Source: Candidatus Hydrogenedens sp. (GTDB lineage: Bacteria; Hydrogenedentota; Hydrogenedentia; Hydrogenedentales; JAEUWI01). From it: DNA of 64,000 nucleotides. Position numbers and translations under genes: made by a program. The stretch's first letter is position 1; every line of letters begins with the position of its first letter. This document shows, piece after piece, positions 1 through 64,000 of this stretch. The notes under the pieces are model-generated. The model did not search any database and was not told the origin of the DNA. It worked only from the letters and a program-made list of their open reading frames with translations. The stretch covers positions 438,149 to 502,148 of the forward strand of contig WGMK01000010.1 in assembly GCA_016125095.1 (NCBI GenBank). Reading direction: 5' to 3'.

Positions 1-108
1 CGCCGGGGTGGAGGAGTAGGTAGCCCCCTTCCTGCGCATGGCCCGGTGTAAAGTCGACCCGCCCTGCTGGAGCTTTGCTATACTACAGGGCTGGAGGCGA
101 AGTTCCGG

Positions 109-681
109 ATGAACCGATGTGCCTGGTGTCTGCAGGGCGATGAGCAGTATGTACGCTACCACGATGAAGAGTGGGGCGTGCCGGTGCATGACGACCGCAA
201 GCAGTTCGAGTTCTTGATGCTGGAAGGCGCGCAGGCCGGGCTGAGTTGGGCCACGGTGTTGAAGAAGCGCGAGAACTACCGGAAGGCATTCGCCGATTGG
301 GACTGGGAGAAGGTGGCGCGGTTCACGCCGGCGCGGCTGGAAAAGCTGCTGCTGGATCCGGGGATCATCCGGAACCGGCTGAAGGTGGAATCGGCGGTGA
401 AGAACGCGCGGGCGTTTATCGCCGTGCGCGAAGAGTTCGGCACTTTCGACGCCTATATCTGGCGTTTCGTGGACGGGCGCCCGAAGCGGAATGCCTGGCG
501 CGCGATGAAGGAGATACCGGCGACGACGACGGAGTCGGACGCGCTGAGCAAGGACCTGAAGAAGCGCGGGTTCAAGTTCGTGGGAAGCACGATTGTGTAT
601 GCCCACATGCAGGCGACGGGGATGGTGAATGACCATACGGTGGATTGTTACCGCCACCGCGAGGTGGCGAAGCTGAAATAA
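109..681 (+). CDS. tag: DNA-3-methyladenine glycosylase I
   Basis: The 190 aa product aligns along its full length with E. coli Tag (YHDEEWGVP, EGAQAGLSW, RENYRKAF, GFKFVGSTIVYA.MQA.G.VNDH). Confidence 0.9.
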   Translation: MNRCAWCLQGDEQYVRYHDEEWGVPVHDDRKQFEFLMLEGAQAGLSWATVLKKRENYRKAFADWDWEKVARFTPARLEKLLLDPGIIRNRLKVESAVKNARAFIAVREEFGTFDAYIWRFVDGRPKRNAWRAMKEIPATTTESDALSKDLKKRGFKFVGSTIVYAHMQATGMVNDHTVDCYRHREVAKLK

Positions 682-735
682 CGCGGACCGCGGCCGCACG
701 GCGCGCGGGCGAGGCACGATACCGGAGTAGAAACG

Positions 736-2148
736 ATGGCGAAGAACATTTACGAGAAGATCTGGGACGCGCATGTGGTGGCGCAGCCCGAGGGCCAGTC
801 GGCGATTCTTTATATCGACCGGCACTACGTGCACGAGGTGACCTCGCCGCAGGCCTTCGAGGGCCTCCGCCTGGCCGGCCGCAAGCTCCGCCGCCCGGAG
901 CTGACCTACGCCACGATGGACCACAACATCCCCACGACGGACCGCAGCCTCCCCATCCGCGATGCGCTTTCGAAGCAGCAGGTGGAAACCCTCAAGGCCA
1001 ACTGCGATGAATTCGGCGTGACCTGTTTCGACATGCACGACCGCCGCAACGGCATCGTGCACGTGGTGGGGCCCGAGCAGGGCCTGACCGAGCCGGGCAT
1101 GACGATTGTGTGCGGCGATTCGCACACCTCGACCCACGGCGCCTTCGGCGCGCTCGCCTTCGGCATTGGCACCAGCGAAGTGGAGCACGTGCTCGCCACG
1201 CAGACGCTTTTGCAGAACAAGTCGAAGACGATGGAGGTGCGCGTCGAGGGCGAACTCCCCACCGGCATCACCGCCAAGGACATCGTGCTCGCCATCATCG
1301 GCAAGATCGGCACCGCCGGCGGCACGGGCTACGTCATCGAATACACCGGCGAAGCCATCCGCGGCCTCAGCATGGAAGGCCGGATGACCGTGTGCAACAT
1401 GAGCATCGAGGGCGGCGCGCGCGCAGGCCTCATTTCGCCCGATGAAAAGACCTTCGCCTACCTCGAGGGCCGTCCCTATTTGCAGAACGGCATCAGCCAT
1501 GCCGACCGCGTGGCGAAGTGGAAGACCTTCGCCAGCGACCCCGGCTGCACCTACGACGCGACCGTGGTGCTGCAGGCCAGCGAAATCGAGCCGCAGGTGA
1601 CCTGGGGCACGTCGCCCGGCATGGTAACCGGCGTAAGCGGCCGCGCGCCCAAACTGGACGAGGCGCGCGACGACAGCGAGCGCAAGACCTACAAGAACGC
1701 CCTCGAGTACATGGGCCTCAGCGAAGGTCAGGCCATCCAGGACATCACCATCAACAAGATGTTCTTCGGCTCCTGCACCAACGGCCGCCTCGAAGACCTG
1801 CAAGCCGCCGCCAAGGTGGTGAAGGGCCACAAGGTGAACCCGTCCATCGAACAGGCGCTCGTCGTGCCCGGCAGCCACGAAGTGAAAGAACAGGCCGAAG
1901 CGCTCGGCCTCGACCAGATCTTCAAGGACGCGGGCTTCGAATGGCGCGAGGCCGGCTGCTCCATGTGCCTCGCCATGAACGACGACAAGCTCAACCCCGG
2001 CGACCGTTGCGCCTCCACCTCGAACCGCAACTTCGAAGGCCGCCAGGGCAAAGGCGGACGCACCCACCTCGTCAGCCCCGCCATGGCCGTCGCCGCCGCC
2101 ATCAAGGGCCACTTCGTCGACATCCGCGACTGGGAGTTTAAGGCCTAG
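736..2148 (+). CDS. leuC: 3-isopropylmalate dehydratase large subunit
   Basis: 470 aa; the N-terminus [15 protein letters not shown] and the aconitase-family Fe-S ligand region ([28 protein letters not shown]) are typical of LeuC. Confidence 0.93.
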
Positions 2149-2171
2149 ACCATCCAATAGACGCTTCCAAA

Positions 2172-2206
2172 CCGCCGCGGTCCGCAAGGGTCGCGGCGTT
2201 TTTTAC
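2172..2206 (+). terminator. putative rho-independent terminator downstream of leuC
   Basis: GC stem cgccgcg...cgcggcg followed by the T-run ttttttac, immediately after the leuC stop. Confidence 0.45.
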
Positions 2207-2271
2207 TTTGGGCTTCGCTAGCGAGGACTTCCTCGATCTCCGGGAGGAATCTCCGATTCAATATGCCCTGG

Positions 2272-2301
2272 TTGACAAAGTTTGCCAACTAGGATGATAC
2301 T
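2272..2301 (+). promoter_or_regulatory. putative sigma70 promoter with palindromic operator upstream of parD
   Basis: TTGACA, a 17-18 nt spacer and GATACT. The near-palindrome gttgacaaa-g-tttgccaac overlaps the -35 element. RBS AGGAGA lies 7 nt before the parD ATG. Confidence 0.4.
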
Positions 2302-2322
2302 AACGCTGTAAGGAGAAATCCG

Positions 2323-2607
2323 ATGCCGACACAGAATGTGAATCTTACCGCGCATCAGAGCAAGTTCATCCAGCGGGTGGTCGAACAGGGGGCCTACAAC
2401 AACGCCAGCGAGGTCGTTCGCGACGCGCTGCGCTTGTTAGAACAGCGGCATCAAGAGGACTTGCTCAAACTGGAGCACCTGCGCGTGATCGCCAAAGAGG
2501 CATTCGACGCTCTGGACCGCGGCGAGGGCGTCAGTATTCCGCTGGATGAAGTGGGGGCATACCTGGCACGCTTGAAGGACGAGGCGCTTGGGCGCACACG
2601 CGTGTGA
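2323..2607 (+). CDS. parD: type II antitoxin, ParD/RHH family
   Basis: 94 aa; the ParD-like N-terminus (NVNLTAHQSKFIQRVVEQGAYNNASEVVRDALRLLEQ) fits a ribbon-helix-helix antitoxin. Its stop overlaps the downstream toxin start (GTGA). Confidence 0.8.
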   Translation: MPTQNVNLTAHQSKFIQRVVEQGAYNNASEVVRDALRLLEQRHQEDLLKLEHLRVIAKEAFDALDRGEGVSIPLDEVGAYLARLKDEALGRTRV

Positions 2608-2942
2608 GACGAGTTGTCCGGTTTTCATCCGCTGCTTCGGGAGACATCAAATCGGTCTTCGCATGGACCCTTGAGCACTTCGGGCCAGCGCAAGTAGACC
2701 GCTATGAAGACTTGATAAAGTTGGCGGTGCTTGAAATTTCCATGCATCCTGATGGGCCGATAGCACGGAAGCATCCCTTGATTCATCCCGATGCCCGCAT
2801 CATTCATCTATCGCGTTCGGGAATGCCTGCAAGCCATTTTATGCTCTTCCGACATACGGAGGACGGCTCAATCGAAGTGGGGCGGCTCCTGCATGACAAC
2901 ATGAACCTACCCATGGGTTTGCCAGAGGAATTTCGCCGGTGA
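2604..2942 (+). CDS. parE: type II toxin, ParE/RelE family
   Basis: 112 aa; small basic protein translationally coupled to parD. The ParE-like core (RFSSAASGDI...LIKLAVLEIS..P..G) is present. Confidence 0.75.
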   Translation: MRRVVRFSSAASGDIKSVFAWTLEHFGPAQVDRYEDLIKLAVLEISMHPDGPIARKHPLIHPDARIIHLSRSGMPASHFMLFRHTEDGSIEVGRLLHDNMNLPMGLPEEFRR

Positions 2943-3223
2943 AGGGTGTCCGAGACCGGGCGATCTTCTGACTGACGGTCTCCACAATATATCCCGCAAA
3001 TCAACCCGAAGATTGGAGACCCTCGGTCAATGGAGTGGAGCGGTCGGCAAACCTCGCCTGAGCGTGATTCTCTTGCGCCATCTAGGTGCCTGCAATAAAG
3101 TTTCTGGCGTGCCGTTTAGATACGCGCGACGAGTGGAATCTTGGCACACCAGTCCTTATTATTGCGGGATAGTGGTTAGTCTATTGCAGCGCACTATCGC
3201 GCCGATCTTCGGGGAGGGAAGGG

Positions 3224-3958
3224 ATGTCTGAGGAAATCTTGCCGGTGAATCCGCAAGAGCGGGTAATACGATTCATGTTGCCGCCCGCGGCCACTGGCTC
3301 TCCGCTTCGAACGGTATGGTTCTCACCCTACGCGACCGGGCTGCGGATTCGTGAAAAGGCGAGCATGCCGGAGGTGGCGATCATATTGTGCCTCCTGCCG
3401 GGCGTTGCTGCGGCGGCTGCCGCGTTCTCGAGCATGGGTTTTGGGGGCGCTTCCGGCGGACTCGCCATCGGGCTTGCGGTCGGCGCGTTCTTCTCGGCGC
3501 TCCTAGTCGAGCTGGTAGCCTTGGCCCCCTACGCCTTTATCGCGCACCTCTTGCAGGCTGGCATGAAAGGTACGTCGAATTTCTGGACGACCTTTACGGC
3601 TTGCGTGTTCGGCATGCTTCCCTTGCTCTTTGCGGCCATATTCATGATTGCCGCGACGGGACTCATGGGTAGGTTTGCCGGGTTACGAGTCATGGACAGT
3701 TATGCGGCAGATCCCTATATGGCATTTCTGCCATTCTTTGGCGGGCTTCTGACCGTTCCCGTGTTCTTGATCGCATCCATTTGGAACCTCGTGGCCCTCT
3801 CCAATACCCTTGCCGGTGCGGCCCAGTTGCCCCCTTGGACGGGGTTTGGTATCTATACCGGTAGCTACGCGTTGGCCGCGTTCCTGCTTCCCTTCATTTT
3901 GCCGTTGCTGATGTTTCTTCCGTTCTTGTCGATGCTGCCGATGATGGCCCAATTCTAA
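3224..3958 (+). CDS. multi-pass membrane protein (5-6 TM), unknown family; paralog of 4067..4789
   Basis: 244 aa, very hydrophobic. A cytoplasmic N-terminus carries the motif VWFSPYATGLRIRE, which is shared with the downstream paralog. Confidence 0.6.
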   Translation: MSEEILPVNPQERVIRFMLPPAATGSPLRTVWFSPYATGLRIREKASMPEVAIILCLLPGVAAAAAAFSSMGFGGASGGLAIGLAVGAFFSALLVELVALAPYAFIAHLLQAGMKGTSNFWTTFTACVFGMLPLLFAAIFMIAATGLMGRFAGLRVMDSYAADPYMAFLPFFGGLLTVPVFLIASIWNLVALSNTLAGAAQLPPWTGFGIYTGSYALAAFLLPFILPLLMFLPFLSMLPMMAQF

Positions 3959-4066
3959 CCGCCAGCGGCGTTCAGGATTAGACGGGCCGCCGCCTTCGGC
4001 CGGGAGCACGATCTTTGCGATTGTGGTCTAGGCGCGGAGGGCTGCGGAACGGAGTGAGGTTGTCGA

Positions 4067-4789
4067 TTGCCCGAAGACGCGCCAAAGAGTTCCGCCGAAA
4101 CGGCAGAGACCCCTAGCCGATATTGGCCTATCGTGGGGCTTTGGTTCGAGCCCTACAAGACGGGGCTTCGGCTGCGCAGCGTGGGTAGCGTGCCGTTTGC
4201 GGCGCTCGTCTTCGTCCTGGATCTTATCGTCTTGGCGGCTCCGCTGGTGCTGGTTTTGTCGTTCGCCTATCGTGAGCTCGAATATAGCAGGCTCGGGCAT
4301 ACGGGTCCGGTTGCCATCTCGACGCTGCCTCTCGGAGGGATACTAATTGCAGCGATTGTTATGGCAATCGCCTCCATCGATCTCCTGCAACGTCTGCTTG
4401 GTGGTGTCGGCAGCCTTCGCAGCGTCTTTATGGCGATCACCTACGGGATACTGCCGGCGCCGACCTGGGCGTGCATCGCGGCGGTGTGGCTGATGGGGAT
4501 GCATCTCCAAGATAAGTGGTATCTTGAAGAACATCCTGAAGTGCGCATGATTCGGGAAGATATGCCAATGGCCGGGGCAGTAGTGGTCTTTAATTTTCTT
4601 ACGCTTTGGGCGCCGCTATTCGCCTTCATCGGGCTGGCTTCTACCGCCATCACATCGACGCAACTCCTTCGCGGCGTGACCGGGTTGCGCATGCCGTGGG
4701 TGCTCACGATGATGGGGGTGGGGGCGTTGTTGGCCCTGGGAGTCGTCGTGTTGAGCCTCCAGTATGCCGTGATTCCCATCGAACGCTAG
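4067..4789 (+). CDS. multi-pass membrane protein, paralog of 3224..3958
   Basis: 240 aa, with a TTG start per the ORF track. The N-terminal motif LWFEPYKTGLRLRS matches the upstream paralog, and there are 5-6 TM helices. Confidence 0.55.
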   Translation: MPEDAPKSSAETAETPSRYWPIVGLWFEPYKTGLRLRSVGSVPFAALVFVLDLIVLAAPLVLVLSFAYRELEYSRLGHTGPVAISTLPLGGILIAAIVMAIASIDLLQRLLGGVGSLRSVFMAITYGILPAPTWACIAAVWLMGMHLQDKWYLEEHPEVRMIREDMPMAGAVVVFNFLTLWAPLFAFIGLASTAITSTQLLRGVTGLRMPWVLTMMGVGALLALGVVVLSLQYAVIPIER

Positions 4790-4897
4790 ATACGCGGTCG
4801 TCGAAATGGGAATGCAGGTGGGCCGCGGCCCGCCTACAAGTGCGCTTATTCCGGTGTAGGGCTGACAGGCGGGTCTGGTAGGGCTTATACTGAGACG

Positions 4898-5320
4898 GTG
4901 AAAGACGGCTTTCCCCCGAAATCAAAAGCCTCCACTTGGAAGAAGGAAATCGGTTTCGCCGTGAGCAACACCGCGCGACAGACGTCCATCGAATCCGGCC
5001 AGATAACGGCACTGGTGAAGGCCGCGGTGCTCGGCATCGCGCCGGACGCGGAGGTGTATCTCTACGGCTCCCGCGCGCGGGGCGATTTTCAGCCGGACTC
5101 GGATTGGGATTTTCTCGTGCTGTGTGATGAGGGTGAGCGCCGCGAAGTGAGAGAGAAAGTCCGGAGCGCCGTGCATGAGGTCGTCTTTGAGGTCGGTGCC
5201 GCTTGCGGGACATGGCACAGCATTTCGACGATTGTGCATTCGCGCGACCATTGGCTGCGCCCCCTGATTCAAGCCACTCCGTTTCACCGTGAAGTCTCTC
5301 GTGACGGTATCGCATTGTGA
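4898..5320 (+). CDS. minimal Pol-beta-type nucleotidyltransferase (MNT/SMODS-like)
   Basis: 140 aa; the motif [22 protein letters not shown] matches GS-x9-DxD of the Pol-beta NTase superfamily. The size is typical of minimal NTases. Confidence 0.7.
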   Translation: MKDGFPPKSKASTWKKEIGFAVSNTARQTSIESGQITALVKAAVLGIAPDAEVYLYGSRARGDFQPDSDWDFLVLCDEGERREVREKVRSAVHEVVFEVGAACGTWHSISTIVHSRDHWLRPLIQATPFHREVSRDGIAL

Positions 5321-5524
5321 GCCCCGAGGAGCACAACGTCGCAGGCCAAAGGCGGAAGCCTTTGTAGCAGAGGTCGGCGACTTGGTGAGACGGTTGAAGT
5401 AATTTTCACACTCGTGCAGGAACTTGATGGGCAGGTGCGTTTACTCCGGTGTTGGTGCAATCAGGTCCGCGCTATCTGTGAGGTATTATTTTGGCCATGG
5501 AACCGAAGGAGACATTAGCCCGTC

Positions 5525-6385
5525 GTGAGTGATTTTGTACGAGGTTCGCTAGCCAGTACGCATGCAATTCCGTCGTTGGTAAAGGTGGCAGTACAAAAGC
5601 TCATACCGGATGCGGACGTATACTTGATTGGTTCCCGTGCTCGGGGAGATTTCGAGTCAAATTCCAATTGGGATTTTCTGGTGCTAACGCCCCGTGTTCT
5701 CGACTGCGACGAACTGGAAATACTCGAAGCCGCGATTTCTGACGCAGCGTCTGACTGGCGCCTGACTGCGAACGAGTGGCACGAGATCGATCCCAAGGTG
5801 TATTCGAATGAATACTGGAGCCGTACTGCTGTAAGGATGACGCCATTTCATCGGTGGATTTCCAATGAGGCGATCCACGTATCAGATGGTCTTCCGCTCA
5901 GTGAGGCTTTTCCAGCAGGAGCCCCCTTGCCGGAGCCGTTGCCGGGATCGGAACTTTCGCCGGTGGAGAAGTTGCTGGCAAGGCGGTGGGCAGAACGTGC
6001 ACTCCGAACCGCCCGTTATCTCGAAATGCAGTGCGACGAATCTAACTCGCCCTGCGCGATCGAGGTCGGGAGCTACGCATTCTTTGAGTTAAAGCGCGCG
6101 CTGTTGCATACCGACAGAATTCGTTTCTGCCGGGATGCCCTGAGATGGGAAAGCGCTGCCGAGAGGTATCTCGACTCCGGCATCGTTTCTCCGGAAAGCG
6201 CGAGCGTTTTCCGCGCCATTTACGAGGCGAGTGATGAGGGTACGGTCGATCTTGGAGGAGTAGTCTATGATGGACGCGCCCCCCGATTAGTGCGGTTGGT
6301 GCGGGCCGCAGTCGATGAAGTCGCCGCAATTGTATATAATAGGACGCCTCCGCCGTGGGCGGACCCCGAAGAACTCAAGGAATAA
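5525..6385 (+). CDS. Pol-beta-type nucleotidyltransferase paralog with a ~170 aa C-terminal extension; catalytic DxD replaced by NxD
   Basis: 286 aa; [22 protein letters not shown] is paralogous to the upstream NTase but has N-S-N-W-D in place of D-S-D-W-D. It ends 4 nt before the leuD ATG. Confidence 0.7.
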
Positions 6386-6389
6386 GACG

Positions 6390-6992
6390 ATGCAGAAGTT
6401 TACGACGTTGGAAGGCGTGGCGGTGCCGCTTGAGGCGCAGAACGTGGATACGGACCAGATCATCCCGAAGCAGTTCCTGAAGCGGATCGAGCGGACGGGG
6501 TATGAGGACATGCTGTTCTTCGACTGGCGCTACCAGGAAGACGGCGTGACGCCGAATCCGGAGTTCGAGCCGAACCAGCCGCGCTATCAGGGCGCCTCGA
6601 TTCTACTCACGCTGGACAATTTCGGCTGCGGGTCGAGCCGCGAGCATGCCCCGTGGGCGCTGGACAACTACGGCATCCGCTGCATCATGGCCCCGAGCTA
6701 TGCCGACATCTTCTACAACAACTGCTTCAACAACGGCATGCTTCCCATCGTGTTGCCGGGCGACGTGGTGCGCGGGCTGATCGCGGACTGCCGCGCGGCC
6801 GAGGGCTACACGCTTTCGGTGGACCTGCCCTCGCAGACGATTACGAAGCCGGACGGCGGCACGATTCCCTTCGAGCTCGACGGCTTCCTGAAGGAGCGCC
6901 TGCTCAACGGCTGGGATCAGGTCGGGCTGACGCTCCTGCACGAGGACAAGATCGCGGCCTACGAAGCGGCGCGCGGCATGGCGGCCGTATAG
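6390..6992 (+). CDS. leuD: 3-isopropylmalate dehydratase small subunit
   Basis: [37 protein letters not shown] is the canonical LeuD N-terminus. The ORF-track start at 6315 is probably too far upstream. Confidence 0.9.
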
Positions 6993-7003
6993 GGAGCCCG
7001 GCG

Positions 7004-7303
7004 ATGCCGAACTACACCTATCAGGTTATCCACGAGGACGGCAGCGAGGGGGAGTACTTCGAGTACACCCAGCGCATGAGCGAGCCGCCGCTGACCGAGC
7101 ACCCCGACACCGGCGAGAAGGTGGTGCGCGTGTTCAGCGTGCCGCACATCGCCGGCACGGCGAACGAGCGCATCCAGAAGCAGATCATGCACGACAAGAA
7201 TCTGGACCGCCTGGGTTTCACCAAATACGTGAAGAACGGCAAGGGCCAGTACGAGAAACACGTCGGCGACAGCAAGGCCCCGGACACGCTGTCGGCCGAT
7301 TGA
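7004..7303 (+). CDS. FmdB-family (zinc-ribbon regulatory protein) homolog lacking the Cys ligands
   Basis: MPNYTYQ...FEYTQRMSEPPLTEHPDTGEKVVRVFS aligns with the FmdB consensus MPIYEYRC..CGHRFEVLQKMSD.PLTACPECGGEVRRLIS. All four Cys positions are substituted (V/H/T etc.). Confidence 0.55.
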   Translation: MPNYTYQVIHEDGSEGEYFEYTQRMSEPPLTEHPDTGEKVVRVFSVPHIAGTANERIQKQIMHDKNLDRLGFTKYVKNGKGQYEKHVGDSKAPDTLSAD

Positions 7304-7330
7304 TGCGCGTTCTCGCGCCAAAAGGCCAAC

Positions 7331-7352
7331 GTGGCTCGCGGGTACGCTCGCC
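7331..7352 (+). repeat. dispersed copy of the motif gtggctcgcgggtacgctcgcc between convergent genes
   Basis: Identical 22-mer to the terminal motif of the 57-bp inverted elements at 38459-38515 (reverse) and 38776-38832. Confidence 0.45.
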
Positions 7353-7358
7353 CTCCCG

Positions 7359-8336
7359 TCAGACCTTCACGTAGATGTTGTTGCGCTTGAGGTAGAGCGC
7401 GACGACGTAGCAGACCGTGTAAAAGGCGGCGAAGGAAAGCAGGGCCCAGGCGGCGCTGGCGCTTTCGTCTACCAGGAACGCGCCGTGCAGGCCGATGAGC
7501 GCGTATTGCAGCACGTAGAGCACCAGCGGATTCGAGCCGAGGGTCGTCAGGTGGGGCAGCTGGATGCGGGCGCGGTCGCAAAGCAGGTGGAACGCGGCAT
7601 AGGCCAGGAACGCCATCCCCGTCGAGAGCAGCGCGTAGGGCGAGGTCATGTAGTACTGGCTCTGCGGCCAATGCGGCTTGATGCCGGGCCACGTCGCCTC
7701 GAGTCCCCAGCCCAGGGCGCACAGGCCCAGGCCCCATCCGAAGAGTCCCAGCGCCACGCGGCGCGCGTCGGGGCGTTCCGCGATATCCTGGCAGAGCGTG
7801 CCGAAGAGCAGGATACCGGCCCAGCTGAGAATGCCCAGCGGTCCGCCATTGAAGCTGTTGTGCATCACCCATTCGCCGTAGGGCGTGAGGCTGAAGACGG
7901 CTTGATACGCGCCGATACAGCCGAAGGCGGCCAGCGCCCGGGCGCGGGTGCCCAGCGCGATGAAGGGCAGCGCCACGAGGCCGCCCGCGCCGATATCCAC
8001 CAGCGCGTCCCACCAGTTCTCATAGTCGATCGGGTTGTAGAGCACGATGCCGATGAGCACGAGGATAGCGTAGCGTCGCGCGGCCGAGCCCAGCGCGCCG
8101 AGCAGGCCCATCGCTTCCACGCGCCGCCGCAGCGAAAGCCGGAAGCCCATGCCCACCACGAAGATGAACGCGGGCGCGATGGTGTCGGCGTAGCTGAAGC
8201 CTTCGCGGTGGTGCTTGAACTGCCACGGCATCACCTCGAACTGCCCCAGGAAATTCACAAGGATCATGCCGAAGATGGCATAGCCCCGGAACTGGTCGAT
8301 AGAGGCGATGCGGCGCGGGGGAGACGTCGCTTCCAC
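7359..8336 (-). CDS. DUF1624/DUF5009 membrane acyltransferase-like protein (heparan-alpha-glucosaminide N-acetyltransferase-like)
   Basis: 325 aa; the motif DQFRGYAIFGMILVNF with multiple TM helices is typical of this family. Confidence 0.65.
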   Translation of the reverse strand: MEATSPPRRIASIDQFRGYAIFGMILVNFLGQFEVMPWQFKHHREGFSYADTIAPAFIFVVGMGFRLSLRRRVEAMGLLGALGSAARRYAILVLIGIVLYNPIDYENWWDALVDIGAGGLVALPFIALGTRARALAAFGCIGAYQAVFSLTPYGEWVMHNSFNGGPLGILSWAGILLFGTLCQDIAERPDARRVALGLFGWGLGLCALGWGLEATWPGIKPHWPQSQYYMTSPYALLSTGMAFLAYAAFHLLCDRARIQLPHLTTLGSNPLVLYVLQYALIGLHGAFLVDESASAAWALLSFAAFYTVCYVVALYLKRNNIYVKV

Positions 8337-8343
8337 GCCGGGG

Positions 8344-9765
8344 CTACTTCTTCTTGGGGCGGTAGATGTGGGTGGCCGTGCCGAAGATGGAACCGGCCGC
8401 CTCCATGAGCGCCTCGCTCAGCGTGGGGTGCGCATGGATGGTCAGGTCGATATCGCTGGCGGTGGCGCCCATTTCGATGGCGAGCGTGGCCTCGGCGATG
8501 AGTTCGCCCGCGCCGGCCCCCGTGATACCCACGCCCAGCACTTGGTGCGTGTCGGGATCGCTGATGATCTTGGTCACGCCCTCGGTACGGTTCAGCGTGG
8601 TGGCGCGTCCCGAGGCAGCCCAGGGGAACCGCGCCACGTCGACCTTGCGGCCAGCCTTTTTGGCCTCGCCCTCGGTAATACCGACCCACGCGATTTCCGG
8701 ATCGGTAAACACGACGCAGGGAATGGCTTGCGGCTCGAAGGCCGCGTTGTGTCCCGCGATGACTTCCGCCGCCACGCGGCCCTCGTGCGAGGCCTTGTGG
8801 GCGAGCGCCGGGCCTTCCACGATATCGCCGATGGCGAAGATGTTGGGGTCCGACGTGCGGCGCTGAATATCCACCTCGACAAAGCCGCGGTCGTTCACCT
8901 TCACCTTGGTGTTGTCTAGCCCGAGGCCGCTCGAGTTCGGCTTGCGGCCGATGCAGATGAGTACCTTGTCGAACACACGCTTGGGCTTCTTGATGCCCTC
9001 GCCCTCCAGCGTCACCTTGAGCCCGTTCTTCTGGTGCTCCATGTTCGTGACCTTGGTGTTCAGCAGGATCTCCTCGAAAATGCCCTCGACGCGCTTGGCC
9101 AGCGGACGCACAAGATCGCGGTCGCAGCCGGGCAGCAGGCCGTCGGTCGCTTCCACCATCGTGATCTTCGATCCCAGCGCGGCGTAGACCGTGCCGAGTT
9201 CGAGGCCGATATAGCCGCCGCCGACCACCAGCAGGTTCTCGGGCACGTCGTCCAGGCGGAGCGCGCCGGTGCTGTTCATGATGTAGGGCGACTGGATAAG
9301 CGGCGGCAGCAGTGTGGGCCGCGAGCCCGCCGCGAGGATGCTCTGCTGAAACTTGACGATCGTGGTGGCGCCGCCGACGGCGGTCACGCTGATGGTCTTC
9401 GAGTCGTCATAGGCGCCTCGGCCGCGTACGAAGCGGACGCCGCGCGCCTTGCAGAGCTGGCCCAGGCCGCCGGTCATCTGCTGCACCACTTCCTTCGTGG
9501 CGGCGCGCACGCGGTCTACGTCGATTTCCGGCTCGGCGAATTTCACGCCGAAGTGCGCGGCCTCGCGCGCGGCGGTAATCACATGCGCCACGTGCAGCAT
9601 CGCCTTCGAGGGGATGCAGCCCTTGTACAGGCAGGTGCCGCCGGGATTCTCCTCCGTGTCGATCAGCGTCACATCGAGGCCCAGATCGGCCGCCATGAAC
9701 GCGGCCGCATAGCCCCCGGGGCCGCCGCCCAATACCGCTACCTGTGTTTCAATCGTCTCGCTCAT
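8344..9765 (-). CDS. lpdA: dihydrolipoyl dehydrogenase (E3)
   Basis: 473 aa; FAD motif VLGGGPGGY, redox-active disulfide GGTCLYKGCIPSK and the C-terminal HAHPTLSE motif are present. Confidence 0.92.
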   Translation of the reverse strand: MSETIETQVAVLGGGPGGYAAAFMAADLGLDVTLIDTEENPGGTCLYKGCIPSKAMLHVAHVITAAREAAHFGVKFAEPEIDVDRVRAATKEVVQQMTGGLGQLCKARGVRFVRGRGAYDDSKTISVTAVGGATTIVKFQQSILAAGSRPTLLPPLIQSPYIMNSTGALRLDDVPENLLVVGGGYIGLELGTVYAALGSKITMVEATDGLLPGCDRDLVRPLAKRVEGIFEEILLNTKVTNMEHQKNGLKVTLEGEGIKKPKRVFDKVLICIGRKPNSSGLGLDNTKVKVNDRGFVEVDIQRRTSDPNIFAIGDIVEGPALAHKASHEGRVAAEVIAGHNAAFEPQAIPCVVFTDPEIAWVGITEGEAKKAGRKVDVARFPWAASGRATTLNRTEGVTKIISDPDTHQVLGVGITGAGAGELIAEATLAIEMGATASDIDLTIHAHPTLSEALMEAAGSIFGTATHIYRPKKK

Positions 9766-9820
9766 CGAAGGATCCCTACGGAGTTAATCACTAAAGGCTG
9801 GAGTGGAAAAAGGTGCGCAC

Positions 9821-11140
9821 TCAGGCGTCGAGCCAGAGCGTCCACGGCTGCTCGAGCGTCTGCGTGTACCACTTCATGAAGCGCGCGGCGTCGGCGCCGT
9901 CGATGAGGCGGTGGTCGTACGAGAGCGTCATCGGCATCATGAGGCGCGGGGCGAAGCCGCCGTTCTCAAACACTGGTTCCACGGCCGCGCGCGACACGCC
10001 GAGGATGGCCACCTCGGGCGCATTGATGATGGGCGTGAAGCCCTGGAAACCCGGGCCGCCCACGCCGCCGAGGTTGGTAATCGTCATACACGCGCCCTGC
10101 ATCTCGTCCAGCGAAAGTTTGCGGTCGCGCGCCTTGGCGGCCAGCTGCGGCACTTCGATGGCGATATCGAGCAGGCTCTTCTGGTCGGCGTCCTTGATGA
10201 CGGGCACTAACAAGCCGGCGGGGGTATCTACCGCGACGCCGATGTTCACGTAGTCCTTCATCAGGACTTCCTGCTTCTCGACATCGAAGCTGGCGTTGAA
10301 CTTGTGGAAGCGGCGGAGCGCCTCGGCCATCACCTTAATCAGGAAGACGGTTACCGTCAGCTTGCCGCCGCCGGATTCGAACTGCTTGCCGTATTGCTTG
10401 CGGATGTCCTCGAGCTTGGTAATGTCGGCCTTCTCGAAGTGGGTGACGTGGGGGATGGTCGACCAGCAATAGGCCATGTGCTCCACGGTCTTCTTGCGGA
10501 CGGCGTTCATCGTCTCGCGGCGCACAGGGCCCCACTTGCCCGATTCGACCGGGCCGGATGGCGCGGGGGCCGGGGCGGCCTTGGCGGCCGGGGCGGCCGG
10601 AGCAGCCGCCGCCGGGGCAGGCGCGCCGCCCTTGGCGAAGGCCATCACATCCTGCGCGGTCACGCGGCCCGAGGGATCTGCCGTGGGCACTTCGTTCAAT
10701 TCCACGCCAAGTTCGCGCGCGAGTTTGCGCACCGAGGGTGAGGCCAGCACGGGCGTACCGGCAGCGCGCGGCGCGGCGGCCGGTCGCTCCAGCACTTGCA
10801 GGCTGGGCTTCGGGGCCGGTGCGGGCGCTTGCTTGGGCTGTTCGGGCTCCGATTCGGGGGCGGCCTCCTTGGCTGGGGCGGGTTCCGACTTCGCCGGGGC
10901 CGCGCCGCCTTCATACGAAAACAGCGGCTGGCCCACCTTCACCACGTCGCCTTCCTTCACGGAGATCTCGGTGATCTTCGCATCGGCGGGGGCGGTGATC
11001 TCGGTCACGGCCTTGTCGGTCTCGATTTCCAGCACCGCCTGGTTCTTGCTGACGGAATCGCCCGCCTTCACCAGTAGACGCCCAATGGTTCCGGAGGCGA
11101 TGTTCTCGCCCAGCTCGGGAAGTTTGAATACGGTGGCCAT
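9821..11140 (-). CDS. aceF: dihydrolipoamide acetyltransferase (E2) of pyruvate dehydrogenase complex
   Basis: 439 aa; an N-terminal lipoyl domain (IETDKA), an Ala/Pro-rich linker, an E3-binding domain and the catalytic domain (DHRLIDG). Confidence 0.9.
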   Translation of the reverse strand: MATVFKLPELGENIASGTIGRLLVKAGDSVSKNQAVLEIETDKAVTEITAPADAKITEISVKEGDVVKVGQPLFSYEGGAAPAKSEPAPAKEAAPESEPEQPKQAPAPAPKPSLQVLERPAAAPRAAGTPVLASPSVRKLARELGVELNEVPTADPSGRVTAQDVMAFAKGGAPAPAAAAPAAPAAKAAPAPAPSGPVESGKWGPVRRETMNAVRKKTVEHMAYCWSTIPHVTHFEKADITKLEDIRKQYGKQFESGGGKLTVTVFLIKVMAEALRRFHKFNASFDVEKQEVLMKDYVNIGVAVDTPAGLLVPVIKDADQKSLLDIAIEVPQLAAKARDRKLSLDEMQGACMTITNLGGVGGPGFQGFTPIINAPEVAILGVSRAAVEPVFENGGFAPRLMMPMTLSYDHRLIDGADAARFMKWYTQTLEQPWTLWLDA

Positions 11141-11182
11141 GCTGCCTTCCTCTGGTCGGGTCCTTGCGGTCCGCGGAACGGA

Positions 11183-13813
11183 CTAGCTGTACATCGGGTT
11201 GGGTTTGTTCACGGAAATCTTGAGGTGCTTGATGGCGCCCTTCACCACGTCCGCCGTGATGCTGCCGTCCTGCAGCAGGGCGTTGAGCGTGGCGAGCACG
11301 ATGAAGCGGGCGTCGACCTCGAAGTGGTTGCGCAGCGCCTCGCGCGATTCGCTCCGGCCGAAGCCGTCGGTGCCCAGGCTGTGGATGCCGCCGGGCACCC
11401 ACTTCGAGAGGCCATCGGGCAGAATCTTCATGTAGTCCGACGAGGCGACCACGGGGCCGGGCTCGGATTCGAGCATGCGGGTGACGAAGGGCACCTTCGG
11501 CTTCGAGCCGGGATGCAGCAGGTTCCAGCGCTCGGCGTCCAGCGCGTCGCGCCGGAGTTCGGTGTAGCTGGTCACGCTCCAGGCATCGGCCGCGACGCCG
11601 TATTCCTCGAGCATCTCCTGCGCCTTGAGCACCTCGTTCATGATGGCGCCGCTGCCCAGCAGTTGCGCGTGCAGCTTGGCGTTCTTCAGCTTCGACGGGC
11701 GGAACTTGTACAGGCCCTTGAGAATGCCCTCGCGCACGCGCTTGGAATCCTGCAGCGCAGGCATGGCGTAGTTCTCGTTCTCTACCGTCAGGTAGTAAAA
11801 AATGTCTTCCTGCTCGTGGTACATGCGGCGGATGCCGTCCTGCACCACGATGGCGAGTTCGTAGGCGAAGGCGACGTCGTAGCAGACGAGGTTGGGCACG
11901 CAGCTGCCGAACACGTGGCTGTGGCCGTCCTGGTGCTGAAGGCCTTCGCCGTTGAGCGTGGTGCGTCCGGCCGTGCCGCCGCAGAGGAAGCCCTTGCACC
12001 GGCTGTCGCCCGCGGCCCACACCAGATCGCCCACGCGTTGCATGCCGAACATGGAGTAGAACACGAAGAAGGGGATGGTATTTACGCCGTGGCTGGCGTA
12101 GGCCGTACCCGCGGCGATGAAGGACGACATTGAGCCGGCCTCGTTGATGCCTTCCTCGAGCAGCTGTCCGTCCTTCGCCTCGCGGTAATACATGAGGCTG
12201 TTCGAGTCGACCGGTTCATAGGTCTGGCCGAGGGACGAATAGATGCCGACCTGCTTGAACAGGCCGTCCATGCCAAAGGTGCGGGCCTCGTCGGGCACGA
12301 TGGGCACGATCAGCTTGCCGAATTCCTTGTCCTGCAGCAGCGTGCGGATGACCTGCACGAGCGCCATGGTCGTCGATACGGGGCGCTCGCTGCCGGCGTA
12401 GATGGACTTGAAGAGATCGTCCTTCGGGGCCTTCACCGGAGCGGCGTGCACCTTGCGGTCGGGCAGATAGCCGCCGAGCGCCTGGCGCCGCTCGTGCAGA
12501 TACTTCATGTTCGGCGCGTCGTCGTCGGGCTTGTAGAAGGGCGCGAACGCAATCTCGTCGTCGGATACGGGAATGCCGAAGCGGCCGCGGAATTCGCGCA
12601 GCTCTTCTTCGTTCAGCTTTTTCTGCTGATGGGTGATGTTCTTGCCTTCGCCGCTCTCGCCCAGGCCGTAGCCCTTCACCGTCTTTGCGAGGATCACCGT
12701 GGGCGCGCCCTTGGTATTAACCGCGCGGTCGTAAGCAGCATAGACCTTTTTCGGGTCGTGGCCGCCGCGCTTGATCTTCTTGATCTCGGTGTCGCTCAAC
12801 TGGTCGAGGAATTTCTTGATACGCGGGTCCACGGCAATCAGGCGCTTGCGGATGTACTCCGGCGTCTCCACCGTGAACTTCTGGAACTCGCCGTCGGGCA
12901 GGGACGCGAACACGCTCTCGAGCACGTTCTCGGAATCCTGTGCGAAGAGCTTGTCCCAGTCGCTGCCCCAGATGACTTTGATGACGTTCCAGCCCGCGCC
13001 GCGGAAGATGCCCTCGAGTTCCTGGATGATCTTGCTGTTACCGCGCACGGGACCATCCAGGCGCTGCAGGTTGCAGTTGATGACGAAGATAAGGTTGTCC
13101 AGCTTTTCGCGTGCGGCCATGCCGATGGCGCCGAGCGTCTCGGGCTCGTCGCATTCGCCGTCGCCCAGGTACGCCCACACGCGCCCGCCATTCGCCGGCT
13201 TCAGTCCACGATTCTCCAGGTACCGCATGAAGCGCGCCTGATAGATGGACATGATGGGACCAAGGCCCATGGATACCGTCGGGAATTGCCAGAAGTTCGG
13301 CATGAGCCACGGGTGCGGATACGAACTTAAGCCGCCGCCCTTGGCCAGTTCGCGGCGGAAGTTGTTCAGTTCCTGAATCGAGATGCGCCCTTCGAGGAAG
13401 GCGCGCGCGTAGATACCCGGCGCGGCGTGCCCCTGGAAATACACCAGGTCGCCGCCGTAGTCCTTGGTCTTGGCATGGAAGAAGTGATTGAAGCCCACCT
13501 CGTACAACGTTGCCGCCGAGGCGTAGGTGGAGATATGGCCGCCGATACCGTCCGATTCGCGGTTCGCCCGCACCACCATCGCCATCGCATTCCACCGGAT
13601 GAGGGACTTGTTCACGCGGCCCAGCTGCCCGTCGGTCGGGTATTCGGGCTCTTCCTCCACCGGGATCGTGTTCACATACGGCGTGTTCTGGCTGAAGTTG
13701 CCCCGGACTCCCCGCATGTAGGCATAGGTCTGCAATTCCTTCAGCAGCCGCTCCGCCGCGCCGCGGCCTTGCGCCTGCAATACGCCCTCGAGCGAATCGA
13801 GCCATTCGCTCAT
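11183..13813 (-). CDS. aceE: pyruvate dehydrogenase E1 component, homodimeric type
   Basis: ~876 aa, AceE-like throughout. Start chosen at MSEWLDSLEG, which resembles the E. coli AceE N-terminus; the ORF track allows 13900. Confidence 0.88.
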   Translation of the reverse strand: MSEWLDSLEGVLQAQGRGAAERLLKELQTYAYMRGVRGNFSQNTPYVNTIPVEEEPEYPTDGQLGRVNKSLIRWNAMAMVVRANRESDGIGGHISTYASAATLYEVGFNHFFHAKTKDYGGDLVYFQGHAAPGIYARAFLEGRISIQELNNFRRELAKGGGLSSYPHPWLMPNFWQFPTVSMGLGPIMSIYQARFMRYLENRGLKPANGGRVWAYLGDGECDEPETLGAIGMAAREKLDNLIFVINCNLQRLDGPVRGNSKIIQELEGIFRGAGWNVIKVIWGSDWDKLFAQDSENVLESVFASLPDGEFQKFTVETPEYIRKRLIAVDPRIKKFLDQLSDTEIKKIKRGGHDPKKVYAAYDRAVNTKGAPTVILAKTVKGYGLGESGEGKNITHQQKKLNEEELREFRGRFGIPVSDDEIAFAPFYKPDDDAPNMKYLHERRQALGGYLPDRKVHAAPVKAPKDDLFKSIYAGSERPVSTTMALVQVIRTLLQDKEFGKLIVPIVPDEARTFGMDGLFKQVGIYSSLGQTYEPVDSNSLMYYREAKDGQLLEEGINEAGSMSSFIAAGTAYASHGVNTIPFFVFYSMFGMQRVGDLVWAAGDSRCKGFLCGGTAGRTTLNGEGLQHQDGHSHVFGSCVPNLVCYDVAFAYELAIVVQDGIRRMYHEQEDIFYYLTVENENYAMPALQDSKRVREGILKGLYKFRPSKLKNAKLHAQLLGSGAIMNEVLKAQEMLEEYGVAADAWSVTSYTELRRDALDAERWNLLHPGSKPKVPFVTRMLESEPGPVVASSDYMKILPDGLSKWVPGGIHSLGTDGFGRSESREALRNHFEVDARFIVLATLNALLQDGSITADVVKGAIKHLKISVNKPNPMYS

Positions 13814-14230
13814 GCCATCGTCATAGGATTCTTCAGACTGGTAGTCCACACTCACGGAATCGTTCCTCGTACTGTTGCAGCGCGGGCGCCCCGGCCGCAT
13901 CAGGGGTCTTCACAGGCGCACCCTGCCAGTCTACCGAAACGAGAGCGGGGGTACACCTACTTATCGTTAGGTACGCCGCCCTCCGGGCTTCGCACCGTCC
14001 TTGCGGGGGAACACTTTACGTGGGGAAAGCATTTCTGCTGGGGGAACGAAGACTGCTGGCGACTCCCAGGCTTGAACAGGCGTACATCGACTGGGGCAAA
14101 CCCGACGTCGGCTCCGTCCTGCGGGCGTTGACTGGGGCTTGGCAAAGAGCCTAGTCTGGAATTTCGTAGTATAGTGGCACCTTGGGACAACCATGGGTGT
14201 GGTCAAGAAATCGTCTTGGGAGGACGTACC

Positions 14231-15532
14231 ATGCGAAGCTTCCGATGGTGCCACGTTTCAAAGTTGTTCGCGGTGCTCCTGCTCCCCTTGTGTTCCGGCT
14301 GTAAGGAAATGGCGCAGGTTTCCGTGCCGGTGACTTTCAATGATGCGGCGCTGGAGCATGCGGTCAAGGCCGCGCTTCGATTGCCCGACGACACCGTCCT
14401 TACGTCGGACCTAATGCTCGAACTTACTGATTTGGCCATCTGGGAATATGGGACCGACGTTTCCGACCTTACCGGCCTGGAGTATGCCTTTAATCTCGAC
14501 TGGCTCGACATTTCAGGGGGGCACATCCGGTCGCTGGCGCCAATTGAGCGCCTGCCGAGGCTACAGACCCTACGTCTGGGTGGGTGTCCGCTGGACGAAT
14601 CGGGTACGTTTTCGAATTGGCCTGCCTTGGAAGAACTGTGGCTGGTCGGTACGCGGGCGCAGCAGTTCAAGGTCATCGACATGCCCAAGCTGCGGACGGT
14701 TTGGAACAAGAATCGATCCGGGCCGGGCACGGACGAGACGATCTCGGTAGAAGTAATCGGATGCCCCGTTTTGGAAGAGGTCATGATGGAGGACTACGGC
14801 GCTACCGCACTTATCGTTGAGGACTGCGCATCGCTCCGAAAGTTGGATATCGGAGGCCTGCCCCTAATCGGTGTAAGGCTATCCAATCTGCCTGCCCTAA
14901 AGTCGCTGTCTCTGACTGAAGGTGCCTTGTCGTACATCGACCTCAGCGGTCTGACATCCCTGACTGGTCTCAACCTGCGGGGAAACCAGCTGATGGCAAT
15001 CGACTTGGAGCCTGTGCCGCTTCTGAAGTTCTTGATTTTGTCAGGTAATAACTTCTCGGAGATCGACCTTTCCCCGGTGCCGGATCTCAAGAACCTTCAG
15101 CTGGGGGGCAATCCGCTCAATGCGATCAATCTCGAGGGGAATCCCCTCTTGAGTGAGCTCTATTTGCAAGACACGACGCTAACTTCGCTGGATCTCACGC
15201 ATCAGGCATACCTGACCAGGCTCGATCTGACTTCCAGCCCCGTTGGAGAGGTCAATCTGGACTCGAATCCGGAACTGCAATATCTGTTTCTGGATGACAC
15301 GGAAATTTCCACACTAAATCACGCCGCGGGATTGGAACACGTCATCGCGCTACTCGCGAGGCGGAATCAAATCGAATACCTAACGCCGCTTTTCGCGTGG
15401 CCGAATCTGGCGGATGCGTACATCGACGTAACGCAGAATCCCCTGTCGCTGGAGTCGCTCTGCGAAGAGATTCCCGAGATGCGTGCACTCGGCACCAGAG
15501 TGATAGTATCTGGGCAGGAATGGTGCCGATAG
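14231..15532 (+). CDS. leucine-rich repeat protein with N-terminal signal/lipoprotein-like peptide
   Basis: Signal region FAVLLLPLCSGC followed by many LxxLxLxxN-type repeats (LTGLNLRGNQL, LKFLILSGNNFSEIDLS, LKNLQLGGNPL). Confidence 0.72.
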   Translation: MRSFRWCHVSKLFAVLLLPLCSGCKEMAQVSVPVTFNDAALEHAVKAALRLPDDTVLTSDLMLELTDLAIWEYGTDVSDLTGLEYAFNLDWLDISGGHIRSLAPIERLPRLQTLRLGGCPLDESGTFSNWPALEELWLVGTRAQQFKVIDMPKLRTVWNKNRSGPGTDETISVEVIGCPVLEEVMMEDYGATALIVEDCASLRKLDIGGLPLIGVRLSNLPALKSLSLTEGALSYIDLSGLTSLTGLNLRGNQLMAIDLEPVPLLKFLILSGNNFSEIDLSPVPDLKNLQLGGNPLNAINLEGNPLLSELYLQDTTLTSLDLTHQAYLTRLDLTSSPVGEVNLDSNPELQYLFLDDTEISTLNHAAGLEHVIALLARRNQIEYLTPLFAWPNLADAYIDVTQNPLSLESLCEEIPEMRALGTRVIVSGQEWCR

Positions 15533-15779
15533 CAGGCGTAGCGGCCGACTGCATCCAACGCGTGGGGGTGAGTTGAGAGGCGCCGGCCGCCTTGCCACGC
15601 CAGAAGCCTTAGTTCCCTTACCGTCCGACACTTAATGAAGTGCAAGGGCGCGCCCGCCGGTCGACCACGAAGATCGCTTTCCGCGGAGCTAATTGGGGCT
15701 TGCGCATTCCGGCAATCTGTGTTACCCTCGACCTTTGTTGTTCTTAACTAGTCGGGCAATAAGGATGGAGGACGGCGTG

Positions 15780-16802
15780 ATGAAGCGAGAGATTGGGCTG
15801 TGTGTGCTGGCGCTGGCTCTGGTGGCCGGGACGGCGCATGCGGGTACGACGACGATCGATTTTACGCAGGGACTGGGCAACCTGGTGCAACTGGGGGGCT
15901 CAGGCAGTTTGTCGGTGGATTCGAATTGCGATGCGGTGTTCACCGGCACGCCGACGTATCTGATCGGCAACGGCAGTTCGGGGGTTATCACGAGCGGGAC
16001 GGTATCGATCACGATGAACATCGTACCGGCGACCGATGTGGGGGTGTCGGACGAGCCGGGGCTGACCCTAATCGACGACAACGACGGCTCCTTTGTGACC
16101 GCAACGGTGGACAGCACGGGGCTGGTGACGCTGACGAACGGCTCGACGACGGACACGATGCAGTTCGGCGCGCCGGCCGCGGCGGGCACGTCGATGACGC
16201 TGACCTACAACCCCAACACCGACACGACGACGCTGACGCAGAGCGGGTCGTTTTCGGATAACGCGACGATTCCCAACAGCTTCCCGCTGCAGATCGACAC
16301 GCCGGCCGTGAAGGTGGGCGTGGTCTCGTTTGGCGGCGGCAAGTTCGAATCGCTTTCGGCCACCGGCACGGGCATTCCGAACCTGGACAGCACGGGCGTG
16401 TGCGGCGGCAGCGAGGGCGAGGGCGAAGGGGGCGGCGGCACCGAGGGCGAGGTGGACCCGATCGTGACCATCTCCGGCGGGGGCTATATCGTCGCGGGCG
16501 AGGACGATCTGGTCCTGAGCCTGAACGGCGCTGACGGCGCGGTCGGCTATCAGTGGCGCAAGAACGGCGCGGATCTCTCCGGCGAGACGGGCGCGACGCT
16601 GGTCCGTGCGCCGGTGCTGGAGGCCGACGAGGGCAACTACCGCTGCGCCGTCGATTTCGGCGCGAAGCAGGTCGTGCTGTCCAACATCGTAACCGTGACC
16701 GTGTTTGGTCCGAACGAATTGCCCGCGATGGGCGGCAGTGGCCTTGTCCTGTTGGGTGCCGCACTGGCCGGCGCGATGCTCGCGCGTTCGCGCAAGCGCT
16801 AA
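15780..16802 (+). CDS. secreted Ig-like domain protein with PEP-CTERM-like C-terminal sorting signal
   Basis: Signal peptide MKREIGLCVLALALVAGTAHA. A GGSEGEGEGGGG linker, an Ig-like segment (GNYRCAVDFGAKQVVLSNIVTVTV) and the C-terminus ELPAMGGSGLVLLGAALAGAMLARSRKR (PEP-like motif, TM helix, basic tail). Confidence 0.55.
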   Translation: MKREIGLCVLALALVAGTAHAGTTTIDFTQGLGNLVQLGGSGSLSVDSNCDAVFTGTPTYLIGNGSSGVITSGTVSITMNIVPATDVGVSDEPGLTLIDDNDGSFVTATVDSTGLVTLTNGSTTDTMQFGAPAAAGTSMTLTYNPNTDTTTLTQSGSFSDNATIPNSFPLQIDTPAVKVGVVSFGGGKFESLSATGTGIPNLDSTGVCGGSEGEGEGGGGTEGEVDPIVTISGGGYIVAGEDDLVLSLNGADGAVGYQWRKNGADLSGETGATLVRAPVLEADEGNYRCAVDFGAKQVVLSNIVTVTVFGPNELPAMGGSGLVLLGAALAGAMLARSRKR

Positions 16803-16822
16803 GTAGTTCCGAAAGTGTGTAT

Positions 16823-16858
16823 CGGCGGCGGCTCCCAACGGGCCGCCGCCGTTTTTTT
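16823..16858 (+). terminator. rho-independent terminator
   Basis: cggcggcggc-tcccaac-gggccgccgccg followed by ttttttt. Confidence 0.65.
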
Positions 16859-16990
16859 GGAATGCGGGTGTTCCGCCGGATGTTTCATCTACGCAAAGTG
16901 CATGTTTACTTGCGGTTAAGTCGCTTCGCCTTGATTGGGTCTGGGGGCCGTGTTAAGGTGTGGCGATTGCAGTACGGCAGGAGCGTTTGA

Positions 16991-18100
16991 ATGGCCCGCG
17001 CAAAGAAGAAAGACCGCATCTTTACCGACCGGGAGCGCAAGCTGTTCCGGAAGCGTATCCCCTCGACCGAATCGATTTTCGGCGCGGGGTTCCTCGCGTT
17101 TGTTATCGGCATGGGCAGTTGGTTCTTCGCGCAGAAGAACAACTTCGACCCTTCCGAGCGCGACATATCGAATGAATTGATGGTCGCGGATTCCGTGGAA
17201 GACAAACTCTTCCGCATGCCCTTGGAGCGTTGGACCGAGCCGGGCCAGGGCGGGGTGGTTTCTGCGGCCGCCGATACCGGCTATTTCCCCGAGGCGATTC
17301 TCGAGCACGGCTGGCAGCCCTCCACCCGTCCGCAAGAATTCGTCGCCGACAACCTCTACGAGAAAATCAACGGCGCGGCGCCCCAGTACATCGACTTCGG
17401 CTTTCAGAAGCTCTACTACATCGGGCTGGTGCAGCCCGCCACGAATGCCGAAATCAGCATTGAGATGTACGACATGGGCGAGTTTCAGAATGCGCTCGGC
17501 ATCTTTGCGGCCCAGCGCGACGCCAGCCGCGACGTCATCAACCGCGGACACGCCTATTTCTACGAGACCTCGCTCGGCGCGATCGGCATCGCCGGAACCT
17601 ATTATTTCAAGATTGCCGGTGCCGAGCCCGGGCCCGAGATTGAGAAGAAGACGCAGTACCTGATTGACGCACTTTGCGGGCTAAAGCAGGCTCAGATTGG
17701 AACGCCGACCGCGTTCCAGGCTTTCGCCGGTACGATGGGCATTCCATTCCAGAACATCCAATACCAGCGCACGGATGTATTCCAGTACGATTTCGCCAAG
17801 GATTTCTGGTTTGCCGCGCCTGCCGACGGCGACGGCATGCGGTACTACGTACACGAGACGCCCGACGAATCTGCGGCGGGTGACCTATATAACAAGCTTC
17901 TCGAGAATCACTTAATGGACTACGAACAGACGGCGGAGCGGGAAGGCGGGGTGGTACTGAAGCATAAGTACCTCGACGAGTACTTGGTGCTGGAGAAGCG
18001 CGGTTCGATGATTTATGGACTCGATGGCGCCCCGTCGATCGATTCGGTCGATGGCAGCCTGTCGAAACTGGAAACGGTGATCTTCCATGAAGAAAGCTAA
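16991..18100 (+). CDS. membrane-anchored hypothetical protein (N-terminal TM, large extracytoplasmic domain)
   Basis: 369 aa; a basic N-terminus then the TM helix FGAGFLAFVIGMGSWFF. It overlaps the downstream DUF362 gene by 14 nt. Confidence 0.5.
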   Translation: MARAKKKDRIFTDRERKLFRKRIPSTESIFGAGFLAFVIGMGSWFFAQKNNFDPSERDISNELMVADSVEDKLFRMPLERWTEPGQGGVVSAAADTGYFPEAILEHGWQPSTRPQEFVADNLYEKINGAAPQYIDFGFQKLYYIGLVQPATNAEISIEMYDMGEFQNALGIFAAQRDASRDVINRGHAYFYETSLGAIGIAGTYYFKIAGAEPGPEIEKKTQYLIDALCGLKQAQIGTPTAFQAFAGTMGIPFQNIQYQRTDVFQYDFAKDFWFAAPADGDGMRYYVHETPDESAAGDLYNKLLENHLMDYEQTAEREGGVVLKHKYLDEYLVLEKRGSMIYGLDGAPSIDSVDGSLSKLETVIFHEES

Positions 18101-19142
18101 AGACGGCATCCAGCATCCCGATTACGAAAAGGCGCCGATGAGCCGACGCGCGCTGCTGGGCAAGATTGCCGCGACGGGCGGCATCGCCGGTGCTGCGGGC
18201 TACGCGGCCTGGGCGCCCGAGGGCGCGCCTGGTTCGCTCCGGGACACCTCCGGCCTGCGCAGCGTGCCCAAGGTGACGCCGCTTCGACTGCCCGACTTCC
18301 GCGTAGAGAAGCCGGCGGGTGCGGCCGACGTCGGCATCGGACGCCACAGTGATCCGCTGCAGAACGACGCATCGATGTTGCGCGCGGCGCTGGACGCCAT
18401 CGGTGGCCTGCAGCACTATGTGAAGCGAGGCGACATCGTGATGGTGAAGCCCAACGTGGCCTTCGACCGTGCCCCGGCGCTGGGCGCCACTTCAAATCCG
18501 CGGTTGCTGAAAGAACTCATCCACATGCTGATTGTCGATTGCGGCGCGCAGGAAGTGCGCGTGGCCGACAATCCCATCGAGTCGCCGCCCGACTGCTTCG
18601 CCAAAAGCCGCATCGGCGAGGCGAGCCAGACGGCGGGCGGCCGCGTGTATCTGCCGGATTCCAACGCCTTCAAGATGCTGCACACGCCGGGGGCCAAGCT
18701 CATCGAGAACTGGTGGTTTTTCCACCGCCCCTTCACCAATGTGGACAAGGTGATCGGGCTGGCGCCCATCAAGGATCACAACCTGTGCAGCGCCTCGATG
18801 GGCATGAAGAACTGGTACGGGCTGCTGGGCGGCACGCGCAACCAGTTCCATCAAGACATCCACGGCATCGTGTCCGATCTCTCAGTGATGATGCGGCCGA
18901 CGCTGACGATTCTCGATGGCACCCATGTGCTCATGCAAAACGGTCCCACCGGCGGCGACCCTTCGAACGTGAAGATGGGCGATGCGGTGATTGCGGCGGT
19001 CGATCCGGTCGCTTGCGACGCCTGGGCCTTCGAGTATCTGCTCGAGCGCGGCCGCGATTACCCGAGCTATCTCTACATGGCCGAAGAGAAGGGCAGCGGG
19101 AAAGTGGATTGGGCGGGTCGCGTGAAGGAAATTCAGGCCTAG
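18087..19142 (+). CDS. Tat-exported DUF362 domain protein
   Basis: Twin-arginine motif [25 protein letters not shown]. The DUF362-like core ([45 protein letters not shown]) is present. Confidence 0.72.
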
Positions 19143-19188
19143 GCGGCACGGGCGAAGCAGTCAACGAACGCAGGAACATCGGAGCCGA

Positions 19189-20838
19189 ATGATTCAGAAG
19201 CTACAGCGAACCATCGCGGAATTGTCGTGGAAGAAGGTTCTCCGCCTCACGAACGTCCGCATTGTGTCCCAAGCGTTTTTCTTCGCGGTGTTCCTCTTCA
19301 GCGTATGGGCCACCTGGACCACCCGCCTCGGCGGCTATCCGGTGTCGCGCATCCTCGAGATGGACCCGCTCGTGATGGTCGCGAACATTCTTTCGACCGG
19401 GCACGTCTACCGCTATCTCGGCTGGGGGCTGGTGATAATCGTCGTCACGCTGCTGTTCGGCCGCGTCTTCTGTAACTGGATATGCCCCTACGGCACGCTG
19501 CACCAGTTCATCGGCTGGTTGTTCAATGTGCGCAACGGCAAGGAACGCATCGACAGCAACCGTTACGCCGACTTCTATTTCGTGAAGTACGCGATCCTTA
19601 CCGTGTTTCTGATCATGGCATTCATGGGCTCGCTTCAAATCGGCCTGCTCGACCCCATCTGCCTGATGTACCGCACCTTTGCCACGGTGGTCGCGCCCAT
19701 GTCCGACATGGGGATTGACCAGCTGTCGAACGGGCTGCGGCTGTTGAATGCCGATACACATTTCCTCGACAACCTCAAGTTCGGTCCGGGCGTGGAAGAG
19801 CGCTTCTTCGTTGGCTCGTTCTGGATTGGCGTGATGATCGTGTTCCTCGTGGGCATGAATATCGTCATTCCGCGGTTCTTCTGCCGGGTGCTCTGTCCGC
19901 TCGGCGCCTTCCTCGGCACGCTGTCGCGCTTCGCGGTCTTCCGTATTAACCGCGACGTGCACAAGTGCACGGACTGCAACCTGTGCCTCACGCGTTGCGA
20001 AGGCGCGGCGGACCCGCAGGGCGCGGTGCGGCAGTCCGAATGCTTCTCGTGCATGAACTGCATCGACGACTGCCCGGAAGACGCGCTGTCTTTCACGATG
20101 ACCGGGCTCGATACCAAGCAGGTGGTGGCCTCGCCGGATCTCGGCCGCCGCCGCTTCTTCTTCGCCTCGCTCGCCGGCGTGATGGCGGTGCCCTTCGTAA
20201 AGACCCACGGTGTGAACGTCGACCACCATTTCTCGCCCGAGCTTATCCGTCCGCCGGGTTCGGTGGAAGAAGCCGAGTTCCTGAAAAAATGCATCAAGTG
20301 CGACCAGTGCATCAATTCCTGCCCCACCAATGTGCTTCAGCCGGCATCCACCCACCAAGGCGGTATAGAGGCTTTGTGGACCCCCGTGATGGATTTCCGC
20401 ATGGGACACTGCCAGCTCAAGTGCACCATGTGTTCCGAAGTCTGCCCGACCGGCGCGATCCGCAAAATCACGGTGGAGGAGAAGATGGGCAAGGGCGACT
20501 ATCTCGAAGAGGGGCCCGTGCGTTTGGGTACCGCGTTCTTCGACAAGGGCCGTTGTCTGCCGCACGCCATGGAGATTCCCTGCGTAGTGTGCGAGGAAGT
20601 GTGCCCGGTTTCGCCCAAGGCTATCCAGACCAAGGATGTCGAGGCGAAGGACGTTTATGGCAATATCGTCGTGCTGAACAAGCCCTTCATGGTGCCCGAT
20701 TTGTGCATTGGCTGCGGCATCTGCGAGCATGAGTGCCCGGTGAAGGATGATCGCGCCGTCTATGTGACGGCCGTGGGTGAGAGCCGTTCGAAGGAGCGCA
20801 GACTGCTCTTGCGGCAGCGCGAACTGAAAGACGCCTGA
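19189..20838 (+). CDS. NapH/MauN-like membrane polyferredoxin with multiple 4Fe-4S motifs
   Basis: 549 aa; TM-embedded FCNWICPYG and FCRVLCPLG motifs are characteristic of NapH. At least four CxxCxxCxxxCP ferredoxin motifs follow, and an internal Tat-like motif [11 protein letters not shown] is present. Confidence 0.8.
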
Positions 20839-20868
20839 GGGGCGCCAACGACCTGAGGAGGGTCAACC

Positions 20869-22089
20869 ATGAAGCACAAGGATCTGGCGAGACGCGACTT
20901 CATGAAGGGGGCCGTGCTGGGAGGCGCGGGGCTGGGCATGGCGGGCGGCGCTTCGGCACTGCATGCGCCGATGCAACTGGCCGAGGGGGACGCTGCGGCC
21001 GCCACGACGGTGCCGCGCAAAAAGCTGGGCAGCACCGGCGAGGAGATTCCGATTCTGCTGATGGGCGGATCGCAGACTTTTGACCCCAAGTACGACAAGA
21101 TGCTGCACCGCGCCTACCGCATGGGCGTCAACTACATCGACACGGCGCAGGTATACGCGGGCGGTCAGTCGCACAAGACCATCGCGCCGTTCCTGCAGCA
21201 GGTAGGCCGCAAGAACCTTTGGATTACGTCCAAGGTGAAACTGGCCGGCAGCAAGGCGACCCCCGACAATTTCAAGAGCTATCTGCAGACGGCCTGCTTG
21301 GACCAGTTGGAAACGGACTATCTCGACATGTACTTCATGCACATGATCGACGATCTGGCCCTGCTTGAGCCCGAATTCATCAAGATGGGCGACGACCTCA
21401 AGAAAGAGGGCAAGATCAAGTACTTCGGCTTTTCCTGCCACGATGGCCTGGTGGCCGAGCTGATCGACAAGGCCGCGGACGTGGGCGGTATCGACGCCAT
21501 CATGTTCCGCTACAACTTCCGCCAGTACGGCGAGAAGAAGCTGAACGACGCGATGGACAAGGCCAAGAAGGCAGGCATCGGCCTGATTGCCATGAAGACC
21601 CAGGCCTCGGTGCCGGACGACCTGGAGAAGGTGGCGGAGTTCCAATCGAAGAACTTCACGTTGCCGCAGGCGAAGCTGAAATCCGTGTGGGCCGACGAGC
21701 GTATCGACGCCGCCGTATCGCAGATCAACAACCTGCAGATTCTGGAAGAGAATGCCGGCGCCGCCATGTCGCCCGCTCAGCTCAGCATGAACGAGTATCA
21801 CCAGCTGAATAAGCTGGCCCGCATGACACGTTCGCACCACTGCCTCGGTTGCAACCAGATCTGCGAGTCGCGCGTGGCGGGACAGCTCAAGATTTCCGAC
21901 GCGCTGCGCTACCTCATGTACCACGAGAGCTACGGCGACGCCGAGACGGCCCGCCTGTTGTACAACGCGCTTTCGGATGGCGAGCGCGACTTCGATTCGG
22001 TGGACCTGACCGAGGCAATCAAGGCCTGTCCGCAGGACATCCAGATCGGCGAGCGTCTGGCGAAGGCCCGTCAGGTACTCAGCGCCTAA
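20869..22089 (+). CDS. Tat-exported aldo/keto reductase family oxidoreductase with C-terminal Cys cluster
   Basis: Twin-arginine signal ARRDFMKGAVLGGAGLGMAGGASALHA. The AKR core (GVNYIDTAQVYAGGQSHK) is present, and the C-terminus carries C-x2-C-x3-C...C-P (HHCLGCNQIC...KACP). Confidence 0.78.
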   Translation: MKHKDLARRDFMKGAVLGGAGLGMAGGASALHAPMQLAEGDAAAATTVPRKKLGSTGEEIPILLMGGSQTFDPKYDKMLHRAYRMGVNYIDTAQVYAGGQSHKTIAPFLQQVGRKNLWITSKVKLAGSKATPDNFKSYLQTACLDQLETDYLDMYFMHMIDDLALLEPEFIKMGDDLKKEGKIKYFGFSCHDGLVAELIDKAADVGGIDAIMFRYNFRQYGEKKLNDAMDKAKKAGIGLIAMKTQASVPDDLEKVAEFQSKNFTLPQAKLKSVWADERIDAAVSQINNLQILEENAGAAMSPAQLSMNEYHQLNKLARMTRSHHCLGCNQICESRVAGQLKISDALRYLMYHESYGDAETARLLYNALSDGERDFDSVDLTEAIKACPQDIQIGERLAKARQVLSA

Positions 22090-22109
22090 TCACTGCAATC
22101 GTTACCGAG

Positions 22110-22147
22110 GCGGCGGGATTCTTCGGAATTCCGCCGCTTCTGCTTTT
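22110..22147 (+). terminator. putative bidirectional terminator between convergent genes
   Basis: 12-bp stem gcggcgggattc / gaattccgccgc around a ttcg loop, followed by ttctgctttt. Confidence 0.45.
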
Positions 22148-24842
22148 ACCGGGGCGCCGCCATGAGCAGGGCCGCGAGGGCGCGCAGCAAGACGCCCCGG
22201 TCCACCGGCTTCGACAGCAGTTCCGTTCCCGGCTGGGCAAGGAGTTCGTCGGTTACCTGATCGGCGGAGTACCCCGTAAGGAACATGACCGGAATACCCG
22301 GGCGCACTTCCCGTATGCGGGCGAGGGCCTCGGTGCCATTGAGGCGTGGCATCACGACATCGAACAACAGAAAATCGAAGCTGTCGGGTGCAGCCTCGAA
22401 CAGCTCTACCGCCTCGAGTCCGTCCGTGGCGACCGTAACGTCGTAACCGGCTACCGCGAGAATCTGCGTCATGGCCTCGCGTACCAGTTTCTCGTCCTCC
22501 GCGAAGAGTAAGCGGGCAGCGCCGGAGATGGCGACCGCCTCGGCCGGGTGCCGCTCTGCGACCGGGTCCGTTGCGGCCGCGATGGGCAGGCGCACAAGGA
22601 AAGTCGAGCCTTTTCCTGGTTCGCTTTCCACCTGGATGCTGCCGCCATACTGCGTCACGATTCCGTAGACCGTCGAGAGCCCCAGCCCCGTGCCTTCATT
22701 GAGTGGCTTCGTAGTGAAGAAGGGCTCGAAGATATGCGGCAGTACGTCGGGTGGGATGCCTGCCCCGGTGTCGCGGATGCAAATGGCGACATGCGTCGGC
22801 CGGGCGCCCTCGGACAGCGCAATCGTCGGGTCTGCGGGCCCCTCCTGCTCTTGGAGCGAGACATCCAGCACGCCGCCCTGCGGCATGGCATCGCGGGCAT
22901 TGAGCGCCAGGTTCAGCAATACCTGCTGCAGCTGGGTTTCGTCGCAGCGTACGCGCGGCAGGTGTGGCATGGCCTGTAGACGCAGGTCGATACGTTCGCC
23001 CAGCAAGGGGCCGATAAGCTCGGCAGTCCCCTCGGCCACCTCAAGGGCATCGACCGAATGAACGGCGGCCGGCTCATTCCGGCTGAAGGCGAGCAGCTGA
23101 TTGACGATACCTGCTGCGCGCTGGGCGGCCGTGTTGATTCTCAGGAAATAGCCAGCGGGAGTCGCCGGCACATCGCCGCGGCTCATGCCCATCTCAGAAT
23201 ATCCGAGAATTCCCTGCAGCACATTGTTGAAGTCGTGCGCGATGCCGCCCGCGAGCTGCCCGATGGCCTCCAGCTTCTGGGCCTGCAGCAGGTGCTGCTC
23301 ATTGCGGCGCACCGCAGCCTCGGCTTCCTTGCGCGCGGTGATATCGAAGATGACACCCTCAATGAGACGATCGTCTCCCGACTCCAGCACGATGCCCTTG
23401 TCGGCCACCCAGCGAAAGCCGCCGTCGCGGTGGTTGGCGCGGTATTCGAGCGCATAAGCGCGGCGGTTGGCCGCGGCCGTCTCGACCGCAGCGCGCACCA
23501 TGGCCAGGTCTTCCGGGTATACCATCTCCTGCCAGAAATCTATCGCCGGCTCCAGGATTTCATCGGCCGATTTACCCGTGATGCGTTCGAACCAGGGACT
23601 GAGGTAGGTGGCCTGTACCGATTCGCCCAGCGTGCCGCGATAGACCGCGCCGGGTATATTGCGCACGAGTGCGCGGTAGCGCTCCTGGGCCTCTTCGCGC
23701 GCGGCCTCGGCCTTGTGCCGCTCGGTGATATCTCTGAAACTGCCCCAGACGCGGATGATCTGGCGCCCGGCGATGATGCCTTGCGCGCTGTTCTCGAACA
23801 CGCGCGGGCTGCCATCGGTTCCCTCGCCCGAGGTGGGGGCATCCTGCAGCTGGTATCCGCCGACCACGAATTGCCGGCAGATTTCATGGAGCGTGCGGTG
23901 GGTGGGCCGGCCCGTGATGTCGGCAAACCGCACGCCCAGCGCGTCCTCGCGGCGCTTGAATCCGTATTGACGCGCGCATACGTCGTTGCATTCCACCAGC
24001 ACGCCGTTCATCAAGCCCTGAATCTGCTCTTCCTGCGGCAGCTTGGTTGATATGGGCGGGTCGAACTCGTAGCACCAGATGGCATCCGAGGTGCTTTCGA
24101 TCAGGGACTTGTAGCGTTGTTCCCGATCGCGCAGCGCCGCCTCGATGGTCTGGCGCTCGGCAAATTCCTGCTCGCGGCGCATCAGCAATTCGGCATTGCC
24201 CTCGGCCACCTGAATCAGGCGGCGCGTCACTTGACGGCGGCTTTCGAGACCGGCCAGTGCCAGGAAAGCCAGCGCGAATACATAGGTGAGCCAGGCGAGC
24301 GGATCGAGCGACAAGTTCTGCTCGATATACAAAATGGGAATGAGGTCGGTGGCGAGGTAGAGATAGGCGTAGATGGCGTAGGTAACGAGCATGGCACAGA
24401 GCACGGCGAACCCGACGGGATAGCCGACCAGGCCGCCCGCGAAAAACACCGAGCAGAGGAACAGCGGCGGATTCATGCTGCCGAGGCCGTAGAAGTGCAA
24501 CTCGACCACGCCGATGCCGAACATGACCGCGAGGAGGGTGATGGCGCGCACCTGGTAGGGAATCCGCGGATAGAGGTTGGCCGCCAAGACGGAGAAGTAG
24601 CCGATCAGGTATAACGCGGCGCGCAGGTATTCCTCATTGCCGAACCGCCGCGAGACGGTAACATAGACCGCGAAGCCGCCCACGACCGCGAAGATGAGCA
24701 GCATGGCGCGCAGGCTGCGCTCCTGCAACTCCGCCAGCAACTTGCGGGCATCCTGCGGATAATCCGTCGCGCTCATCTTGATGTACTCGCGGAATTGCCC
24801 ACGGTTATGCTCTCCTCCGTCTCCCCGGCTAAACCTTAGCAC
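22146..24842 (-). CDS. hybrid sensor histidine kinase (multi-TM N-terminus, PAS domains, HisKA, HATPase, C-terminal receiver)
   Basis: 898 aa; H-box HDFNNVL, N/G boxes (NLALNARDAM, RDTGAGI, GTGLGLS) and a receiver domain (LLFAEDE...DVVMP). Confidence 0.85.
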   Translation of the reverse strand: MLRFSRGDGGEHNRGQFREYIKMSATDYPQDARKLLAELQERSLRAMLLIFAVVGGFAVYVTVSRRFGNEEYLRAALYLIGYFSVLAANLYPRIPYQVRAITLLAVMFGIGVVELHFYGLGSMNPPLFLCSVFFAGGLVGYPVGFAVLCAMLVTYAIYAYLYLATDLIPILYIEQNLSLDPLAWLTYVFALAFLALAGLESRRQVTRRLIQVAEGNAELLMRREQEFAERQTIEAALRDREQRYKSLIESTSDAIWCYEFDPPISTKLPQEEQIQGLMNGVLVECNDVCARQYGFKRREDALGVRFADITGRPTHRTLHEICRQFVVGGYQLQDAPTSGEGTDGSPRVFENSAQGIIAGRQIIRVWGSFRDITERHKAEAAREEAQERYRALVRNIPGAVYRGTLGESVQATYLSPWFERITGKSADEILEPAIDFWQEMVYPEDLAMVRAAVETAAANRRAYALEYRANHRDGGFRWVADKGIVLESGDDRLIEGVIFDITARKEAEAAVRRNEQHLLQAQKLEAIGQLAGGIAHDFNNVLQGILGYSEMGMSRGDVPATPAGYFLRINTAAQRAAGIVNQLLAFSRNEPAAVHSVDALEVAEGTAELIGPLLGERIDLRLQAMPHLPRVRCDETQLQQVLLNLALNARDAMPQGGVLDVSLQEQEGPADPTIALSEGARPTHVAICIRDTGAGIPPDVLPHIFEPFFTTKPLNEGTGLGLSTVYGIVTQYGGSIQVESEPGKGSTFLVRLPIAAATDPVAERHPAEAVAISGAARLLFAEDEKLVREAMTQILAVAGYDVTVATDGLEAVELFEAAPDSFDFLLFDVVMPRLNGTEALARIREVRPGIPVMFLTGYSADQVTDELLAQPGTELLSKPVDRGVLLRALAALLMAAPR

Positions 24843-24932
24843 GAATCCGCACCGGGCCTAAAGAACAATCGAAACGGCGAGGCCCCCCCGGCGGAACCGG
24901 GGGGGCCTCTATGAGAAGGGAGGGGAGGGGTC

Positions 24933-26873
24933 TTACGACTCAGTCGAAGCCTGCTGCAATTCGCGGTCTTCGCTGTTCGCAAGCGAGGGCGTTTTCTGCG
25001 CCCAGTCGCGATACTTGGGGGGAAGGTCGCCGAACACGTCGGAGGCCATCCAGTTGTACTTGCCTTCCATCATCGCCTTCGCCACCTTGTTGTAGTCCGA
25101 ATTGTGGTTGTGCTTGACCTTGCGGAAGTGGTCTTCGATGCGCTCGCGGGCGCCCTTGCACCACAGGTCGGCCAGTTCCACCGGCGTCTTGTCCTTCGGG
25201 TTCTTGTCGAGCAGCTGCTCGGCCTTCGCCAGGCAGCAGCCCATCACGAACAGGTCCACGCCGATTTCCACAAAGTGGCTCAGGAGGATCTGTTCGAACT
25301 CGAGCTTCGGACCGAACTTGGCCATGGTGTGGAAGAGCGAGCGGGCCAGACGCTTGCTGGTGCGCGCCGCATAGGCCAGGTGTTCCTGGCAGGCGCCGTC
25401 GAGGTGCTTCACGTTGAAGTCGGTGCTCGAGGGCATGTACAGCGACGGGTACCAGGTGGAGTAGAACTTGAAGGCGTTCCAGATGAGCGAAAGCTTGCTC
25501 TCCTTCTGGCCCGGCTTCGGCATCATCAGCGGCATCACCAGCTTGAAGTGCGTGTCCATGGCTTCGCGCGCCATGATCAGGTGCATCACTTCGCTGGAGC
25601 CCTCGAAGATGCGGCCCACGCGGCCGTCGCGTGCGAAACGATTCACCGGCATCGGGCGCTCGCCGCGGTTGTAGAGCGAGGTGTCGGTTTCGAAGCCGCG
25701 GCCGCCGCGCACCTGGATCAGTTCATCCAGCACACGGTGCGAAGTCTCGGTGCAGAAATACTTGGCCGCGGCGGCTTCCAGGCGGATATCGGCATTCGCG
25801 CGGTCGGCGAAGCTGCACGCCAGGTAAACAAGCGCGTCCATCGCGAAGATGTCGGCCACCATGCCGGCGATCTTCTTGGAGATGGACTGGTGACGGCCGA
25901 TCGGCACGCCCCACTGCACGCGCGAGGTGACCCAGTCCTGGATGGGCTCGATGAGGCCGGCCAGGGTGCCGGTGCTGGCCGCGGGAATGCCCAGGCGGCC
26001 GGCGTTCAGCGTGGTGAGCGCGATCTTGAGACCCATGCCCGGCTTGCCGATCATGTTCTCGGCGGGCACCTTCACGTTCGTGAACTTGATCAGGCCGTTG
26101 CTCAGGCCGTGCAGGCCCATGAAGTTGCAGCGGTGCAGCAGCTCGACGCCTTCGCTCTCGGTTTCTACCACGAAGGTCGAGATCTGCTTGATTTCCTTGC
26201 CGTTCTTCTGCAGCGGCGGGGTCTGCGCCATCACCACCATCAGCTTCGAATCGGGGCCGTTGGTGCACCACAGCTTCGTGCCGTTGATGAGGTAGTGGCT
26301 GCCGTCTTCCGTCGGCGTCGCCGAGGTGGACATCTTGGCCGGGTCCGAACCCACATCCGGCTCGGTCAGTGCGAAGGCGCTGATTTCGCCCGCGGCCAGG
26401 CGCGGCAGGAACTTCTGCTTCTGTTCCTTGGTACCGAACAGCTTGAGCGGCTGCGGCACGCCGATCGACTGGTGCGCCGATACATACGTAACCGTGGTCT
26501 GGCAGTAGCTGCCCATGAAACGCAGCAGGCGGGCGTAGTTCCACTGGGTCAGGCCCAGGCCGCCGTATTCCTTGCTGATCTTCATGCCGAAGAGGCCGAT
26601 CTTCGCCAAGCCGTCGAGCGTGGCCTGCGGGAACACGCCCGTCTCGTCCAGGAGGATCGGGTCGTGCTGTTCCATCACCTCGCGCGTCTTCTCAATCAGC
26701 TCATCGCCGATGCGCTTGTCTTCCGGATCCTGCTCGGGATACGGGTGCAGCAGGTCCCAGCGGAAGTTTCCGCGGAACATTTCGGCGGTGAAACTCGGGA
26801 ACTTCCATTCCGTTTCACGCGCAGACTCGGCCATTTCCATGGCGGCATCTTTGGCGGCATTGTTTTCAGCCAT
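24933..26873 (-). CDS. acyl-CoA dehydrogenase, long FadE-like form
   Basis: 646 aa; ACAD N-terminal, middle and C-terminal domain signatures (FGMKISKEYGG, TEPDVGSD, YLINGTKLWCTNG, IFEGSSEV). Confidence 0.85.
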   Translation of the reverse strand: MAENNAAKDAAMEMAESARETEWKFPSFTAEMFRGNFRWDLLHPYPEQDPEDKRIGDELIEKTREVMEQHDPILLDETGVFPQATLDGLAKIGLFGMKISKEYGGLGLTQWNYARLLRFMGSYCQTTVTYVSAHQSIGVPQPLKLFGTKEQKQKFLPRLAAGEISAFALTEPDVGSDPAKMSTSATPTEDGSHYLINGTKLWCTNGPDSKLMVVMAQTPPLQKNGKEIKQISTFVVETESEGVELLHRCNFMGLHGLSNGLIKFTNVKVPAENMIGKPGMGLKIALTTLNAGRLGIPAASTGTLAGLIEPIQDWVTSRVQWGVPIGRHQSISKKIAGMVADIFAMDALVYLACSFADRANADIRLEAAAAKYFCTETSHRVLDELIQVRGGRGFETDTSLYNRGERPMPVNRFARDGRVGRIFEGSSEVMHLIMAREAMDTHFKLVMPLMMPKPGQKESKLSLIWNAFKFYSTWYPSLYMPSSTDFNVKHLDGACQEHLAYAARTSKRLARSLFHTMAKFGPKLEFEQILLSHFVEIGVDLFVMGCCLAKAEQLLDKNPKDKTPVELADLWCKGARERIEDHFRKVKHNHNSDYNKVAKAMMEGKYNWMASDVFGDLPPKYRDWAQKTPSLANSEDRELQQASTES

Positions 26874-27156
26874 GACACACCTCTCTTAGGGTTGCGGTTG
26901 AGTACCGGTTTTTCTGCTACCTAACGACCGGTAGGTATTCTAACACGCAGGCAATCATCGGTCAAGCAAAACCTGCGCAAGCCACACAGGCAACAGCCAT
27001 TAGACCTGCCATAAAGACACCCGGTTCCAAGGCGGCTATTCCGGAGGGGTATGCATCGCAGCTCAGCGCCATAATTCGTATAATTATTAGCCGTGCGATT
27101 GACCGAGAGCCCGAGGGGGAGTAGGGTAGAGCATCGACAACGGAGGTACCAGAACC

Positions 27157-27417
27157 ATGACCGAAGCCGACCGGGCCGATTTCAGCAGCACCGACTACGA
27201 CCATCTGGCCCCGGGCATGAGTTACGGCGAGGTGGCCTCCCGCCTGAACGGCGAGGGCCTGCTGCTCTCCAACAACGTGGCCCAGCTCGAACCCGGTTTC
27301 TGGCTCTGCAGCATGACCACCCAAGTCTACGAATGGCACAACGCCGAAGGCGCGATCATCCGCGTCATGTTCGGCGACGACGGCCTGCGCGACAAATCGC
27401 AGTGCGGCCTGGGGTGA
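27157..27417 (+). CDS. small hypothetical protein (BamE/SmpA_OmlA-like fold suspected)
   Basis: 86 aa; GGAGG RBS 9 nt upstream. PGMSYGEVASRLNGEG and the C-terminal RVMFGDDG resemble the BamE-like fold. Its 3' end lies within a 47-bp direct repeat. Confidence 0.5.
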   Translation: MTEADRADFSSTDYDHLAPGMSYGEVASRLNGEGLLLSNNVAQLEPGFWLCSMTTQVYEWHNAEGAIIRVMFGDDGLRDKSQCGLG

Positions 27418-27422
27418 GGGGG
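27376..27422 (+). repeat. left copy of 47-bp direct repeat (1 mismatch to the copy at 28604..28650)
   Basis: gacgacggcctgcgcgacaaatcgcagtgcGgcctggggtgaggggg. Confidence 0.8.
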
Positions 27423-27491
27423 CCCTGGGGGCGCGGTTCGACGCGCTGGGTGTGATGAGTGTGGGAACACAACAAGTGGAGGAAGCGATAG

Positions 27492-28463
27492 ATGAACTTA
27501 TCCAATAAGTTGGATTTCGTCTTTGTTACGCTGATTACTGCGACCTTGGCGCTGTTGATTCCGCAGCCATGCGTGGCCAGCGGGCTGGGGGATGATAGAA
27601 ACGCGCAAATCGCAACAAACGAAATTGCAACTTCGGATGCCTCCACGTTTCCGCTTAACATTGCACAAGTGTCTCCAATCGACGCCCAGCGTGAATCCGG
27701 TGATGCCTATCCAGACTATTTTTTGAAGATGGTCCAGTATTGTTATGACATCCAGGGCCGCGTGGACCAAATAGGCGAATTGGAACGTGAATACTTGCGT
27801 CGGAGACTAAACGATCCGGAGATGCGGGAGTATTGGGGGTGTATGGCGGTCTTGCTTGCATTACATGATAGGTCGGAACAAACTGCTGAGGAGTTGCTAG
27901 CCTTCGTAATTAGGACCTACGGACCATGCGACGAGGATCGCGGTGACTTCAACTTGATGATGACGAAGGCTTGGGCAGTGACGATGTTGGGTTTTATAGA
28001 CTACCCGATAAGTCGGCAGGCACTGATGAGAATTGCGGCATCGATAAATGTCTCCAGTTTGTTTCAGAATTGGGAAGATGATGATTTTGTATCTGCAGTT
28101 GCTGCGTCGCCTTACTCGGCATTTCAAGATGTAATTCGCGGAGCAGCGTATAAGGGGCTTGCGATTATGGGGGGGCGTGAAAACAATGAATACTTGCGAA
28201 GCGAATTCGCTCGTATTAGAAGCGATCCGGGAGAGCTCTTATCCGGCGCCGGGCCTATGCTAAAAGGGCATGTGTATTTGTTAAAGGAGGCTCTGGCAAT
28301 CGCGGATTTTGTGGTGGATTCTGGTACGGATGCATATGTAAAGGTCTTGAGCAGCAAGGATGAATGGGGTAAAGTGTATAATAAGTATTCTCCAAGATAC
28401 GATATACCGGATGAGGAGAGAGAATCTAAAATGAAGCAGCTGGCCGAGGAGAGGGCTAAGTAG
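27492..28463 (+). CDS. secreted hypothetical protein encoded on a low-GC insert
   Basis: 323 aa; signal peptide MNLSNKLDFVFVTLITATLALLIPQPCVA. GC content is much lower than in flanking DNA. Confidence 0.6.
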   Translation: MNLSNKLDFVFVTLITATLALLIPQPCVASGLGDDRNAQIATNEIATSDASTFPLNIAQVSPIDAQRESGDAYPDYFLKMVQYCYDIQGRVDQIGELEREYLRRRLNDPEMREYWGCMAVLLALHDRSEQTAEELLAFVIRTYGPCDEDRGDFNLMMTKAWAVTMLGFIDYPISRQALMRIAASINVSSLFQNWEDDDFVSAVAASPYSAFQDVIRGAAYKGLAIMGGRENNEYLRSEFARIRSDPGELLSGAGPMLKGHVYLLKEALAIADFVVDSGTDAYVKVLSSKDEWGKVYNKYSPRYDIPDEERESKMKQLAEERAK

Positions 28464-28603
28464 ATCTTTGGATACTGTCTCGCGTGATACTTGAAGCATC
28501 GGAAAAATTCAGGCCTCAGGTAAGGGGGCTCTGTGTTTTTTTGTCTATGCTGCCTGCCTGTTTTCGACTTGGCTTTTCATGTTTTGTGGTCGTTGCTACC
28601 TCT

Positions 28604-28650
28604 GACGACGGCCTGCGCGACAAATCGCAGTGCAGCCTGGGGTGAGGGGG
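28604..28650 (+). repeat. right copy of 47-bp direct repeat
   Basis: gacgacggcctgcgcgacaaatcgcagtgcAgcctggggtgaggggg. Confidence 0.8.
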
Positions 28651-28664
28651 AGATACGACTAGGT

Positions 28665-30155
28665 CTACTGTACAGAAACGAGTACCTGCTCGAGGCTTTC
28701 GGCGACGGTGTCGGCCATGGATTCGAGGGCGGGGAGGCGCATGTGGCACATGTCCATGAAGTACGGGATGCCTCCGCGCACGTTTTCGGCGACGGGAATA
28801 TAGATCGCGCCTTCCGCCTCGCAGAACCGCTTGAGTTCGTCGTTGCACAGGTCGACCACCTTGCCGTAGCTGAGGCTGTCGAGGTCGGTGCATCGCGGGT
28901 CGAATCTGGTGTAGAGGATGTAGTCGGGTTCGGATGTGTCGAGGGTGGGGTAGGCGAAGCTGGCGAAAGCGACCCGGGCGCCGGCGGAGCGGCAGGCCTC
29001 GAGCGTCGCCTTGAAATTGTCCAGGGTCGCATCGCGATACCCGCGGCGGATGGCCTCTTTGCCGGGCAGCAGCCAGGCATTGAAGTGCAGCCGCACGAAG
29101 GTAGAGCGCGCGAGGAAGGCCTTGATAAGGTCCGTAATCGACGCCCCGTACCAGCCGCGGTGGCTTGGCAGGAAGTCGTTGATGAAATTGTATTGGACGA
29201 CGATGTCGGGCTGCAGGGCGAGGATGTCGGGCAGGAGCTTGCGCACGGTATCGCTGCCCGCGGCGTATACCCCGCAATTCACCACCTCGATACGGTCGTC
29301 GCCCAGGGCGGTGCGCAGACGCTGCTCGGTCAGGTTGGGGTAGGTCAGGTCGCCGCGAGGTCCGCCTGCGGTGGTCGAGCCGCCGATACAGACGATGCGG
29401 CGCACGCCGTCCGGCTTGGGCACTTCCATGGGGTCGTCGCGCCAGCCTTGGGCGTTGGTGCGCAGCCGGGTGGGGGCGCCCCATTGTTCAAGCGGATTGG
29501 TCACATCGATATTCGCACGGTAGCGGAGCCCGAATTGTTCCCACAGGCTGAGACCGACGCGCAAGGGGAGCGTGCCGCTCGCATGGTCCACCGTGCCGAT
29601 ATGCCATTCGCTGAGGCACGATGAGCCATCCGGCAGGGACAGATTGTAAAATCGCGCCGGGGCGGCGTTTCCTTGCCTTGCCGATTCCAGCGCAGAGTGG
29701 AAGTCTGCCGCCTCGGCCGGATTGAGCAGCGAAAGCACCGATTCGTCCGGCCGCACGCGTTCGGCTGTGGTCGCAAGCTTTTCGTCGGAGTGTCGGTCGG
29801 GCGGAAAGCTTGCGTGTATTACGCCGGCCGCATCCACCCGCACCAGCCAATACCCCGTGCGGCCGGCCAGAGCCGCACACGCTGCGTCATCCCCCGAATT
29901 CAACACGGCCTCCCATGCGGCAGCGTCTTTGTCAGGTTCTGGCGCCGCCGACGGATCGGGGATCCCCGACACCCGCTGCAGGTCCCGCGCGCGTGCTTCC
30001 TCCGCGAGGGGAGTGCCGTAGGCGATTGCCTGTTCCCGCACCTGCGGCAGTTCCATGCGCGCCCAGAGTTCCAACGCCAGGCACGCGACAACCGCCACGC
30101 CCAGGGCGCTTGCCACGTAGAAGCATACGATTCCCGCTCGCCGTACTATCCGCAT
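28665..30155 (-). CDS. membrane-anchored SGNH/GDSL-family hydrolase-like protein
   Basis: 496 aa; an N-terminal TM helix, and a C-terminal region (RRIVCIGGSTTAGG...DIVVQYNFINDF) that resembles SGNH hydrolases. Confidence 0.55.
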   Translation of the reverse strand: MRIVRRAGIVCFYVASALGVAVVACLALELWARMELPQVREQAIAYGTPLAEEARARDLQRVSGIPDPSAAPEPDKDAAAWEAVLNSGDDAACAALAGRTGYWLVRVDAAGVIHASFPPDRHSDEKLATTAERVRPDESVLSLLNPAEAADFHSALESARQGNAAPARFYNLSLPDGSSCLSEWHIGTVDHASGTLPLRVGLSLWEQFGLRYRANIDVTNPLEQWGAPTRLRTNAQGWRDDPMEVPKPDGVRRIVCIGGSTTAGGPRGDLTYPNLTEQRLRTALGDDRIEVVNCGVYAAGSDTVRKLLPDILALQPDIVVQYNFINDFLPSHRGWYGASITDLIKAFLARSTFVRLHFNAWLLPGKEAIRRGYRDATLDNFKATLEACRSAGARVAFASFAYPTLDTSEPDYILYTRFDPRCTDLDSLSYGKVVDLCNDELKRFCEAEGAIYIPVAENVRGGIPYFMDMCHMRLPALESMADTVAESLEQVLVSVQ

Positions 30156-30220
30156 GGCCGGGATGATAGCAGCTACAGTGTGGATGCGGGGTAGCCCGCG
30201 TCGGGGCTAACCCGATGCCA

Positions 30221-30270
30221 ACGCGCCAAGGAGGTCGCCGCGCTTCGCTCGCGATAACGAGGTTGGGTGG
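30221..30270 (+). repeat. partial dispersed copy (~80% identity) of the right arm of the 38.5 kb repeat unit
   Basis: acgcgccaaggaggtcgccgcgcttcgctcgcgataacgaggttgggtgg compared with the unit segment caaagaggttgccgcgctccgctcgcaatgacgatgttggcgg. Confidence 0.4.
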
Positions 30271-30412
30271 CTGAGGCTCCGAGACAAGGCCTATCGAGTA
30301 CGATCAAACGCATCCGGTATCGCCCTTGCGAGGAGTGAGTCTTCGAGCGACGCCGCAATCTCTCTGGCGCGCGGGCGTAGGTACCAGCCGGGTCAAACCC
30401 AGTGCAGTGGAA

Positions 30413-30985
30413 TCAGTCCTCGATCAGGATGAACCGAGTGGTTGCGGCAAAGAGATACCCCGTCGAGGAAATGCGCCGTTCCAACGGCAGGCACGTATCG
30501 GCGCAAAAGGTCCAGCGCGTCCGCGTACCGATGAAATACGACCGGAACCGCCGTTTTGGTTCACTGGTGCCCAGTAGGTATAGGGTCTGGCCTGCAGCCG
30601 TACGCCTTATCCTGCTGGAAAGTTTCGGATTCTCTCGAAGCGACTGAAAGAACACGGGCGACGGATAGTTGTCGCGATACTTTGTCAGCGGTTCCCGTTT
30701 CTTTTTCCCCGGGTCATCTCCGATTTGCATGCGCTTCGTCAGCGTTCGACCATTGCATTGGTACTCGATTCTCGTACGAAAACCGCTCCTGCCGTAACCC
30801 CGTGTGTCGTAATCCTCGACAGCCTCGTACCCCCATTTCTTTCCGTCGTTAAAGAACTCGAAAGTGCCGGTGCACTTCATCCACGGCGGCATTGCCCGCG
30901 TTTCAATGTGGAAACGATATCGGCACGGGCCGGTCCAGTGCGCTTCCAGTTGGTCGAGTATTTGTTCGGTAGAACGTGCTTGCAC
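30413..30985 (-). CDS. hypothetical protein, lower GC than surroundings
   Basis: 190 aa ORF with no signal peptide and no recognisable motifs; GC is about 54%. Confidence 0.45.
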   Translation of the reverse strand: MQARSTEQILDQLEAHWTGPCRYRFHIETRAMPPWMKCTGTFEFFNDGKKWGYEAVEDYDTRGYGRSGFRTRIEYQCNGRTLTKRMQIGDDPGKKKREPLTKYRDNYPSPVFFQSLRENPKLSSRIRRTAAGQTLYLLGTSEPKRRFRSYFIGTRTRWTFCADTCLPLERRISSTGYLFAATTRFILIED

Positions 30986-31138
30986 GAGACCTTTCCTCTA
31001 ACGCTGGCCGGCGGTTGCCCCTGCCTCGCTTTCCAACAATCCATTCAGCAGCCCGGATAGAACTCCGTCCTACGGCGGAAATTCGATGGCGGCGGTACCG
31101 GCCTTGCCGTTCCCGCCGCCATTGGTTTTTATTCCCGT

Positions 31139-32863
31139 TTATCCCTTCGCCGGGGGCTCGGGCTTTTGCTCAGCGGGCTTGGGGGCCTCGGGTTTCGCGG
31201 CGGCCGGTTTGGACTCCGCGGCCTTCGGTTCGGGCTGGGCCGCTTCGTCTTCGTTGATGCGGACGAGGTATTCGGGCAGCTCGATGCCGGCGATGTCTTT
31301 CATGGTGTGCAGCATGGGGGGGAGGACGTTGGCCATGCCGCTAAGGAAGTTGGCGGTGTTGCTTTTGCCGTTGGCGCCTGCGCCGCCGTTTTCCCACACG
31401 ACGACCTTGTCGAACTTGATCTTCGAGATGGCCTCGGCGGAGGTCTTCGCAAGCTGGTCGATGTGCTCGAGCATGAGCATGCGGAAGGCTGCGTCGGCGT
31501 TGCCGCAGGCGTTCACAATTTCGCGGAGGCCTTCGCCCTTCTGGCGCAGCTTTTCGTATTCGCCGCGGGCCTCGGCCTCGAGCCGCGCGAAGATGGCCTT
31601 GGCCTCGCCTTCCGCCTCAATGCGGCGCTTCTCGGCCTCGGCTTCTGCTTCCACGATCGTCTTGGCCTTTTCGGCCTTGGCCGGGGCTTCCAGCTCGGCG
31701 CGGCGCTGGGCCTCGACGCGCTCGGCATCGGCCAGGGCGGCCTTGGCCAGCGCGAGGTTGCGCGCTTCCAACACGGCGGCCTTCGATTGCTCGGTCTTGG
31801 TTTCGGCCAGCTGATAGGCAGTCGCTTCCTGCACCTTCAGTTCCGCCTGAGACTTGGCGACGGCGGCCTTCGAGGTGTTTTCGCCCTCGATGGCGCGGGC
31901 GTCGGCCTCGGCCACGCGGATGCGCTTGTCGCGCTCGGCGTCATTCACTTCCATTTCGCGCTGGAAGGCCGCCTTCTGTTCGCCGATTTTCGCCTGGGCG
32001 TCGGCATTGGCCACCGACACGCGCATCTCGCGCTCTGCTTCCTTCACCGCGATGTCGCGCCCGAAGGCGGCGCGCTCTTCGCCGACCTTCTGCTCCTTCT
32101 CGAATTCGGCGATACGGATGGCCTGCTCGCGCTCGGCGGCCTTAATGCCCACGGCTTGGTTCTTGTGCGCCTCGGCGACCTGCACCTCCTTCTCGCGCAC
32201 GTTCTCCGCCACCTTTATCTCGCCCATCTTTTCCTGCTCGGCCACGTCGGCGCGCGCCTGCTGCACGGCCTCCGAAGCGGCCTTCTTGCCGATGGCCTCG
32301 ATATAGCCCGAATTGTCGGTGATATCGGTGATGTTCACGTTGATCAGCACGAGGCCGATCTTGCGCAGCTCGGGCTCGAGCGAGTTGAGGATCTTCGAGA
32401 GGAAGTTGTCGCGGTCGCGGTTGATTTCCTCGATGCGCATCGAGGCGATCACCTGGCGCAGCTGGCCGAAGATGATGTCTTCCGACTGCTTCTTGATGGC
32501 GGCGACCGGCAGCCCGAGCAGACGGATGGCGGCGTTGTTCATGGTGACGGCGTCGGTGCCGATGGCCACGGTGAACACGCTGGGCACGTTTACGCGGATG
32601 TTCTCCATTGAGAGGGCATCGCGCAGCGGCACTTCAATCTGGATGGGCTCGAGGCTCAGGAAGGCGTGGTCCTGGATGAGCGGCACGATGAAGGCCGCGC
32701 CGCCGTGGATGCAGCGCGAACTGCTGCCGCCGCCCACCTTGCCATAGATCACCATGATATTGTTGCTGGGGCAGCGCTTGTAGCGCGTGGCCAGCAGCAT
32801 GAGAAAGCTCGCCAGCACAATGGCAATGACGACGGCGATAATCGATGCGGTGATTCCAAACAT
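31139..32863 (-). CDS. flotillin / SPFH-domain protein (YqiK/FloA-like)
   Basis: 574 aa; an N-terminal TM helix, an SPFH/band-7 domain, a long E/A/K-rich coiled coil and a PAPKPAEQKPEPP tail. Confidence 0.85.
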   Translation of the reverse strand: MFGITASIIAVVIAIVLASFLMLLATRYKRCPSNNIMVIYGKVGGGSSSRCIHGGAAFIVPLIQDHAFLSLEPIQIEVPLRDALSMENIRVNVPSVFTVAIGTDAVTMNNAAIRLLGLPVAAIKKQSEDIIFGQLRQVIASMRIEEINRDRDNFLSKILNSLEPELRKIGLVLINVNITDITDNSGYIEAIGKKAASEAVQQARADVAEQEKMGEIKVAENVREKEVQVAEAHKNQAVGIKAAEREQAIRIAEFEKEQKVGEERAAFGRDIAVKEAEREMRVSVANADAQAKIGEQKAAFQREMEVNDAERDKRIRVAEADARAIEGENTSKAAVAKSQAELKVQEATAYQLAETKTEQSKAAVLEARNLALAKAALADAERVEAQRRAELEAPAKAEKAKTIVEAEAEAEKRRIEAEGEAKAIFARLEAEARGEYEKLRQKGEGLREIVNACGNADAAFRMLMLEHIDQLAKTSAEAISKIKFDKVVVWENGGAGANGKSNTANFLSGMANVLPPMLHTMKDIAGIELPEYLVRINEDEAAQPEPKAAESKPAAAKPEAPKPAEQKPEPPAKG

Positions 32864-32878
32864 GTTGGTGTCCTTCCC

Positions 32879-33502
32879 CTATCGGGCGGGCCGCTTAACT
32901 GCGACCGTGTTTTCGTTGAGTATTTCGACGACTTCCACGAGTGCTCCGGTGGGCAGGGCGTCGCCATCGGTCACCGCCTCCAGCTCGACCGAGCGGTCGC
33001 GCGCAGCCACGGTCACTTTGCCCGAGCCGCTGCGGGCCGCCGGTATCGCCAGGTAGACCGTCGCCGGGGCGCCCAGCACGGAAATGATCTGGAAGGTGCC
33101 GTCGTGCTTGAGGGCATAGAGCAGGTGCATGAGCCAGGCCACGGCGAACAGCGCCGCGGCGCCGCTGAGAATGGCGGCGACATAGCTGGCGTAGGGCCCC
33201 GCGCCGATCGATTGCGCCAGCAGCCCGCCCAGGCCGAAGAAAGCCACGCCCGCCACGATGCTGCGGATACTGAGTGCATGGAAAAATACGGTCGAATCGC
33301 CTAGCGGCTCGCCCGCATCGTCCAGCATGTCGAGGTCGGTGCGGGCGTCGGCCTCGCCCGAAAAATCGGTGTGCAGGTCGTGCCCGGCGCCGTCGAGATC
33401 GCCCATGCCGTGGCCGCCGTCGAGCCCCATGAACGTGAGCGCGAACATGATAATCAGCAGCGTGCTGCCGCCCGCCGCGCACACGAGAAATACCGTGAAC
33501 AT
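32879..33502 (-). CDS. NfeD/YqiJ-like membrane protein (flotillin-associated)
   Basis: 207 aa; TM helices plus a C-terminal OB-fold-like segment (GKVTVAARDRSVELEAV...VEVVEILNENTVAVKR). It lies immediately upstream of the flotillin gene, as in yqiJK. Confidence 0.7.
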   Translation of the reverse strand: MFTVFLVCAAGGSTLLIIMFALTFMGLDGGHGMGDLDGAGHDLHTDFSGEADARTDLDMLDDAGEPLGDSTVFFHALSIRSIVAGVAFFGLGGLLAQSIGAGPYASYVAAILSGAAALFAVAWLMHLLYALKHDGTFQIISVLGAPATVYLAIPAARSGSGKVTVAARDRSVELEAVTDGDALPTGALVEVVEILNENTVAVKRPAR

Positions 33503-33622
33503 GATGCCGCCTCCCTTTCCCCGGCAGAGTAGCCTACCGGACTAGGATTAGCTTACGGTGACTCTTACCCCGGAACAAGGCAATTTATTCGGCGGGCGGC
33601 GCGAATGCAAGCGGCGGCGCGG

Positions 33623-34886
33623 CTATTCGGAGGCCGCGAGCGCAGGCATGTCGATCCACACCTGAAACGCCGTGCCGTCGAGCACATCGTTCACCCGCAC
33701 CTCGAATTCGCCGGGGCCCTTCAAAATCAGGTAGCGCTTGTAAAACGGCACGTTGTTGGTCGCGCCCGTAATCAGGTTGCCGGTGGCGGCGTCGTGAATG
33801 GAAATGCGGAACTGACGCGATCCCGCGAGGGCCGGGTCGAGGTACCAGCGGACGCGCCACAAGGGCGTCTCCGTCGAGACCTCCACCCGCCGCCGCGCCC
33901 CCGCCGAAGTCATGCGGTCCAGTTCCACAAACGGAATGCGCGGCTGGTACCCTTCTTTGATGGCTGCCTCCATGCGCTGCTGCAGGTCCATCGTTACGTT
34001 CGCGCGGTACGCGCGATCCTGCGCCGTGAGTTCGGCATGGGTCAGTTCCGACAAGAGCTTCTTGTTCTCCTTGTCGAGTTGAGAAATCTGTTTGCTTAGC
34101 GCCTTCCGCTTCTCCCGCTCTCGCTCCGAAATCTGATAAGCGAGATGATCCGCGCGGGTTCGCTCCCGCTCGTAGGAATTCTCTATGCCTTCGGCGAGGT
34201 AATCGTAGAACACGTAGTCGCGGCCCGATTGCTCGCGTTGTTCACGTCGCTGCAACTCGTCATTGAGTACGTCTTCCCAGAATAGAAGCGACGGGTCTTC
34301 GTACGCGTCCTTCACGCCTTGTTCCTGGACTCTTACGGAACGGTTCTTCTGCGCTTCCCGGTCGGCAATACGGTAGTCCAGTACGCGTCGTTGCGAGGCT
34401 ACATTTCCCGCCTGCTCCACCTTCTCCTCGACCGCCTCGATGCTGCGTTTGGCATCGGCGGACATGACGGCGGAGCGCTGGCTGCGGGTGGCGGTGCGCC
34501 AGAGTTCGAGCGCGGATTCGAAGTCGGCCAGATCGCGCAGGTATTCGTCCTGGAAGTAGCCGGCGGATGCGGTCAGGTTCCGGGTCTCGGGCTCGGGCAG
34601 CGTGCGCCCCGATTCCTCTTGGGCGAGTTCGTCGCGCTTGGCCTGCCAGGCCGCCTTTAGCGCGTCGCGGGCGGACGAGTCGCTGTCGATGGTGACCTGA
34701 ACGTCGCGGCGCTTCGCGCTGACCTTGCGCACTTCGCCGGTTTCCGGAAACAGGATTTGATACTGGCCGGAGGACTCGGCAACGTAGACGTTGTAGTGGC
34801 GTTCGCCGTCGAGCACGACGGTATCGGCCGCCGCTGCCGCGCACAGGGCGCAGAAAGTAAGGATACAAATAAACCGCCGCAGCATG
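33623..34886 (-). CDS. secreted coiled-coil hypothetical protein
   Basis: Start chosen at MLRRFICILTFCALCAAAAAD (signal peptide). The ORF-track start at 35512 lacks coding character and overlaps the next gene. Confidence 0.5.
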
Positions 34887-34977
34887 ATGATGGGCCTCCC
34901 CGGCTCAATCGGGCCAGTGCAATCGTTGGAATGCCGGGGATAATACGGTACTAGCGAGGTCGATGCAACTGCCCGCC

Positions 34978-36855
34978 TCAGCCCATCCAGTAACCCAGCA
35001 GGTTCCAGTGGTAGAGCCAGGCGAAGGACATCAGTGCGCCCGCGCAGGAGGCGATATAGAGGCCGCGGTCGAGGGGGGCGATGCCTTCCCGGGACCAGCG
35101 CGCGGCGAGCAGCAGCAGGGCCGCGAGGACGCAGGCGACTCCTATCAAGGGAAGCACCAGCGAGGCGGCGAGCGCAGGGGAGGGTCCCCAGAAGATGGCG
35201 ATGGGCACCAGGGTGATGAGGGTGTAGCCGACGACGACGACGAACACGGGCATCAGGATCGCGGTCAGCGCGATCAATCGCCACCCCGCGCGCAGGGGCG
35301 AGACGGTGCCGCGGCGTCGGCGGAGCAGCGCGGCGATAGGCTGCGGCAGGATGAGCAGCAGCAGGGCCAGCGCCATGAAAGCCTGCTGGATGGCGGGGGT
35401 ATCCCACGCGGGCACCTGTTCGAAGGCGGTGGTACCGATGGCAAGCACGGGCGGGGTCGCGTCGCCGGCGGGGAGGAAGGCCACGCGGCGTCCACTGCCT
35501 GGCTCTTCCCACAGGTTGTCGCCGATTGCGGCGAAGGTGCCGCCGTTGAAGTGCAGGCTGCCGTCCGCGTCGAGTTCCGCCTGTCGGTCGTCGAGCAAGG
35601 CGCTGACCTTGGCCAGCGAATGACGCGAGAAGCGCATCATGCGGTACGGTCCGGCGATGCCGGGCGCGTGCGCAAAGGTCTGCCCTGCGGGTGGAGCATC
35701 CGCCGGCTGCGGCACGCCCAGCACCTTGCCGAAGAACAGATCGTTAATCGGATAGACGATGCCGCCGGGATTACCCACGGTGGCCTCGTGGTTGCAGGAG
35801 AAGAAATAGCCGGCATTGAAATCCGGCACGAGGACAAACTGGGTGGTGAAGCCCGAGGTCGAGCCGCCGTGTACGAGCATGCGGACGCCCCGCACGCGGT
35901 CTTCCTCGAAGCCGTAGCACCAGCCCACGAGCCCAGGCGCGTGCCGGAAATGCGTTTCCTGCATCAGCGCCGAGGTCTCCGGCTGGAGAATCCCCCCGCC
36001 GTGCTGCAGGTGGGCGAGCATAAACCGGGTCATGGCGTCGCCCGTCACCATAAACGACCCCGCCGGGTAGTCGTTGCTGTAGTCGTAGGGCATCACCTCG
36101 TAGGCGCCGTTACGGTAAACATAGCCGGTGGCCAGGTTCGGCGTGTCGGCGTCCTGCAGCATGAATCCCGCGTGCTCCATGCCCAGCGGCGCGAGGATGT
36201 GCTCGTCCACGTATTGGTGAAAGGGCATGCCGCTCAGCCGCTCGACCAGATAGCCCGCCAGCGTGTAGCCGTAGTTCGAATAACTGAGGATTTTTCCCGG
36301 CGGAATGATCCGCTCCGGGCGCAGCTTCCGCACGGACTCGGCCAGTGTCAGCCGGTCTTCTTGCGTCAGGGTCGACATCCCGATGTAGCGATCATCGAAG
36401 CCTGCCGTGTGGGTGAGCAGATCGTTTAGCGTAATGGGACCGAAGCCCTGGTCCGGCAGGGCGTACTCTCCCAGCCAGGTGTTTACGTCCGAGGTGAAAT
36501 CGAGCTTGCCCGCTTCTGCCAACTGCATCACTGCCGTCGCCGTGAAGAGCTTCGACACCGAAGCGATGCGGAACAAGGTATCGTCCGCGCTCACAGGTTT
36601 CTTAGTGTCGAGATCCGCAACACCGTAGCCCTGCTTGTAGGCGACCTTGCCATCGGCTACGACGACGAACACGGCCCCAGGCAGATGGCGTGCGGCCATC
36701 TCCTTCTCGAACAGCGCGTCGAAATCGGCTGCCCACGCGGGGGCTTCGGGTTGCTTCGTCTGCGCTACCGACGGCAGGGCGAGCAGGAACAGGGCCGCAG
36801 CCAGTGCGATACATTGAAGAGTCTTTCCCAGATACACGACAACCTCCCCGAGCAA
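34978..36855 (-). CDS. serine hydrolase of beta-lactamase/transpeptidase fold with C-terminal multi-TM domain
   Basis: 625 aa; signal peptide, the S-x-x-K motif SVSK, YSN and HGGST motifs, then about 4 TM helices. Confidence 0.8.
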   Translation of the reverse strand: MLGEVVVYLGKTLQCIALAAALFLLALPSVAQTKQPEAPAWAADFDALFEKEMAARHLPGAVFVVVADGKVAYKQGYGVADLDTKKPVSADDTLFRIASVSKLFTATAVMQLAEAGKLDFTSDVNTWLGEYALPDQGFGPITLNDLLTHTAGFDDRYIGMSTLTQEDRLTLAESVRKLRPERIIPPGKILSYSNYGYTLAGYLVERLSGMPFHQYVDEHILAPLGMEHAGFMLQDADTPNLATGYVYRNGAYEVMPYDYSNDYPAGSFMVTGDAMTRFMLAHLQHGGGILQPETSALMQETHFRHAPGLVGWCYGFEEDRVRGVRMLVHGGSTSGFTTQFVLVPDFNAGYFFSCNHEATVGNPGGIVYPINDLFFGKVLGVPQPADAPPAGQTFAHAPGIAGPYRMMRFSRHSLAKVSALLDDRQAELDADGSLHFNGGTFAAIGDNLWEEPGSGRRVAFLPAGDATPPVLAIGTTAFEQVPAWDTPAIQQAFMALALLLLILPQPIAALLRRRRGTVSPLRAGWRLIALTAILMPVFVVVVGYTLITLVPIAIFWGPSPALAASLVLPLIGVACVLAALLLLAARWSREGIAPLDRGLYIASCAGALMSFAWLYHWNLLGYWMG

Positions 36856-36989
36856 TAGATACGATCACGCCACCCAAGCTGCCAGCGGCGCGCCAGGCCG
36901 GTGGGGCACCATGCCCCCCGGGGCGTCCCAATCTCAACTGTGCGCGTATATCGGAACGCGACTTGCGGCAGGCCGTCCTGCCCGCTAGG

Positions 36990-38435
36990 ATGCCCCGCAT
37001 GGCACTAATTACGATACTGCTCAATCTCATGTCACTGGCTGCTTCTCCGGGCGAGGGCATCCCCATCGAAATTGGCAGCAGCCGCGAAGTCTTTTTCGAT
37101 GCCGCGCTGGTGGAAACCTTCGACGGCACGGAACTCCGCCTGGGGCATCCGGAAGAGCAGGGCACCGTATTGCGCTTCGATGCCCCGTGGGAAGGCCGCT
37201 ATTGCGGATACGTCACGGTTTTTCAGGATGCGGACCGCTACCGCATGTACTACCGCGGGCTGCCCCAGGCGGGCAAGGACGGGTCGGATTCGGAAGTGAC
37301 CTGCTATGCCGAAAGCGCCGACGGCCTGACGTGGACCAAGCCGGACTTGGGCGTGGTGGTTCGAGCAGACGCCCCGGCGAACAACATTGTGCTGGCGGAC
37401 CACGCGCCGTTCTCGCACAACTTCGCGCCCTTTCTCGATACGAACCCCGACGCCCCGGCGGAGGAACGCTACAAGGCGCTGGCGGGCACGGCGAAGACGG
37501 GCCTGCATGCCTTCGTGTCGCCGGATGGCATCCACTGGACCCAGCAGGATGGCGCCCGGATTACCGAAGGCGCCTTCGATTCGCAGAACGTTTCCTTCTG
37601 GTCCGAGTCCGAGCAGCAATACCTCTGTTATTTCCGCACGTGGAGCAAGGGCGAGTTTGCGGGTTACCGTTCGGTCAGTCGTGCGACCTCGAAAGACTTC
37701 CGCACGTGGAGCAAGCCCGAGCCGATGACCTTTGGCAACACGCCGATGGAGCACCTCTACACCAACCAGACGGAGCCCTATTACCGCGCGCCGCATGTTT
37801 ACGTCTCACTGGCGGCGCGGTTCATGCCGGGACGGCGCGTGCTCAGCGCGGCGCAGCAGGCCGCTACCGGCGTCGAGGCGCAATACAGCGGCGATTGCAG
37901 CGACAGCGTGTTCATGAGCAGCCGCGGCGGCACGGCCTACGACCGCACGTTCATGGAAGGCTTCATCAAGCCGGGGCTGGATCCGAACGACTGGACCTCG
38001 CGTACGAATTATCCCGCGCGGGGCATTGTGCCGACGGGCGAACACGCCATGTCGTTCTACGTGCAGCGCGACTACGGCCAGCCCACCGCGCACCTCGTGC
38101 GCTACAGCCTCCGGCCCGATGGTTTCGTGTCCGTCTGGGCACCCTACGCGGGAGGAGAAATGCTGACGAAGCCCCTCGTGTTCAGCGGCAATTCGCTGCA
38201 CCTCAACTTCGCCACCTCCGCCGCGGGCGATGTCCGCGTGCAAATCGAGTCCGCCGAAGGCGAACCGCTGCCGGGGTATGCCTTCGAGGACTGCACCGAA
38301 ATCATCGGCAACAACCTCGATCACGCGGTCGAATGGAACGGCAGCACGGACGTATCCAGCCTCGCCGGGCAGGCCATCCGCCTGCATTTCCAGATGAAAG
38401 ACGCCGAACTCTACGCGATTCAGTTTGTGGAGTAA
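36990..38435 (+). CDS. secreted putative glycoside-hydrolase-like protein (beta-propeller-like fold suspected)
   Basis: Start chosen at MPRMALITILLNLMSLAASPGEG (signal peptide). W/Y-rich repeats; no precise family can be assigned. Confidence 0.45.
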   Translation: MPRMALITILLNLMSLAASPGEGIPIEIGSSREVFFDAALVETFDGTELRLGHPEEQGTVLRFDAPWEGRYCGYVTVFQDADRYRMYYRGLPQAGKDGSDSEVTCYAESADGLTWTKPDLGVVVRADAPANNIVLADHAPFSHNFAPFLDTNPDAPAEERYKALAGTAKTGLHAFVSPDGIHWTQQDGARITEGAFDSQNVSFWSESEQQYLCYFRTWSKGEFAGYRSVSRATSKDFRTWSKPEPMTFGNTPMEHLYTNQTEPYYRAPHVYVSLAARFMPGRRVLSAAQQAATGVEAQYSGDCSDSVFMSSRGGTAYDRTFMEGFIKPGLDPNDWTSRTNYPARGIVPTGEHAMSFYVQRDYGQPTAHLVRYSLRPDGFVSVWAPYAGGEMLTKPLVFSGNSLHLNFATSAAGDVRVQIESAEGEPLPGYAFEDCTEIIGNNLDHAVEWNGSTDVSSLAGQAIRLHFQMKDAELYAIQFVE

Positions 38436-38458
38436 GGGGGATAGCGGGCGATCGGTAG

Positions 38459-39088
38459 GGCGAGCGTACCCGCGAGCCACTGGGCCGGAGCGTTCGGCTC
38501 ATGGGGACATTCGCCCCACCCTGCGGCCACGGTGATGCTGGACCGGAGCGATCGTATCGCATCTTCCGTCATTGCGAACGCAGTGCGGCAACCTCCTTGG
38601 CGCGTGGGTGTCCATGCGGAGCAGGGTACCGACACCACCGTGCTGGCGGCGGTCTACATGACATTTCTGCGTCGCCGCATCAAAGAGGTTGCCGCGCTCC
38701 GCTCGCAATGACGATGTTGGCGGCCTGGAGGGAGGAAACCCGCGTGATGACGCTGTAAGCGCGGCGGCATGGTAGGGCGAATGTCCCCATGAGCCGAGCG
38801 CGCCGGTCCAGTGGCTCGCGGGTACGCTCGCCTTACCGTGCGGCCATCGTGATGTGCTGGACCGGAGCGGCTGTATCCCTCTTACCGTCATTGCGAACGA
38901 AGTGCGGCAACCTCCTTGGCGCGTGGGTGTCCATGCGGAGCAGGGTACCGACACCACCGTGCTGGCGGCGGTCTACATGACATTTCTGCGTCGCCGCATC
39001 AAAGAGGTTGCCGCGCTCCGCTTGCAATGATGACGTTGGTGGTCTGGGCTCCGGTCCCATAGGTCCCATAAGCCCCATGGGTCCCATG
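38459..39088. repeat. complex structured repeat array: two ~210-bp units, each preceded by a 57-bp element in opposite orientations, plus (G/A)GYCCCAT heptamer repeats
   Basis: 57-bp inverted repeat at 38459-38515 vs 38776-38832. Units at ~38516-38730 and ~38833-39050 are ~95% identical. Each unit contains a 27-bp internal inverted repeat (38570-38596 vs 38685-38711). Heptamers lie at 39053-39088. Confidence 0.85.
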
Positions 39089-39113
39089 AAATATTGCGCG
39101 CGGCGACGTCGCC

Positions 39114-41645
39114 CTACTTCACGACCAGGTTCACCATCTTGCCGGGGACGTAGATTTCTTTCACCAGCGTGACGCCTTCGAGGTACTTGGCGACGCCTTC
39201 GTCGGCTTTGGCGGCGGCGAGGATGTCGTCTTTGCCGGCGTCGGCGGGCACGGCCACCTTCGCGCGGAGCTTGCCGTTCACCTGCACGGGCAGCTCGATG
39301 GTGGATTCCACCAGCAGCGATTCGTCGTAGGCGGGCCAGGGCTCGTAGGCGAGGGTATCGGCATGGCCGAGGCGCTGCCAGAGTTCTTCCGCGAGATGCG
39401 GCGCGAAGGGCGCGAGCACCAGCACGAATTGCTCCGCAGCGGCGCGGTCGACCGATTCGGCCTTGAGCGCGGCGTTCACGAATTCCATCATGCGGGAGAT
39501 GGCGGTGTTGAACAGCAGGTGCTCGATATCGTGCCCCACGGCCTTGATGGTCTTGTGCAGCTGCTTGGTCACTTCGGCGCTGCCGCTTTCCGCCACTATG
39601 CGCGGGTGCAGGCCGCCGTCTTCCGTCACATAGAGCGACCACACGCGCTTGAGGAAGCGGAACACGCCCTGCACGCCTTCGTCGTTCCACGGCTTCTCGC
39701 GGTCGAGCGGCCCCATGAACATCTCGTACAACCGCATCGAATCCGCGCCGTACTCGCGGATCACGTCGTCGGGATTGACTACGTTAAACCGCGACTTCGA
39801 CATTTTTTCGACCTGGGTATTTACCGGCTCGCTGGATTCCTTGGCATGCCACTGGTCGCCGCGCTTTTCCACCTCGTGCGGGTAGTAATACTTCCCCTTC
39901 GCATCGCGGTACGAATACGCGAGAATCATCCCTTGGTTAAACAGCTTCTGGAAAGGCTCGCTGGTGCTGACGTGTCCGGCGTCGTAGAGGACCTTGTGCC
40001 AGAAGCGCGAGTAGAGCAGGTGGAGCACGGCGTGTTCGGCGCCGCCGATGTAAAGATCGACGGGCATCCAGTATTGCTCGGCCTCCTTGCTCCAGGCCTC
40101 GTCCGGGTTGCGCGGATCGCAGAAGCGCAGGTAGTACCAGCACGAGCCCGCCCACTGCGGCATGGTGTTGGTTTCGCGCTGCGCGGGCGCGCCGGTCTCG
40201 GGGTCCGTGGTATTCAGCCATTCCTCGGCGCGGGCGAGCGGCGGCTGGCCGTCGGCCGTGGGTTTGTAGTCCGTCAGTTCGGGCAGCAGCACCGGCAGGT
40301 CGTTCATCGGCAGCGCCTTCACGGTGCCGTCCTCGAGCCGGACAATCGGGAAGGGCTCGCCCCAATAGCGCTGGCGCGAAAACAGCCAGTCGCGTAGTTT
40401 GTAGTTCACGGTGCCCTTGCCGATGCCCTCGGCCTCGAGCCACGCCGCCATCTTCTTCTTGGCGGTCGGCACGTCGAGTCCGTCGAGGAAGCCGGAATTC
40501 ACGAGCGTGCCGTTGCCGGTCCAGGCCTCTTCCTGCACATCCACCTCGCCGCCGCCGATTACCTCGATGATATCGAGGCCGAACTTCTTCGCGAACTCGT
40601 GGTCGCGGGTGTCGTGCGCGGGCACGGCCATAATCGCGCCGTAGCCGTATTCAGCCAGCACGTAGTCCGCCGTCCAGATGGGCACGAGCTTGCCGTTCAC
40701 CGGATTGATGGCATGCGCCCCGGTGAATACGCCGGTCTTCTGCTGCTCGTCGCGCATGCGTTCCTGCGCGCTCTTCTTCTTCGTAGCCTCGACATAGGCC
40801 AGCACCTCGGCGCGCTGGGCCTCCGAGGCTATCTCGAGCGTGAGGGCGTGGTCGGGCGCGAGCACGCAATAGGTGGCACCGAAGAGCGTATCGGGCCGCG
40901 TGGTGAACACGGTGAACTCGTGCCCGGCATCCGCCACCTTGAAGGTCACGTCCGCGCCTTCGCTGCGGCCGATCCACTCGCGCTGCATGGCCTTGATGCC
41001 TTCCGGCCAGTCCAGATCGTCCAGTCCCGACAGCAACTGCTCGGCGTACTTGGTGATGCGCAGCATCCACTGCCGCATCATCCGCTTCTCCACCGGGTCG
41101 CCCGTCTCCACGTAGACGCCGTCCTTCACCTCTTCATTGGCGAGCACGGTGTTCAGCGCGGGGCACCAGTTCACCGGCGCCTCGATTTCATAGGCCAGCC
41201 CGCGTTCGAGCAGCACGGTGAAAATCCACTGCGTCCACTTGTAGTAATCCGGGTCCGTCGTGTTGATCTCGCGGTCCCAGTCGTAGGAAAGCCCCAGCGA
41301 CTGAATCTGCTGACGGAAGGTGTCGCAGTTCTTGTTGGTAATGATGGCCGGATGCTCGCCCGTGCGCACGGCATGGCGCTCGGCCGGCAGGCCGAAGGCG
41401 TCCCAGCCCATCGGGTGCAGCACGTTGAAGCCCTGCATCCGCTTGTAGCGCGCGACGATGTCGGTGGCGGTGTAGCCTTCCGGATGCCCCACATGCAGCC
41501 CCGCGCCGCTCGGATAGGGGAACATGTCCAGCACGTAGTACTTGGGCCTGGACGTGTCGAGCGTGGTCTTGAAGGTCTTCTTCCCGACCCAGAAGTCCTG
41601 CCATTTCTTCTCAATCGCGTGGAATTCGTACGTGCCGCCGGACAT
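39114..41645 (-). CDS. leuS: leucyl-tRNA synthetase
   Basis: HIGH-region [18 protein letters not shown] and a KMSKS motif ([10 protein letters not shown]). Start chosen at [16 protein letters not shown]. Confidence 0.93.
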
Positions 41646-41834
41646 GGTTATACATACCTCAGAATGCGTGTAATGCGGGGAAAGCGCCAAGGATAGCACA
41701 CGAAAGCCGCGCGTTGCGCCAAGACGGTAAACTCTTTGTGCGGCTGCGCCGCAAGGTGGAGGCTCTCTCTTCGAGAGGATGCCATGCTATCGTATCCACC
41801 TGAACCGCAATTCCTTCCGGAGACGTCCCGTTTC

Positions 41835-42737
41835 ATGTGTCATCTCCTTGCTGTTTTTCTGATGCTGCTGTGCGGAGGCGCCGCCGCCCAGCCCGGCCCG
41901 CCGCCGCGTCCGTCGGTGCCTCCGCGTCCGGTCGCGCCGACTTCCCCTACGCCGGAGGGCGAGGGCCAGGCCGAGTTGCGCATCACCATCGAGCCCGGTC
42001 CCCCGCAGCCTGGCGCGCCGGCGATGCAGGCGGTGGTGCACTATCAGGACCGTGTTGCATGCACACGGGCGCTGCCGGCGGGTGCGAACCTGGCGCTGCC
42101 GTTGAGCGACGGCGTGGATGTCACGGGCGATGGCGTGCCCGACGCGGTCATCGAGCTCTATACCGGCGGGGCGCACTGCTGCTACAACTACCTGATTCTC
42201 GGCGGCGACAACCCCTGCATCCCGGCGGCCACGCTGAACGCGGCCAACAGCGGCGTGGAAATCCAGAACATCGACGACGACCCGGCGGCGGAATTCCTCG
42301 CGGCGGACTGGACGCTCGAGTATTGGAACGCCGACTACGCCGACAGCCTGTCGTTCTACGCCATCCTTGAGTTCAAGGACGGGGCGCTTGTACCGGACCA
42401 GCAGGCGATGCAGTTGCCTGCGCCGGAACCCGAGGATAAGGAGAAGCTCGAGGCAATTTTCGCGGAAACCTGGAACGAACCCGACCCGCCCGGGTGGCAT
42501 TGCGAGCCCCGGGTGCCGCGCGCGTGGTACGAGCGCGCGGGCAAGCTGGTTTACGGCGGCAACGGCGAAGTCGCTCTCGCGCTCATGCGGGCCACCTTCC
42601 AAGGCACCGAAGCCGAGGCAAAGGCCGCCTGCGAGGGGTTCTTCGCCCAGTTGTCCAAGAGCCCTTGGTGGCCCGGCATCGCCGCCATGAACGGCTGGGA
42701 AGGCGAAACCCCGGAAACCATCTGCGCCGAACGATAG
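41835..42737 (+). CDS. secreted hypothetical protein
   Basis: Start chosen at MCHLLAVFLMLLCGGAAAQP (signal peptide). A Pro-rich linker follows, and no known motifs are recognisable. Confidence 0.45.
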   Translation: MCHLLAVFLMLLCGGAAAQPGPPPRPSVPPRPVAPTSPTPEGEGQAELRITIEPGPPQPGAPAMQAVVHYQDRVACTRALPAGANLALPLSDGVDVTGDGVPDAVIELYTGGAHCCYNYLILGGDNPCIPAATLNAANSGVEIQNIDDDPAAEFLAADWTLEYWNADYADSLSFYAILEFKDGALVPDQQAMQLPAPEPEDKEKLEAIFAETWNEPDPPGWHCEPRVPRAWYERAGKLVYGGNGEVALALMRATFQGTEAEAKAACEGFFAQLSKSPWWPGIAAMNGWEGETPETICAER

Positions 42738-43100
42738 AGATGGATGGCATATTCCGGCCTAACCACGGCAGTGGTTAATTGATTGTAGCCCCGGGTCGGT
42801 CGGCGTCTTCGACGACCCACCCGGGGTAAAGCGGCCGCCATGACAACCGCGGAAGCGGTTGATGAAATTCTCGCTTGGCCAAGCCGGTTCAGCAACCGCT
42901 GCCGCGGTTGGTTGTGGACCGCGTTTGTCCCCGGGTAGCTCCGCGAAGCGCGGCGCAACCCGGGCTTCGATAAATCAACTGCTGCCGCAGTTGGGAAGAG
43001 CGGACCGTTACGCCTGCACGATACTTCCGCCGTCGGGACGCTGGCGCGCCCTCGTAAGTGGTTGCTATACTTCCGGCTTCGTATTCACCGGGAGCCGTAC

Positions 43101-44342
43101 ATGAGCCACGAAACCACCATTACCGTCGAGGTCCGCGAGGACCATTTGGACCTGTTGGCGCGCACGAAGCCGATGACGGCGCTGGCGGAACTGATCTGGA
43201 ACGCGCTGGACGCCGAGGCGACCGAGGTGCGGGTGGTCTTCGAGGAGAACGAACTGGGCGGGCTGGAGGCGGTGCGTATCGTGGACAACGGCACGGGCCT
43301 GCGGCACGACGACGCGCTCATCGTCTTCCGGAACCTGGGTGGCTCTTGGAAGCGCCAGGGGCCGCGCACGACGGACCGCCCGCGCGCACTGCACGGCAAG
43401 TTCGGCAAGGGCCGATTCCGCGCGTTTTCGCTGGGACACGACGTGCGCTGGAATTCGGTGTTCGAAGACCAGGGCCAGCGCCGTACCTTCACCGTGAGCG
43501 GCAAGGCCTCGCGCCTGGGCGAGTTCGTGGTGAGCGATGCCGAGGGGGCCGATGCCGCTGCCGGCATGCAGGTGGAAATCACCAACGTGTCGAACGCCGC
43601 AAACCTGTTGCGCGGCGTGAAGGCGAACCAGGAAGTGACCGACACCTTCGCGCTCTACCTGCGCCAATACCCGGGCGTGCGGATTATCTACGACAACACC
43701 CCGCTCGACCCCGCGAATTCGGAGCGGCACTTTACCGAGTACGCCTTGGAGCCGATGGTGACCGAGAACGGCGATCCGGTGACGGCAGCGCTGACGGTGG
43801 TCGAGTGGAACATTTCCGGCAAGCGTGGCGTGTTCCTGTGCGACGCCGAGGGTTTCGCATTGCACAACGGGCTGCCCCGGCTGCATTTCCGGGGCTTCAG
43901 TTATACCGCGTACATCAAGTCGTCGCACATCGAGGCGCTCGAGCGGCAGGGCCTGCTGCAGGCGGGAGAGCTTTCGGCCGATGTGCGACAATTGCTCGAC
44001 GCAGCGCGCGCCAAGCTGCGCGAGCACTTCGCGCTGCGCGAAGCCGAGCGCGCCCAGGACGTGCTCGCCGACTGGCGGGAGATGGGATTATACCCCTACG
44101 CAGGCGAGCCTCGGGATGAAAATGAATCCAACGAGCGCCGCATCTTCGATATCTACGCCACCCACTTGAACCAGATCTCGCCCGATTTCGCTTCGTGGCC
44201 ACTACAGAACAAGCGTCTGGTCCTTCAGCTCATCCAGGAACTCGTGCGCACCGAGCCGACCCGGGTCGCCCATATTCTCGACAGCGTCATCGAATTTCCG
44301 GAAGAGAAGGAGGGGGAAATTCTGGAGTTGGTACAGTCATGA
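43101..44342 (+). CDS. GHKL-superfamily ATPase (HATPase_c_3/MORC-like Bergerat fold) with ~250 aa C-terminal domain of unknown function
   Basis: Bergerat-fold motifs ELIWNALDA (ExxxNxxD), VDNGTGL (DxGxG) and GKFGKGRF (GxxGxG). The stop overlaps the downstream gene start (ATGA). Confidence 0.65.
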   Translation: MSHETTITVEVREDHLDLLARTKPMTALAELIWNALDAEATEVRVVFEENELGGLEAVRIVDNGTGLRHDDALIVFRNLGGSWKRQGPRTTDRPRALHGKFGKGRFRAFSLGHDVRWNSVFEDQGQRRTFTVSGKASRLGEFVVSDAEGADAAAGMQVEITNVSNAANLLRGVKANQEVTDTFALYLRQYPGVRIIYDNTPLDPANSERHFTEYALEPMVTENGDPVTAALTVVEWNISGKRGVFLCDAEGFALHNGLPRLHFRGFSYTAYIKSSHIEALERQGLLQAGELSADVRQLLDAARAKLREHFALREAERAQDVLADWREMGLYPYAGEPRDENESNERRIFDIYATHLNQISPDFASWPLQNKRLVLQLIQELVRTEPTRVAHILDSVIEFPEEKEGEILELVQS

Positions 44343-46243
44343 TTCTCACCACGTCCCTTGCTTTCGTCGCTGCCACGCTCGCCGCCGATTCGCTTCCGGA
44401 ATCCATCCGGCTGCCGTACAACCATCCGGGGCTGGTGGTCGACCTCGGCGTGGGGCTGTGGGCTTCGCCCTTCCCGATGGATTTCGACGGCGATGGCGAC
44501 CCGGACTTGCTGGTGGCCTGTGCCGACACGCCGAGCAACGGCATCTACTTCTTCGAGAACCCCGGCGGCTCGGACACGCCGGTGTTCAAGCCCGGGGTGC
44601 GCATCGGCGAGGCGGTGCACAACACCACAATTTCCTATACCGGCGGCAAGCCGATCATGGCACGTCCGAAGGAAGTCTATCCGGACTTCGGCCCGGACGG
44701 CTGGGGCAAGCGCGAAAAGATAGACTTTGTGTTCAAGGAGGATCTCGGCAAGACGCGGGCGAACCAATGGAAGTTCGCCGACTACGACGGCAACGGCGCG
44801 CGCGACCTGGTCCTCGGCATTGGCGTGTGGGCGGACTACGGCTGGGACGACGCCTGGAACGAACGCGGCGAATGGCAGAACGGGCCGCTGCACGGCTATG
44901 TGTACGTGGTGCCGAATACGGGAACGAATGACGCGCCGGAATACGGCGAGCCTTTCCGTGTGCAGGCGGGCGGCAGCGATGTCGATACCTACGGCTGCCC
45001 CTCGCCCAACTTCGCGGACTTCGACAACGATGGCGACCTCGACCTGTTGACCGGGGAGTTTCTGGACCGGCTGACCTACTTCGAGAACACCGGTACGCGC
45101 TCCGAGCCGGTTTATGCCGCCGGGCGGTTCATCCAGCAGGACCGGAAGACCCTGCATCTCGACCTGCAAATGCTCCAGGTGGTGGCCTTCGATTGGAACC
45201 AGGACGGCCACACGGACGTCATCGTCGGCAAGGAAGACGGTCGTGTGGTGTACCTGCGCCACACGGGCTGGCAGCAAGGTGGCGTGCCCTTGTTCGATCC
45301 GCCGGTGTATTTCCAGCAGGAGGCGGTGCATGTGAAAACCGGCGCACTATCGACGCCGTATGGCATCGACTGGGACGGCGATGGCGACGACGATATTCTC
45401 TCCGGCGACACGGCGGGCTACCTCAACTTCGTTGAAAATCTCGGGGGCGATCCGCCGCAGTGGGCGGCACCGGTTTACCTGAAGGCCGACGGCGAGACGA
45501 TCCGCATCCAGGCCGGTCCGAACGGCAGCATCCAGGGGCCAGCCGAGGCGAAGTGGGGCTACACCGTGCTGAACGCCGCCGACTGGAACCACGACGGCCT
45601 GCCAGACCTCGTCATCAACTCCATCTGGGGGCGCGTCGAGTGGTTCGAGAACATCGGCACGCGCACCGAGCCGAAGCTCAAGGCCGCCCAACCCATCGAG
45701 GTGGAATGGAAGGGGAAGACGCCCAAGCCCGCATGGACCTGGTGGAAGCCGAAGGGCGACGAACTGGTGACGCAATGGCGCACGACGCCCATCGTCTACG
45801 ACTGGAACGGAGACGGCCTGAACGACCTCGCCATGCTCGACACCGAGGGGTACTTTTCCCTGTACGAGCGCGCGAAGAAGCGGCGCAAGCTGGTGCTGCT
45901 GCCGCCGCAGCGCGTGTTTCTAGACGAAGCCGGCCAGCCGCTGCGCCTGAACGAGCGCACCGCGGGCGGCAGCGGACGCCGCAAAATCGCCGTGACCGAC
46001 TGGGATGGCGACGGCCTGCCCGATTTGCTACTGAACAGTTCCAGCGCGGACTGGATGCGCTGCGTGTCGGCGGAAGGCGGCACCTGGCGTTTCGCCGCGC
46101 CGCAATTGCTCGACGGCCGCAAGGTGGCCGGCCACACCAGTTGCCCCGCCACGGTGGATTGGGACCAGAACGGCATTCCGGATCTGCTGGTAGGGGCCGA
46201 AGACGGCTTCTTCTACTACCTGAAGAATCCGCGTTCGAAGTAG
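44339..46243 (+). CDS. secreted FG-GAP/VCBS-repeat beta-propeller protein
   Basis: Signal peptide MILTTSLAFVAATLAA. Nine or more FG-GAP-like repeats (DFDGDGDPDLLV, DYDGNGARDLVLG, DWDGDGDDDILSGD, DWNGDGLNDLAMLD ...). Confidence 0.75.
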   Translation: MILTTSLAFVAATLAADSLPESIRLPYNHPGLVVDLGVGLWASPFPMDFDGDGDPDLLVACADTPSNGIYFFENPGGSDTPVFKPGVRIGEAVHNTTISYTGGKPIMARPKEVYPDFGPDGWGKREKIDFVFKEDLGKTRANQWKFADYDGNGARDLVLGIGVWADYGWDDAWNERGEWQNGPLHGYVYVVPNTGTNDAPEYGEPFRVQAGGSDVDTYGCPSPNFADFDNDGDLDLLTGEFLDRLTYFENTGTRSEPVYAAGRFIQQDRKTLHLDLQMLQVVAFDWNQDGHTDVIVGKEDGRVVYLRHTGWQQGGVPLFDPPVYFQQEAVHVKTGALSTPYGIDWDGDGDDDILSGDTAGYLNFVENLGGDPPQWAAPVYLKADGETIRIQAGPNGSIQGPAEAKWGYTVLNAADWNHDGLPDLVINSIWGRVEWFENIGTRTEPKLKAAQPIEVEWKGKTPKPAWTWWKPKGDELVTQWRTTPIVYDWNGDGLNDLAMLDTEGYFSLYERAKKRRKLVLLPPQRVFLDEAGQPLRLNERTAGGSGRRKIAVTDWDGDGLPDLLLNSSSADWMRCVSAEGGTWRFAAPQLLDGRKVAGHTSCPATVDWDQNGIPDLLVGAEDGFFYYLKNPRSK

Positions 46244-46349
46244 CCCGCCGCCGGTAGGCATGGCTCGGAAACGCCGCTCGGAGTGCGCATCGTTTACTTG
46301 CCCATAGGGCGGGCTTTATAATCCGCAGTCTTTGGCGCAAGGAGTCGAT

Positions 46350-47363
46350 ATGATACGCGTAGGGATAGTGGGAGCGACGGGATACGGCGGCCGGGAAATC
46401 ATCCGGGTGCTGCTGGGACATGCCGGGTCGAAGCTGACGATGCTGGCCTCGACGAGCCGCGTCGGCCAGCACGCCGACGAGGTGCTGCCCGCTTTCCGCG
46501 GCGCGACCGATCTGACCTTCGAGGCCTACGACGCGAAAAAGCTGGCGTCGGAATGCGACGTCGTGTTCATCGCCGTGCCGAGCAAGGAATCCATGGAACC
46601 GGCGGCGGAACTGGTGGCCGAGGGCGCGCGGGTTATCGACATCGGCCCGGATTTCCGGCTGAAAGATCCCCACGCCTGGGAGTTGTACTACGGCACGCCG
46701 CACCGGGTACGCGACCTGCTGCCGGACGCCGTATACGGGCTCGTGCCCTGGTACCGCGAGGCCATCAAGAATGCCAGCCTCGTGGCGGTGCCGGGTTGTT
46801 ACCCCATTAGCATTATCCTCGCGCTGCGGCCCATCCTGGACGCCGGCCTGTCCGACGTCCCGATCGTCATCGACGCGATCTCCGGCGCATCGGGCGCGGG
46901 GCGCGGCCTGGCAGAAGGGCTGCATTTCGCGGAATTGAACGAAAACGTCCGGGCCTACAAGCTGGGCGTGCATCAGCATGTGCCCGAAATCGAGCAGGAA
47001 TTGCAGTACAAGACCGTGGTGCAGTTCACGCCGCACGTGGGGCCCTACACCCGGGGCATTCTGTCCACCATCACCGTGCGGCCGAAGCACCTGTTCGACC
47101 CCGCGCCGTACTTCGAGGTGTATAAGAACGAGCCTTTCGTGCGCGTGCTGGGCGAGGGCACCCTGCCCGAGCTGAACCACGTGCGCGGCTCGAATTACAC
47201 CGACGTGGGCTGGAAGCGCGACGAGCGCACAGGCAACCTGCTGCTCGTGAGCGCGGTAGACAACCTGATGGGCGGCACTGCGGGCATGGCCGTGCAGTGC
47301 ATGAACCTTATGTTCGGCCTGGACGAAGCCGAGGGCCTGCGGATTGGAGCGCTGTCGCCATGA
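46350..47363 (+). CDS. argC: N-acetyl-gamma-glutamyl-phosphate reductase
   Basis: GATGYGG Rossmann motif and the active-site region AVPGCYP. Confidence 0.9.
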   Translation: MIRVGIVGATGYGGREIIRVLLGHAGSKLTMLASTSRVGQHADEVLPAFRGATDLTFEAYDAKKLASECDVVFIAVPSKESMEPAAELVAEGARVIDIGPDFRLKDPHAWELYYGTPHRVRDLLPDAVYGLVPWYREAIKNASLVAVPGCYPISIILALRPILDAGLSDVPIVIDAISGASGAGRGLAEGLHFAELNENVRAYKLGVHQHVPEIEQELQYKTVVQFTPHVGPYTRGILSTITVRPKHLFDPAPYFEVYKNEPFVRVLGEGTLPELNHVRGSNYTDVGWKRDERTGNLLLVSAVDNLMGGTAGMAVQCMNLMFGLDEAEGLRIGALSP

Positions 47364-48571
47364 GTAAGGCCATCGAAGGCGGCGTCTGCGCCCCCATGGG
47401 ATTCCGGGCTGCCGGTGTCGCCGCAGGCATCAAGAAGCCCGGCAGCGAAAAGAAGGACTGCGCGCTGATCGTTTCGGACACCGAGGCGACGGCGGCGGGG
47501 CTGTTCACCACGAACCTGTTCAAGGCCGCGCCCGTGCGATGGACCGAGGGGGTGTGTATCCGGGGCAAGGCTCGGGCCGTGTTCTGCAACAGCGGCGTGG
47601 CCAACGCGGTCACCGGCAGCATTGGGCTCGAGAACGCCCAGCGCATGGCCGAGGTCGTCGCGGCGGGAATCGATGCGCCCATCATCCAGGTCTGCGTGGC
47701 CAGCACCGGGGTCATCGGCATGCAGCTGCCCATGGACCGGATTGAAAAGGGCATCGCGGGCTGCCTCGAGGCTTTGCGCCCCGACGGCGGAGCCGATGCC
47801 GCGCGCGCTATCATGACCACCGATACCGTGCCGAAGGAGATGGCGGTCGAGGTGGAGTTGAGCCTCGGTTCGGTGCGTATTGGCGCCATCGCCAAGGGCT
47901 CCGGCATGATCAATCCGAACATGGCGACGATGCTCGCGTATATCACCACGGATGCCGCCCTGAGCAGCGAGGCGCTCGATGCCGCGCTCCGGCCTGCCGT
48001 GGATAATTCATTTAACTGTATCTGCGTCGACAACGACATGAGCACGAGCGACATGGTCGTGTGCCTCGCCAACGGCGCGGCGGGCCTGCCGTCGCTCAAG
48101 CCGGGCACGCCCGATTTTGCCGTCTTTGCCGAGGCGCTGCACGAGGTCTGCACCGCGATGGCGCAGGCGCTGGTGCGCGACGGTGAAGGCGCGAGCAAGT
48201 TTATCGAGATAGCGGTGGCGGGCGCGGCGGACGACGCGACGGCCAAGCAGATCGCGCGGGCCATTGCGCAGTCGCAACTCTGCAAGACGGCCTTCGCGGG
48301 TGAAGACGCCAACTGGGGCCGCATCGCCTGCGCGGCGGGCTATTCCGGCGCGGCCTTCAATCCGGAGCGCGTGTCCATTTCGCTGAGCGGACTCGAGGTC
48401 GTGCACGAGGGCCTGCCGACCGGCTACGCCGAGACGGATGCCGCGGCCCGCATGAAGGAGCACGACATCCGCATCGATATCCGCGTGGGTGACGGCGCCG
48501 GTTCGTGCGTATTCTGGACCTCCGACCTCACGCACGAGTACGTTTCTATCAACGCCGACTACAGGTCCTGA
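47360..48571 (+). CDS. argJ: bifunctional ornithine acetyltransferase / N-acetylglutamate synthase
   Basis: ArgJ-like throughout (GFRAAGVAAGIKK, MTTDT, ATMLAYITTDA); ATGA overlap with argC. Confidence 0.9.
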   Translation: MSKAIEGGVCAPMGFRAAGVAAGIKKPGSEKKDCALIVSDTEATAAGLFTTNLFKAAPVRWTEGVCIRGKARAVFCNSGVANAVTGSIGLENAQRMAEVVAAGIDAPIIQVCVASTGVIGMQLPMDRIEKGIAGCLEALRPDGGADAARAIMTTDTVPKEMAVEVELSLGSVRIGAIAKGSGMINPNMATMLAYITTDAALSSEALDAALRPAVDNSFNCICVDNDMSTSDMVVCLANGAAGLPSLKPGTPDFAVFAEALHEVCTAMAQALVRDGEGASKFIEIAVAGAADDATAKQIARAIAQSQLCKTAFAGEDANWGRIACAAGYSGAAFNPERVSISLSGLEVVHEGLPTGYAETDAAARMKEHDIRIDIRVGDGAGSCVFWTSDLTHEYVSINADYRS

Positions 48572-48575
48572 AGCG

Positions 48576-49448
48576 ATGGCGATTCAACACGCGATTGACA
48601 AGGCGCAGGTGCTCATCGACGCCCTGCCGTACATCCGGGATTTCGAGGGCAAAACGGTCGTCATCAAGTACGGCGGCGCGGCCATGCTCGATCCCGAGCT
48701 CCGGCGCAGCACGGCGGAAGACATCGTGCTGATGAAATACGTCGGCATGAATCCGGTCGTCGTGCACGGCGGCGGACCGTCGATTAACCAGTACCTCAAG
48801 CGCCTCGACATCCAGTCGCAGTTCAACAGCCAGGGCCTGCGCATCACCGACGACGCCACCATCGAGGTGGTCGAGATGGTGCTCGCCGGCCAGGTGAACA
48901 AGGACATCGTGAGTCTGCTGAACCTGCACGGCGGCGATGCCGTCGGCCTATGCGGCAAGGACGGCAACCTGCTGTTCGCGCGCAAGATCGACACCGAGGA
49001 CGGCAGCGACATCGGCCACGTGGGCCGCATCACGGGCGTGCACACCCGCGTGGTCAATACGCTCACCAAGGCGGGATTCGTGCCCGTGATCGCGCCGATC
49101 GCCACCGACGGCGAGGGCGGCACCTGGAACATCAACGCCGACACCGCGGCGGGCGAAGTGGCCGCCGCGCTGAACGCAGAGAAGCTGGTATTCCTTACGG
49201 ATACCCCCGGCCTGCTGCGCGACGTGAAGGACGTCGGATCGCTTATCCACCAGGTGCGTTCCAGCGACGTGGCAGAACTCCGCGCCGCGGGCGTCATCGC
49301 CGGGGGCATGATTCCCAAGCTCGAGGCCTGCCTCCGCGCGCTCGACTTCGGGGTACGCAAAACCCATATCATAGACGGGCGGGTTCCCCATAGCCTGCTG
49401 CTCGAGATTTTCACCAAAGAGGGGCTCGGCACCCTCGTCAGCCACTAG
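48576..49448 (+). CDS. argB: acetylglutamate kinase
   Basis: VIKYGGAAM, VVHGGGP and the AAK-family fold; the start lies 4 nt after the argJ stop. Confidence 0.9.
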   Translation: MAIQHAIDKAQVLIDALPYIRDFEGKTVVIKYGGAAMLDPELRRSTAEDIVLMKYVGMNPVVVHGGGPSINQYLKRLDIQSQFNSQGLRITDDATIEVVEMVLAGQVNKDIVSLLNLHGGDAVGLCGKDGNLLFARKIDTEDGSDIGHVGRITGVHTRVVNTLTKAGFVPVIAPIATDGEGGTWNINADTAAGEVAAALNAEKLVFLTDTPGLLRDVKDVGSLIHQVRSSDVAELRAAGVIAGGMIPKLEACLRALDFGVRKTHIIDGRVPHSLLLEIFTKEGLGTLVSH

Positions 49449-49475
49449 TCCGATTCCGGAAACGAAAGGTTCGTC

Positions 49476-50120
49476 GTGGACGTATCGTCTATCATTGCAT
49501 TCGATTTCATGCAGCAGGGCGGCATTCTCATGTGGCCCATCCTGCTGTGCTCCATCATCGGGCTGGGCATCGCCATCGAGCGCTTCATCGCGCTGCGCCG
49601 CGCCAGCATCGACACGCAGGAATTCATGGACACCATGCGCCAGGTGCTGCGCCAGCACCGCATGCAGGAAGCCATCGAAATCTGCGACAAGACCGACGCC
49701 CCGGTGGCCCGCATCCTGCGCGCGGGCGTGCTCAAGCACGACCGTCCCAAGGAGGACATCCGCGAGGCCATCCAGGACGCCGGCAACCTCGAGATTCCGC
49801 GGCTGGAGCGCTACCTCTCGGCGCTGGCCACCTGCGCCAACATCGCGCCGCTGCTCGGTCTGCTGGGCACCGTGTCCGGCATGATCACCGCCTTCGCCCA
49901 GATTCAGAACAAGCGCGGGCAAGTGAACCCCTCCGACCTCGCCGAGGGCATCGGCAACGCGCTCGTCACCACGGCCTTCGGCCTCACGGTCGCCATCCCC
50001 ATGCTCGTGCTCTACAATTATTTCACCACGCGCGTGGACAACATGATCATCGAAATGGAAATCAGTTCCTCCGAACTGGTGGAACTGCTGACCCAGAACC
50101 AGAACAGCCGCGAAATCTAG
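49476..50120 (+). CDS. exbB: MotA/TolQ/ExbB proton-channel family protein
   Basis: Three TM helices and the conserved C-terminal TM region (ANIAPLLGLLGTVSGMI..F; LVTTAFGL.VAIP). Confidence 0.8.
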   Translation: MDVSSIIAFDFMQQGGILMWPILLCSIIGLGIAIERFIALRRASIDTQEFMDTMRQVLRQHRMQEAIEICDKTDAPVARILRAGVLKHDRPKEDIREAIQDAGNLEIPRLERYLSALATCANIAPLLGLLGTVSGMITAFAQIQNKRGQVNPSDLAEGIGNALVTTAFGLTVAIPMLVLYNYFTTRVDNMIIEMEISSSELVELLTQNQNSREI

Positions 50121-50123
50121 GCC

Positions 50124-50564
50124 ATGAAGTTCATCCGGCACCGCCAGCGCAAGGTTACCGCGAACGTCGAAATGACCCCGCTCATCGACGTCGTGTTTCA
50201 GTTGCTCATCTTCTTCATGCTCTCGTCCACCTTCGTGGTGCAGTCGTCCATCCCGATTCAGGACCCGATTTCCGAGAACGCGGGCGCGATGGAAGCGAAG
50301 GATGTGACGGTCACCATCCAGAACAATACGGGTGGCCCCGGTGGCCTGGGCTCCATTTATATCGACGACGTCGAGATCCAGGAGATGGAAGAACTCGTCG
50401 CGACCCTGGCCGAACTGCATCGCGAGAATCCCGAGGCGATGGTCCTGATACGTGCCGACGCCAATGTAACCACCCAGCGGCTTATCCAGGTGCTCGAGCA
50501 AGTGACCGCGTCCGGCATCGAGAAATACGGCATTGGTGCCATAAGTCCGTCCGGAAGCTCGTAA
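50124..50564 (+). CDS. exbD: biopolymer transport protein ExbD/TolR
   Basis: N-terminal motif EMTPLIDVVFQLLIFFM with a single TM helix; 146 aa. Confidence 0.8.
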   Translation: MKFIRHRQRKVTANVEMTPLIDVVFQLLIFFMLSSTFVVQSSIPIQDPISENAGAMEAKDVTVTIQNNTGGPGGLGSIYIDDVEIQEMEELVATLAELHRENPEAMVLIRADANVTTQRLIQVLEQVTASGIEKYGIGAISPSGSS

Positions 50565-50565
50565 C

Positions 50566-51399
50566 GTGGCGATGAAGGCGCCGGACCACGCACGCGAGGC
50601 GCGCCAGCGCGAGGCCATCGAGCGGGGGTTCCGGCCGAAGCGGCAGTGGAAGAACGTGTTCACCTTTGGCCTGGCGGTGAGCGCCGTGCTGCACCTGAGC
50701 GCCGTGACCCTCTTCCGCATCGTCATCTACTTTCCGCGTGAGGATATCCACTACTACGACTTCAGCGTGGTCGAGGTAGCGGCGCCGGTAGCGGTCGCCG
50801 AGTCCACGGAAGCCTCGGTCGACCCTGCAACGGGCGATAACCCGCTGAAGCTGGCCGACCGCCTGCCCGCTATCAATCTGCCGACCCTTGAGTTCGCGGA
50901 ACTCGAGCGGCTGCGTGTGCGCCAGACAGGCTACGAGGAAGCGTCGCTCTACGACCAGCTCTATGGTCGCGATCGTTCGCCGCTCGAGGTGGTGGGGGAG
51001 GGGCTGGCGAAACTCGGCAGCGAAGTGCGCCGCCTGACCCTGGGCGAGCCGCTGGATCTGAAACTGAGCAAGCCCGCCTCGGCCGTCGGCACCTTCAGTC
51101 CGGCGCGGGGATACGAGGGGCGGCTGGTCTGGATAGAGCGAAACGCGCCCCGGGCGCTGCTGTTCTCACCACCGCTGCAGGCCCTTTATAACCTGCGTGG
51201 AAACGAGACCCTGGAGATGGTGCTCAAGGTGGATGCGTCCGGCAAGGTGACCAGCGCCTACAGCGCGGAGACGAGCGAGAGCGAGGTATTCGATGCCGTA
51301 CAGGCCTCGCTCTTCCAGTTCCGTTTCGAGGCCGACGACAACCTGTTGCTGCCGGAGAGCGTGAACCTGATCATCCGTCCGGAAACGGTGAGCCCATGA
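50566..51399 (+). CDS. TonB/TolA-like energy-transducer family protein (tentative)
   Basis: N-terminal TM anchor, a linker and a C-terminal beta-rich domain. It follows directly after exbB-exbD. Confidence 0.45.
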   Translation: MAMKAPDHAREARQREAIERGFRPKRQWKNVFTFGLAVSAVLHLSAVTLFRIVIYFPREDIHYYDFSVVEVAAPVAVAESTEASVDPATGDNPLKLADRLPAINLPTLEFAELERLRVRQTGYEEASLYDQLYGRDRSPLEVVGEGLAKLGSEVRRLTLGEPLDLKLSKPASAVGTFSPARGYEGRLVWIERNAPRALLFSPPLQALYNLRGNETLEMVLKVDASGKVTSAYSAETSESEVFDAVQASLFQFRFEADDNLLLPESVNLIIRPETVSP

Positions 51400-51758
51400 T
51401 CGAGATCTCGCTCAGCTGGGCGCTGCTGATGTACAGCGTCATTCTCTCCGCAGGCGGCTTCGCGCTCTGGCTGTATACTGAACTCACGGAACGCAAGGTG
51501 CACCGTGTGCTCGAGAATCAGCACCTGTGGCGCTGCACCTTCTGCGCCTTTGTCTACCTCGACGAGGAGGCGCAGGATTTCAGCGAATGCCCGCGCTGCC
51601 ACAGCCTGAACCGCATCGACGACGCCAACGTGAAGCCCTACCGCGTGAAGTACGCAGAGCAGCCGGTCGATCATTCCGAGGGCCGGAAGAACACCTCGAA
51701 GCAGAAACGGGGACGCGCCACCACCCGCGGCCCCCGCCGCCGCGGCGGACGCCGGTAG
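51396..51758 (+). CDS. small membrane protein with zinc-ribbon (CxxC...CxxC) and basic tail
   Basis: TM helix, then CTFCAF...CPRCHS; ATGA overlap with the upstream gene. Confidence 0.5.
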   Translation: MIEISLSWALLMYSVILSAGGFALWLYTELTERKVHRVLENQHLWRCTFCAFVYLDEEAQDFSECPRCHSLNRIDDANVKPYRVKYAEQPVDHSEGRKNTSKQKRGRATTRGPRRRGGRR

Positions 51759-51771
51759 GGGGCAGGGTCGC

Positions 51772-52011
51772 CTACCCTTCGGCAGGCCTCGGTTGCGTTA
51801 GTTCAAGCAGCCGGCCCTGCACGGACTCCATCACCGAGTCCCGAATAAATGCGCTGGCATCCAGAATTTCGATTCCGATGAGCGCTCCGGCGCTATTTAA
51901 TTCCGCCGTGATATTCGGGCTGATTTCAACGCTGCCCGCTTCAGGCTCGTCGGAGATCGAGAGGTGCAGTATGTCTTCCTGTTCGAAGTAAGAGAGATGC
52001 GGATTATTCAT
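51772..52011 (-). CDS. DUF2283 domain protein (putative antitoxin partner)
   Basis: 79 aa; resembles DUF2283, and its start overlaps the stop of the upstream DUF4258-like gene. Confidence 0.6.
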   Translation of the reverse strand: MNNPHLSYFEQEDILHLSISDEPEAGSVEISPNITAELNSAGALIGIEILDASAFIRDSVMESVQGRLLELTQPRPAEG

Positions 52012-52291
52012 GGCGGTACCGTCCGGCTTTGATACGGGCCTCTATTTGGGTCCGGTTCGTGGCATGCACAGTCACGGGGCGAATGAAGCGTCCGTCGAAC
52101 TCGTACGGTACAAGCACCAGTTGTCCTTGGCACTTACCGACAGCGAGTAGTCGACCGGTCGTGTCATCTACGTAGCGCTCTGGTGAGTGTCGCACAAGAT
52201 CGGCAATACGGACAAGGTCGAAGCCTCGAAGGGACGCGCGGTATTGCATGTATTCGGTCCATTCGAGTTCTAACTCGTTCATCGAAAACAT
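52004..52291 (-). CDS. DUF4258 domain protein (putative toxin partner)
   Basis: 95 aa; 8-nt overlap with the DUF2283-like gene; this gene pair commonly occurs as a TA-like module. Confidence 0.6.
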   Translation of the reverse strand: MFSMNELELEWTEYMQYRASLRGFDLVRIADLVRHSPERYVDDTTGRLLAVGKCQGQLVLVPYEFDGRFIRPVTVHATNRTQIEARIKAGRYRHE

Positions 52292-52379
52292 CCTTGAGGA
52301 AACGCTATGATCAAGATCCTTTCTACTCGGGTGTGATACGCCCTGCTGTACTCATTATGCAAACTTCGGGAGTCTCCCC

Positions 52380-53537
52380 ATGCATCCAGGCCGCATTGTA
52401 AAACTGTGCTACGGCGGCATGATGTGCGTGGCGTTGGGCGCGGGCACGTTGCCCGTGTACCTGACGACCTTCTCGGAAACCTTCGGTGGGCTGGGCAAGG
52501 CACAGTTGGGGCAGCTGCCGGGCGTGCTCTTTGCGGGCTTCGTGCTGGGCATCCTGATCAGCGGCCCCTTGGCGGACCGGTTCGGGGCCCGGCCCTTCGC
52601 GCTGCTCGGCTTCGCGCTGAGCGCGGGCGGGCTGCTGCTGGCGGCTTCGGCCCCGGTCTTCGGGGTGCTGCTGGCCGGGGCGGGCATTCTCGGGCTCGGC
52701 GGCGGCGTGCTCGATATGCTCATGAGTCCCATCGTCAGCGCGGTCAGTGGCGACCGCCGGTCCTCCGCGCTGAATAAACTGCATGCCTTCTACAGCATCG
52801 GCGCGGTGAGCAGCGTGATTATCACGTCGGCCGGTATCGCGCTGGGGCTGCCCTGGCGCGGGGTGCTGGCGGGGCTGACCCTGCTGCCGCTGATCTGTTT
52901 CGCGGGGTTTCTGGCCGAGCCCCTGCCGCCGCTCGTGCATCCGGGCGAATCGCGCCACCGGCTGCGCGAACTCCTCCGACTACCGCGGTTTCTCGTCGCG
53001 CTCGCCATCATCTTCTTCATCGGCGCTTCCGAAGAGGGCATGTCGCAATGGCTGCCGGCCTACGCGGAAGACAGCCTCGGCTTCAGCAAAGCCGTCGCCG
53101 GCGGCACGCTCGCGGCCTATGCCACGCTTCAGGCGCTCGGCCGCCTGCTGGGCTCCACGCACATCGCCCGCATGGGCGCCCATGGGTTGCTGGCTGCAGG
53201 CGCTGCCTGCACCGCGGTGTGCTATGCCGTCTGCGCCTGGGCACCCGTCCCCGTGGCAGGCCTGGCGGCCGGGGCGGCTTGCGGGCTGGCGGTCAGCGTG
53301 CTCTGGCCCACGAACCTTGGTATTACGGCGGACCGCATGCCGCGCGGCGGGGCCTCCATGTTCGGGCTTATGGCGGCCATGGGTAACTTGGGGTGTACCG
53401 TTGCACCTTGGGCCGTCGGGCATCTGGCCGACGCCATGGACCTCCATCGGGCGCTGTTCATCGCAGCGGCCTGTCCGGCGGTAGTCGCCCTGTTGGCTGT
53501 CGCCATCCGGCGCTACGACGCGACCGAGGTGGGTTGA
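52380..53537 (+). CDS. MFS transporter
   Basis: 385 aa with 12 predicted TM helices and an MFS-like loop (GPLADRFGARP). Confidence 0.8.
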   Translation: MHPGRIVKLCYGGMMCVALGAGTLPVYLTTFSETFGGLGKAQLGQLPGVLFAGFVLGILISGPLADRFGARPFALLGFALSAGGLLLAASAPVFGVLLAGAGILGLGGGVLDMLMSPIVSAVSGDRRSSALNKLHAFYSIGAVSSVIITSAGIALGLPWRGVLAGLTLLPLICFAGFLAEPLPPLVHPGESRHRLRELLRLPRFLVALAIIFFIGASEEGMSQWLPAYAEDSLGFSKAVAGGTLAAYATLQALGRLLGSTHIARMGAHGLLAAGAACTAVCYAVCAWAPVPVAGLAAGAACGLAVSVLWPTNLGITADRMPRGGASMFGLMAAMGNLGCTVAPWAVGHLADAMDLHRALFIAAACPAVVALLAVAIRRYDATEVG

Positions 53538-53773
53538 GTCCGCGCACCCTGCATGACTGTTTAACGGCGCTAACGTCGTGATGGACGTTCAGAGAGCCCG
53601 TCATCTTCTCGTAATATTACCGTTCCTATACTTCCGCGCATGGTCATCCCGCTACCGGGGTACGACCGTTCTGGTAGGATGCGCGGCGGCAGGGAGCCGA
53701 GGGCTCGGCCCCGGGCTCGAATAGGCAGCAGCGCTGCCTCGACCGCCTTCGATGCAGTAAAGGACCCCGTGGC

Positions 53774-55285
53774 ATGAGCATGCCGTCTAAGCAAGAACGC
53801 TGGATTGTCTACGCGCGCTGGTTTCTCGCCAGCGGCGGGTTGTTGGCCGTATTGGCTTCGGCAGGCACGGCCATCGCCGCCTACTACGTCGCACCGGCTA
53901 GCGATATGGAAGCGGGACTGAATCCGATCTGGAACGAGGCCAAGTACTTCGTGCTCGACGTACAGACCGGCATGGTGTTTACCGCCGCGGCCACGCTCAT
54001 TCTGTGGGGCATGCTGCGCGTGCTTACCTGGCGGTTGGATGCCCGGGCGGTACCGGTGCGCGGCCGTGCGATAGCAACCATCCTCGGATTGCTCGCGGTC
54101 TGCGTGTTCGCCCGCGTCATCGTCAAAAACCATCCGGTCTTCGTTGAGACCCTGCGTGTAACGGCATTCCCTTCGTCCGAAGCACCCGACCAAATTACCC
54201 TCACCTGGGCCGATTCACCCGATACGACGCAGTCCATCCAGTGGCGCACGGCCCCCGGCAGCCCTGCGGTCACGGTGCGCTATCGAACGCAAGGCGCCAC
54301 CGACTGGCAGACCGCAGACTCGACCAACGAGTCGTTTATGGCCGAGAACATGGCGAACGACGACAAGATTGAGTGGCACACGGCGCGGCTGGCTGACCTC
54401 CAGCCGGGCACCGGCTATGAATACGAGGTGGGCAGCGAGACGGCGTGGAGCGAGACGCGCAAGTTCACCACCGCCCCCGCGGCGAGCGAGGCCTTCTCGT
54501 TCATGTACCTGGGCGACTCGCAGATCGGGCTGCAGGATTACGGCAACCTGCTGGACGTGGGCTATGAGGCGCACCCCGAGGCGGCCTTCGTCATTCATGC
54601 GGGCGACCTGGTCAACCGCGGCTGCGACCGCGACGACTGGGACCTGTTCTTCCATGCCTCGCGGAACGTGTTCGACCAGTACCCCATCATGCCGACGATT
54701 GGCAACCACGACGACTGCGGGGTCGAGGATCCGCGCCTGTACATCATGTACTTCGACCTGCCGAAGAACGGCTCGGACGTCCTGTCGAAGGAGCAGACCT
54801 ATGCCTTCACCTACGGCAACGCGCTCTTCGTAACGCTCAACAGCAACCTGAAGGTCGAAGAACAGACCCCTTGGCTGGAAGAACAGCTGGCGCATAGCGA
54901 CGCGGAGTGGAAATTCCTGCTGTGGCATCACCCGGCCTATGCCTCGCGCTCTGTTCGTGACAACCCTGATGTCCGAAAATACTGGGGCGCGCTCGCCGAC
55001 AAGTACGGCGTGGATATCGTCTTCCAGGGGCACGACCACGCCTACGCCCGCTCGAAGCCCATCCACGACGGCCAAGTGGCCGACGGCACGATTCCCGGTG
55101 TCATCTATGTGCTGGCGGTATCGGGCACCAAGTTTTACGACCAGGATCCGAACGAGCTGTTCGAGGTGGGCTACGAGAAAATGCCGACCTACCAGATCAT
55201 CCACGTCGACGGGAAGACCCTGCGCTACGAGGCCTACGACATCCACAACAAGCTGGTCGACGATTTCTCGCTCACCAAGAAGTAG
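53774..55285 (+). CDS. membrane-anchored purple-acid-phosphatase-like metallophosphoesterase with FN3-like N-domain
   Basis: Metallophosphoesterase motifs GDSQIG, GDLVNRG, GNHD, HHPAY and GHDHAY; N-terminal TM helices. Confidence 0.8.
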   Translation: MSMPSKQERWIVYARWFLASGGLLAVLASAGTAIAAYYVAPASDMEAGLNPIWNEAKYFVLDVQTGMVFTAAATLILWGMLRVLTWRLDARAVPVRGRAIATILGLLAVCVFARVIVKNHPVFVETLRVTAFPSSEAPDQITLTWADSPDTTQSIQWRTAPGSPAVTVRYRTQGATDWQTADSTNESFMAENMANDDKIEWHTARLADLQPGTGYEYEVGSETAWSETRKFTTAPAASEAFSFMYLGDSQIGLQDYGNLLDVGYEAHPEAAFVIHAGDLVNRGCDRDDWDLFFHASRNVFDQYPIMPTIGNHDDCGVEDPRLYIMYFDLPKNGSDVLSKEQTYAFTYGNALFVTLNSNLKVEEQTPWLEEQLAHSDAEWKFLLWHHPAYASRSVRDNPDVRKYWGALADKYGVDIVFQGHDHAYARSKPIHDGQVADGTIPGVIYVLAVSGTKFYDQDPNELFEVGYEKMPTYQIIHVDGKTLRYEAYDIHNKLVDDFSLTKK

Positions 55286-55294
55286 GGGGGTGGG

Positions 55295-56086
55295 TTACTC
55301 GCCTCGGAACACGGGGGGGCGGCGCTCGACAAACGAGTCCACCCCCTCCTGGGCGTCCGCCGAGGCGCTGAGCTGCTGGGTGATTTCGGTGAACCCGGCA
55401 ATGGCCGCCGCCTCGCCCTGCTCGGCATAGGTCAGCGACGACCGCTTGGTGGCCTGGATGGCCAGCGGGGCGTTGGCGCAGATGGCCTCGGCGATTTCCA
55501 GAGCCCGGCCCAGCTGCGCGCCCGGCTCGACGATTTCCTGCACCAGCCCGATACGCCGGGCTTCCTCGGCGGTGAACTCGTCGGCAGTAAGTAAATGATA
55601 CATGGCATTGCCCCAACCGCAGCGCTCGACAAACCGGATGGTCGCGCCCCCGAAGGCCATGATGCCCCGCTTGGGCTCCAGCTGCGAAAACCGGCAATCA
55701 GAGGCCGCCACGACGATGTCTCCCGCCAGCATCAGCTCGATGGCGACGGTATAGCAGATGCCCTGCACGGCGAATACCAGGGGCTTGCAGCACTTGGACT
55801 TGAGCGCGAAAACGTCCACGATCCCCGGGGCGAAGGGGTCGCTGCCCTCCTGCATGGCGGCGGTGAACTTGGGCAGGTCGAGGCCGGCCGTAAAGTGCTT
55901 GCCCTCGGCGTACACCACCCCGCACCAGAGCTCCGGGTCGGTGTGCAGTTCATCGTACGCCGCCGTCAGTTCGGCGAACATCTTGGGGGTGAAGCCGTTG
56001 TACTTTTCCGCCCGGTCGATGCCGATAAGAAACACGCGGCCCCGCCGCTCCGTGACCACCTGTCCCTCGGGATGACGCTCGCTCAT
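55295..56086 (-). CDS. enoyl-CoA hydratase/isomerase (crotonase family)
   Basis: 263 aa; the oxyanion-hole region (HFTAGLDL) is in a crotonase-fold context. Confidence 0.85.
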   Translation of the reverse strand: MSERHPEGQVVTERRGRVFLIGIDRAEKYNGFTPKMFAELTAAYDELHTDPELWCGVVYAEGKHFTAGLDLPKFTAAMQEGSDPFAPGIVDVFALKSKCCKPLVFAVQGICYTVAIELMLAGDIVVAASDCRFSQLEPKRGIMAFGGATIRFVERCGWGNAMYHLLTADEFTAEEARRIGLVQEIVEPGAQLGRALEIAEAICANAPLAIQATKRSSLTYAEQGEAAAIAGFTEITQQLSASADAQEGVDSFVERRPPVFRGE

Positions 56087-56124
56087 GGGTACCCTTCCGC
56101 AAAGCTAGTGCGCTGAAAAATTCT

Positions 56125-56153
56125 CTTGCCAAAATTCAGGGGCTAGAGTATCA
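56125..56153 (+). promoter_or_regulatory. putative sigma70 promoter for the RRM protein gene
   Basis: TTGCCA, 17 nt, TATCAT; this leaves a ~170-nt 5' UTR. Confidence 0.4.
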
Positions 56154-56326
56154 TAGCGCCGTGCAATGGTTGCACTTCGGTTAGAGCTAGGTGACCTTTA
56201 GAGCCTTATGTGTACCGCTTCCTGCCTCGATGTCTCTCTTCGACGACTTCTTGTTTGCTCCGGATTGGTTGGTATCCATTCTGAGGGCCACGCTCTAATC
56301 TCCCCCCAATCCACAAAGGAGTCGGT

Positions 56327-56695
56327 ATGAACATCTATGTCGGGAACATTTCCTACAACACGACGAATGACGATCTCCGTCAGGCTTTCGAGTCTTACGG
56401 CACCGTCACGGACGCCCATGTGATCATGGACCGCGAAACCGGCCGCTCGCGCGGTTTCGGTTTCGTCGAAATGGCCAACGACGACGAGGCGCGCATCGCC
56501 ATCGAGAAGCTCAATGGCAACGAAATCGCCGGTCGTAACGTCACCGTGAACGAAGCGCGTCCGCGTCAGCCCCGTCCGGGCGGCGGTGGCGGCGGCGGCG
56601 GTTACGGCGGCGGCGGCGGCGGCGGTCGCGGCGGCTACGGCGGCGGCGGCGGTGGCGGCCGTGGTGGCTACGGCGGCGGCGGCGGTCGCTACTAG
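56327..56695 (+). CDS. rbp: glycine-rich RNA-binding protein with RRM domain
   Basis: RNP2 (IYVGNIS) and RNP1 (RGFGFVEM) motifs, and a C-terminal (GGGGYGGGGGGGR)n tail. Confidence 0.88.
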   Translation: MNIYVGNISYNTTNDDLRQAFESYGTVTDAHVIMDRETGRSRGFGFVEMANDDEARIAIEKLNGNEIAGRNVTVNEARPRQPRPGGGGGGGGYGGGGGGGRGGYGGGGGGGRGGYGGGGGRY

Positions 56696-56727
56696 ACCCC
56701 ACGCAAAACGCATCAGCGTCATCTTCA

Positions 56728-56763
56728 ACCGGAGAGGCCTCGGCCTCTCCGGTTGTTCTTTTT
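56728..56763 (+). terminator. rho-independent terminator
   Basis: accggagaggcc-tcg-ggcctctccggt followed by tgttcttttt. Confidence 0.7.
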
Positions 56764-56848
56764 CGCGGCATCTCGCTAAGACGCTTGCATCGCGGGCCGC
56801 TTCATGCAACGATAGGCGCTTGGCAACGGGCTGACGGGAGGAGACGCG

Positions 56849-59077
56849 ATGGCATCGACGCTGGCGCTGTCCATGACGAAATGGGCGCTGGACGTGGGCA
56901 CGAAGATGATCAAGGCGGATGTGCGCCTGCACAACGCCGAGGTGGTGAAGGATCAGACATCCATCATCTTCGTCATCAATCACTTCACCCGTCTCGAGAC
57001 GATGCTGCTGCCCTACACCATCCACAAGCACACGGGGCTCGAGGTGTGGAGCCTTGCCTACGCCGGGCTGTTCAAGGGGCGTATCGGCAGCTACCTGCGG
57101 TCCACCGGCACCGTATCAACCGAGGACCCCGACCGGGACAAGGTCATCGTCAACTCGCTGCTGCGCGGTGCACACCCCTGGATTATCTTTCCAGAGGGCC
57201 GGCTGGTAAAGGACAAGAAGGTCGTCGACGATACCGGCGAGTTCGAGGTCTATTCCGACGAAGGCCGCCGCCCGCCGCATACCGGTGCCGCCGCGCTCGC
57301 CCTCCGCACGGAGTTCTTCCGCCACAAGATTCAATGCATCCATGATCGGCCCGGACAAAAGGGCCTGCAGGAGGCCCTCGACAAGTTCGGTCTCCAGTCC
57401 GCCGAGGAGGTGCTCAACAAACGCACCGTCATTGTGCCCGTGAATATCACCTACTTTCCCATCCGCGCCTCCGAAAACATCGTATTGCGCATGGCGACAC
57501 GCTTCGCGAAGGACCTGAACAAGCGCGCGCTCGAGGAGCTTTCGGTCGAGGGCACCGTGCTCTCCAAGGATACGGACATCGACATCACGCTGGGCCAGCC
57601 CATCGATGTGCGCACCTATCTGGAAGCGCCCGAGTACGCCGACATGATGGCCTGCGGGCTGGGCGATCTCGAGGCGCTCGAGGAAGACGACCGTTCCCGC
57701 TTCAACGATGCCGCCCGCCTGTTGATGCAGGACTACATGCGCGAGATCTACCAGCTGACGACGGTGAACTACGACCACCTTTTCGCGACCATCATCCGCT
57801 TTCAGGACGCGCGCACCTTTACCGAGCGCGCCTACCGCAACCGCATCTATCTCTGCGCGCGCATGCTCCACGAAACGCGCCGCTACCGCATGCATTCTAT
57901 TCTCGACCAGACCTTCCAGGGAATCGTCTATGAGGATTCCAGCCCGAAGTTTCACAACTTTATGGCGCTCTGTATGAAGGAGGGCGTCATCAAGCGCGAT
58001 GGCGATACCTACATCAAAAACTTCGCGCTTCATCGCGGCGATGTGCCCTTCCACTCCGTGCGGTGGGAAGAGATGACCGAGGTTATCGCCAACGAGATCG
58101 AGCCGCTCAACGACCTCGTCGAGGAAATCCGGCGCGTTACCCGTATGCCGCGGTTCCTGCTTTCGAAGCGCATCCGCGATATCTTCGTCGATGAGGACCA
58201 GCAGCTGTTCGAGTGCGATTACGCCCGCTACTACAACGCGGAATTGAGCAAGGGCCCGGATGTCGGGCGCCCTTTCCTGCTCAAGCCGATGAAGGTGCGT
58301 GGCGGGGTGGTGCTCGCCCATGGCTACATGTCCGCGCCGCTGGAAGTCCGCGCCCTGGCCGAATACCTCTATCAGCACGGCTACGCGGTCTACGGCGTCC
58401 GGCTGGCCGGCCATGGCACCTCGCCGGAGGATCTCGCACAGACGCCGTGGGAGCAGTGGTACGAATCCTTCAACCGCGGCTATGCCGTCATTAAGACCCT
58501 GACCGACAACATCATCTTGGGCGGATTCAGTACAGGCGGTTGCATGGCGCTTATCGGCGCCGCCCGCAAGGCGAACAAGGTACAGTCCGTGTTTTCCATC
58601 TGCGCACCGCTGCACATCCGGAACTACGGCTTCCGCCTCGCCCCGTCTGTGGTGTCATTGAACAAGCTGCTCCGGGGCATGGGTCGAGAGGGCTGGGAGT
58701 ACGTCGTCAACAACCCCGAAAATGCGCATATCAATTACAACCGCAATCCGATGGCCGCCATGAACGAGCTGGCGAAGGTCATCGCCGAGATGCAGCGCAG
58801 CCTGAGCTCGGTTCAGGTGCCGTCGCTGGTGGTGCAGGCGTCGAAAGACGTGACCGTCCATCCCACCAGCGGTCAGGAGATTTTCGATGGACTCGGGGCG
58901 GCGCACAAAAAGCTGGTGGTGATGGAGCGCGACCGGCACGGAATCATCAATGGACTGGGCCGGGAAGACGTGTTCGCCGAGGTCGTGCACTTCCTGGAGC
59001 GGGCACCGCAGCACAGTATCGCCGAGCGGGTCTCGCTCCACGAGGACCTCGATATGCAGGAACAGGCCGCCAGTTGA
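56849..59077 (+). CDS. fusion protein: PlsC-type lysophospholipid acyltransferase domain plus alpha/beta-hydrolase (GxSxG) domain
   Basis: N-terminal region with INHFTRLE and FPEGR motifs (acyltransferase HX4D/E plus PEGT-like). C-terminal region with GGFSTGG (nucleophile elbow) and catalytic D/H positions. Confidence 0.7.
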   Translation: MASTLALSMTKWALDVGTKMIKADVRLHNAEVVKDQTSIIFVINHFTRLETMLLPYTIHKHTGLEVWSLAYAGLFKGRIGSYLRSTGTVSTEDPDRDKVIVNSLLRGAHPWIIFPEGRLVKDKKVVDDTGEFEVYSDEGRRPPHTGAAALALRTEFFRHKIQCIHDRPGQKGLQEALDKFGLQSAEEVLNKRTVIVPVNITYFPIRASENIVLRMATRFAKDLNKRALEELSVEGTVLSKDTDIDITLGQPIDVRTYLEAPEYADMMACGLGDLEALEEDDRSRFNDAARLLMQDYMREIYQLTTVNYDHLFATIIRFQDARTFTERAYRNRIYLCARMLHETRRYRMHSILDQTFQGIVYEDSSPKFHNFMALCMKEGVIKRDGDTYIKNFALHRGDVPFHSVRWEEMTEVIANEIEPLNDLVEEIRRVTRMPRFLLSKRIRDIFVDEDQQLFECDYARYYNAELSKGPDVGRPFLLKPMKVRGGVVLAHGYMSAPLEVRALAEYLYQHGYAVYGVRLAGHGTSPEDLAQTPWEQWYESFNRGYAVIKTLTDNIILGGFSTGGCMALIGAARKANKVQSVFSICAPLHIRNYGFRLAPSVVSLNKLLRGMGREGWEYVVNNPENAHINYNRNPMAAMNELAKVIAEMQRSLSSVQVPSLVVQASKDVTVHPTSGQEIFDGLGAAHKKLVVMERDRHGIINGLGREDVFAEVVHFLERAPQHSIAERVSLHEDLDMQEQAAS

Positions 59078-59168
59078 GCCGCTGGTAAACCTTTGACAGT
59101 TTCCGGGGCCTTATGTTAGTGTCGCAGCGGGATTTACGGGGACTCGCCGAATTCGAGGGTGTCTACAC

Positions 59169-60836
59169 ATGAAGCGTACAGCTTTTCTCTTGTCCGTGAT
59201 GCTTGGCGTGGGGGCGTTGTTGACGCCGCACGAGGCAGCTGCCTGGGGCGAACGTGCCCGCCAGAGCCTGAGCATCATGGGGCTCCAGGTGGTAAAGCAG
59301 GACTATACCCGCGCGTTTCAGGCCACTGATTCGAACTACGAACGGGATGTCATCAAGGGTGCGCTGGCCGGGGCCGAGGCCCTGTCCGAGAATTTCTCGA
59401 TGGCCAGCCCCCAGGCAGCGATTGCCAGCATCGGCGCGGAAATCGAACTGCTGCGTTCCGCCCGCGATTTCGGCGCGGGTTCCTATTTCGCCTATCGCAT
59501 GGGCGCGCTGGGCACCGTGGCCGCGCAGCTGATGCTGCCCTACGGCATTCCCGCGACCGTGGAAGAACAGCGTCTTGCCAACATGATGGACCGCGACATC
59601 GATGAACACCTCGAGTCGTTCAAGTTCGTCAGCACGCAGCGTGACCGGGAGTTCATCCGCGATATCCAGAGTTACTTCGAGCGTCGGCGCTCCTTCATGC
59701 GCGACGACCGCCGCATCATTGCTGAGGACTACGGCAAAGGTTCCGGCTACCAGAAGTTTCTGAAAGAGGCGGGCGATGCCTATTTCTCGCGTGCCGTGGA
59801 GACCATGGCCGACGTGTGGCACACCGTCCTGCGGATCGAGTCGGACCCGAGCCTGCGCCCCGCGTCGCGCGAGATGCTGGCGTGGTACTTCGTAGATGAA
59901 ATCGCCTATCTAGCCGGCGAGAAGCGCAACATGACCGCGGCCGAGCGCGCCTACAACGATTTCTCGAAGGTGAATCCCGATATCGCGCGCGCCTATGAAG
60001 AAATCGGCGACGTGTATTACGGGCTGGGCACCGACGAGGGCGTGGAGCGCGGCGTGCGCGAATGGCGCGTGGCCCACAATATTGGCGGCCCCGATCGCGA
60101 TCGCGTGGCGAAGATGTTGAGCAAGCATTTCCTCGATCAGGGCTACCTGTTCTTTGCAAAGACCAAGGAAGCCGGCGCGGACGAGCAGGACTACACCAAC
60201 GCCCTGCGTTCCTTCGAGCAGGCCCTCGAGTTCGACCGCATGAGTGAAGAGGCCGCCAAGGAAATCCAGGTGGTCAACGTGGCGATTCAGGAGCGCAACG
60301 AGCGTTTCCAGACGACGCTCGACTTCATCGCCAAGGGCGAGCAGGTGCGCGAGCGCGCCGACAACATGCGCAATGCCGAGGACTATGGCAACGCCATCCA
60401 GACCTACCGCGCTGCGCTCATTCCCTACGAGGCCGTGAGCGAGGAATTCACCGACCAGTTCCAGCTGGCCCAGAGCGCCATCGACAGCATCAAGACCGAG
60501 GTGAGCACCGTAATCAGCCGCGTGCTGACACGCGCCAGCGAGCTGATTGAAGAAGGCGACCGCGCCGTCGAGGAGTTCAAGTTCGAGGAAGGCATCAGCG
60601 CCTACGAGCGCGTGCCGGGCATCCTCGCGGTGATTTCAGACGAAGAGCGTCAGCAGTCCGTGGAACGCCGCAATGAACTGCGCGATCTCGCCGGCGAGAA
60701 GATTGAAGACGCCAAGCGCCAAAAGCTGCAGTACGAGGACCAGAAGCGTCCGGGCGGTGCGGGTGCTCCGGCCTTCGGTGCGAACCGTCCGGCGGGTGCT
60801 GCGGGTGCCCAGCAGGGAGCCGCGGCCGCGCAATAG
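59169..60836 (+). CDS. secreted hypothetical protein (helical/TPR-like C-terminal half)
   Basis: Signal peptide MKRTAFLLSVMLGVGALLTPHEAAA; 555 aa; no catalytic motifs are recognisable. Confidence 0.5.
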   Translation: MKRTAFLLSVMLGVGALLTPHEAAAWGERARQSLSIMGLQVVKQDYTRAFQATDSNYERDVIKGALAGAEALSENFSMASPQAAIASIGAEIELLRSARDFGAGSYFAYRMGALGTVAAQLMLPYGIPATVEEQRLANMMDRDIDEHLESFKFVSTQRDREFIRDIQSYFERRRSFMRDDRRIIAEDYGKGSGYQKFLKEAGDAYFSRAVETMADVWHTVLRIESDPSLRPASREMLAWYFVDEIAYLAGEKRNMTAAERAYNDFSKVNPDIARAYEEIGDVYYGLGTDEGVERGVREWRVAHNIGGPDRDRVAKMLSKHFLDQGYLFFAKTKEAGADEQDYTNALRSFEQALEFDRMSEEAAKEIQVVNVAIQERNERFQTTLDFIAKGEQVRERADNMRNAEDYGNAIQTYRAALIPYEAVSEEFTDQFQLAQSAIDSIKTEVSTVISRVLTRASELIEEGDRAVEEFKFEEGISAYERVPGILAVISDEERQQSVERRNELRDLAGEKIEDAKRQKLQYEDQKRPGGAGAPAFGANRPAGAAGAQQGAAAAQ

Positions 60837-60880
60837 CGTGGGGGTACTCGCTGGCTAAACCGGGAGAGGGGACGCCAGTC

Positions 60881-61857
60881 TCAGGCGCCCCGTACGAGCA
60901 CGAAGTCGATGATGCCGTCCATGGCATCGCGGTACGGGCTCTCCGGAAGCTGCGTCAGCGCCGCGCGAGCACGGTCCGCAAAATCCCGGGTCAGCGCCTC
61001 GGCGCGTTCCTGGGCTCCGGTTTCGTGCGCCTGTTCGATAATCCACGCGCGGTCCGCATCGGTTATCTCGGCGTTTTCCATCGCATCCAGACGCTCGCGA
61101 TCCGCTCCCGTCAGGGCGTCGCGCAGATACATGATCGGAATCGTGCGCTTGCCTTCCAACACGTCGCCGCAGGCCGGCTTGCCCAGCTTCTCGGTGGGCT
61201 GGGTCACGTCGAGGATATCATCGACCAGCTGAAACGCGATGCCGAGCTGATCGCCAAACTCGAAGAGCGGCTCCCGATAGGCCTCATCTACCACATAACT
61301 CGGCGCGGAGCACGCCTCGGCGAAAAGGCTGGCGGTTTTCTGGCGCGCCAGCATGATGCAGTCTTCGTGTGTGATGGCATCGCGGTCGCGGTTGAAGAAG
61401 AAAAGCTCGCCCTCCGCCATGCGACGCACCGACCGGATGGCCTTGGCAATCACCGTGCAGGAGTCGTATTCGGCCAGCATTTCGACCGCGCGCGCCACCA
61501 GATAGTCGCCGCCCAACACGGCCGCGTGGTTGTCCCACAGGCCGCTGAGCGACGCCGCGCCGCGGCGCAGCAGGGCCCGGTCCAGCACGTCGTCGTGCGC
61601 CAGGCTGGCGATATGCAGCGACTCGAACGACGCGGCGAGGCGCACATAACGCTTCAGGTCGGTGGCACCAATCGCCCCGGCCGCCATCAGGCAGAGCGCG
61701 GGCCGCAGCAGCTTGCCGCCGGCGCGCGTCGCCCCGGCGCCATCTACGCCGACCAGCTCGAGCGCATCCAGCCACAGCCGATCCATCGTCGCGCGCACAT
61801 CGGCCAGCGGCGTTTGGATTGGGCGATAAAGTTCGTCTAGGGTAAGGGTGGTACTCA
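60881..61857 (-). CDS. polyprenyl diphosphate synthase (IspB/trans-isoprenyl diphosphate synthase family)
   Basis: First DDxxD motif (LAHDDVLD) and second DDxxD motif (FQLVDDILD). GTG start chosen; the ORF-track start at 62605 is an overextension. Confidence 0.8.
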
Positions 61858-61924
61858 CGCGGCGGATTGTAGCACAGCGGCCGATGCCGATTGAACGCCG
61901 CGCACCTCCCACAAGGTCGCAACC

Positions 61925-62650
61925 GTGAACCCATCGACACTGGAAAATCACGCGCAGGTTTTCCACGAGATCGCCGATTCCCGGCGGTCCGTGCGCAAGT
62001 TTCTGGACGAGGCGATTCCAGAGGACGTCGTGCGGGCCTGCCTCGAAGAGGCCCTGCTCGCGCCGAACAGCAGCAACCTGCAGACCTGGTATTTCCGCTG
62101 GGTGCGCAGCGCCGGGCCGCGCAAGGAACTGGCCCGCGCCTGCATGGGGCAGAACGCCGCCAAGACCGCCAGCGACCTCATCGTCATCACCGTGCGTCCG
62201 CACGTCTGGCGGCAGCATTGCGACTGGAACCTGGCGCACTACCCGGTGGACCCGGCCCCGAAGATCGTCGGCACCTATTACCGCAAACTCGCGAAGATGC
62301 TGTATGCCATCGGGCCATTCGGCGTGCTGTCGCCGGTCAAGCGCCTCGCCTTCGCGCTGATTGGTCTGCGCCAGCCCATGATACGCGGCCTGTATTCCGT
62401 CGCCGACCGGCGCGTGTGGGCCGTGAAGTCCGCGGCGCTCGCTTCGGAGAATCTGATGCTGGCCTTCAGCGCGCACGGCTATGACACCTGCCCCATGGAG
62501 GGTTTCGACAAGGTTCTCGTGCACCGGCAGCTCAATATTCCCCACAGCGAGGAAATCGTGATGATCGTCGCGGCCGGCCGCCGCGCCCCCGAAGGCGTCT
62601 ACCACGAGAGTTACCGCATTCCCCTCGACGAGTTGCTGGAGAAGTTCTGA
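61925..62650 (+). CDS. nitroreductase family protein
   Basis: RRSVRKF motif and the nitroreductase fold; 241 aa. Confidence 0.75.
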   Translation: MNPSTLENHAQVFHEIADSRRSVRKFLDEAIPEDVVRACLEEALLAPNSSNLQTWYFRWVRSAGPRKELARACMGQNAAKTASDLIVITVRPHVWRQHCDWNLAHYPVDPAPKIVGTYYRKLAKMLYAIGPFGVLSPVKRLAFALIGLRQPMIRGLYSVADRRVWAVKSAALASENLMLAFSAHGYDTCPMEGFDKVLVHRQLNIPHSEEIVMIVAAGRRAPEGVYHESYRIPLDELLEKF

Positions 62651-62700
62651 CGCGCGCGTGCTATGCTGCGGGTTTGGGCCAAGGATAAGGAGAGAGCGCC

Positions 62701-63717
62701 ATGCGTCAGGTCTGGATTTCCAGGAAGGGCACGCCCGATGTGCTGCAGGTGCGGGAAGCGCCGGATCCCGTAGCCAAAGCGGGCGAACTGCGTATCCGGG
62801 TGGCGAACGCCGGCATCAACTTCGCCGACATCCAGGCCCGCATGGGGCAATACCCCGATGCGCCACCCATTCCCTGCGTTGTGGGGTATGAAGTTTCCGG
62901 TACCGTGGACCAAGTCGGCGCGAGTGTGACCGGCTTCAAGGAAGGTGATCGCGTCGTTTCGCTCACGCGCTTTGGCGGCTACAGCGATGTCGTGACCGTG
63001 CTGCCCGAGTGGGCGCAGGTGATGCCGGAACACCTGCCCTTCGAGACCTGCGCCGCGATTCCCGTGAACTATGCCACCGCCTGGATCATGCTGGTGCGGC
63101 AGGGCAACCTGAAAGCGGGCGAGACGGTGCTGGTGCACTCGGCGGGCGGGGGCGTGGGCATTGCCGCGCTCCAAATCATCAAGCACTTCGGCGCGCGCGC
63201 CATCGGCACGGCCAGCAAGGGCAAGCACGCGCGCCTCAAGGAAATGGGCTATGAGCACTGCATCGACTATCGCACCGAAGACTTCGAGCAGGCGGTGATG
63301 GACTACACGAAGGGACGCGGCGTCGATATCGTGCTCGACGCTCAGGGCGGCAAATCGTTCCGCAAGAGCTACCAGTGCCTCGCGCCGCTGGGCCGGCTGT
63401 TTCTCTTCGGCGCCGCCAGTTTCTCGCCCGACAAGAAAATGAACATTTTCGCGCTGGTGAAGGGCCTGCTCGCCATGCCGCGCTGGGGCACGCTCGATCT
63501 GCTCGACAAGAACCTCGGCGTGTTCGGCACCAACATGGGCCATCTCTGGGACCAGATGAAGGACCTGCAGCCGGAGTTCGAAAAGATCTTGCAGCTCGCC
63601 GCCGATGGCACCTTCGACCCGATTGTCGATTCGGTCTTCGCCTTCGACCAGGCCGCCCAGGCGCACGACTACATTCAGGATCGAAAGAACTTCGGCAAGG
63701 TGCTGCTGAAGCCTTAA
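62701..63717 (+). CDS. quinone oxidoreductase / MDR-family NAD(P)H-dependent oxidoreductase
   Basis: GINFADI and the Rossmann motif AGGGVGIAALQI; 338 aa. Confidence 0.85.
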   Translation: MRQVWISRKGTPDVLQVREAPDPVAKAGELRIRVANAGINFADIQARMGQYPDAPPIPCVVGYEVSGTVDQVGASVTGFKEGDRVVSLTRFGGYSDVVTVLPEWAQVMPEHLPFETCAAIPVNYATAWIMLVRQGNLKAGETVLVHSAGGGVGIAALQIIKHFGARAIGTASKGKHARLKEMGYEHCIDYRTEDFEQAVMDYTKGRGVDIVLDAQGGKSFRKSYQCLAPLGRLFLFGAASFSPDKKMNIFALVKGLLAMPRWGTLDLLDKNLGVFGTNMGHLWDQMKDLQPEFEKILQLAADGTFDPIVDSVFAFDQAAQAHDYIQDRKNFGKVLLKP

Positions 63718-63730
63718 GAAATTGGACGGC

Positions 63731-63757
63731 CCGGCGGGCGTTTCCACCCGCCGGGCC
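63731..63757. terminator. GC-rich hairpin shared by convergent oxidoreductase gene and rnpB
   Basis: cccggcgggcg-tttcca-cccgccggg. Confidence 0.45.
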
Positions 63758-63767
63758 GGCGGAATCA

Positions 63768-64000
63768 AGCGTCGAGCAGGCCTGTAAGCCGGGTTCTGTC
63801 TAGGGGCCGGAGCCCCCGAGACGGCCATTCATCTGGGATACGCGTCGCCGCGCACCTCAAGCTTCCTACCCGGGAGCAACGCGGGCCGCGCCATAGCTCC
63901 CCTATTTGGAATTGCACCGGGTGGGGTTTAGCGAGCCGCCGTGTCGCCACGGCGCTGGTGCGCTCTTACCGCACCTTTTCAACCTTGCCTGTGCCTTACG
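63768..64000 (-). ncRNA. rnpB: RNase P RNA (type A), 3' ~230 nt; gene continues beyond window end
   Basis: The minus strand reads ...GGUGCGGUAAGAGCGCACC...CCACCCGGUGCAAUUCCAAAUAGGGG...CCCGGGUAGGAAGCUUGAG...CCAGAUGAAUGG...ACAGAACCCGGCUUA, which is collinear with E. coli M1 RNA. Confidence 0.85.

What the first reader, a model, noticed from the sequence alone, without database searches (positions are those of the whole stretch)
20869..22089. Tat-exported aldo/keto reductase with a C-terminal four-Cys cluster
AKRs are normally cytoplasmic NAD(P)H enzymes. This one carries a canonical Tat signal, which implies that a folded, possibly cofactor-loaded protein is exported. Its C-terminus has C-x2-C-x3-C (HHCLGCNQIC) plus a distant C-P (KACP), which could ligate an Fe-S cluster or metal. 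That would fit an electron supply from the adjacent polyferredoxin instead of from NADPH.
Basis: inference. Interest (0 to 1): 0.55.

Follow-up and report, generated by a model that had tools for sequence, protein, structure and literature searches.

The report
Periplasmic iron-sulfur aldo-keto reductase cassette
This gene encodes an aldo/keto-reductase-fold enzyme that is almost certainly exported folded to the periplasm, carries what looks like one iron-sulfur cluster in place of the usual NADPH site, and sits in a conserved four-gene cassette next to a membrane polyferredoxin, which makes it a widespread but unstudied kind of respiratory-type enzyme.

Summary
ORF 20869-22089 (+) encodes 406 aa with a twin-arginine signal (RRDFMK, ASA cleavage site), an AKR barrel with an intact D91/Y96/K122/H158 tetrad, and a helical C-terminal domain with C325-x2-C328-x3-C332 and C387-P.

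The four Cys are essentially invariant in relatives down to 26% identity, and about 90% carry an RR motif. In a sister clade the same domain is a standard 8-Cys Fer4 dicluster domain. The window protein keeps exactly C1-C3 plus C8-P, the ligand set of one [4Fe-4S] cluster in the classical dicluster ferredoxin scheme, so an Fe-S site is the best reading.

Most residues that hold the nicotinamide and the phosphates in Tm1743-NADP+ are replaced family-wide. New invariant residues (His191, Lys243) appear instead.

The gene is last in a terminator-bracketed cassette: DUF6599, then DUF362 (Tat), then a NapH-NapG fused polyferredoxin, then the AKR. This cassette is complete in 42 of 50 informative genome loci across at least seven phyla. 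The 8-Cys clade lacks the polyferredoxin and DUF362 but keeps DUF6599.

Best reading: a periplasmic Fe-S AKR wired to the quinone pool. Substrate, direction of electron flow and the hydride or electron cofactor are unknown. I found no literature on it. Novelty: new variant of a known kind.

The parts
16823..16851 (+). Terminator-like hairpin that ends the preceding gene and marks the upstream boundary of the cassette
   Evidence: 12-bp stem with 11 GC pairs followed by T7
16991..18100 (+). DUF6599 protein (369 aa). It has an N-terminal TM helix (aa 29-47) and two periplasmic alpha/beta-sandwich domains. It is probably a membrane-anchored scaffold or accessory subunit.
18087..19142 (+). DUF362 protein (351 aa) with its own Tat signal (MSRRALLGK..., RR at nt 18144-18149). 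Its start overlaps the DUF6599 stop by 14 nt.
   Evidence: Pfam PF04015, E 1.8e-37. RR motif in 51 of 54 orthologues and about 110 invariant residues, including K121, C170, K229-D-H231, C234 and H255. Same Pfam clan as the LarA N-terminal domain (PMC11770544).
19189..20838 (+). Fused NapH-like/NapG-like polyferredoxin (549 aa). It has 4 TM helices with two CxxxCP motifs and two CxxCxxCxxxC motifs on the cytoplasmic side. An internal RRRFFF Tat-type segment follows (aa 320-340, nt 20146-20208). After it comes a periplasmic domain with four cluster motifs.
   Evidence: NCBIfam NapH 92 bits and NapG 89 bits, both below the equivalog cut-offs. Motifs and TM segments. 28 Cys invariant in 61 orthologues and R321 invariant. 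Same architecture as the MLMS-1 polyferredoxin, which was shown experimentally to be Sec+Tat dual-targeted (PMC5449189).
20855..20862 (+). Shine-Dalgarno sequence GAGGAGGG of the AKR gene
   Evidence: Read directly from the sequence
20869..22089 (+). The AKR-ferredoxin gene itself (406 aa plus stop)
   Evidence: ORF list. Identical to GC168_07555.
20869..20958 (+). Twin-arginine signal peptide (aa 1-30; RR at nt 20890-20895; A-S-A at aa 28-30)
   Evidence: Sequence. RR conserved in 89 of 99 and 115 of 118 relatives. This segment has low pLDDT in the model, as expected for a signal peptide.
21010..21768 (+). AKR (alpha/beta)8 barrel (aa about 48-300) with tetrad D91 (21139-21141), Y96 (21154-21156), K122 (21232-21234) and H158 (21340-21342). 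Family-specific residues are S189-C190-H191 (21433-21441) and K243 (21595-21597).
21769..22086 (+). Helical C-terminal domain (aa 301-406), homologous to a Fer4 dicluster domain that has lost one cluster
   Evidence: 30% identity over the full length to P0233, whose equivalent region scores above threshold for Fer4_9, Fer4 and Fer4_8. No solved structure covers this domain.
21841..21864 (+). C325-x2-C328-x3-C332, which corresponds to C1-C3 of ferredoxin motif 1 with a one-residue insertion
   Evidence: Alignments. Invariant.
22027..22032 (+). C387-P388, which corresponds to C8-P of ferredoxin motif 2 and is the predicted fourth ligand of the retained cluster
   Evidence: Alignments. C387 is kept in 99 of 99 and 118 of 118 relatives.
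22107..22140 (+). Terminator-like hairpin 18 nt after the AKR stop, marking the downstream boundary of the cassette
   Evidence: 15-bp stem

Best explanation
The gene encodes the catalytic, substrate-specific subunit of a periplasmic, membrane-associated oxidoreductase. I propose the following steps.

1. The protein folds in the cytoplasm and acquires one [4Fe-4S] cluster on C325, C328, C332 and C387. The Tat system then exports it.
2. In the periplasm it docks on the four-cluster NapG-like domain of the neighbouring NapH-NapG fusion protein. The membrane-anchored DUF6599 protein probably assists docking, and the Tat-exported DUF362 protein is also present.
3. Electrons pass one at a time between the quinone pool (NapH-like half) and the AKR active site through the chain of Fe-S clusters.
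4. The conserved Asp-Tyr-Lys-His tetrad polarises and protonates or deprotonates a carbonyl, quinone or alcohol group of a periplasmic substrate.
5. The classical dissociable NAD(P)H is probably not used.

Shown by computation: the ORF, the Tat motif, the AKR fold and tetrad, homology of the Cys domain to a ferredoxin domain, the conserved synteny, and replacement of NADP-contact residues.

Inferred only: cluster binding, export, the docking partner, absence of nicotinamide, the direction of electron flow and the substrate.
For: - Tat motif and four Cys are conserved in 120 close and 99 distant relatives.
- Sister proteins (P0233 and others) carry a true 2x(CxxCxxCxxxCP) Fer4 domain at the same place.
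- Of 337 full-length family members, 175 have exactly C1-C3 plus C8, 143 have all eight Cys, and only 19 have another pattern.
- Architecture co-varies with context. One-cluster proteins sit behind the polyferredoxin and DUF362: 42 of 50 informative loci, plus L001-L005 and the distant P0133 locus. Two-cluster proteins have only DUF6599 next to them, in 5 of 5 loci. This fits loss of the outer relay cluster once a dedicated Fe-S wire is supplied in trans.
- The polyferredoxin has 28 invariant Cys, enough for seven clusters, and an internal twin-arginine motif. This protein class is Tat-translocated in experiments, and NapGH is a quinol dehydrogenase (PMC5449189).
- All three periplasmic parts have their own Tat motifs.
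- The tetrad is invariant. Of the Tm1743-NADP+ contacts, N148 becomes C/T, Y198 becomes M, S199 becomes K (invariant), K244 becomes Q/G and H250 becomes I, and the GTW loop is shortened. Only D, S and E-N are kept.
- The cassette is bracketed by terminators, with unrelated flanking genes in every locus.
- AKR genes are present as 1-3 tandem copies, plus stand-alone paralogues in genomes that also hold a cassette, as expected for interchangeable catalytic subunits.
Against: - There is no experimental datum for any family member, and no literature was found.
- The spacing CxxCxxxC differs by one residue from the ferredoxin norm, and the C-terminal domain alone hits no Pfam Fer4 model.
- I could not read model coordinates. 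The geometry of the four Cys and the distance from cluster to active site are therefore unchecked.
- A carbonyl cannot easily be reduced by single electrons without a hydride carrier such as a flavin or nicotinamide, and none is identified. The intact tetrad is what a normal NAD(P)H-dependent AKR would also have.
- E294-N295, the adenine contacts in Tm1743, are retained in the window's clade.
- Seven of 50 informative loci have the AKR without the cassette.
- The 8-Cys clade works without any polyferredoxin, so the polyferredoxin is not an obligatory partner of the fold.
- The Cys-pattern counts come from two clades and are not independent events.
Confidence: 0.55

Rival explanations
1. A holo-NAD(P) periplasmic AKR. 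The barrel keeps a tightly bound, non-dissociating NAD(P)(H), which is why Tat export is needed, as for glucose-fructose oxidoreductase of Zymomonas. The enzyme then acts either as a redox-neutral isomerase/epimerase or dismutase, or its bound cofactor is recycled through the Fe-S cluster and the polyferredoxin.
For: - The intact D-Y-K-H tetrad and S189, D91 and E294-N295 are retained.
- The AKR fold extends over the whole barrel.
- A few family members have Asn at position 190 (P0134, P0183, P0185, P0193).
- The periplasm has no free NAD(P)H, so only a bound cofactor would work there (general knowledge).
Against: - The residues that stack on and hydrogen-bond the nicotinamide and bind the phosphates in Tm1743 are replaced family-wide.
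- The Pfam model fails to match the last third of the barrel, which holds the cofactor loops.
- Hydride-to-single-electron conversion between NAD(P)H and an Fe-S cluster normally needs a flavin, and no flavin-binding part is seen.
- This reading does not explain the conserved link to a seven-cluster quinone-coupled protein any better than the best explanation does.
Confidence: 0.2
2. The four Cys bind a structural metal (Zn) or form disulfides, or the cluster is only structural or regulatory. In this reading the AKR is not an electron-transfer partner of the polyferredoxin. DUF362 would be the true catalytic partner of the polyferredoxin, and the AKR would be a co-regulated accessory enzyme or a non-catalytic scaffold like Kv-beta or SmbA.
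For: - The C-terminal domain hits no Fer4 model on its own, and the Cys spacing is atypical.
- DUF362 is the more conserved protein of the two, at 57-79% against 48-79% identity.
- One tandem paralogue (L004 6963-7886) lacks the Cys domain and has lost K and H of the tetrad.
Against: - There is full-length homology to proteins with a standard Fer4 dicluster domain, and the cluster-II ligand set is lost as a block.
- The C-P signature is kept in 74 of 99 representatives.
- The tetrad is invariant, which argues for catalysis.
- The 8-Cys clade has AKR-ferredoxin without DUF362.
- Disulfides cannot form before Tat export of a folded protein.
Confidence: 0.12
3. The barrel binds a different redox cofactor in the remodelled pocket, for example FMN. 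The invariant K243 and H191 and the end of strand 7 could hold a phosphate. Electrons would then go [4Fe-4S] to flavin to substrate, as in trimethylamine dehydrogenase or 2,4-dienoyl-CoA reductase. Formally this is a sub-case of the best explanation that names the missing hydride carrier.
For: - New invariant basic residues sit at the positions that contact the nicotinamide and pyrophosphate in Tm1743.
- The architecture, a TIM barrel followed by a Cys-rich Fe-S segment, resembles those flavoenzymes (own knowledge, not tested).
Confidence: 0.13

Closest known systems
Classical NAD(P)H-dependent aldo/keto reductases, e.g. Thermotoga maritima Tm1743 (PDB 5dan/6kik)
   Different: - It has a Tat signal.
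- It has an extra 105-aa helical Cys domain.
- The nicotinamide-stacking Tyr, the carboxamide Asn and the 2'-phosphate Lys are replaced.
- It is genetically tied to a membrane polyferredoxin.
Tat-signal AKR + 2x[4Fe-4S] Fer4 fusion proteins (sister clade found here, e.g. P0233; domain architecture Aldo_ket_red + Fer4_9/Fer4_17; uncharacterised)
   Same: It is homologous over the full length (30% identity, E 1e-48). It shares the Tat motif, the tetrad, His191, Lys243 and the DUF6599 neighbour.
   Different: The window protein keeps only 4 of the 8 Cys (one cluster). It is embedded in a cassette with DUF362 and a NapH-NapG polyferredoxin, which the 8-Cys proteins lack.
NapGH / NosGH-type quinol dehydrogenase modules that feed periplasmic reductases, and the fused MLMS-1 polyferredoxin (Tooke et al. 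2017, PMC5449189)
   Same: The neighbouring protein has the NapH part (4 TM helices, CxxxCP x2, cytoplasmic clusters). It also has the NapG part (Tat motif, four clusters) in one chain, and 28 invariant Cys.
   Different: There is no NapA, NosZ or cytochrome c partner in the cassette. The presumed client is an AKR-fold protein plus DUF362. Scores are far below the NapG/NapH equivalog cut-offs.
Glucose-fructose oxidoreductase of Zymomonas mobilis (Tat-exported enzyme with tightly bound NADP; own knowledge)
   Same: It is a normally cytoplasmic type of nicotinamide enzyme fold sent to the periplasm by Tat because it is exported with a cofactor.
   Different: The fold differs (Rossmann, Gfo/Idh/MocA family). 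That enzyme has no Fe-S cluster and no membrane electron-transfer partner.
TIM-barrel Fe-S flavoenzymes (trimethylamine dehydrogenase, 2,4-dienoyl-CoA reductase; own knowledge)
   Same: A barrel active site is followed by a Cys motif that binds one [4Fe-4S] cluster, which relays single electrons to or from the active site.
   Different: The barrel family is unrelated (OYE-like) and the cofactor is FMN. Those enzymes are cytoplasmic. The resemblance is architectural only.

Membership tests
Aldo/keto reductase superfamily (PF00248) | (alpha/beta)8 barrel of the AKR type | tested here: met
Aldo/keto reductase superfamily (PF00248) | Catalytic tetrad Asp-Tyr-Lys-His | tested here: met
   D91, Y96, K122 and H158 align with D53, Y58, K84 and H117 of Tm1743. 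They are invariant in 120 close homologues and 88-98% conserved in distant ones.
Aldo/keto reductase superfamily (PF00248) | Sequence score above Pfam gathering threshold | tested here: met
   85.9 bits against a cut-off of 24, but only profile positions 19-194 of 291 match.
Aldo/keto reductase superfamily (PF00248) | Canonical NAD(P)H-binding residues: carboxamide Ser/Asn(/Gln), stacking Tyr, phosphate Ser/Lys/Arg, adenine Glu-Asn | tested here: not met
   Mapped on the Tm1743-NADP+ contacts (PMC5479831) through the HMMER alignments. Kept: D91, S189, E294, N295. Replaced: N148 to C190 (T/S/C in the family), Y198 to M242, S199 to K243, K244 to Q285, H250 to I291. The GTW loop is shortened. Actual binding is not testable here.
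AKR-ferredoxin fusion (Aldo_ket_red + Fer4 dicluster domain) | C-terminal domain homologous to a Fer4 dicluster domain | tested here: met
   Full-length BLASTP to P0233, E 1e-48. P0233 passes the Fer4_9, Fer4 and Fer4_8 thresholds in the aligned region.
AKR-ferredoxin fusion (Aldo_ket_red + Fer4 dicluster domain) | Two CxxCxxCxxxCP motifs (eight Cys, two clusters) | tested here: not met
   Only C1-C3 (spacing CxxCxxxC) and C8-P are present. There is no Pfam Fer4 hit for the window protein.
Single [4Fe-4S] site of ferredoxin type | Three Cys of one motif plus the Cys-Pro of the partner motif | tested here: met
   C325, C328, C332 and C387-P388 are conserved in 98-99 of 99 and 118 of 118 relatives. 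175 of 337 members have exactly this set.
Single [4Fe-4S] site of ferredoxin type | Cluster actually bound; the four thiolates within ligating distance | not testable with these tools
   Model coordinates are not readable.
Tat substrates | N-terminal S/T-R-R-x-F-L-K-like motif, moderately hydrophobic h-region and AxA site | tested here: met
   A-R-R-D-F-M-K, a Gly/Ala-rich h-region and A-S-A at aa 28-30. Conserved in relatives. Some relatives carry a Pfam TAT_signal PF10518 hit.
Tat substrates | Export depends on TatABC | not testable with these tools
   This needs reporter fusions in tat+ and tat- hosts.
NapGH-type quinol dehydrogenase (the neighbouring gene) | NapH part: 4 TM helices, two CxxxCP motifs and two cytoplasmic ferredoxin motifs. 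NapG part: twin-arginine motif and four cluster motifs. | tested here: met
NapGH-type quinol dehydrogenase (the neighbouring gene) | Equivalog-level score and association with NapAB | tested here: not met
   92 and 89 bits against cut-offs of 234 and 269. There is no nap gene in the cassette or its flanks.

The most novel reading that the evidence does not exclude
AKR-ferredoxins are a nicotinamide-independent branch of the AKR superfamily. In this reading the Tyr/His/Lys/Asp tetrad supplies protons while a [4Fe-4S] cluster supplies single electrons, as at the quinone site of complex I. A periplasmic carbonyl- or quinone-type substrate, such as an extracellular or humic quinone or another redox-active carbonyl, is then reduced or oxidised. 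In the window's clade this chemistry is coupled to the quinone pool through a Sec/Tat-inserted seven-cluster NapH-NapG protein. Together this would form a new respiratory module that is widespread in uncultured Hydrogenedentota, Planctomycetota, Acidobacteriota, SAR324 and Gammaproteobacteria.
Probability: 0.3. Interest if true: 0.8.

Novelty: new variant of a known kind. Interest (0 to 1): 0.6.

Why it matters
All characterised AKRs are soluble NAD(P)H enzymes. A large, phylogenetically broad clade that is exported by Tat and carries Fe-S clusters would extend what this textbook fold can do, particularly since one sub-clade is hard-wired to a quinone-coupled polyferredoxin.

It would also define a new periplasmic electron input or output route in several abundant but uncultured phyla. 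Relatives of the window's clade occur in 386 species-level genomes.

It also gives first functional context to three domains of unknown function or client: DUF6599, periplasmic DUF362, and the NapH-NapG fused polyferredoxins whose biogenesis, but not function, has been studied.

Tried and rejected
- Pfam scan of the C-terminal domain alone at E up to 10 gave no Fer4 hit, only a sub-threshold TPR match. Homology to ferredoxin had to be shown through intermediate sequences instead.
- Six literature searches found nothing relevant on Tat, periplasmic or Fe-S AKRs, COG1453 or DUF6599. The two candidate papers checked concerned ordinary cytoplasmic AKRs.
- The AlphaFold-database fold library was not available.
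- Model coordinates are not exposed to scripts. I could not measure Cys-Cys distances or the distance from cluster to active site.
- DUF362 gave no hit against PDB sequences, either as a single sequence or as a 10-sequence profile.
- The neighbourhoods of the seven stand-alone AKR copies gave no recurring gene and no substrate hint. The genes flanking the cassette in the window are unrelated: pyruvate dehydrogenase complex, an LRR protein, a hybrid histidine kinase and an acyl-CoA dehydrogenase.
- Rejected: a mis-called start codon. The RBS, the conserved N-terminus and the conserved RR motif argue against it.
- Rejected: chance Cys. They are invariant down to 26% identity.
- Rejected: membership of NapG/NapH proper for the neighbour. 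Scores are far below the cut-offs and there is no nap context.
Full report
**1. The observation**

The ORF 20869..22089 (+) exists as described. It is 406 aa with an ATG start and is preceded by GAGGAGGG six bases upstream. It is identical to hypothetical protein GC168_07555 of a Candidatus Hydrogenedens MAG.

- The N-terminus MKHKDLARRDFMKGAVLGGAGLGMAGGASA-LHAP has the twin-arginine consensus (R-R-x-F-M-K), a Gly/Ala-rich h-region and an A-S-A site.
- The C-terminus contains C325-L-G-C328-N-Q-I-C332 and C387-P388.
- Pfam recognises an Aldo_ket_red domain (85.9 bits), but only over aa 73-247, which are profile positions 19-194 of 291.

**2. It is not chance**

- The 120 closest database relatives (54-100% identity) all carry C-x2-C-x3-C. 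Every one with a complete N-terminus has the RR motif.
- In their alignment C325, C328, C332, C387, D91, Y96, K122 and H158 are invariant or nearly so.
- An exhaustive HMMER search of 1.8 billion cluster representatives found 137 clusters at E<1e-30.
- In 99 full-length representatives down to 26% identity, the four Cys are present in 98-99, an RR motif in 89, the tetrad in 87-97, and a family-specific His191 in 97.

**3. What the Cys domain is**

Some distant family members (P0233, P0205, P0225, P0246, P0259, P0261, P0266) have two full CxxCxxCxxxCP motifs at this place. P0233 passes the Pfam thresholds for Fer4_9, Fer4 and Fer4_8 there, and it aligns with the window protein over its full length (30% identity, E 1e-48).

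In that alignment the window's C325, C328 and C332 are C1-C3 of motif 1, with a one-residue insertion before C3. C387-P is C8-P of motif 2.

In a classical 2[4Fe-4S] ferredoxin, C1-C3 plus C8 ligate one cluster and C5-C7 plus C4 ligate the other (established knowledge). The window protein has therefore kept one complete ligand set and lost the other as a block.

Over 337 full-length family members:
- 175 have exactly C1-C3 plus C8.
- 143 have all eight Cys.
- Only 19 show anything else, including P0133 and P0134, which still have C4.

These counts come from two clades and are not independent events. The all-or-none pattern is still what Fe-S ligands predict and what Zn or disulfide Cys do not. 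I therefore rate a single [4Fe-4S] cluster at about 0.8.

**4. The barrel**

| Tm1743 contact | Role | Window / family residue |
|---|---|---|
| D53 | nicotinamide ribose | D91, retained |
| S147 | carboxamide | S189, retained |
| E253-N254 | adenine | E294-N295, retained |
| N148 | carboxamide | C190 (T/S/C/V in the family) |
| Y198 | stacking | M242 |
| S199 | pyrophosphate | K243 (invariant in 337 sequences) |
| K244 | 2'-phosphate | Q285 (G/H/Q/E) |
| H250 | adenine stacking | I291 |
| G-T-W loop | nicotinamide ribose | five residues shorter |

His191 is a new invariant residue. This argues that the canonical NAD(P)H binding mode is gone, but it cannot show that no nucleotide binds.

**5. 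Genomic context**

The gene is the last of four co-directional genes. They lie between a strong terminator at 16823-16851 and another at 22107-22140.

- **DUF6599** (16991-18100).
- **DUF362** (18087-19142), with its own Tat motif. Its start overlaps the DUF6599 stop by 14 nt.
- **A 549-aa polyferredoxin** (19189-20838).
- **The AKR**.

The polyferredoxin is a NapH-NapG fusion. It has four TM helices, two CxxxCP motifs, two cytoplasmic ferredoxin motifs and an internal RRRFFF segment with a weak hydrophobic stretch, followed by four further cluster motifs. All 28 Cys and R321 are invariant in 61 orthologues.

This architecture matches the MLMS-1 polyferredoxin. Tooke et al. showed that protein to be inserted jointly by Sec and Tat, with the NapG-like half outside the cytoplasm. 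They describe it as a fusion of the two subunits of the NapGH quinol dehydrogenase (PMC5449189). They did not discuss a client enzyme.

**6. Conservation of the cassette**

The same four genes in the same order occur in every long contig I fetched for distant homologues, with unrelated flanks.

A scan of 185,579 species genomes found relatives in 386. The best 80 are all MAGs, from Hydrogenedentota, Planctomycetota, Acidobacteriota, Nitrospirales-labelled bins, SAR324, Gemmatimonadota, Rhodothermaeota and Gammaproteobacteria.

Of the 50 loci with at least 4.3 kb upstream:
- 42 have the full cassette. Within these, 37 have one AKR, 4 have two and 1 has three.
- One is partial.
- Seven have a lone AKR.

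Some lone copies come from genomes that also hold a cassette. For example, L029, L055 and L071 are all from one MAG.

**7. The sister clade**

A search with P0233 retrieved more than 100 AKR + Fer4-dicluster proteins. Of these, 115 of 118 have an RR motif, and all have Y96, H191 and K243.

In five of five long contigs these 8-Cys proteins sit next to a DUF6599 gene and have no polyferredoxin or DUF362. A distant 4-Cys member (P0133) again has the polyferredoxin upstream.

DUF6599 is therefore the universal partner. The polyferredoxin plus DUF362 pair goes with the one-cluster form. The simplest reading is that the second, outer cluster became dispensable once a dedicated Fe-S wire was supplied in trans.

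**8. DUF6599 and DUF362**

DUF362 is extremely conserved (about 110 invariant positions, RR in 51 of 54). It belongs to the same Pfam clan as the N-terminal domain of the nickel-pincer enzyme LarA (PMC11770544). It has no detectable PDB relative by sequence, so its role remains open.

**9. Mechanism and its limits**

The best-supported model is a periplasmic Fe-S AKR that exchanges electrons with the quinone pool through the NapH-NapG protein.

- **Direction is open.** Known NapGH modules deliver quinol electrons to periplasmic reductases. However, reducing ordinary aldehydes or ketones with quinol would be uphill, whereas oxidising alcohols or aldoses to quinone, or reducing high-potential quinone-type carbonyls, would be downhill (thermodynamic reasoning, own knowledge).
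- **The hydride problem is unsolved.** Either a tightly bound nicotinamide or flavin is present, or the substrate is one that accepts single electrons, such as a quinone, with Tyr/His as proton donors.

**10. Novelty**

Domain databases already show Aldo_ket_red + Fer4 architectures. The NapH-NapG polyferredoxin has been studied for its biogenesis. I found nothing on the following in the library searched:
- the Tat-exported AKR-ferredoxin family;
- its one-cluster derivative;
- its remodelled cofactor pocket;
- the four-gene cassette.

I classify it as a new variant of known kinds: an AKR fold combined with a NapGH-type electron module. Interest is 0.6.

Noticed in passing
window 19189-20838 (+): The polyferredoxin is a single-chain NapH-NapG fusion with an internal twin-arginine motif (RRRFFF, aa 320-325). 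Its 28 Cys are invariant in 61 orthologues, enough for seven clusters. It belongs to the class shown experimentally to need both Sec and Tat for insertion. No physiological client has been assigned to that class.
   Followed up: yes
window 18087-19142 (+): This is a periplasmic (Tat-signal) DUF362 protein with about 110 invariant residues, including K121, C170, K229-D-H231, C234 and H255. DUF362 shares a Pfam clan with the nickel-pincer enzyme LarA. No solved relative is detectable by sequence, even with a profile.
   Followed up: partly
window 16991-18100 (+); also L086-L088, L090, L091: DUF6599 is a single-TM protein with two PsbP/Mog1/DcrB-like domains. It is the one constant neighbour of AKR-ferredoxin genes in both the 4-Cys and the 8-Cys clades.
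   Followed up: yes
window 18087-18100: The DUF362 start codon lies 14 nt inside the end of the DUF6599 gene, which suggests translational coupling.
   Followed up: no
L004/L005 5641-9215: There are three tandem Tat-signal AKR paralogues behind one cassette. The middle one (307 aa, 6963-7886) lacks the Cys domain and has Gln for the tetrad Lys and Leu for the tetrad His, so it is probably a degenerate copy.
   Followed up: partly
L026, L029, L037, L040, L044, L053, L071: These are stand-alone AKR-ferredoxin paralogues without the cassette. Some are in genomes that also hold a cassette. In L026 and L040 the gene follows a prepilin-type (N-terminal methylation motif) protein.
   Followed up: partly
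P0133, P0134 (L089 for P0133): These are intermediate forms with five Cys (C1-C4 plus C8). They may be snapshots of the stepwise loss of the second cluster. P0133 already has the polyferredoxin upstream.
   Followed up: no
window 22146-24842 (-): A convergent 898-aa hybrid histidine kinase (MASE11-PAS-PAS-HisKA-HATPase-receiver) lies directly downstream of the cassette. It is not conserved next to the cassette in other genomes.
   Followed up: partly
window 8344-13900 (-): Pyruvate dehydrogenase complex genes (E1, E2, E3) lie upstream. They are unrelated to the cassette.
   Followed up: no
L035 6976-7797: Only the C-terminal half of the polyferredoxin is detectable upstream of the AKR in this complete Acidobacteriota chromosome, and there is no DUF362 or DUF6599 hit. 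This may be a masked stretch or a rearranged cassette.
   Followed up: no

What the first reader, a model, noticed from the sequence alone, without database searches (positions are those of the whole stretch)
27376..28650. 1.2 kb low-GC insertion flanked by 47-bp direct repeats that duplicate the 3' end of a small gene
An identical 47-mer (1 mismatch) occurs at 27376-27422, forming the last 14 codons plus the stop of the 86-aa ORF, and again at 28604-28650. Between the copies lies a markedly AT-richer segment encoding a single signal-peptide protein of unknown function, followed by an AT-rich tail. This is the signature of site-specific integration into the 3' end of a gene that reconstitutes the gene end, as in attL/attR. 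No integrase is encoded inside it. It may be a decayed or trans-mobilised mini-element, and its cargo is a secreted protein.
Basis: seen in the sequence. Interest (0 to 1): 0.65.

Follow-up and report, generated by a model that had tools for sequence, protein, structure and literature searches.

The report
Repeat-bounded foreign single-gene islet
A 1.2-kb stretch of foreign, AT-richer DNA carrying one gene for an exported helical-repeat protein sits at the very end of a small gene in an uncultured Hydrogenedens bacterium, bounded by a 47-base duplication that keeps that gene intact; this is the usual scar of an integrated mobile element that has no integrase of its own, so it is real but not a new kind of thing.

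Summary
A 47-nt direct repeat (46/47 identical) lies at 27376-27422 and 28604-28650, and these are its only copies in 64 kb. Copy 1 is the last 13 codons, the stop and 5 nt of an 86-aa gene. The 1181 nt between the copies have 49% GC against 63% for the window. They hold one ORF (323 aa), which has the lowest GC3 (0.53) and codon adaptation in the window. An independent assembly (Logan) is 100% identical across the locus.

The cargo is an exported HEAT-like alpha-solenoid from a very rare family: 6 proteins among 1.84 billion representatives. Every family member I could examine has much lower GC3 than its neighbours. One distant homologue (L036) is also bounded by significant direct repeats.

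There is no integrase, transposase, tRNA, terminal inverted repeat, attC-like or dif-like site at the locus, and no recombinase gene in the 64-kb window. I found no empty site and no second copy of the 47-mer anywhere, so the att reading stays an inference.

Most likely this is an integrase-less integrated islet (CIME-like) left by recombination at the gene's 3' end. Campbell-type homologous integration or repair-generated target duplication cannot be excluded. Moderate-to-low interest; new member of a known kind.

The parts
27157..27417 (+). Target gene ('gene86', GC168_07570, MBI1318794.1): 86-aa protein with host-like composition and a weak BLIP/DUF3862-like domain. Its last 13 codons plus stop lie in repeat copy 1.
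   Evidence: ORF. GC 0.648, GC3 0.87. Sub-threshold Pfam DUF3862 hit (E 0.0024) and PHROG BLIP hit (E 2e-4). Single homologue P0003, 73% identical with the same C-terminus. Accession.
27376..27422 (+). Direct repeat copy 1 (attL-like): the functional 3' end of gene86 plus 5 nt.
27423..27491 (+). Left inner end of the insertion: a 69-nt GC-rich (0.62) spacer. It contains a small hairpin (GCGCG-GTTCGA-CGCGC) and a Shine-Dalgarno-like GGAGGA 7-12 nt before the cargo ATG. No promoter-like site.
   Evidence: Sequence. GC. The fold of 27376-27470 is more stable than all 200 shuffles (z -3.7). No + strand promoter-like site.
27492..28463 (+). Cargo gene (GC168_07575, MBI1318795.1): 323 aa, N-terminal signal-peptide-like helix followed by a HEAT-like alpha-solenoid. 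Foreign codon usage.
   Evidence: Composition. No Pfam, NCBIfam, PHROG or PADLOC family. Only 5 distant homologues among 1.84 billion representatives. AF2 with a 5-sequence alignment gave pLDDT 69, above 80-90 for most of residues 210-323. Best PDB folds are alphaRep/HEAT repeats, with no significant match. Homologue P0006 hits HEAT_2/HEAT_PBS.
28464..28603 (+). AT-rich, T-rich tail (GC 0.457): the right inner end of the insertion.
28512..28540 (+). Terminator-like hairpin plus T-run downstream of the cargo. It overlaps a weak third partial copy of the repeat end (28512-28533, 18/22 identical to 27406-27427).
   Evidence: Terminator-like site. Partial copy. With a fair search space it is only p about 0.025, and 11 of 201 other window chunks score as well, so it may be chance.
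28604..28650 (+). Direct repeat copy 2 (attR-like): a non-functional duplicate of the gene end (Gly to Ser change). It ends 14 nt before the stop codon of the convergent GDSL gene.
28665..30155 (-). Right flank: convergent 496-aa membrane-anchored GDSL/SGNH-type hydrolase gene with host-like composition.
   Evidence: Pfam Lipase_GDSL_2, E 5e-8. GC 0.651.
24933..26873 (-). Left flank: divergent acyl-CoA dehydrogenase gene, used as the synteny anchor.
   Evidence: Pfam. Relatives L002-L005.

Best explanation
This is a small integrated genomic islet in a Candidatus Hydrogenedens chromosome. About 1.18 kb of foreign DNA carries one promoter-less gene, with its own ribosome-binding site and terminator-like hairpin, for an exported HEAT-like helical-repeat protein. 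It was recombined into the last 47 bp of a small resident gene.

The most likely mechanism is conservative site-specific recombination of the tyrosine-recombinase type. It would occur between the gene end (attB) and an identical stretch on a circular incoming element (attP). This duplicates the 47 bp as attL and attR and leaves the resident gene with a complete 3' end.

The element has no recombinase of its own. It is therefore either the decayed remnant of a larger element or a cis-mobilizable module that depends on an integrase encoded elsewhere.

The cargo is probably read through from the resident gene's promoter.

Shown: the repeat, its identity with the native gene end, the foreign composition, the single cargo gene, and the absence of recombinase genes in 64 kb.

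Inferred: the circular intermediate, the recombinase, any present-day mobility, co-transcription, and export of the cargo.
For: - The repeat is 47 nt, 46/47 identical, occurs only twice in 64 kb and has chance expectation 0.
- Copy 1 encodes a C-terminus conserved in the only homologue, so the duplicated sequence is host gene sequence and the gene stays intact.
- The enclosed DNA has GC 0.49 against 0.63, GC3 0.53 against about 0.8-0.88, and the lowest codon-adaptation value of the ten genes scored.
- An independent assembly is identical over 7 kb.
- There are no terminal inverted repeats, and a 47-bp duplication is far longer than transposase-made duplications. This argues against transposition.
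- A repeat tens of bp long that overlaps a gene's 3' end is the classical footprint of integrase-mediated integration. Integrase-less derivatives that keep attL/attR are a described category, the CIMEs (PMC5704250). Att-flanked remnants are also described next to tycheposons (10.1101/2020.12.28.424599).
- The cargo family looks horizontally mobile in general. It has 6 members among 1.84 billion representatives, and all have GC3 0.39-0.53 against 0.53-0.83 in their neighbours.
- One distant member (L036) is itself bounded by a highly significant imperfect direct repeat with a perfect 21-nt core.
Against: - No integrase or any recombinase was found in about 46 ORFs across the 64-kb window.
- No empty site, no circular junction and no other copy of the 47-mer or of its degenerate coding pattern turned up in JGI metagenomes or viral contigs.
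- The repeat has no statistically supported core-type inverted repeat.
- The first 69 nt inside copy 1 are host-like in GC. An att model must explain this as a captured arm.
- The repeat in L036 is unrelated in sequence and appears to cover a gene start rather than a gene end. A single conserved att site is therefore not shared across the cargo family.
- The cargo has no relatives in phages, plasmids or viral contigs.
Confidence: 0.5

Rival explanations
1. Campbell-type integration by general homologous recombination. A small circular DNA that already carried a copy of the host gene end, for example one excised earlier by repeat-by-repeat recombination from a conspecific cell, recombined with the chromosome through RecA. 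This duplicates the 47 bp without any dedicated integrase.
For: The geometry is identical to what is seen. No integrase is in the element or the window. The repeat has no recognisable recombinase core. In L036 a different, longer, host-specific repeat bounds a homologous cargo. That fits homology-driven integration better than a conserved att site.
Against: 47 bp is near the lower limit for efficient RecA-dependent recombination (established knowledge; not tested here). This model does not explain how foreign low-GC DNA first acquired a host gene end. No circular form has been observed.
Confidence: 0.17
2. Illegitimate insertion with a long target-site duplication. Foreign DNA was captured at a break or stalled fork, by staggered nicks about 47 bp apart with fill-in, or by template switching that re-copied 47 bp. 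The repeat would then be a by-product of repair and was never an att site.
For: Both copies are host sequence and nearly identical. The one difference is a G-to-A change in the unconstrained copy, as expected for a post-insertion mutation. There are no recombinase or transposase genes and no terminal inverted repeats. The repeat length and sequence differ in L036.
Against: The insertion lies exactly so that the resident ORF, its stop codon and the convergent neighbour 14 nt beyond copy 2 are all preserved, which is more typical of evolved site-specific elements. I know of no described bacterial mechanism that regularly gives 47-bp duplications around kb-sized inserts (my own knowledge; not tested).
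Confidence: 0.15
3. The cargo is a long-resident gene whose low GC is intrinsic to the family, and the 47-bp duplication is an unrelated local rearrangement.
For: Every family member examined has low GC3 in its own genome: GC3 0.39, 0.47, 0.52 and 0.53 against neighbours at 0.53-0.88 (the L035 member, at 0.42, has no called neighbours). This could reflect a family-specific constraint rather than recent transfer. L037 shows no flanking repeat.
Against: The family has an extremely sparse, patchy distribution. The closest relative with a conserved neighbour gene, L003 (ACAD 83% identical), has no gene86, cargo or GDSL gene beside it. The compositional boundary coincides with the repeat. No known selective reason keeps GC3 near 0.5 in a genome at about 0.85.
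Confidence: 0.08
4. Assembly artefact. The chromosome has a single 47-mer, and a separate small circular or foreign molecule sharing it was threaded into the contig.
For: This is a metagenome-assembled genome. Both assemblies probably derive from the same run, and I could not inspect reads or coverage.
Against: Two different assemblers give the identical sequence. The copies differ at position 31, so they share at most 30 consecutive bases and are distinguishable by k-mers of 31 or more. Even under this rival, a foreign molecule carrying the host gene end would be a real attP-bearing element.
Confidence: 0.05

Closest known systems
CIMEs (cis-mobilizable elements) of streptococcal ICE/IME systems
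   Same: An integrated segment bounded by direct repeats (attL/attR). One repeat rebuilds the 3' end of the target gene, and there are no integration or transfer genes inside (definition in PMC5704250).
   Different: No ICE/IME or integrase with the same specificity is known here. The att function is untested. The element is far smaller (1.2 kb, one gene). The host is an uncultured Hydrogenedentota, and the target is a tiny BLIP-like gene.
Remnant or cargo-only units next to tycheposons and other tyrosine-recombinase islands
   Same: Foreign cargo lies between partial copies of the target gene's end, which marks earlier integrations (10.1101/2020.12.28.424599).
   Different: Those elements target tRNA genes and sit in islands that also contain integrase-bearing elements. 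Here there are no tRNAs in 64 kb, no integrase and no island.
Integron gene cassettes
   Same: About 1 kb, a single promoter-less ORF with its own ribosome-binding site, and foreign composition.
   Different: No attC: no GTTRRRY core at or beside the repeats and no significant hairpin. No integron integrase. The repeat is coding sequence of a resident gene.
Xer-dependent modules (IMEX, pdif modules)
   Same: Small cargo modules without a recombinase of their own, mobilised by host recombinases.
   Different: No dif-like XerD arm anywhere in the window at up to 2 mismatches. The repeats are direct and coding, not 28-bp XerC/XerD sites.
Insertion-duplication (Campbell) integration of circular DNA
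   Same: It gives exactly this product: an insert flanked by a direct duplication of the shared segment.
   Different: It is known mainly as a laboratory or plasmid phenomenon with longer homology. A natural source for the circle is not identified here.

Membership tests
att-bounded integrated element lacking its own integrase (CIME-like) | Direct repeats bound the segment, and one copy forms the intact 3' end of the target gene | tested here: met
   47 nt, 46/47 identical. Copy 1 is codons 74-86 plus stop of gene86. The C-terminus is conserved in homologue P0003.
att-bounded integrated element lacking its own integrase (CIME-like) | The enclosed DNA is foreign to the host | tested here: met
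   GC 0.49 against 0.63; GC3 0.53 against 0.79-0.88; codon-adaptation value 0.28 against 0.58-0.80. The cargo has no close relatives.
att-bounded integrated element lacking its own integrase (CIME-like) | No integration or transfer genes inside | tested here: met
   The only credible ORF is a HEAT-like protein. 1.18 kb is too small for a tyrosine recombinase in addition.
att-bounded integrated element lacking its own integrase (CIME-like) | The repeats are substrates of a site-specific recombinase (excision, circular form, empty sites) | not testable with these tools
   No read-level data. The only homologous locus (L002) ends 4 nt after the stop codon. Exact-protein look-ups of gene86, cargo, GDSL and ACAD return only one contig.
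att-bounded integrated element lacking its own integrase (CIME-like) | A cognate integrase, or an integrase-bearing element using the same site, exists | tested here: inconclusive
   None in the 64-kb window. The degenerate 47-mer pattern gave only chance hits in JGI metagenomes and none in viral contigs. The rest of the 539-kb contig and genome could not be read.
att-bounded integrated element lacking its own integrase (CIME-like) | Core-type inverted repeat around a crossover region within the identity segment | tested here: inconclusive
   An imperfect palindrome, GGCC.GC..GCGA-CAAA-TCGC...GC.GGCC, is present. Its fold is not better than shuffles (z -0.5 to -1.9).
Transposon / IS / MITE | Terminal inverted repeats and a short, fixed-length target duplication; a transposase for autonomous copies | tested here: not met
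   Inner ends show no inverted repeat (score 14 against 13.9 +/- 2.4). The duplication is 47 bp. No transposase in the window.
Integron gene cassette | attC site (R''/R' cores, foldable imperfect palindrome) at the cassette 3' end; integron integrase or attC array nearby | tested here: not met
   No GTTRRRY at or beside either repeat (L001 coordinate = window - 23223). The tail plus repeat fold has z -1.3. No IntI-like gene.
Xer-exploiting element (IMEX / pdif module) | Flanking dif-like 28-bp XerC/XerD sites | tested here: not met
   No match to the conserved XerD arm TTATGTTAAAT at up to 2 mismatches anywhere in the window. The dif sequence of this phylum is unknown, which limits the test.
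HEAT/PBS-lyase-like repeat proteins (cargo protein) | Alpha-solenoid of paired helices; match to HEAT-type profiles | tested here: inconclusive
   The model is all-helical. Best PDB matches are alphaRep/HEAT proteins but with E >= 0.14. The cargo itself has no Pfam hit. Only the distant homologue P0006 hits HEAT_2/HEAT_PBS.

The most novel reading that the evidence does not exclude
The cargo family defines a previously undescribed kind of integrase-less single-gene module. A roughly 1.1-1.2-kb low-GC unit encoding an exported HEAT-like protein would insert next to or into the ends of resident genes in unrelated GC-rich bacteria. Each time it would create a long, host-specific duplication (47 bp here, more than 100 bp in L036) that preserves the flanking gene. 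The mechanism would be neither classical att recombination nor transposition.
Probability: 0.1. Interest if true: 0.7.

Novelty: new member of a known kind. Interest (0 to 1): 0.36.

Why it matters
If the att reading is right, this is one of the smallest natural integrated modules, and a first look at site-specific gene acquisition in the uncultured phylum Hydrogenedentota. The target is a protein-gene end rather than a tRNA.

It also flags a very rare family of exported helical-repeat proteins that looks foreign in every genome where it occurs. That would make the family a candidate for a niche-specific, horizontally traded surface or periplasmic function.

Practically, the locus gives two exact junction sequences, the empty site and the circle. 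These can be searched for in reads to measure whether such integrase-less modules still move.

Tried and rejected
**Searches for an empty site**
- gene86 has one homologue among 5.8 billion proteins. It lies on a 635-bp contig that stops 4 nt after the stop codon.
- A GTDB genome scan with the gene86 alignment found nothing.
- A GTDB scan with the neighbouring ACAD gene found relatives (L003 83%, L004 69%, L005 56%), but none has gene86, cargo or GDSL beside it.
- Exact-protein look-ups of gene86, cargo, GDSL and ACAD return only the one Logan contig.

**Is the 47-mer a dispersed repeat?**
- A degenerate coding pattern of the repeat gave 9 chance hits in JGI metagenomes, none encoding a relative, and no hits in viral contigs.

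**Is the cargo on known mobile elements?**
- There is no DNA or protein match in plasmids or phages.
- Viral contigs gave no match with the cargo or with three of its homologues.

**Tested and rejected**
- Transposon or MITE: no terminal inverted repeats.
- Integron cassette: no attC core or hairpin.
- Xer/dif module.
- tRNA target.
- Any Rfam RNA at the locus.
- Defence system.
- Polymorphic-toxin/immunity reading: I considered it briefly because homologue P0007 follows a giant secreted protein with a 1-nt gap. That protein has only adhesin-type domains (TSP_3, LTD, Ig-like) and no toxin domain.

**Tested and downgraded**
- A third partial repeat copy at 28512-28533 looked significant against the tail alone, but with a fair search space it is only p about 0.025.
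- The inverted repeat between copy 1 and the following 69 nt is not significant by alignment (150/1000), although the 95-nt fold is unusually stable.
- The upstream and downstream flanks of the two copies share nothing beyond the 47 nt.

**Technical limits**
- Single-sequence AlphaFold was useless (pLDDT 39).
- The afdb50 fold library was unavailable.
Full report
**1. The observation**

GACGACGGCCTGCGCGACAAATCGCAGTGC[G/A]GCCTGGGGTGAGGGGG occurs at 27376-27422 and at 28604-28650. It is 47 nt long with one mismatch at position 31. At up to three mismatches these are the only two copies in the 64-kb window, and none of 100 dinucleotide shuffles gave any.

Copy 1 is codons 74-86, the TGA and five further bases of the 86-aa ORF 27157-27417. 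That makes 13 sense codons plus stop, not 14.

Copy 2 sits 14 nt before the stop codon of a convergent 496-aa GDSL/SGNH-type gene at 28665-30155. Outside the 47 nt, the sequences before and after the two copies share nothing.

**2. The DNA between the copies is foreign in composition**

- Positions 27423-28603 (1181 nt) have GC 0.491. The 86-aa gene has 0.648, the GDSL gene 0.651, the acyl-CoA dehydrogenase gene 0.625 and the window 0.628.
- The single credible ORF (27492-28463, 323 aa) has GC3 0.53. This is far below the flanking genes (0.79-0.88) and lower than every credible ORF in the window; the one lower value (0.43, at 43058-44119) belongs to an ORF I judged a doubtful call.
- Its codon-adaptation value relative to 11 housekeeping genes is 0.28, against 0.76, 0.58 and 0.80 for its three neighbours.
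- The drop is not uniform. The first 69 nt after copy 1 are still 62% GC, and the 140-nt tail before copy 2 is 46% GC and T-rich.

The cargo has a GGAGGA motif 7-12 nt before its ATG and no promoter-like site ahead of it. A terminator-like hairpin with a T-run follows it at 28512-28540. It therefore looks like a promoter-less gene read from the promoter of the small gene upstream. This is an inference.

**3. Provenance and reliability**

Both proteins are annotated as hypothetical proteins GC168_07570 and GC168_07575 (MBI1318794.1 and MBI1318795.1). They come from a Candidatus Hydrogenedens sp. MAG, on a 539-kb contig.

A Logan assembly of run SRR10063241 is 100% identical to window 23224-30251. 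The two repeat copies share at most 30 consecutive identical bases, so they are distinguishable in assembly. I could not inspect reads or coverage.

**4. The duplicated sequence is host sequence**

The 86-aa protein has a single homologue among 5.8 billion clustered proteins. This is P0003 (73% identity), which has the same C-terminus, FGDDGLRDKSQ(A/C)GLG. It lies beside the same divergent acyl-CoA dehydrogenase gene, with the same 283-284-nt spacer.

At the mismatch position, copy 1 (GGC, Gly) agrees with the homologue (GGG, Gly). Copy 2 has AGC (Ser). So copy 1 is the functional gene end and copy 2 a free-drifting duplicate.

The small protein gives only sub-threshold hits to BLIP/DUF3862-type domains.

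**5. The cargo protein**

It matches no Pfam, NCBIfam, PHROG or PADLOC family. The word-indexed search of 5.8 billion proteins found only itself.

An exhaustive HMMER scan of 1.84 billion representatives found five distant relatives: P0004 (E 1e-21, 29% identity) and P0005-P0008 (E 3e-5 to 5e-4). All have an N-terminal hydrophobic segment followed by the conserved region. P0006 carries three copies of the domain and hits HEAT_2 and HEAT_PBS.

With the 5-sequence alignment, AlphaFold gives an all-helical model with mean pLDDT 69, and above 80-90 over most of residues 210-323. Its best PDB neighbours are alphaRep/HEAT-like solenoids, but none is significant (E >= 0.14). I read it as an exported or membrane-anchored HEAT-like alpha-solenoid of unknown function.

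**6. A family-level pattern**

Each family member has a far lower GC3 than its neighbours:

| Locus | Family member | Member GC3 | Neighbour GC3 |
|---|---|---|---|
| Window | cargo | 0.53 | about 0.8-0.88 |
| L036 | P0005 | 0.47 | 0.80-0.83 |
| L037 | P0008 | 0.52 | 0.65-0.81 |
| L030 | P0007 | 0.39 | 0.53 |
| L035 | P0004 | 0.42 | short GC-richer flanks |

In L036 the gene is also bounded by an imperfect direct repeat. It has a perfect 21-nt core (15-35 and 1249-1269) within about 120-165 nt of roughly 85% similarity with indels. The alignment scores 85, against 30 +/- 5 for 500 dinucleotide shuffles. The start-to-start spacing of 1234-1296 nt resembles the 1228 nt here.

That repeat is unrelated in sequence to the 47-mer. 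It seems to cover the 5' end of a divergent gene rather than a 3' end, although this reading rests on a pipeline gene call at a contig edge. L037 has no flanking repeat. P0007 directly follows a giant adhesin-like gene.

The family therefore looks horizontally traded, and twice it sits in a repeat-bounded unit of about 1.2 kb. There is no shared att sequence.

**7. What the locus is not**

- No integrase, other recombinase or transposase is present in about 46 ORFs across the window. The window is an ordinary housekeeping neighbourhood: aconitase-family enzyme, pyruvate dehydrogenase complex, LeuRS, ArgJ and so on.
- There are no tRNA or tmRNA genes in the window and no Rfam family at the locus.
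- The inner ends of the insert have no terminal inverted repeats.
- There is no attC core at or next to the repeats and no significant hairpin in the tail plus repeat.
- No dif-like XerD arm occurs anywhere in the window.
- The imperfect palindrome inside the 47-mer is not better than shuffles.
- A third partial copy of the repeat end at 28512-28533 (18/22) is only marginal once the search space is fair. It reaches p about 0.025, and 11 of 201 other window chunks score as well.

**8. What could not be found**

I found no empty site, no circular junction, and no second locus with the 47-mer.

- GTDB species representatives contain no gene86 relative.
- The closest genome with the neighbouring dehydrogenase (L003, 83% identity) has different genes beside it.
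- The degenerate coding pattern of the repeat gave only chance hits in JGI metagenomes and none in viral contigs.
- The cargo and its homologues are absent from phage, plasmid and viral collections.
- Exact-protein look-ups for all four genes of the locus return only the single Logan contig.

**9. Mechanism**

Three features point to recombination between the gene end and an identical stretch on a circular incoming molecule:

- the duplication is a 47-bp stretch of the host gene end;
- the resident ORF, its stop codon and the tightly abutting convergent gene are all preserved;
- the compositional break coincides with the repeat.

This is the standard attB x attP to attL/attR outcome of tyrosine-recombinase elements. 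Integrase-less derivatives that keep attL and attR are a recognised category (CIMEs; PMC5704250). Att-flanked remnants accumulate next to active elements such as tycheposons (10.1101/2020.12.28.424599).

I give this reading about 0.5. The same product arises from three other routes:

- RecA-mediated Campbell integration of a circle that already carries the host fragment (about 0.17).
- Repair- or replication-based capture with a long target duplication (about 0.15). The G-to-A drift in the unconstrained copy and the different repeat in L036 fit these two at least as well as they fit the att model.
- A resident gene with intrinsically odd composition (about 0.08), or an assembly artefact (about 0.05). 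Both are less likely.

**10. Verdict**

The locus is a new, very small example of a known kind, an integrase-less, repeat-bounded integrated islet, in a poorly studied phylum. The one element that could raise it above the ordinary is the hint that its rare cargo family recurs as low-GC, repeat-bounded single-gene units in unrelated genomes. With two such loci and no shared repeat, that hint is still thin.

Noticed in passing
window 38500-39050 (also 7331-7368): Two copies of a ~230-nt repeat lie just downstream of the LeuRS gene: 193 nt at 93% identity, at 38536-38728 and 38855-39047, spaced 319 nt apart. Each copy has a long internal inverted repeat (CATTGCGAACG.AGTGCGGCAACCTCCTTGG … CAAAGAGGTTGCCGCGCTCCGCT.GCAATG). 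A 38-nt piece recurs at 7331-7368 (84%). It looks like a MITE-like element or a structured RNA. No Rfam family reaches gathering score.
   Followed up: partly
L036 1-1400 (JGI 3300001239, contig Draft_10353665): A distant homologue of the cargo (P0005, GC3 0.47 against 0.80-0.83 for neighbours) is bounded by a highly significant CT-rich imperfect direct repeat with a perfect 21-nt core. The contig starts inside the left copy, so its full extent is unknown.
   Followed up: partly
L030-L034 (Logan SRR336962xx/SRR33696254): Cargo homologue P0007 starts 1 nt after the stop codon of a secreted protein of at least 1186 aa with TSP_3, lamin-tail and Ig-like domains. Three of the five contigs end exactly 326 nt after P0007, which suggests a repeat or a strain-variable boundary there.
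   Followed up: no
window 27376-27470: The 95 nt formed by repeat copy 1 plus the next 48 nt fold much more stably than shuffles (-24.6 kcal/mol, z -3.7, 0 of 200). This could be a terminator or attenuator between the small gene and the cargo, or part of a recombination site. It was not resolved.
   Followed up: partly
window 30413-30985 (-): This 190-aa ORF next to the GDSL gene has lowered GC (0.56), GC3 0.65 and a codon-adaptation value of 0.37. It matches no family in Pfam, NCBIfam, PHROGs or PADLOC. It may be another acquired gene in a variable region beside the acyl-CoA dehydrogenase gene.
   Followed up: partly
window 2323-6385: This is a lower-GC patch. It holds a ParD-like antitoxin (2323-2607), a Yip1-domain protein, and two adjacent nucleotidyltransferase (NTP_transf_2) genes (4898-5320, 5525-6385) that share an 80-nt stretch at 73% identity. 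It may be a toxin-antitoxin or MNT-type cluster.
   Followed up: no
window 63769-64000 (-): A bacterial RNase P RNA (class A, 173 bits) is cut off by the end of the window.
   Followed up: no
window 56327-56695 (+): An RRM_1 RNA-binding protein has a long GGC-repeat (Gly/Tyr/Arg-rich) tail. This tail accounts for the tandem-repeat calls at 56579-56686.
   Followed up: no
L003 versus window 26874-32900: Synteny with the closest GTDB relative (Hydrogenedentales MAG, ACAD 83% identical) breaks immediately beside the ACAD gene. L003 has a twin-arginine xylose-isomerase-like protein and a large O-antigen-ligase/TPR protein there, instead of gene86, cargo, GDSL and flotillin. The flank of ACAD is therefore a variable region in this lineage.
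   Followed up: partly

What the first reader, a model, noticed from the sequence alone, without database searches (positions are those of the whole stretch)
38459..39088. Large structured repeat array between convergent genes (candidate novel ncRNA/REP-MITE-like family)
The 680-bp gap between the glycoside-hydrolase-like gene and leuS contains four elements. (i) A 57-bp element present in both orientations (38459-38515 and 38776-38832). (ii) Two ~210-bp units with ~95% identity. (iii) Within each unit, a 27-bp near-perfect inverted repeat (tcattgcgaacgcagtgcggcaacctc / gaggttgccgcgctccgctcgcaatga) that can form a long stem enclosing a ~90-nt loop. (iv) Four tandem GGTCCCAT-like heptamers. The ORF-track ORFs inside it are duplicated high-GC read-throughs with no coding character. 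The arrangement looks like a structured RNA or REP/BIME-type element array and may act as a terminator or mRNA-stability element for both convergent genes.
Basis: seen in the sequence. Interest (0 to 1): 0.7.

Follow-up and report, generated by a model that had tools for sequence, protein, structure and literature searches.

The report
Cluster of REP-type palindromic repeats
The 678-bp gap downstream of leuS in this Candidatus Hydrogenedens genome is a mosaic of two already-described kinds of bacterial repetitive extragenic palindromes (GTAG-tagged and CGTC-tagged REPs) arranged as inverted pairs and duplicated once in tandem, so it is an ordinary repeat cluster and not a new RNA gene.

Summary
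The gap 38436-39113 holds an 86-nt element in both orientations, two 193-nt units that are 93% identical, a long inverted repeat inside each unit, and a short 9-mer (not 7-mer) tandem array.

All the long stems come from two families of about 25-nt hairpin "words".
- The 86-nt elements are inverted pairs of GT(A/G)G-GGCGA-[3 bp/loop/3 bp]-GAGCC words. This is the classic REP signature (5' GTAG plus an imperfect palindrome), in a REPIN-like doublet.
- The arms of the 193-nt units are CGTC-ATTGCGA-[mini-hairpin]-GCAAC-CTC words. These fit the CGTC-tagged REP superfamily of Di Nocera et al. 2013.

In both families the inner stem covaries. The CGTC-type word recurs in Alpha- and Gammaproteobacteria, Cyanobacteria, Helicobacter prophages and tailed phages.

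The 89-nt spacer of the units was found nowhere else, so the 193-nt unit is a local duplication and not a dispersed family. Rfam gives nothing.

The array sits at a lineage-specific inversion and insertion breakpoint. No RAYT was found in the DNA available.

The likely roles are selfish single-strand DNA hairpin repeats and, once transcribed, 3'-end hairpins for the two convergent genes. This role is inferred, not shown.

Verdict: a new member of a known kind, of low to moderate interest.

The parts
38446..38531 (.). H1: inverted dimer (REPIN-like) of two GTAG-type REP words, folding into one 86-nt imperfect hairpin
   Evidence: Inverted repeat I1. Fold -44.6/-47.6 kcal/mol. Words listed.
38455..38478 (+). 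GTAG-tagged REP word GTAG-GGCGA-GCG-TACC-CGC-GAGCC
   Evidence: Structure and covariation.
38496..38519 (-). GTAG-type REP word, tag GTGG: GTGG-GGCGA-ATG-TCCC-CAT-GAGCC
38536..38728 (+). U1: 193-nt unit, a dimer of two CGTC-tagged REP words in inverted orientation (tags outward) around an 89-nt structured spacer
   Evidence: D1 and I2. Fold -85.9 kcal/mol as RNA (z = -7.1) and -50.5 kcal/mol as DNA (z = -6.9).
38567..38595 (+). CGTC-tagged REP word CGTC-ATTGCGA-AC-GCA-GT-GCG-GCAAC-CTC (left arm of U1)
   Evidence: Family structure.
38596..38684 (+). Spacer of U1, with complementary ends and three small predicted hairpins. It is identical in U2 and was found nowhere else.
   Evidence: Negative searches.
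38685..38713 (-). CGTC-tagged REP word CGTC-ATTGCGA-GC-GGA-GC-GCG-GCAAC-CTC (right arm of U1)
   Evidence: A near-identical word occurs in a Thiotrichales MAG (L006).
38760..38845 (.). H2: the same GTAG-type dimer as H1 but inverted (87% complementary to H1)
   Evidence: Fold -54.3 kcal/mol, z = -4.5.
38855..39047 (+). U2: second copy of the 193-nt unit (93% identical to U1). Words at 38886-38914 (+) and 39004-39032 (-, tag decayed to CATC).
39053..39087 (+). Tandem 9-mer GGTCCCATA x 3.9. It is local only and no family was found.
   Evidence: Matches of the same 18-mer in viral contigs are coding collagen-like repeats.
37029..38435 (+). Upstream convergent gene (hypothetical secreted protein, GC168_07610). 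It is absent from the syntenic region of the two closest relatives.
39114..41645 (-). leuS, the convergent gene on the other side
30229..30363 (.). Second locus in the window with two diverged CGTC-type words in divergent orientation (30229-30260 on -, 30320-30363 on +, long-centre variant). It shares the 3' extension CTCYYTGGCGCG with the U arms.
   Evidence: (I2, I3).
7333..7357 (-). Solitary GTAG-type word (tag GGAG), 96% identical to the word at 38453-38480. It lies between convergent ORFs.
   Evidence: I4.

Best explanation
The gap is a cluster of repetitive extragenic palindromes (REPs) of two known superfamilies.

The two 86-nt elements are inverted dimers of GTAG-tagged REP words, the REPIN architecture. 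The two 193-nt units are inverted dimers of CGTC-tagged REP words separated by an 89-nt structured spacer. The module [GTAG dimer + CGTC dimer], about 318 bp, has been duplicated once in tandem, with the GTAG dimer in opposite orientation in the two copies. A short 9-mer microsatellite lies at the leuS end.

What is shown:
- the tags;
- the imperfect-palindrome shape, with covariation in the inner stems;
- extragenic location;
- dimer organisation;
- cross-phylum occurrence of the CGTC-type word;
- lineage-restricted occurrence of the GTAG-type word;
- position at a synteny breakpoint.

What is inferred:
- The words are propagated as single-stranded DNA hairpins. For the GTAG type this would be by a RAYT (Y1/HUH) transposase encoded elsewhere in the genome. 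For the CGTC type the mobilising enzyme is unknown, as in the literature.
- Recombination or replication slippage among such palindromes produced the tandem duplication and helped the inversion.
- Because the array lies in the 3' region of two convergent genes that have no intrinsic terminators, the transcribed hairpins (about -45 to -86 kcal/mol each) probably act as 3'-end barriers against exonucleases and against read-through into the opposing gene.
For: Anatomy.

GTAG-type words:
- 14 distinct words from the window and the two closest relatives fit .....(((..(((....)))..))) with 97.6% of cells paired.
- There are 13 double-change cells (GCG/CGC, ATG/CAT, GAC/GTC, GCC/GGC, GTG/CAC), and 0 of 500 shuffles reach this.
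- The 5' tags are GTAG, GTGG or GTAA.
- REPs are defined by a 5' GTAG plus an imperfect hairpin with an essential mismatch, bound as ssDNA by TnpA-REP (PMC3479197).
- RAYT genes of Gloeocapsa, Kovacikia and a Chloroflexota plasmid are flanked by GTAGG+palindrome repeats of the same form.
- REPINs are two inverted REPs plus a spacer, with common spacings of 71 and 110 bp (PMC3337134).

CGTC-type words:
- 52 distinct words are 97.5% paired. The inner helix shows GC 38 / AU 6 / GU 5 / CG 1, and 0 of 500 shuffles reach this.
- Of 138 partner words not constrained by the scan pattern, the 5' tag is TGTC in 80, CGTC in 27 and CCTC in 2. The tail is CTC in 83, and CCA in 15 of 16 words in a Helicobacter canis prophage.
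- This is the grammar described for CGTC-tagged REPs: tag CGTC/TGTC/CCTC, stem starting with AT, tail about CCA, mostly dimers, spacers of 20-100 bp with complementary ends or small stem-loops, and no dedicated transposase (PMC3733652).
- Full-length matches lie in unannotated spacers of Methylosinus, Novosphingobium (at least 40 places), Methylobacterium, Aulosira, Calothrix, Fischerella, Legionella and Psychrobacter plasmids, and in phages.

Breakpoint:
- Relative to L013, the block leuS..FG-GAP is inverted.
- The upstream gene is absent from both relatives.
- The relatives carry GTAG-type dimers at the leuS 3' end.

No intrinsic terminator is present. Rfam gives nothing for the gap or for other loci dense in CGTC-type words, including an E-value-threshold scan of one of them.
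Against: - No RAYT or IS200-like gene was found in the 64-kb window or in about 160 kb of related loci.
- Genome-wide copy number is unknown. Only three loci in 64 kb carry such words.
- Single words are not thermodynamically exceptional under nearest-neighbour parameters (z about 0). The case for their hairpins rests on covariation.
- The CGTC-type word has a 5-bp outer stem, an internal loop, a 2-3-bp inner stem and a triloop. The published CGTC-1..4 families have 8-9-bp stems with 4-5-nt loops. I could not read the published consensus figure, so assignment to a named family is open.
- The 89-nt spacer is longer than almost all convergent dimers sampled (6-38 nt).
- There is no expression data, so any RNA-level function is inference.
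Confidence: 0.82

Rival explanations
1. Each 193-nt unit is a gene for a novel structured small RNA (or a cis-regulatory RNA), and the long stem and internal hairpins are its functional fold.
For: Very stable predicted folds with three internal hairpins. The two copies keep an identical interior. G-U pairs are tolerated more than A-C in the word family, so one strand is the folding strand.
Against: - No Rfam hit even at E <= 10.
- No promoter-like or terminator-like site.
- The interior was not found elsewhere: a 20-mer scan of metagenome contigs gave only chance matches, a stem-pattern scan of GTDB genomes gave only chance matches, and a six-frame protein search found nothing.
- Relatives with 88-91% LeuS identity lack the unit.
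- The only conserved parts are REP words that occur singly, in either orientation, and in unrelated contexts.
- With two near-identical copies there is no covariation evidence for the interior.
Confidence: 0.05
2. The units are MITEs, meaning deletion derivatives of an insertion sequence with terminal inverted repeats, mobilised by a DDE transposase.
For: Size (about 150-190 nt), terminal inverted repeats of about 29-38 nt, intergenic position, two copies.
Against: - The flanks of the arms (CTTC | CGTCATT ... AATGACG | ATGT) show no target-site duplication.
- The 'TIRs' are members of a word family that mostly occurs as short dimers or singletons with hypervariable centres. MITE ends do not behave this way.
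- No other copy of the unit, and no transposase, is present in the window or in relatives.
- The two copies are adjacent in tandem, not dispersed.
Confidence: 0.04
3. The array is a REP cluster, as in the best explanation, but it is purely selfish or neutral DNA that accumulated at a rearrangement scar and has no role in expression of the flanking genes.
For: - It lies exactly where synteny with relatives breaks, next to a gene the relatives lack.
- Content differs among close relatives.
- One word tag has decayed (CATC).
- Word orientation relative to neighbouring genes is only weakly biased in the wider family (63 sense against 45 antisense).
Against: REPs are preferentially found downstream of genes, between unidirectional and convergent ORFs, and are reported to affect mRNA stability and termination (PMC3733652). 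Neither convergent gene has an intrinsic terminator. This is only indirect evidence.
Confidence: 0.35
4. The CGTC-type words are single-strand DNA initiation or priming signals, or other replication-linked hairpins, and not transposon-like repeats.
For: The commonest centres are GCGAAGC, GCGGAGC, GCGCAGC and GCGTAGC. These are the GCGNAGC 'mini-hairpin DNA' motif. That motif is far more stable as DNA than as RNA and is known at phage G4 and ssiA priming sites (PMC13037366). The words are frequent in phage genomes.
Against: They occur many times per replicon (18 in a 45.7-kb prophage, at least 40 places in one Novosphingobium replicon), in both orientations, and mostly as dimers. This fits dispersed repeats better than origins. 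No primase link was tested.
Confidence: 0.04

Closest known systems
GTAG-tagged REPs and REPINs mobilised by RAYT (TnpA-REP) transposases (E. coli REP/BIME; Pseudomonas fluorescens REPINs)
   Same: A 5' GTAG-like tetranucleotide at the foot of a roughly 20-nt imperfect palindrome with a conserved internal mismatch (tandem G-A here). Extragenic. Occurs as inverted doublets that fold into one long hairpin. Lineage-specific sequence. Variable orientation.
   Different: The word sequence itself (GGCGA...GAGCC) is specific to this Hydrogenedens clade. The tag varies (GTAG, GTGG, GTAA). No RAYT gene could be found in the DNA available. Copy number is unknown.
CGTC-tagged REP superfamily (Di Nocera, De Gregorio & Rocco 2013; includes Neisseria dRS3 and Rickettsia RPE-4/-6)
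   Same: Terminal CGTC/TGTC tag. Stem beginning with A-T pairs. A short conserved unpaired tail. Predominantly inverted dimers with 20-100-bp spacers that have complementary ends and small stem-loops. Occurrence in many phyla, especially Alphaproteobacteria. No flanking transposase.
   Different: This word has an almost invariant 5-bp clamp (ATTGC/GCAAT) enclosing a variable mini-hairpin (often GCGNAGC), not a continuous 8-9-bp stem. The tail is CTC in most cases (CCA in Helicobacter canis). Hydrogenedentota and tailed phages are not among the hosts listed in the paper. I could not check the published family consensus, which is only in a figure.
E. coli BIME-2 arrays (tandemly amplified REP pairs)
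   Same: A mosaic in which REP dimers with defined spacers are repeated head-to-tail in one intergenic region, often between convergent genes. This comparison rests on my own knowledge of Bachellier et al.
   Different: Here there are only two repeats of the module. The module mixes two unrelated REP superfamilies. IHF and gyrase binding motifs were not examined.

Membership tests
GTAG-tagged REP / REPIN-RAYT system | Conserved 5' GTAG tetranucleotide at the foot of the hairpin | tested here: met
   The window words start GTAG (38455, 38772), GTGG (38519 rc), GTAA (38836 rc) and GGAG (7357 rc). Relatives have GTAG, GTGG or GTAA.
GTAG-tagged REP / REPIN-RAYT system | Short imperfect palindrome (20-40 nt) with an internal mismatch, with structure maintained | tested here: met
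   GGC-GA-NNN-loop-NNN-GA-GCC. 97.6% of cells paired, 13 compensatory cells, 0/500 shuffles.
GTAG-tagged REP / REPIN-RAYT system | Two REPs in inverted orientation forming a hairpin (REPIN) | tested here: met
   H1 38446-38531 and H2 38760-38845. L013 9816-9885 and 13028-13101.
GTAG-tagged REP / REPIN-RAYT system | High copy number in extragenic space of the genome | tested here: inconclusive
   All 5 words in the window and all 9 in L012/L013 are intergenic, but only 64 kb of the genome could be read.
GTAG-tagged REP / REPIN-RAYT system | Cognate RAYT gene flanked by the same REPs | tested here: inconclusive
   tblastn with five RAYTs and one IS200 TnpA found nothing (E > 0.1) in the window or in 8 related loci. 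The genome is not in the searchable collections.
CGTC-tagged REP superfamily | Unpaired terminal tag CGTC (variants TGTC, CCTC) | tested here: met
   Window: CGTC at 38567, 38713 rc and 38886, decayed to CATC at 39032 rc. Family: 109 of 138 unconstrained words carry TGTC, CGTC or CCTC.
CGTC-tagged REP superfamily | Stem beginning with complementary A-T residues in the first and second positions | tested here: met
   ATTGC...GCAAT in 36 of 41 words when these positions were left free. The window has ATTGC...GCAAC, so the first pair is A-C.
CGTC-tagged REP superfamily | Short unpaired tail, consensus CCA | tested here: inconclusive
   A conserved 3-nt tail exists. It is CTC in the window and in 83 of 138 family words, and CCA in 15 of 16 words of the H. 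canis prophage.
CGTC-tagged REP superfamily | Stems of 8-9 bp and loops of 4-5 nt (families CGTC-1 to -4) | tested here: inconclusive
   Here there is a 5-bp outer stem, an internal loop, a 2-3-bp inner stem and a 3-nt loop. The published consensus sequences are in a figure that is not held, and the supplements contain no matching string.
CGTC-tagged REP superfamily | Mostly inverted dimers with spacers of 20-100 bp, often with complementary ends or stem-loops | tested here: met
   U1 and U2 have an 89-nt spacer with complementary ends and three predicted hairpins.
MITE | Terminal inverted repeats flanked by a target-site duplication, with a related autonomous IS | tested here: not met
   No duplication at the unit ends. 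No transposase in the window or relatives. No dispersed copies.
Any Rfam RNA family | Match to a curated covariance model | tested here: not met
   Nothing above E = 0.4 in the gap, and those matches are eukaryotic snoRNA/miRNA models. No gathering-score hit in the window except RNase P. None in 8 word-rich loci.

The most novel reading that the evidence does not exclude
The CGTC-type word that forms the arms of the two units has an almost invariant ATTGC/GCAAT clamp around a variable GCGNAGC-type DNA mini-hairpin. It may not be RAYT cargo at all. It could be an element spread across phyla by tailed phages and prophages, or one that uses a still unknown ssDNA-acting enzyme. It is dense in a Helicobacter canis prophage and between head genes of a group of uncultured phages. 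If so, this would give a handle on the open question of what mobilises CGTC-tagged REPs. A related reading is that the 318-bp GTAG-dimer + CGTC-dimer module is itself an amplifiable composite unit.
Probability: 0.12. Interest if true: 0.55.

Novelty: new member of a known kind. Interest (0 to 1): 0.25.

Why it matters
It removes a false lead: the striking long stems are REP dimers, not a new RNA gene.

It extends both REP superfamilies to Hydrogenedentota, a candidate phylum that is not among the host phyla named in the Di Nocera 2013 text I read.

It gives a concrete example of a REP cluster at an inversion and insertion breakpoint between close relatives.

A side result may be of modest use to people working on REP biology. 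The CGTC-type word is nearly identical in sequence across at least four bacterial phyla (Hydrogenedentota, Pseudomonadota, Cyanobacteriota, Campylobacterota) and is frequent in phage genomes. The enzyme that moves CGTC REPs is still unknown.

Tried and rejected
1. Exact look-up of the window's LeuS in public assemblies, with three start variants including P0001. It is not on record, so the rest of the genome could not be read.

2. GTDB genome scan with the inner-stem pattern GCGGCAACCTC-N75-105-GAGGTTGCCGC. It gave 11 hits, all chance except one unrelated member of the word family.

3. Six-frame translation of the unit searched against 5.8 billion proteins. Nothing at E <= 0.01.

4. Metagenome scan with a 20-mer from the unit's spacer. 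Three chance matches.

5. The GTAG-type word pattern in IMG/VR gave 73 hits. By my own rough estimate this is no more than chance would give for 15 specified bases. In plasmids there were only partial matches. So this word is lineage-specific.

6. Literature searches with peptide and DNA strings derived from the words found nothing relevant. The relevant paper turned up only through a keyword search.

7. A search for a partner transposase. A motif pre-filter found one IS200-like TnpA next to a CGTC dimer (L069), but it has its own different end hairpins, so I treated it as coincidence. RAYT loci on plasmids are flanked by GTAG repeats, not by CGTC words.

8. Leaving the outer stem of the CGTC word free to test covariation. 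It is nearly invariant, so it is conserved as sequence and not only as structure.

9. The 9-mer array as a dispersed family. Viral matches are coding collagen-like GPM/GPI repeats and are unrelated.

10. A REP remnant at the other inversion junction (46233-46282). No significant similarity.

11. Homologues of the upstream gene as a route to orthologous units. The nearest is only 66% identical, so there is no orthologous spacer to compare.
Full report
SOURCE AND SETTING

The window comes from a Candidatus Hydrogenedens sp. MAG. Its LeuS is 100% identical to an NCBI protein of that name on a 539-kb contig. The upstream gene is GC168_07610.

The finding lies in the 678-bp gap 38436-39113. On one side is a hypothetical secreted protein (37029-38435, + strand; no Pfam domain). 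On the other is leuS (39114-41645, - strand). The two genes converge on the gap.

CHECK OF THE OBSERVATION

- The element 'in both orientations' is 86 nt (38446-38531 and 38760-38845), 87% complementary. Gapless identity is 87% inverted against 29% direct.
- The two units are 193 nt (38536-38728 and 38855-39047) and 93% identical.
- Each unit contains 38-nt arms, 84% complementary, 71 nt apart.
- The tandem repeat has period 9, not 7: GGTCCCATA x 3.9 at 39053-39087.

Predicted folding is far beyond shuffled controls. The whole gap gives z = -12 (+ strand) and -19 (- strand). Single units give z = -6 to -8.

The ORFs inside the gap have no Pfam hit. Their translations have no relatives among 5.8 billion proteins.

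WHAT THE REPEATS ARE MADE OF

All the long stems are built from two kinds of short 'word'.

The first kind makes up the 86-nt elements. Read on one strand it is GT(A/G)G-GGCGA-NNN-(3-4 nt)-NNN'-GAGCC. Each 86-nt element is two such words in inverted orientation around a 17-nt loop.
- The same word occurs alone at 7333-7357.
- It occurs nine more times in intergenic spacers of the two closest relatives I could fetch: L012 (91% LeuS identity) and L013 (88%).
- Across 14 distinct words the outer GGC/GCC pairs are constant. A tandem G-A/G-A mismatch follows.
- The inner three pairs covary: GCG/CGC, ATG/CAT, GAC/GTC, GCC/GGC, GTG/CAC.
- 97.6% of cells are paired, 13 cells are changed on both sides, and no shuffle of 500 reaches this.

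A conserved 5' GTAG at the foot of an imperfect palindrome with an essential internal mismatch is the definition of a REP. TnpA-REP (RAYT) binds it as single-stranded DNA (PMC3479197). Two inverted REPs with a spacer are a REPIN (PMC3337134).

For comparison I fetched RAYT genes on plasmids of Gloeocapsa, Kovacikia and a Chloroflexota bacterium. They are flanked by GTAGG+palindrome repeats of the same general form.

The Hydrogenedens word itself is lineage-specific. There are no full-length matches in plasmids. In viral contigs the hit count is, by my rough estimate, at chance level. It is also absent from leuS loci of more distant Hydrogenedentota (81-83% LeuS identity).

The second kind forms the arms of the 193-nt units: CGTC-ATTGCGA-[centre]-GCAAC-CTC.
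- It lies at 38567-38595 (+), 38685-38713 (-), 38886-38914 (+) and 39004-39032 (-; tag decayed to CATC).
- Two diverged copies sit at 30229-30363.
- The free centres are not random. They read stem(2-3)-GNA-stem'-(GAA/GTG/GCG). Examples are GCGAAGC-GAA, GCGGAGC-GTG, GCCGAAGGC-GTG, ACGAAGT-GTG and GTGAAAC-GAA.
- On 52 distinct words the structure ...(((((..((...))...)))))... is 97.5% paired. The inner helix shows GC 38 / AU 6 / GU 5 / CG 1, and 0 of 500 shuffles reach this.
- When the outer stem was left free in a second scan it was ATTGC/GCAAT in 36 of 41 cases. So it is conserved as sequence, not only as pairing.
- In a Helicobacter canis prophage (18 words in 45.7 kb) the same clamp encloses inner hairpins of very different lengths.
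- Words occur singly, as convergent pairs (spacers mostly 6-38 nt), as divergent pairs (about 15 nt) and in tandem (about 14 nt).
- By a crude gene call they are enriched in spacers: 55% of words against 20% non-coding sequence. Orientation bias is weak.
- Full-length matches lie in unannotated spacers of plasmids of Methylosinus, Novosphingobium (at least 40 places in one replicon), Methylobacterium, Aulosira, Calothrix, Fischerella, Legionella, Psychrobacter and Halomonas.
- A Thiotrichales MAG carries a nearly identical word.
- About 30 of the IMG/VR contigs belong to one group of tailed phages. Their words lie next to portal and major-head genes.

COMPARISON WITH THE LITERATURE

String searches for the words or their translations found nothing. 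A keyword search led to Di Nocera, De Gregorio & Rocco 2013 (PMC3733652). That paper sorts REPs into GTAG-tagged and CGTC-tagged superfamilies. It describes CGTC elements as follows:
- a terminal CGTC, often TGTC or CCTC;
- stems that begin with A-T pairs;
- a short unpaired tail, consensus CCA;
- mostly inverted dimers;
- spacers of 20-100 bp that often have complementary ends or small stem-loops;
- presence in several phyla, mainly Alphaproteobacteria;
- no dedicated transposase.

I tested the tag on 138 partner words that my scan patterns did not constrain. The tag is TGTC in 80, CGTC in 27 and CCTC in 2. The tail is CTC in 83. In H. canis the tail is CCA in 15 of 16.

So the arms of the units are CGTC-tagged REPs, and each 193-nt unit is a CGTC dimer with an 89-nt structured spacer.

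One point remains open. The published families have continuous 8-9-bp stems and 4-5-nt loops. This word has a 5-bp clamp, an internal loop and a mini-hairpin. The published consensus is in a figure I could not read, and the supplements contain no matching string. I therefore cannot say whether this is one of CGTC-1 to -4 or a further family.

IS THE 193-NT UNIT ITSELF A FAMILY?

I found no evidence that it is.
- A 20-mer from its spacer gave only chance matches in the metagenome contigs.
- The inner-stem pattern gave only chance matches in GTDB genomes.
- The six-frame protein search was empty.
- The window has no third copy.
- L012 and L013 have none.

These were exact-match scans, so diverged copies could have been missed. 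On present evidence the two units are one local tandem duplication of a module [GTAG dimer + CGTC dimer] of about 318 bp. The GTAG dimer is flipped between the copies.

Rfam has no match for the gap (E <= 10). It has none for the window apart from RNase P, and none for eight word-rich loci.

GENOMIC CONTEXT

Alignment with L012 and L013 shows three things.
- In both relatives leuS is followed, on the same strand, by argC.
- In the window the 7-kb block leuS..FG-GAP (39112-46233) is inverted relative to L013.
- The upstream gene 37029-38435 has no counterpart in either relative. Its nearest homologues are 66% identical.

In L013 both ends of the inverted block lie in spacers full of hairpin words. 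The leuS-argC spacer carries a GTAG-type dimer that is 75% identical to H1/H2. The array therefore sits at a lineage-specific inversion and insertion junction. No REP remnant was detectable at the other junction in the window.

MECHANISM

Shown:
- tags, hairpin shape with covariation, dimer organisation and extragenic position;
- distribution of the two word types;
- the breakpoint location.

Inferred:
- The words act and spread as single-stranded DNA hairpins. For the GTAG type this follows from the biochemistry of REP-RAYT.
- For the CGTC type there is a hint. The commonest centres are GCGNAGC, the 'mini-hairpin DNA' motif, which is much more stable as DNA than as RNA (PMC13037366).
- G-T is tolerated more often than A-C in the inner helix. 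This means one particular strand folds.
- No RAYT or IS200-like gene is present in the window or in the related loci. The rest of the genome was out of reach, so the enzyme link is untested.

At the RNA level, both convergent genes lack intrinsic terminators. Their transcripts would run into hairpins of -45 to -86 kcal/mol. A role as a 3' barrier or stabiliser is therefore reasonable and in line with what is reported for REPs. No expression data exist.

Single words are not unusually stable by nearest-neighbour energies.

VERDICT

The REP/BIME-type reading is right and the 'novel ncRNA family' reading is not supported.

The array is a new member (in a new host phylum) of two known REP superfamilies, arranged as dimers and duplicated once. 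Interest is low to moderate.

The most interesting loose end is the CGTC-type word. Its sequence is nearly the same across at least four bacterial phyla, it is frequent in phages, and its mobilising enzyme is still unknown.

Noticed in passing
window 27376-27422 and 28604-28650: A 47-nt direct repeat, 98% identical, with copies 1228 nt apart. The first copy is the 3' end of ORF 27093-27455 (+). Between the copies lies one ORF (27492-28463, 323 aa) with no Pfam hit. It looks like a duplicated target or att site around a roughly 1.2-kb insertion.
   Followed up: partly
window 39112-46233 against L013 5492-12955: A 7-kb block (leuS, a 300-aa protein, an HATPase_c_3 protein, an FG-GAP protein) is inverted relative to a relative with 88% LeuS identity. 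L012 shows yet another order. The breakpoints fall in spacers that carry hairpin-word repeats.
   Followed up: partly
window 30229-30363: A second intergenic locus with two diverged CGTC-type words in divergent orientation. One is a long-centre variant (GGAGTGAGTCTTCGAGCGACGCC) that also occurs in L012 18453-18489 and L013 near 18745-18785. It shares the extension CTCYYTGGCGCG with the unit arms.
   Followed up: partly
L302 (BK070053.1, Helicobacter canis prophage), whole record: 18 CGTC/TGTC-tagged words in 45.7 kb, mostly as convergent dimers. The ATTGCGA...GCAAT-CCA clamp is constant and the inner hairpins vary greatly in length. The prophage also encodes a retron-type reverse transcriptase and a DnaG primase.
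   Followed up: partly
IMG/VR loci L018-L136, e.g. L078, L083, L019, L024: About 30 contigs share portal, major head and other structural genes (PHROGs hits) and carry CGTC-type words between these genes. A further set of 8 contigs has a pattern match inside a P2-like major head gene, probably a coding coincidence.
   Followed up: partly
L069 40-700 and 780-858: An IS200-like element (TnpA with HUH and Tyr motifs, and its own end hairpins CCACCCGCTAAGCGGGTGG / CCACCCGCTATGCGGGTGG) lies about 80 nt from a CGTC-type dimer. The dimer is outside the IS. This may be an example of an IS inserting next to a REP.
   Followed up: partly
L013 5202-5482; L006 6760-6815 and 7020-7075: Further hairpin-word families in the same kinds of spacer. 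Examples are GTAGGTCGGGGTTCTACCCCGGC and GAGTGCGGCAGACTTGCTGCCGC in L013, and GTAGGTTGGGCAAAGCGAAGCGTGCCCAACAT (read on the reverse strand) next to the CGTC dimers in the Thiotrichales MAG.
   Followed up: no
window 63769-64000 (-): The 3' two-thirds of a bacterial class A RNase P RNA, cut off by the window end (173 bits).
   Followed up: no
window 39053-39087: The 9-mer array would read GPIGPISPMGPM in one frame. The same 18-mer in viral contigs is almost always inside long ORFs with collagen-like GPM/GPI repeats or a conserved MGPMGPVPVVA motif. It is therefore unrelated to this intergenic copy.
   Followed up: yes
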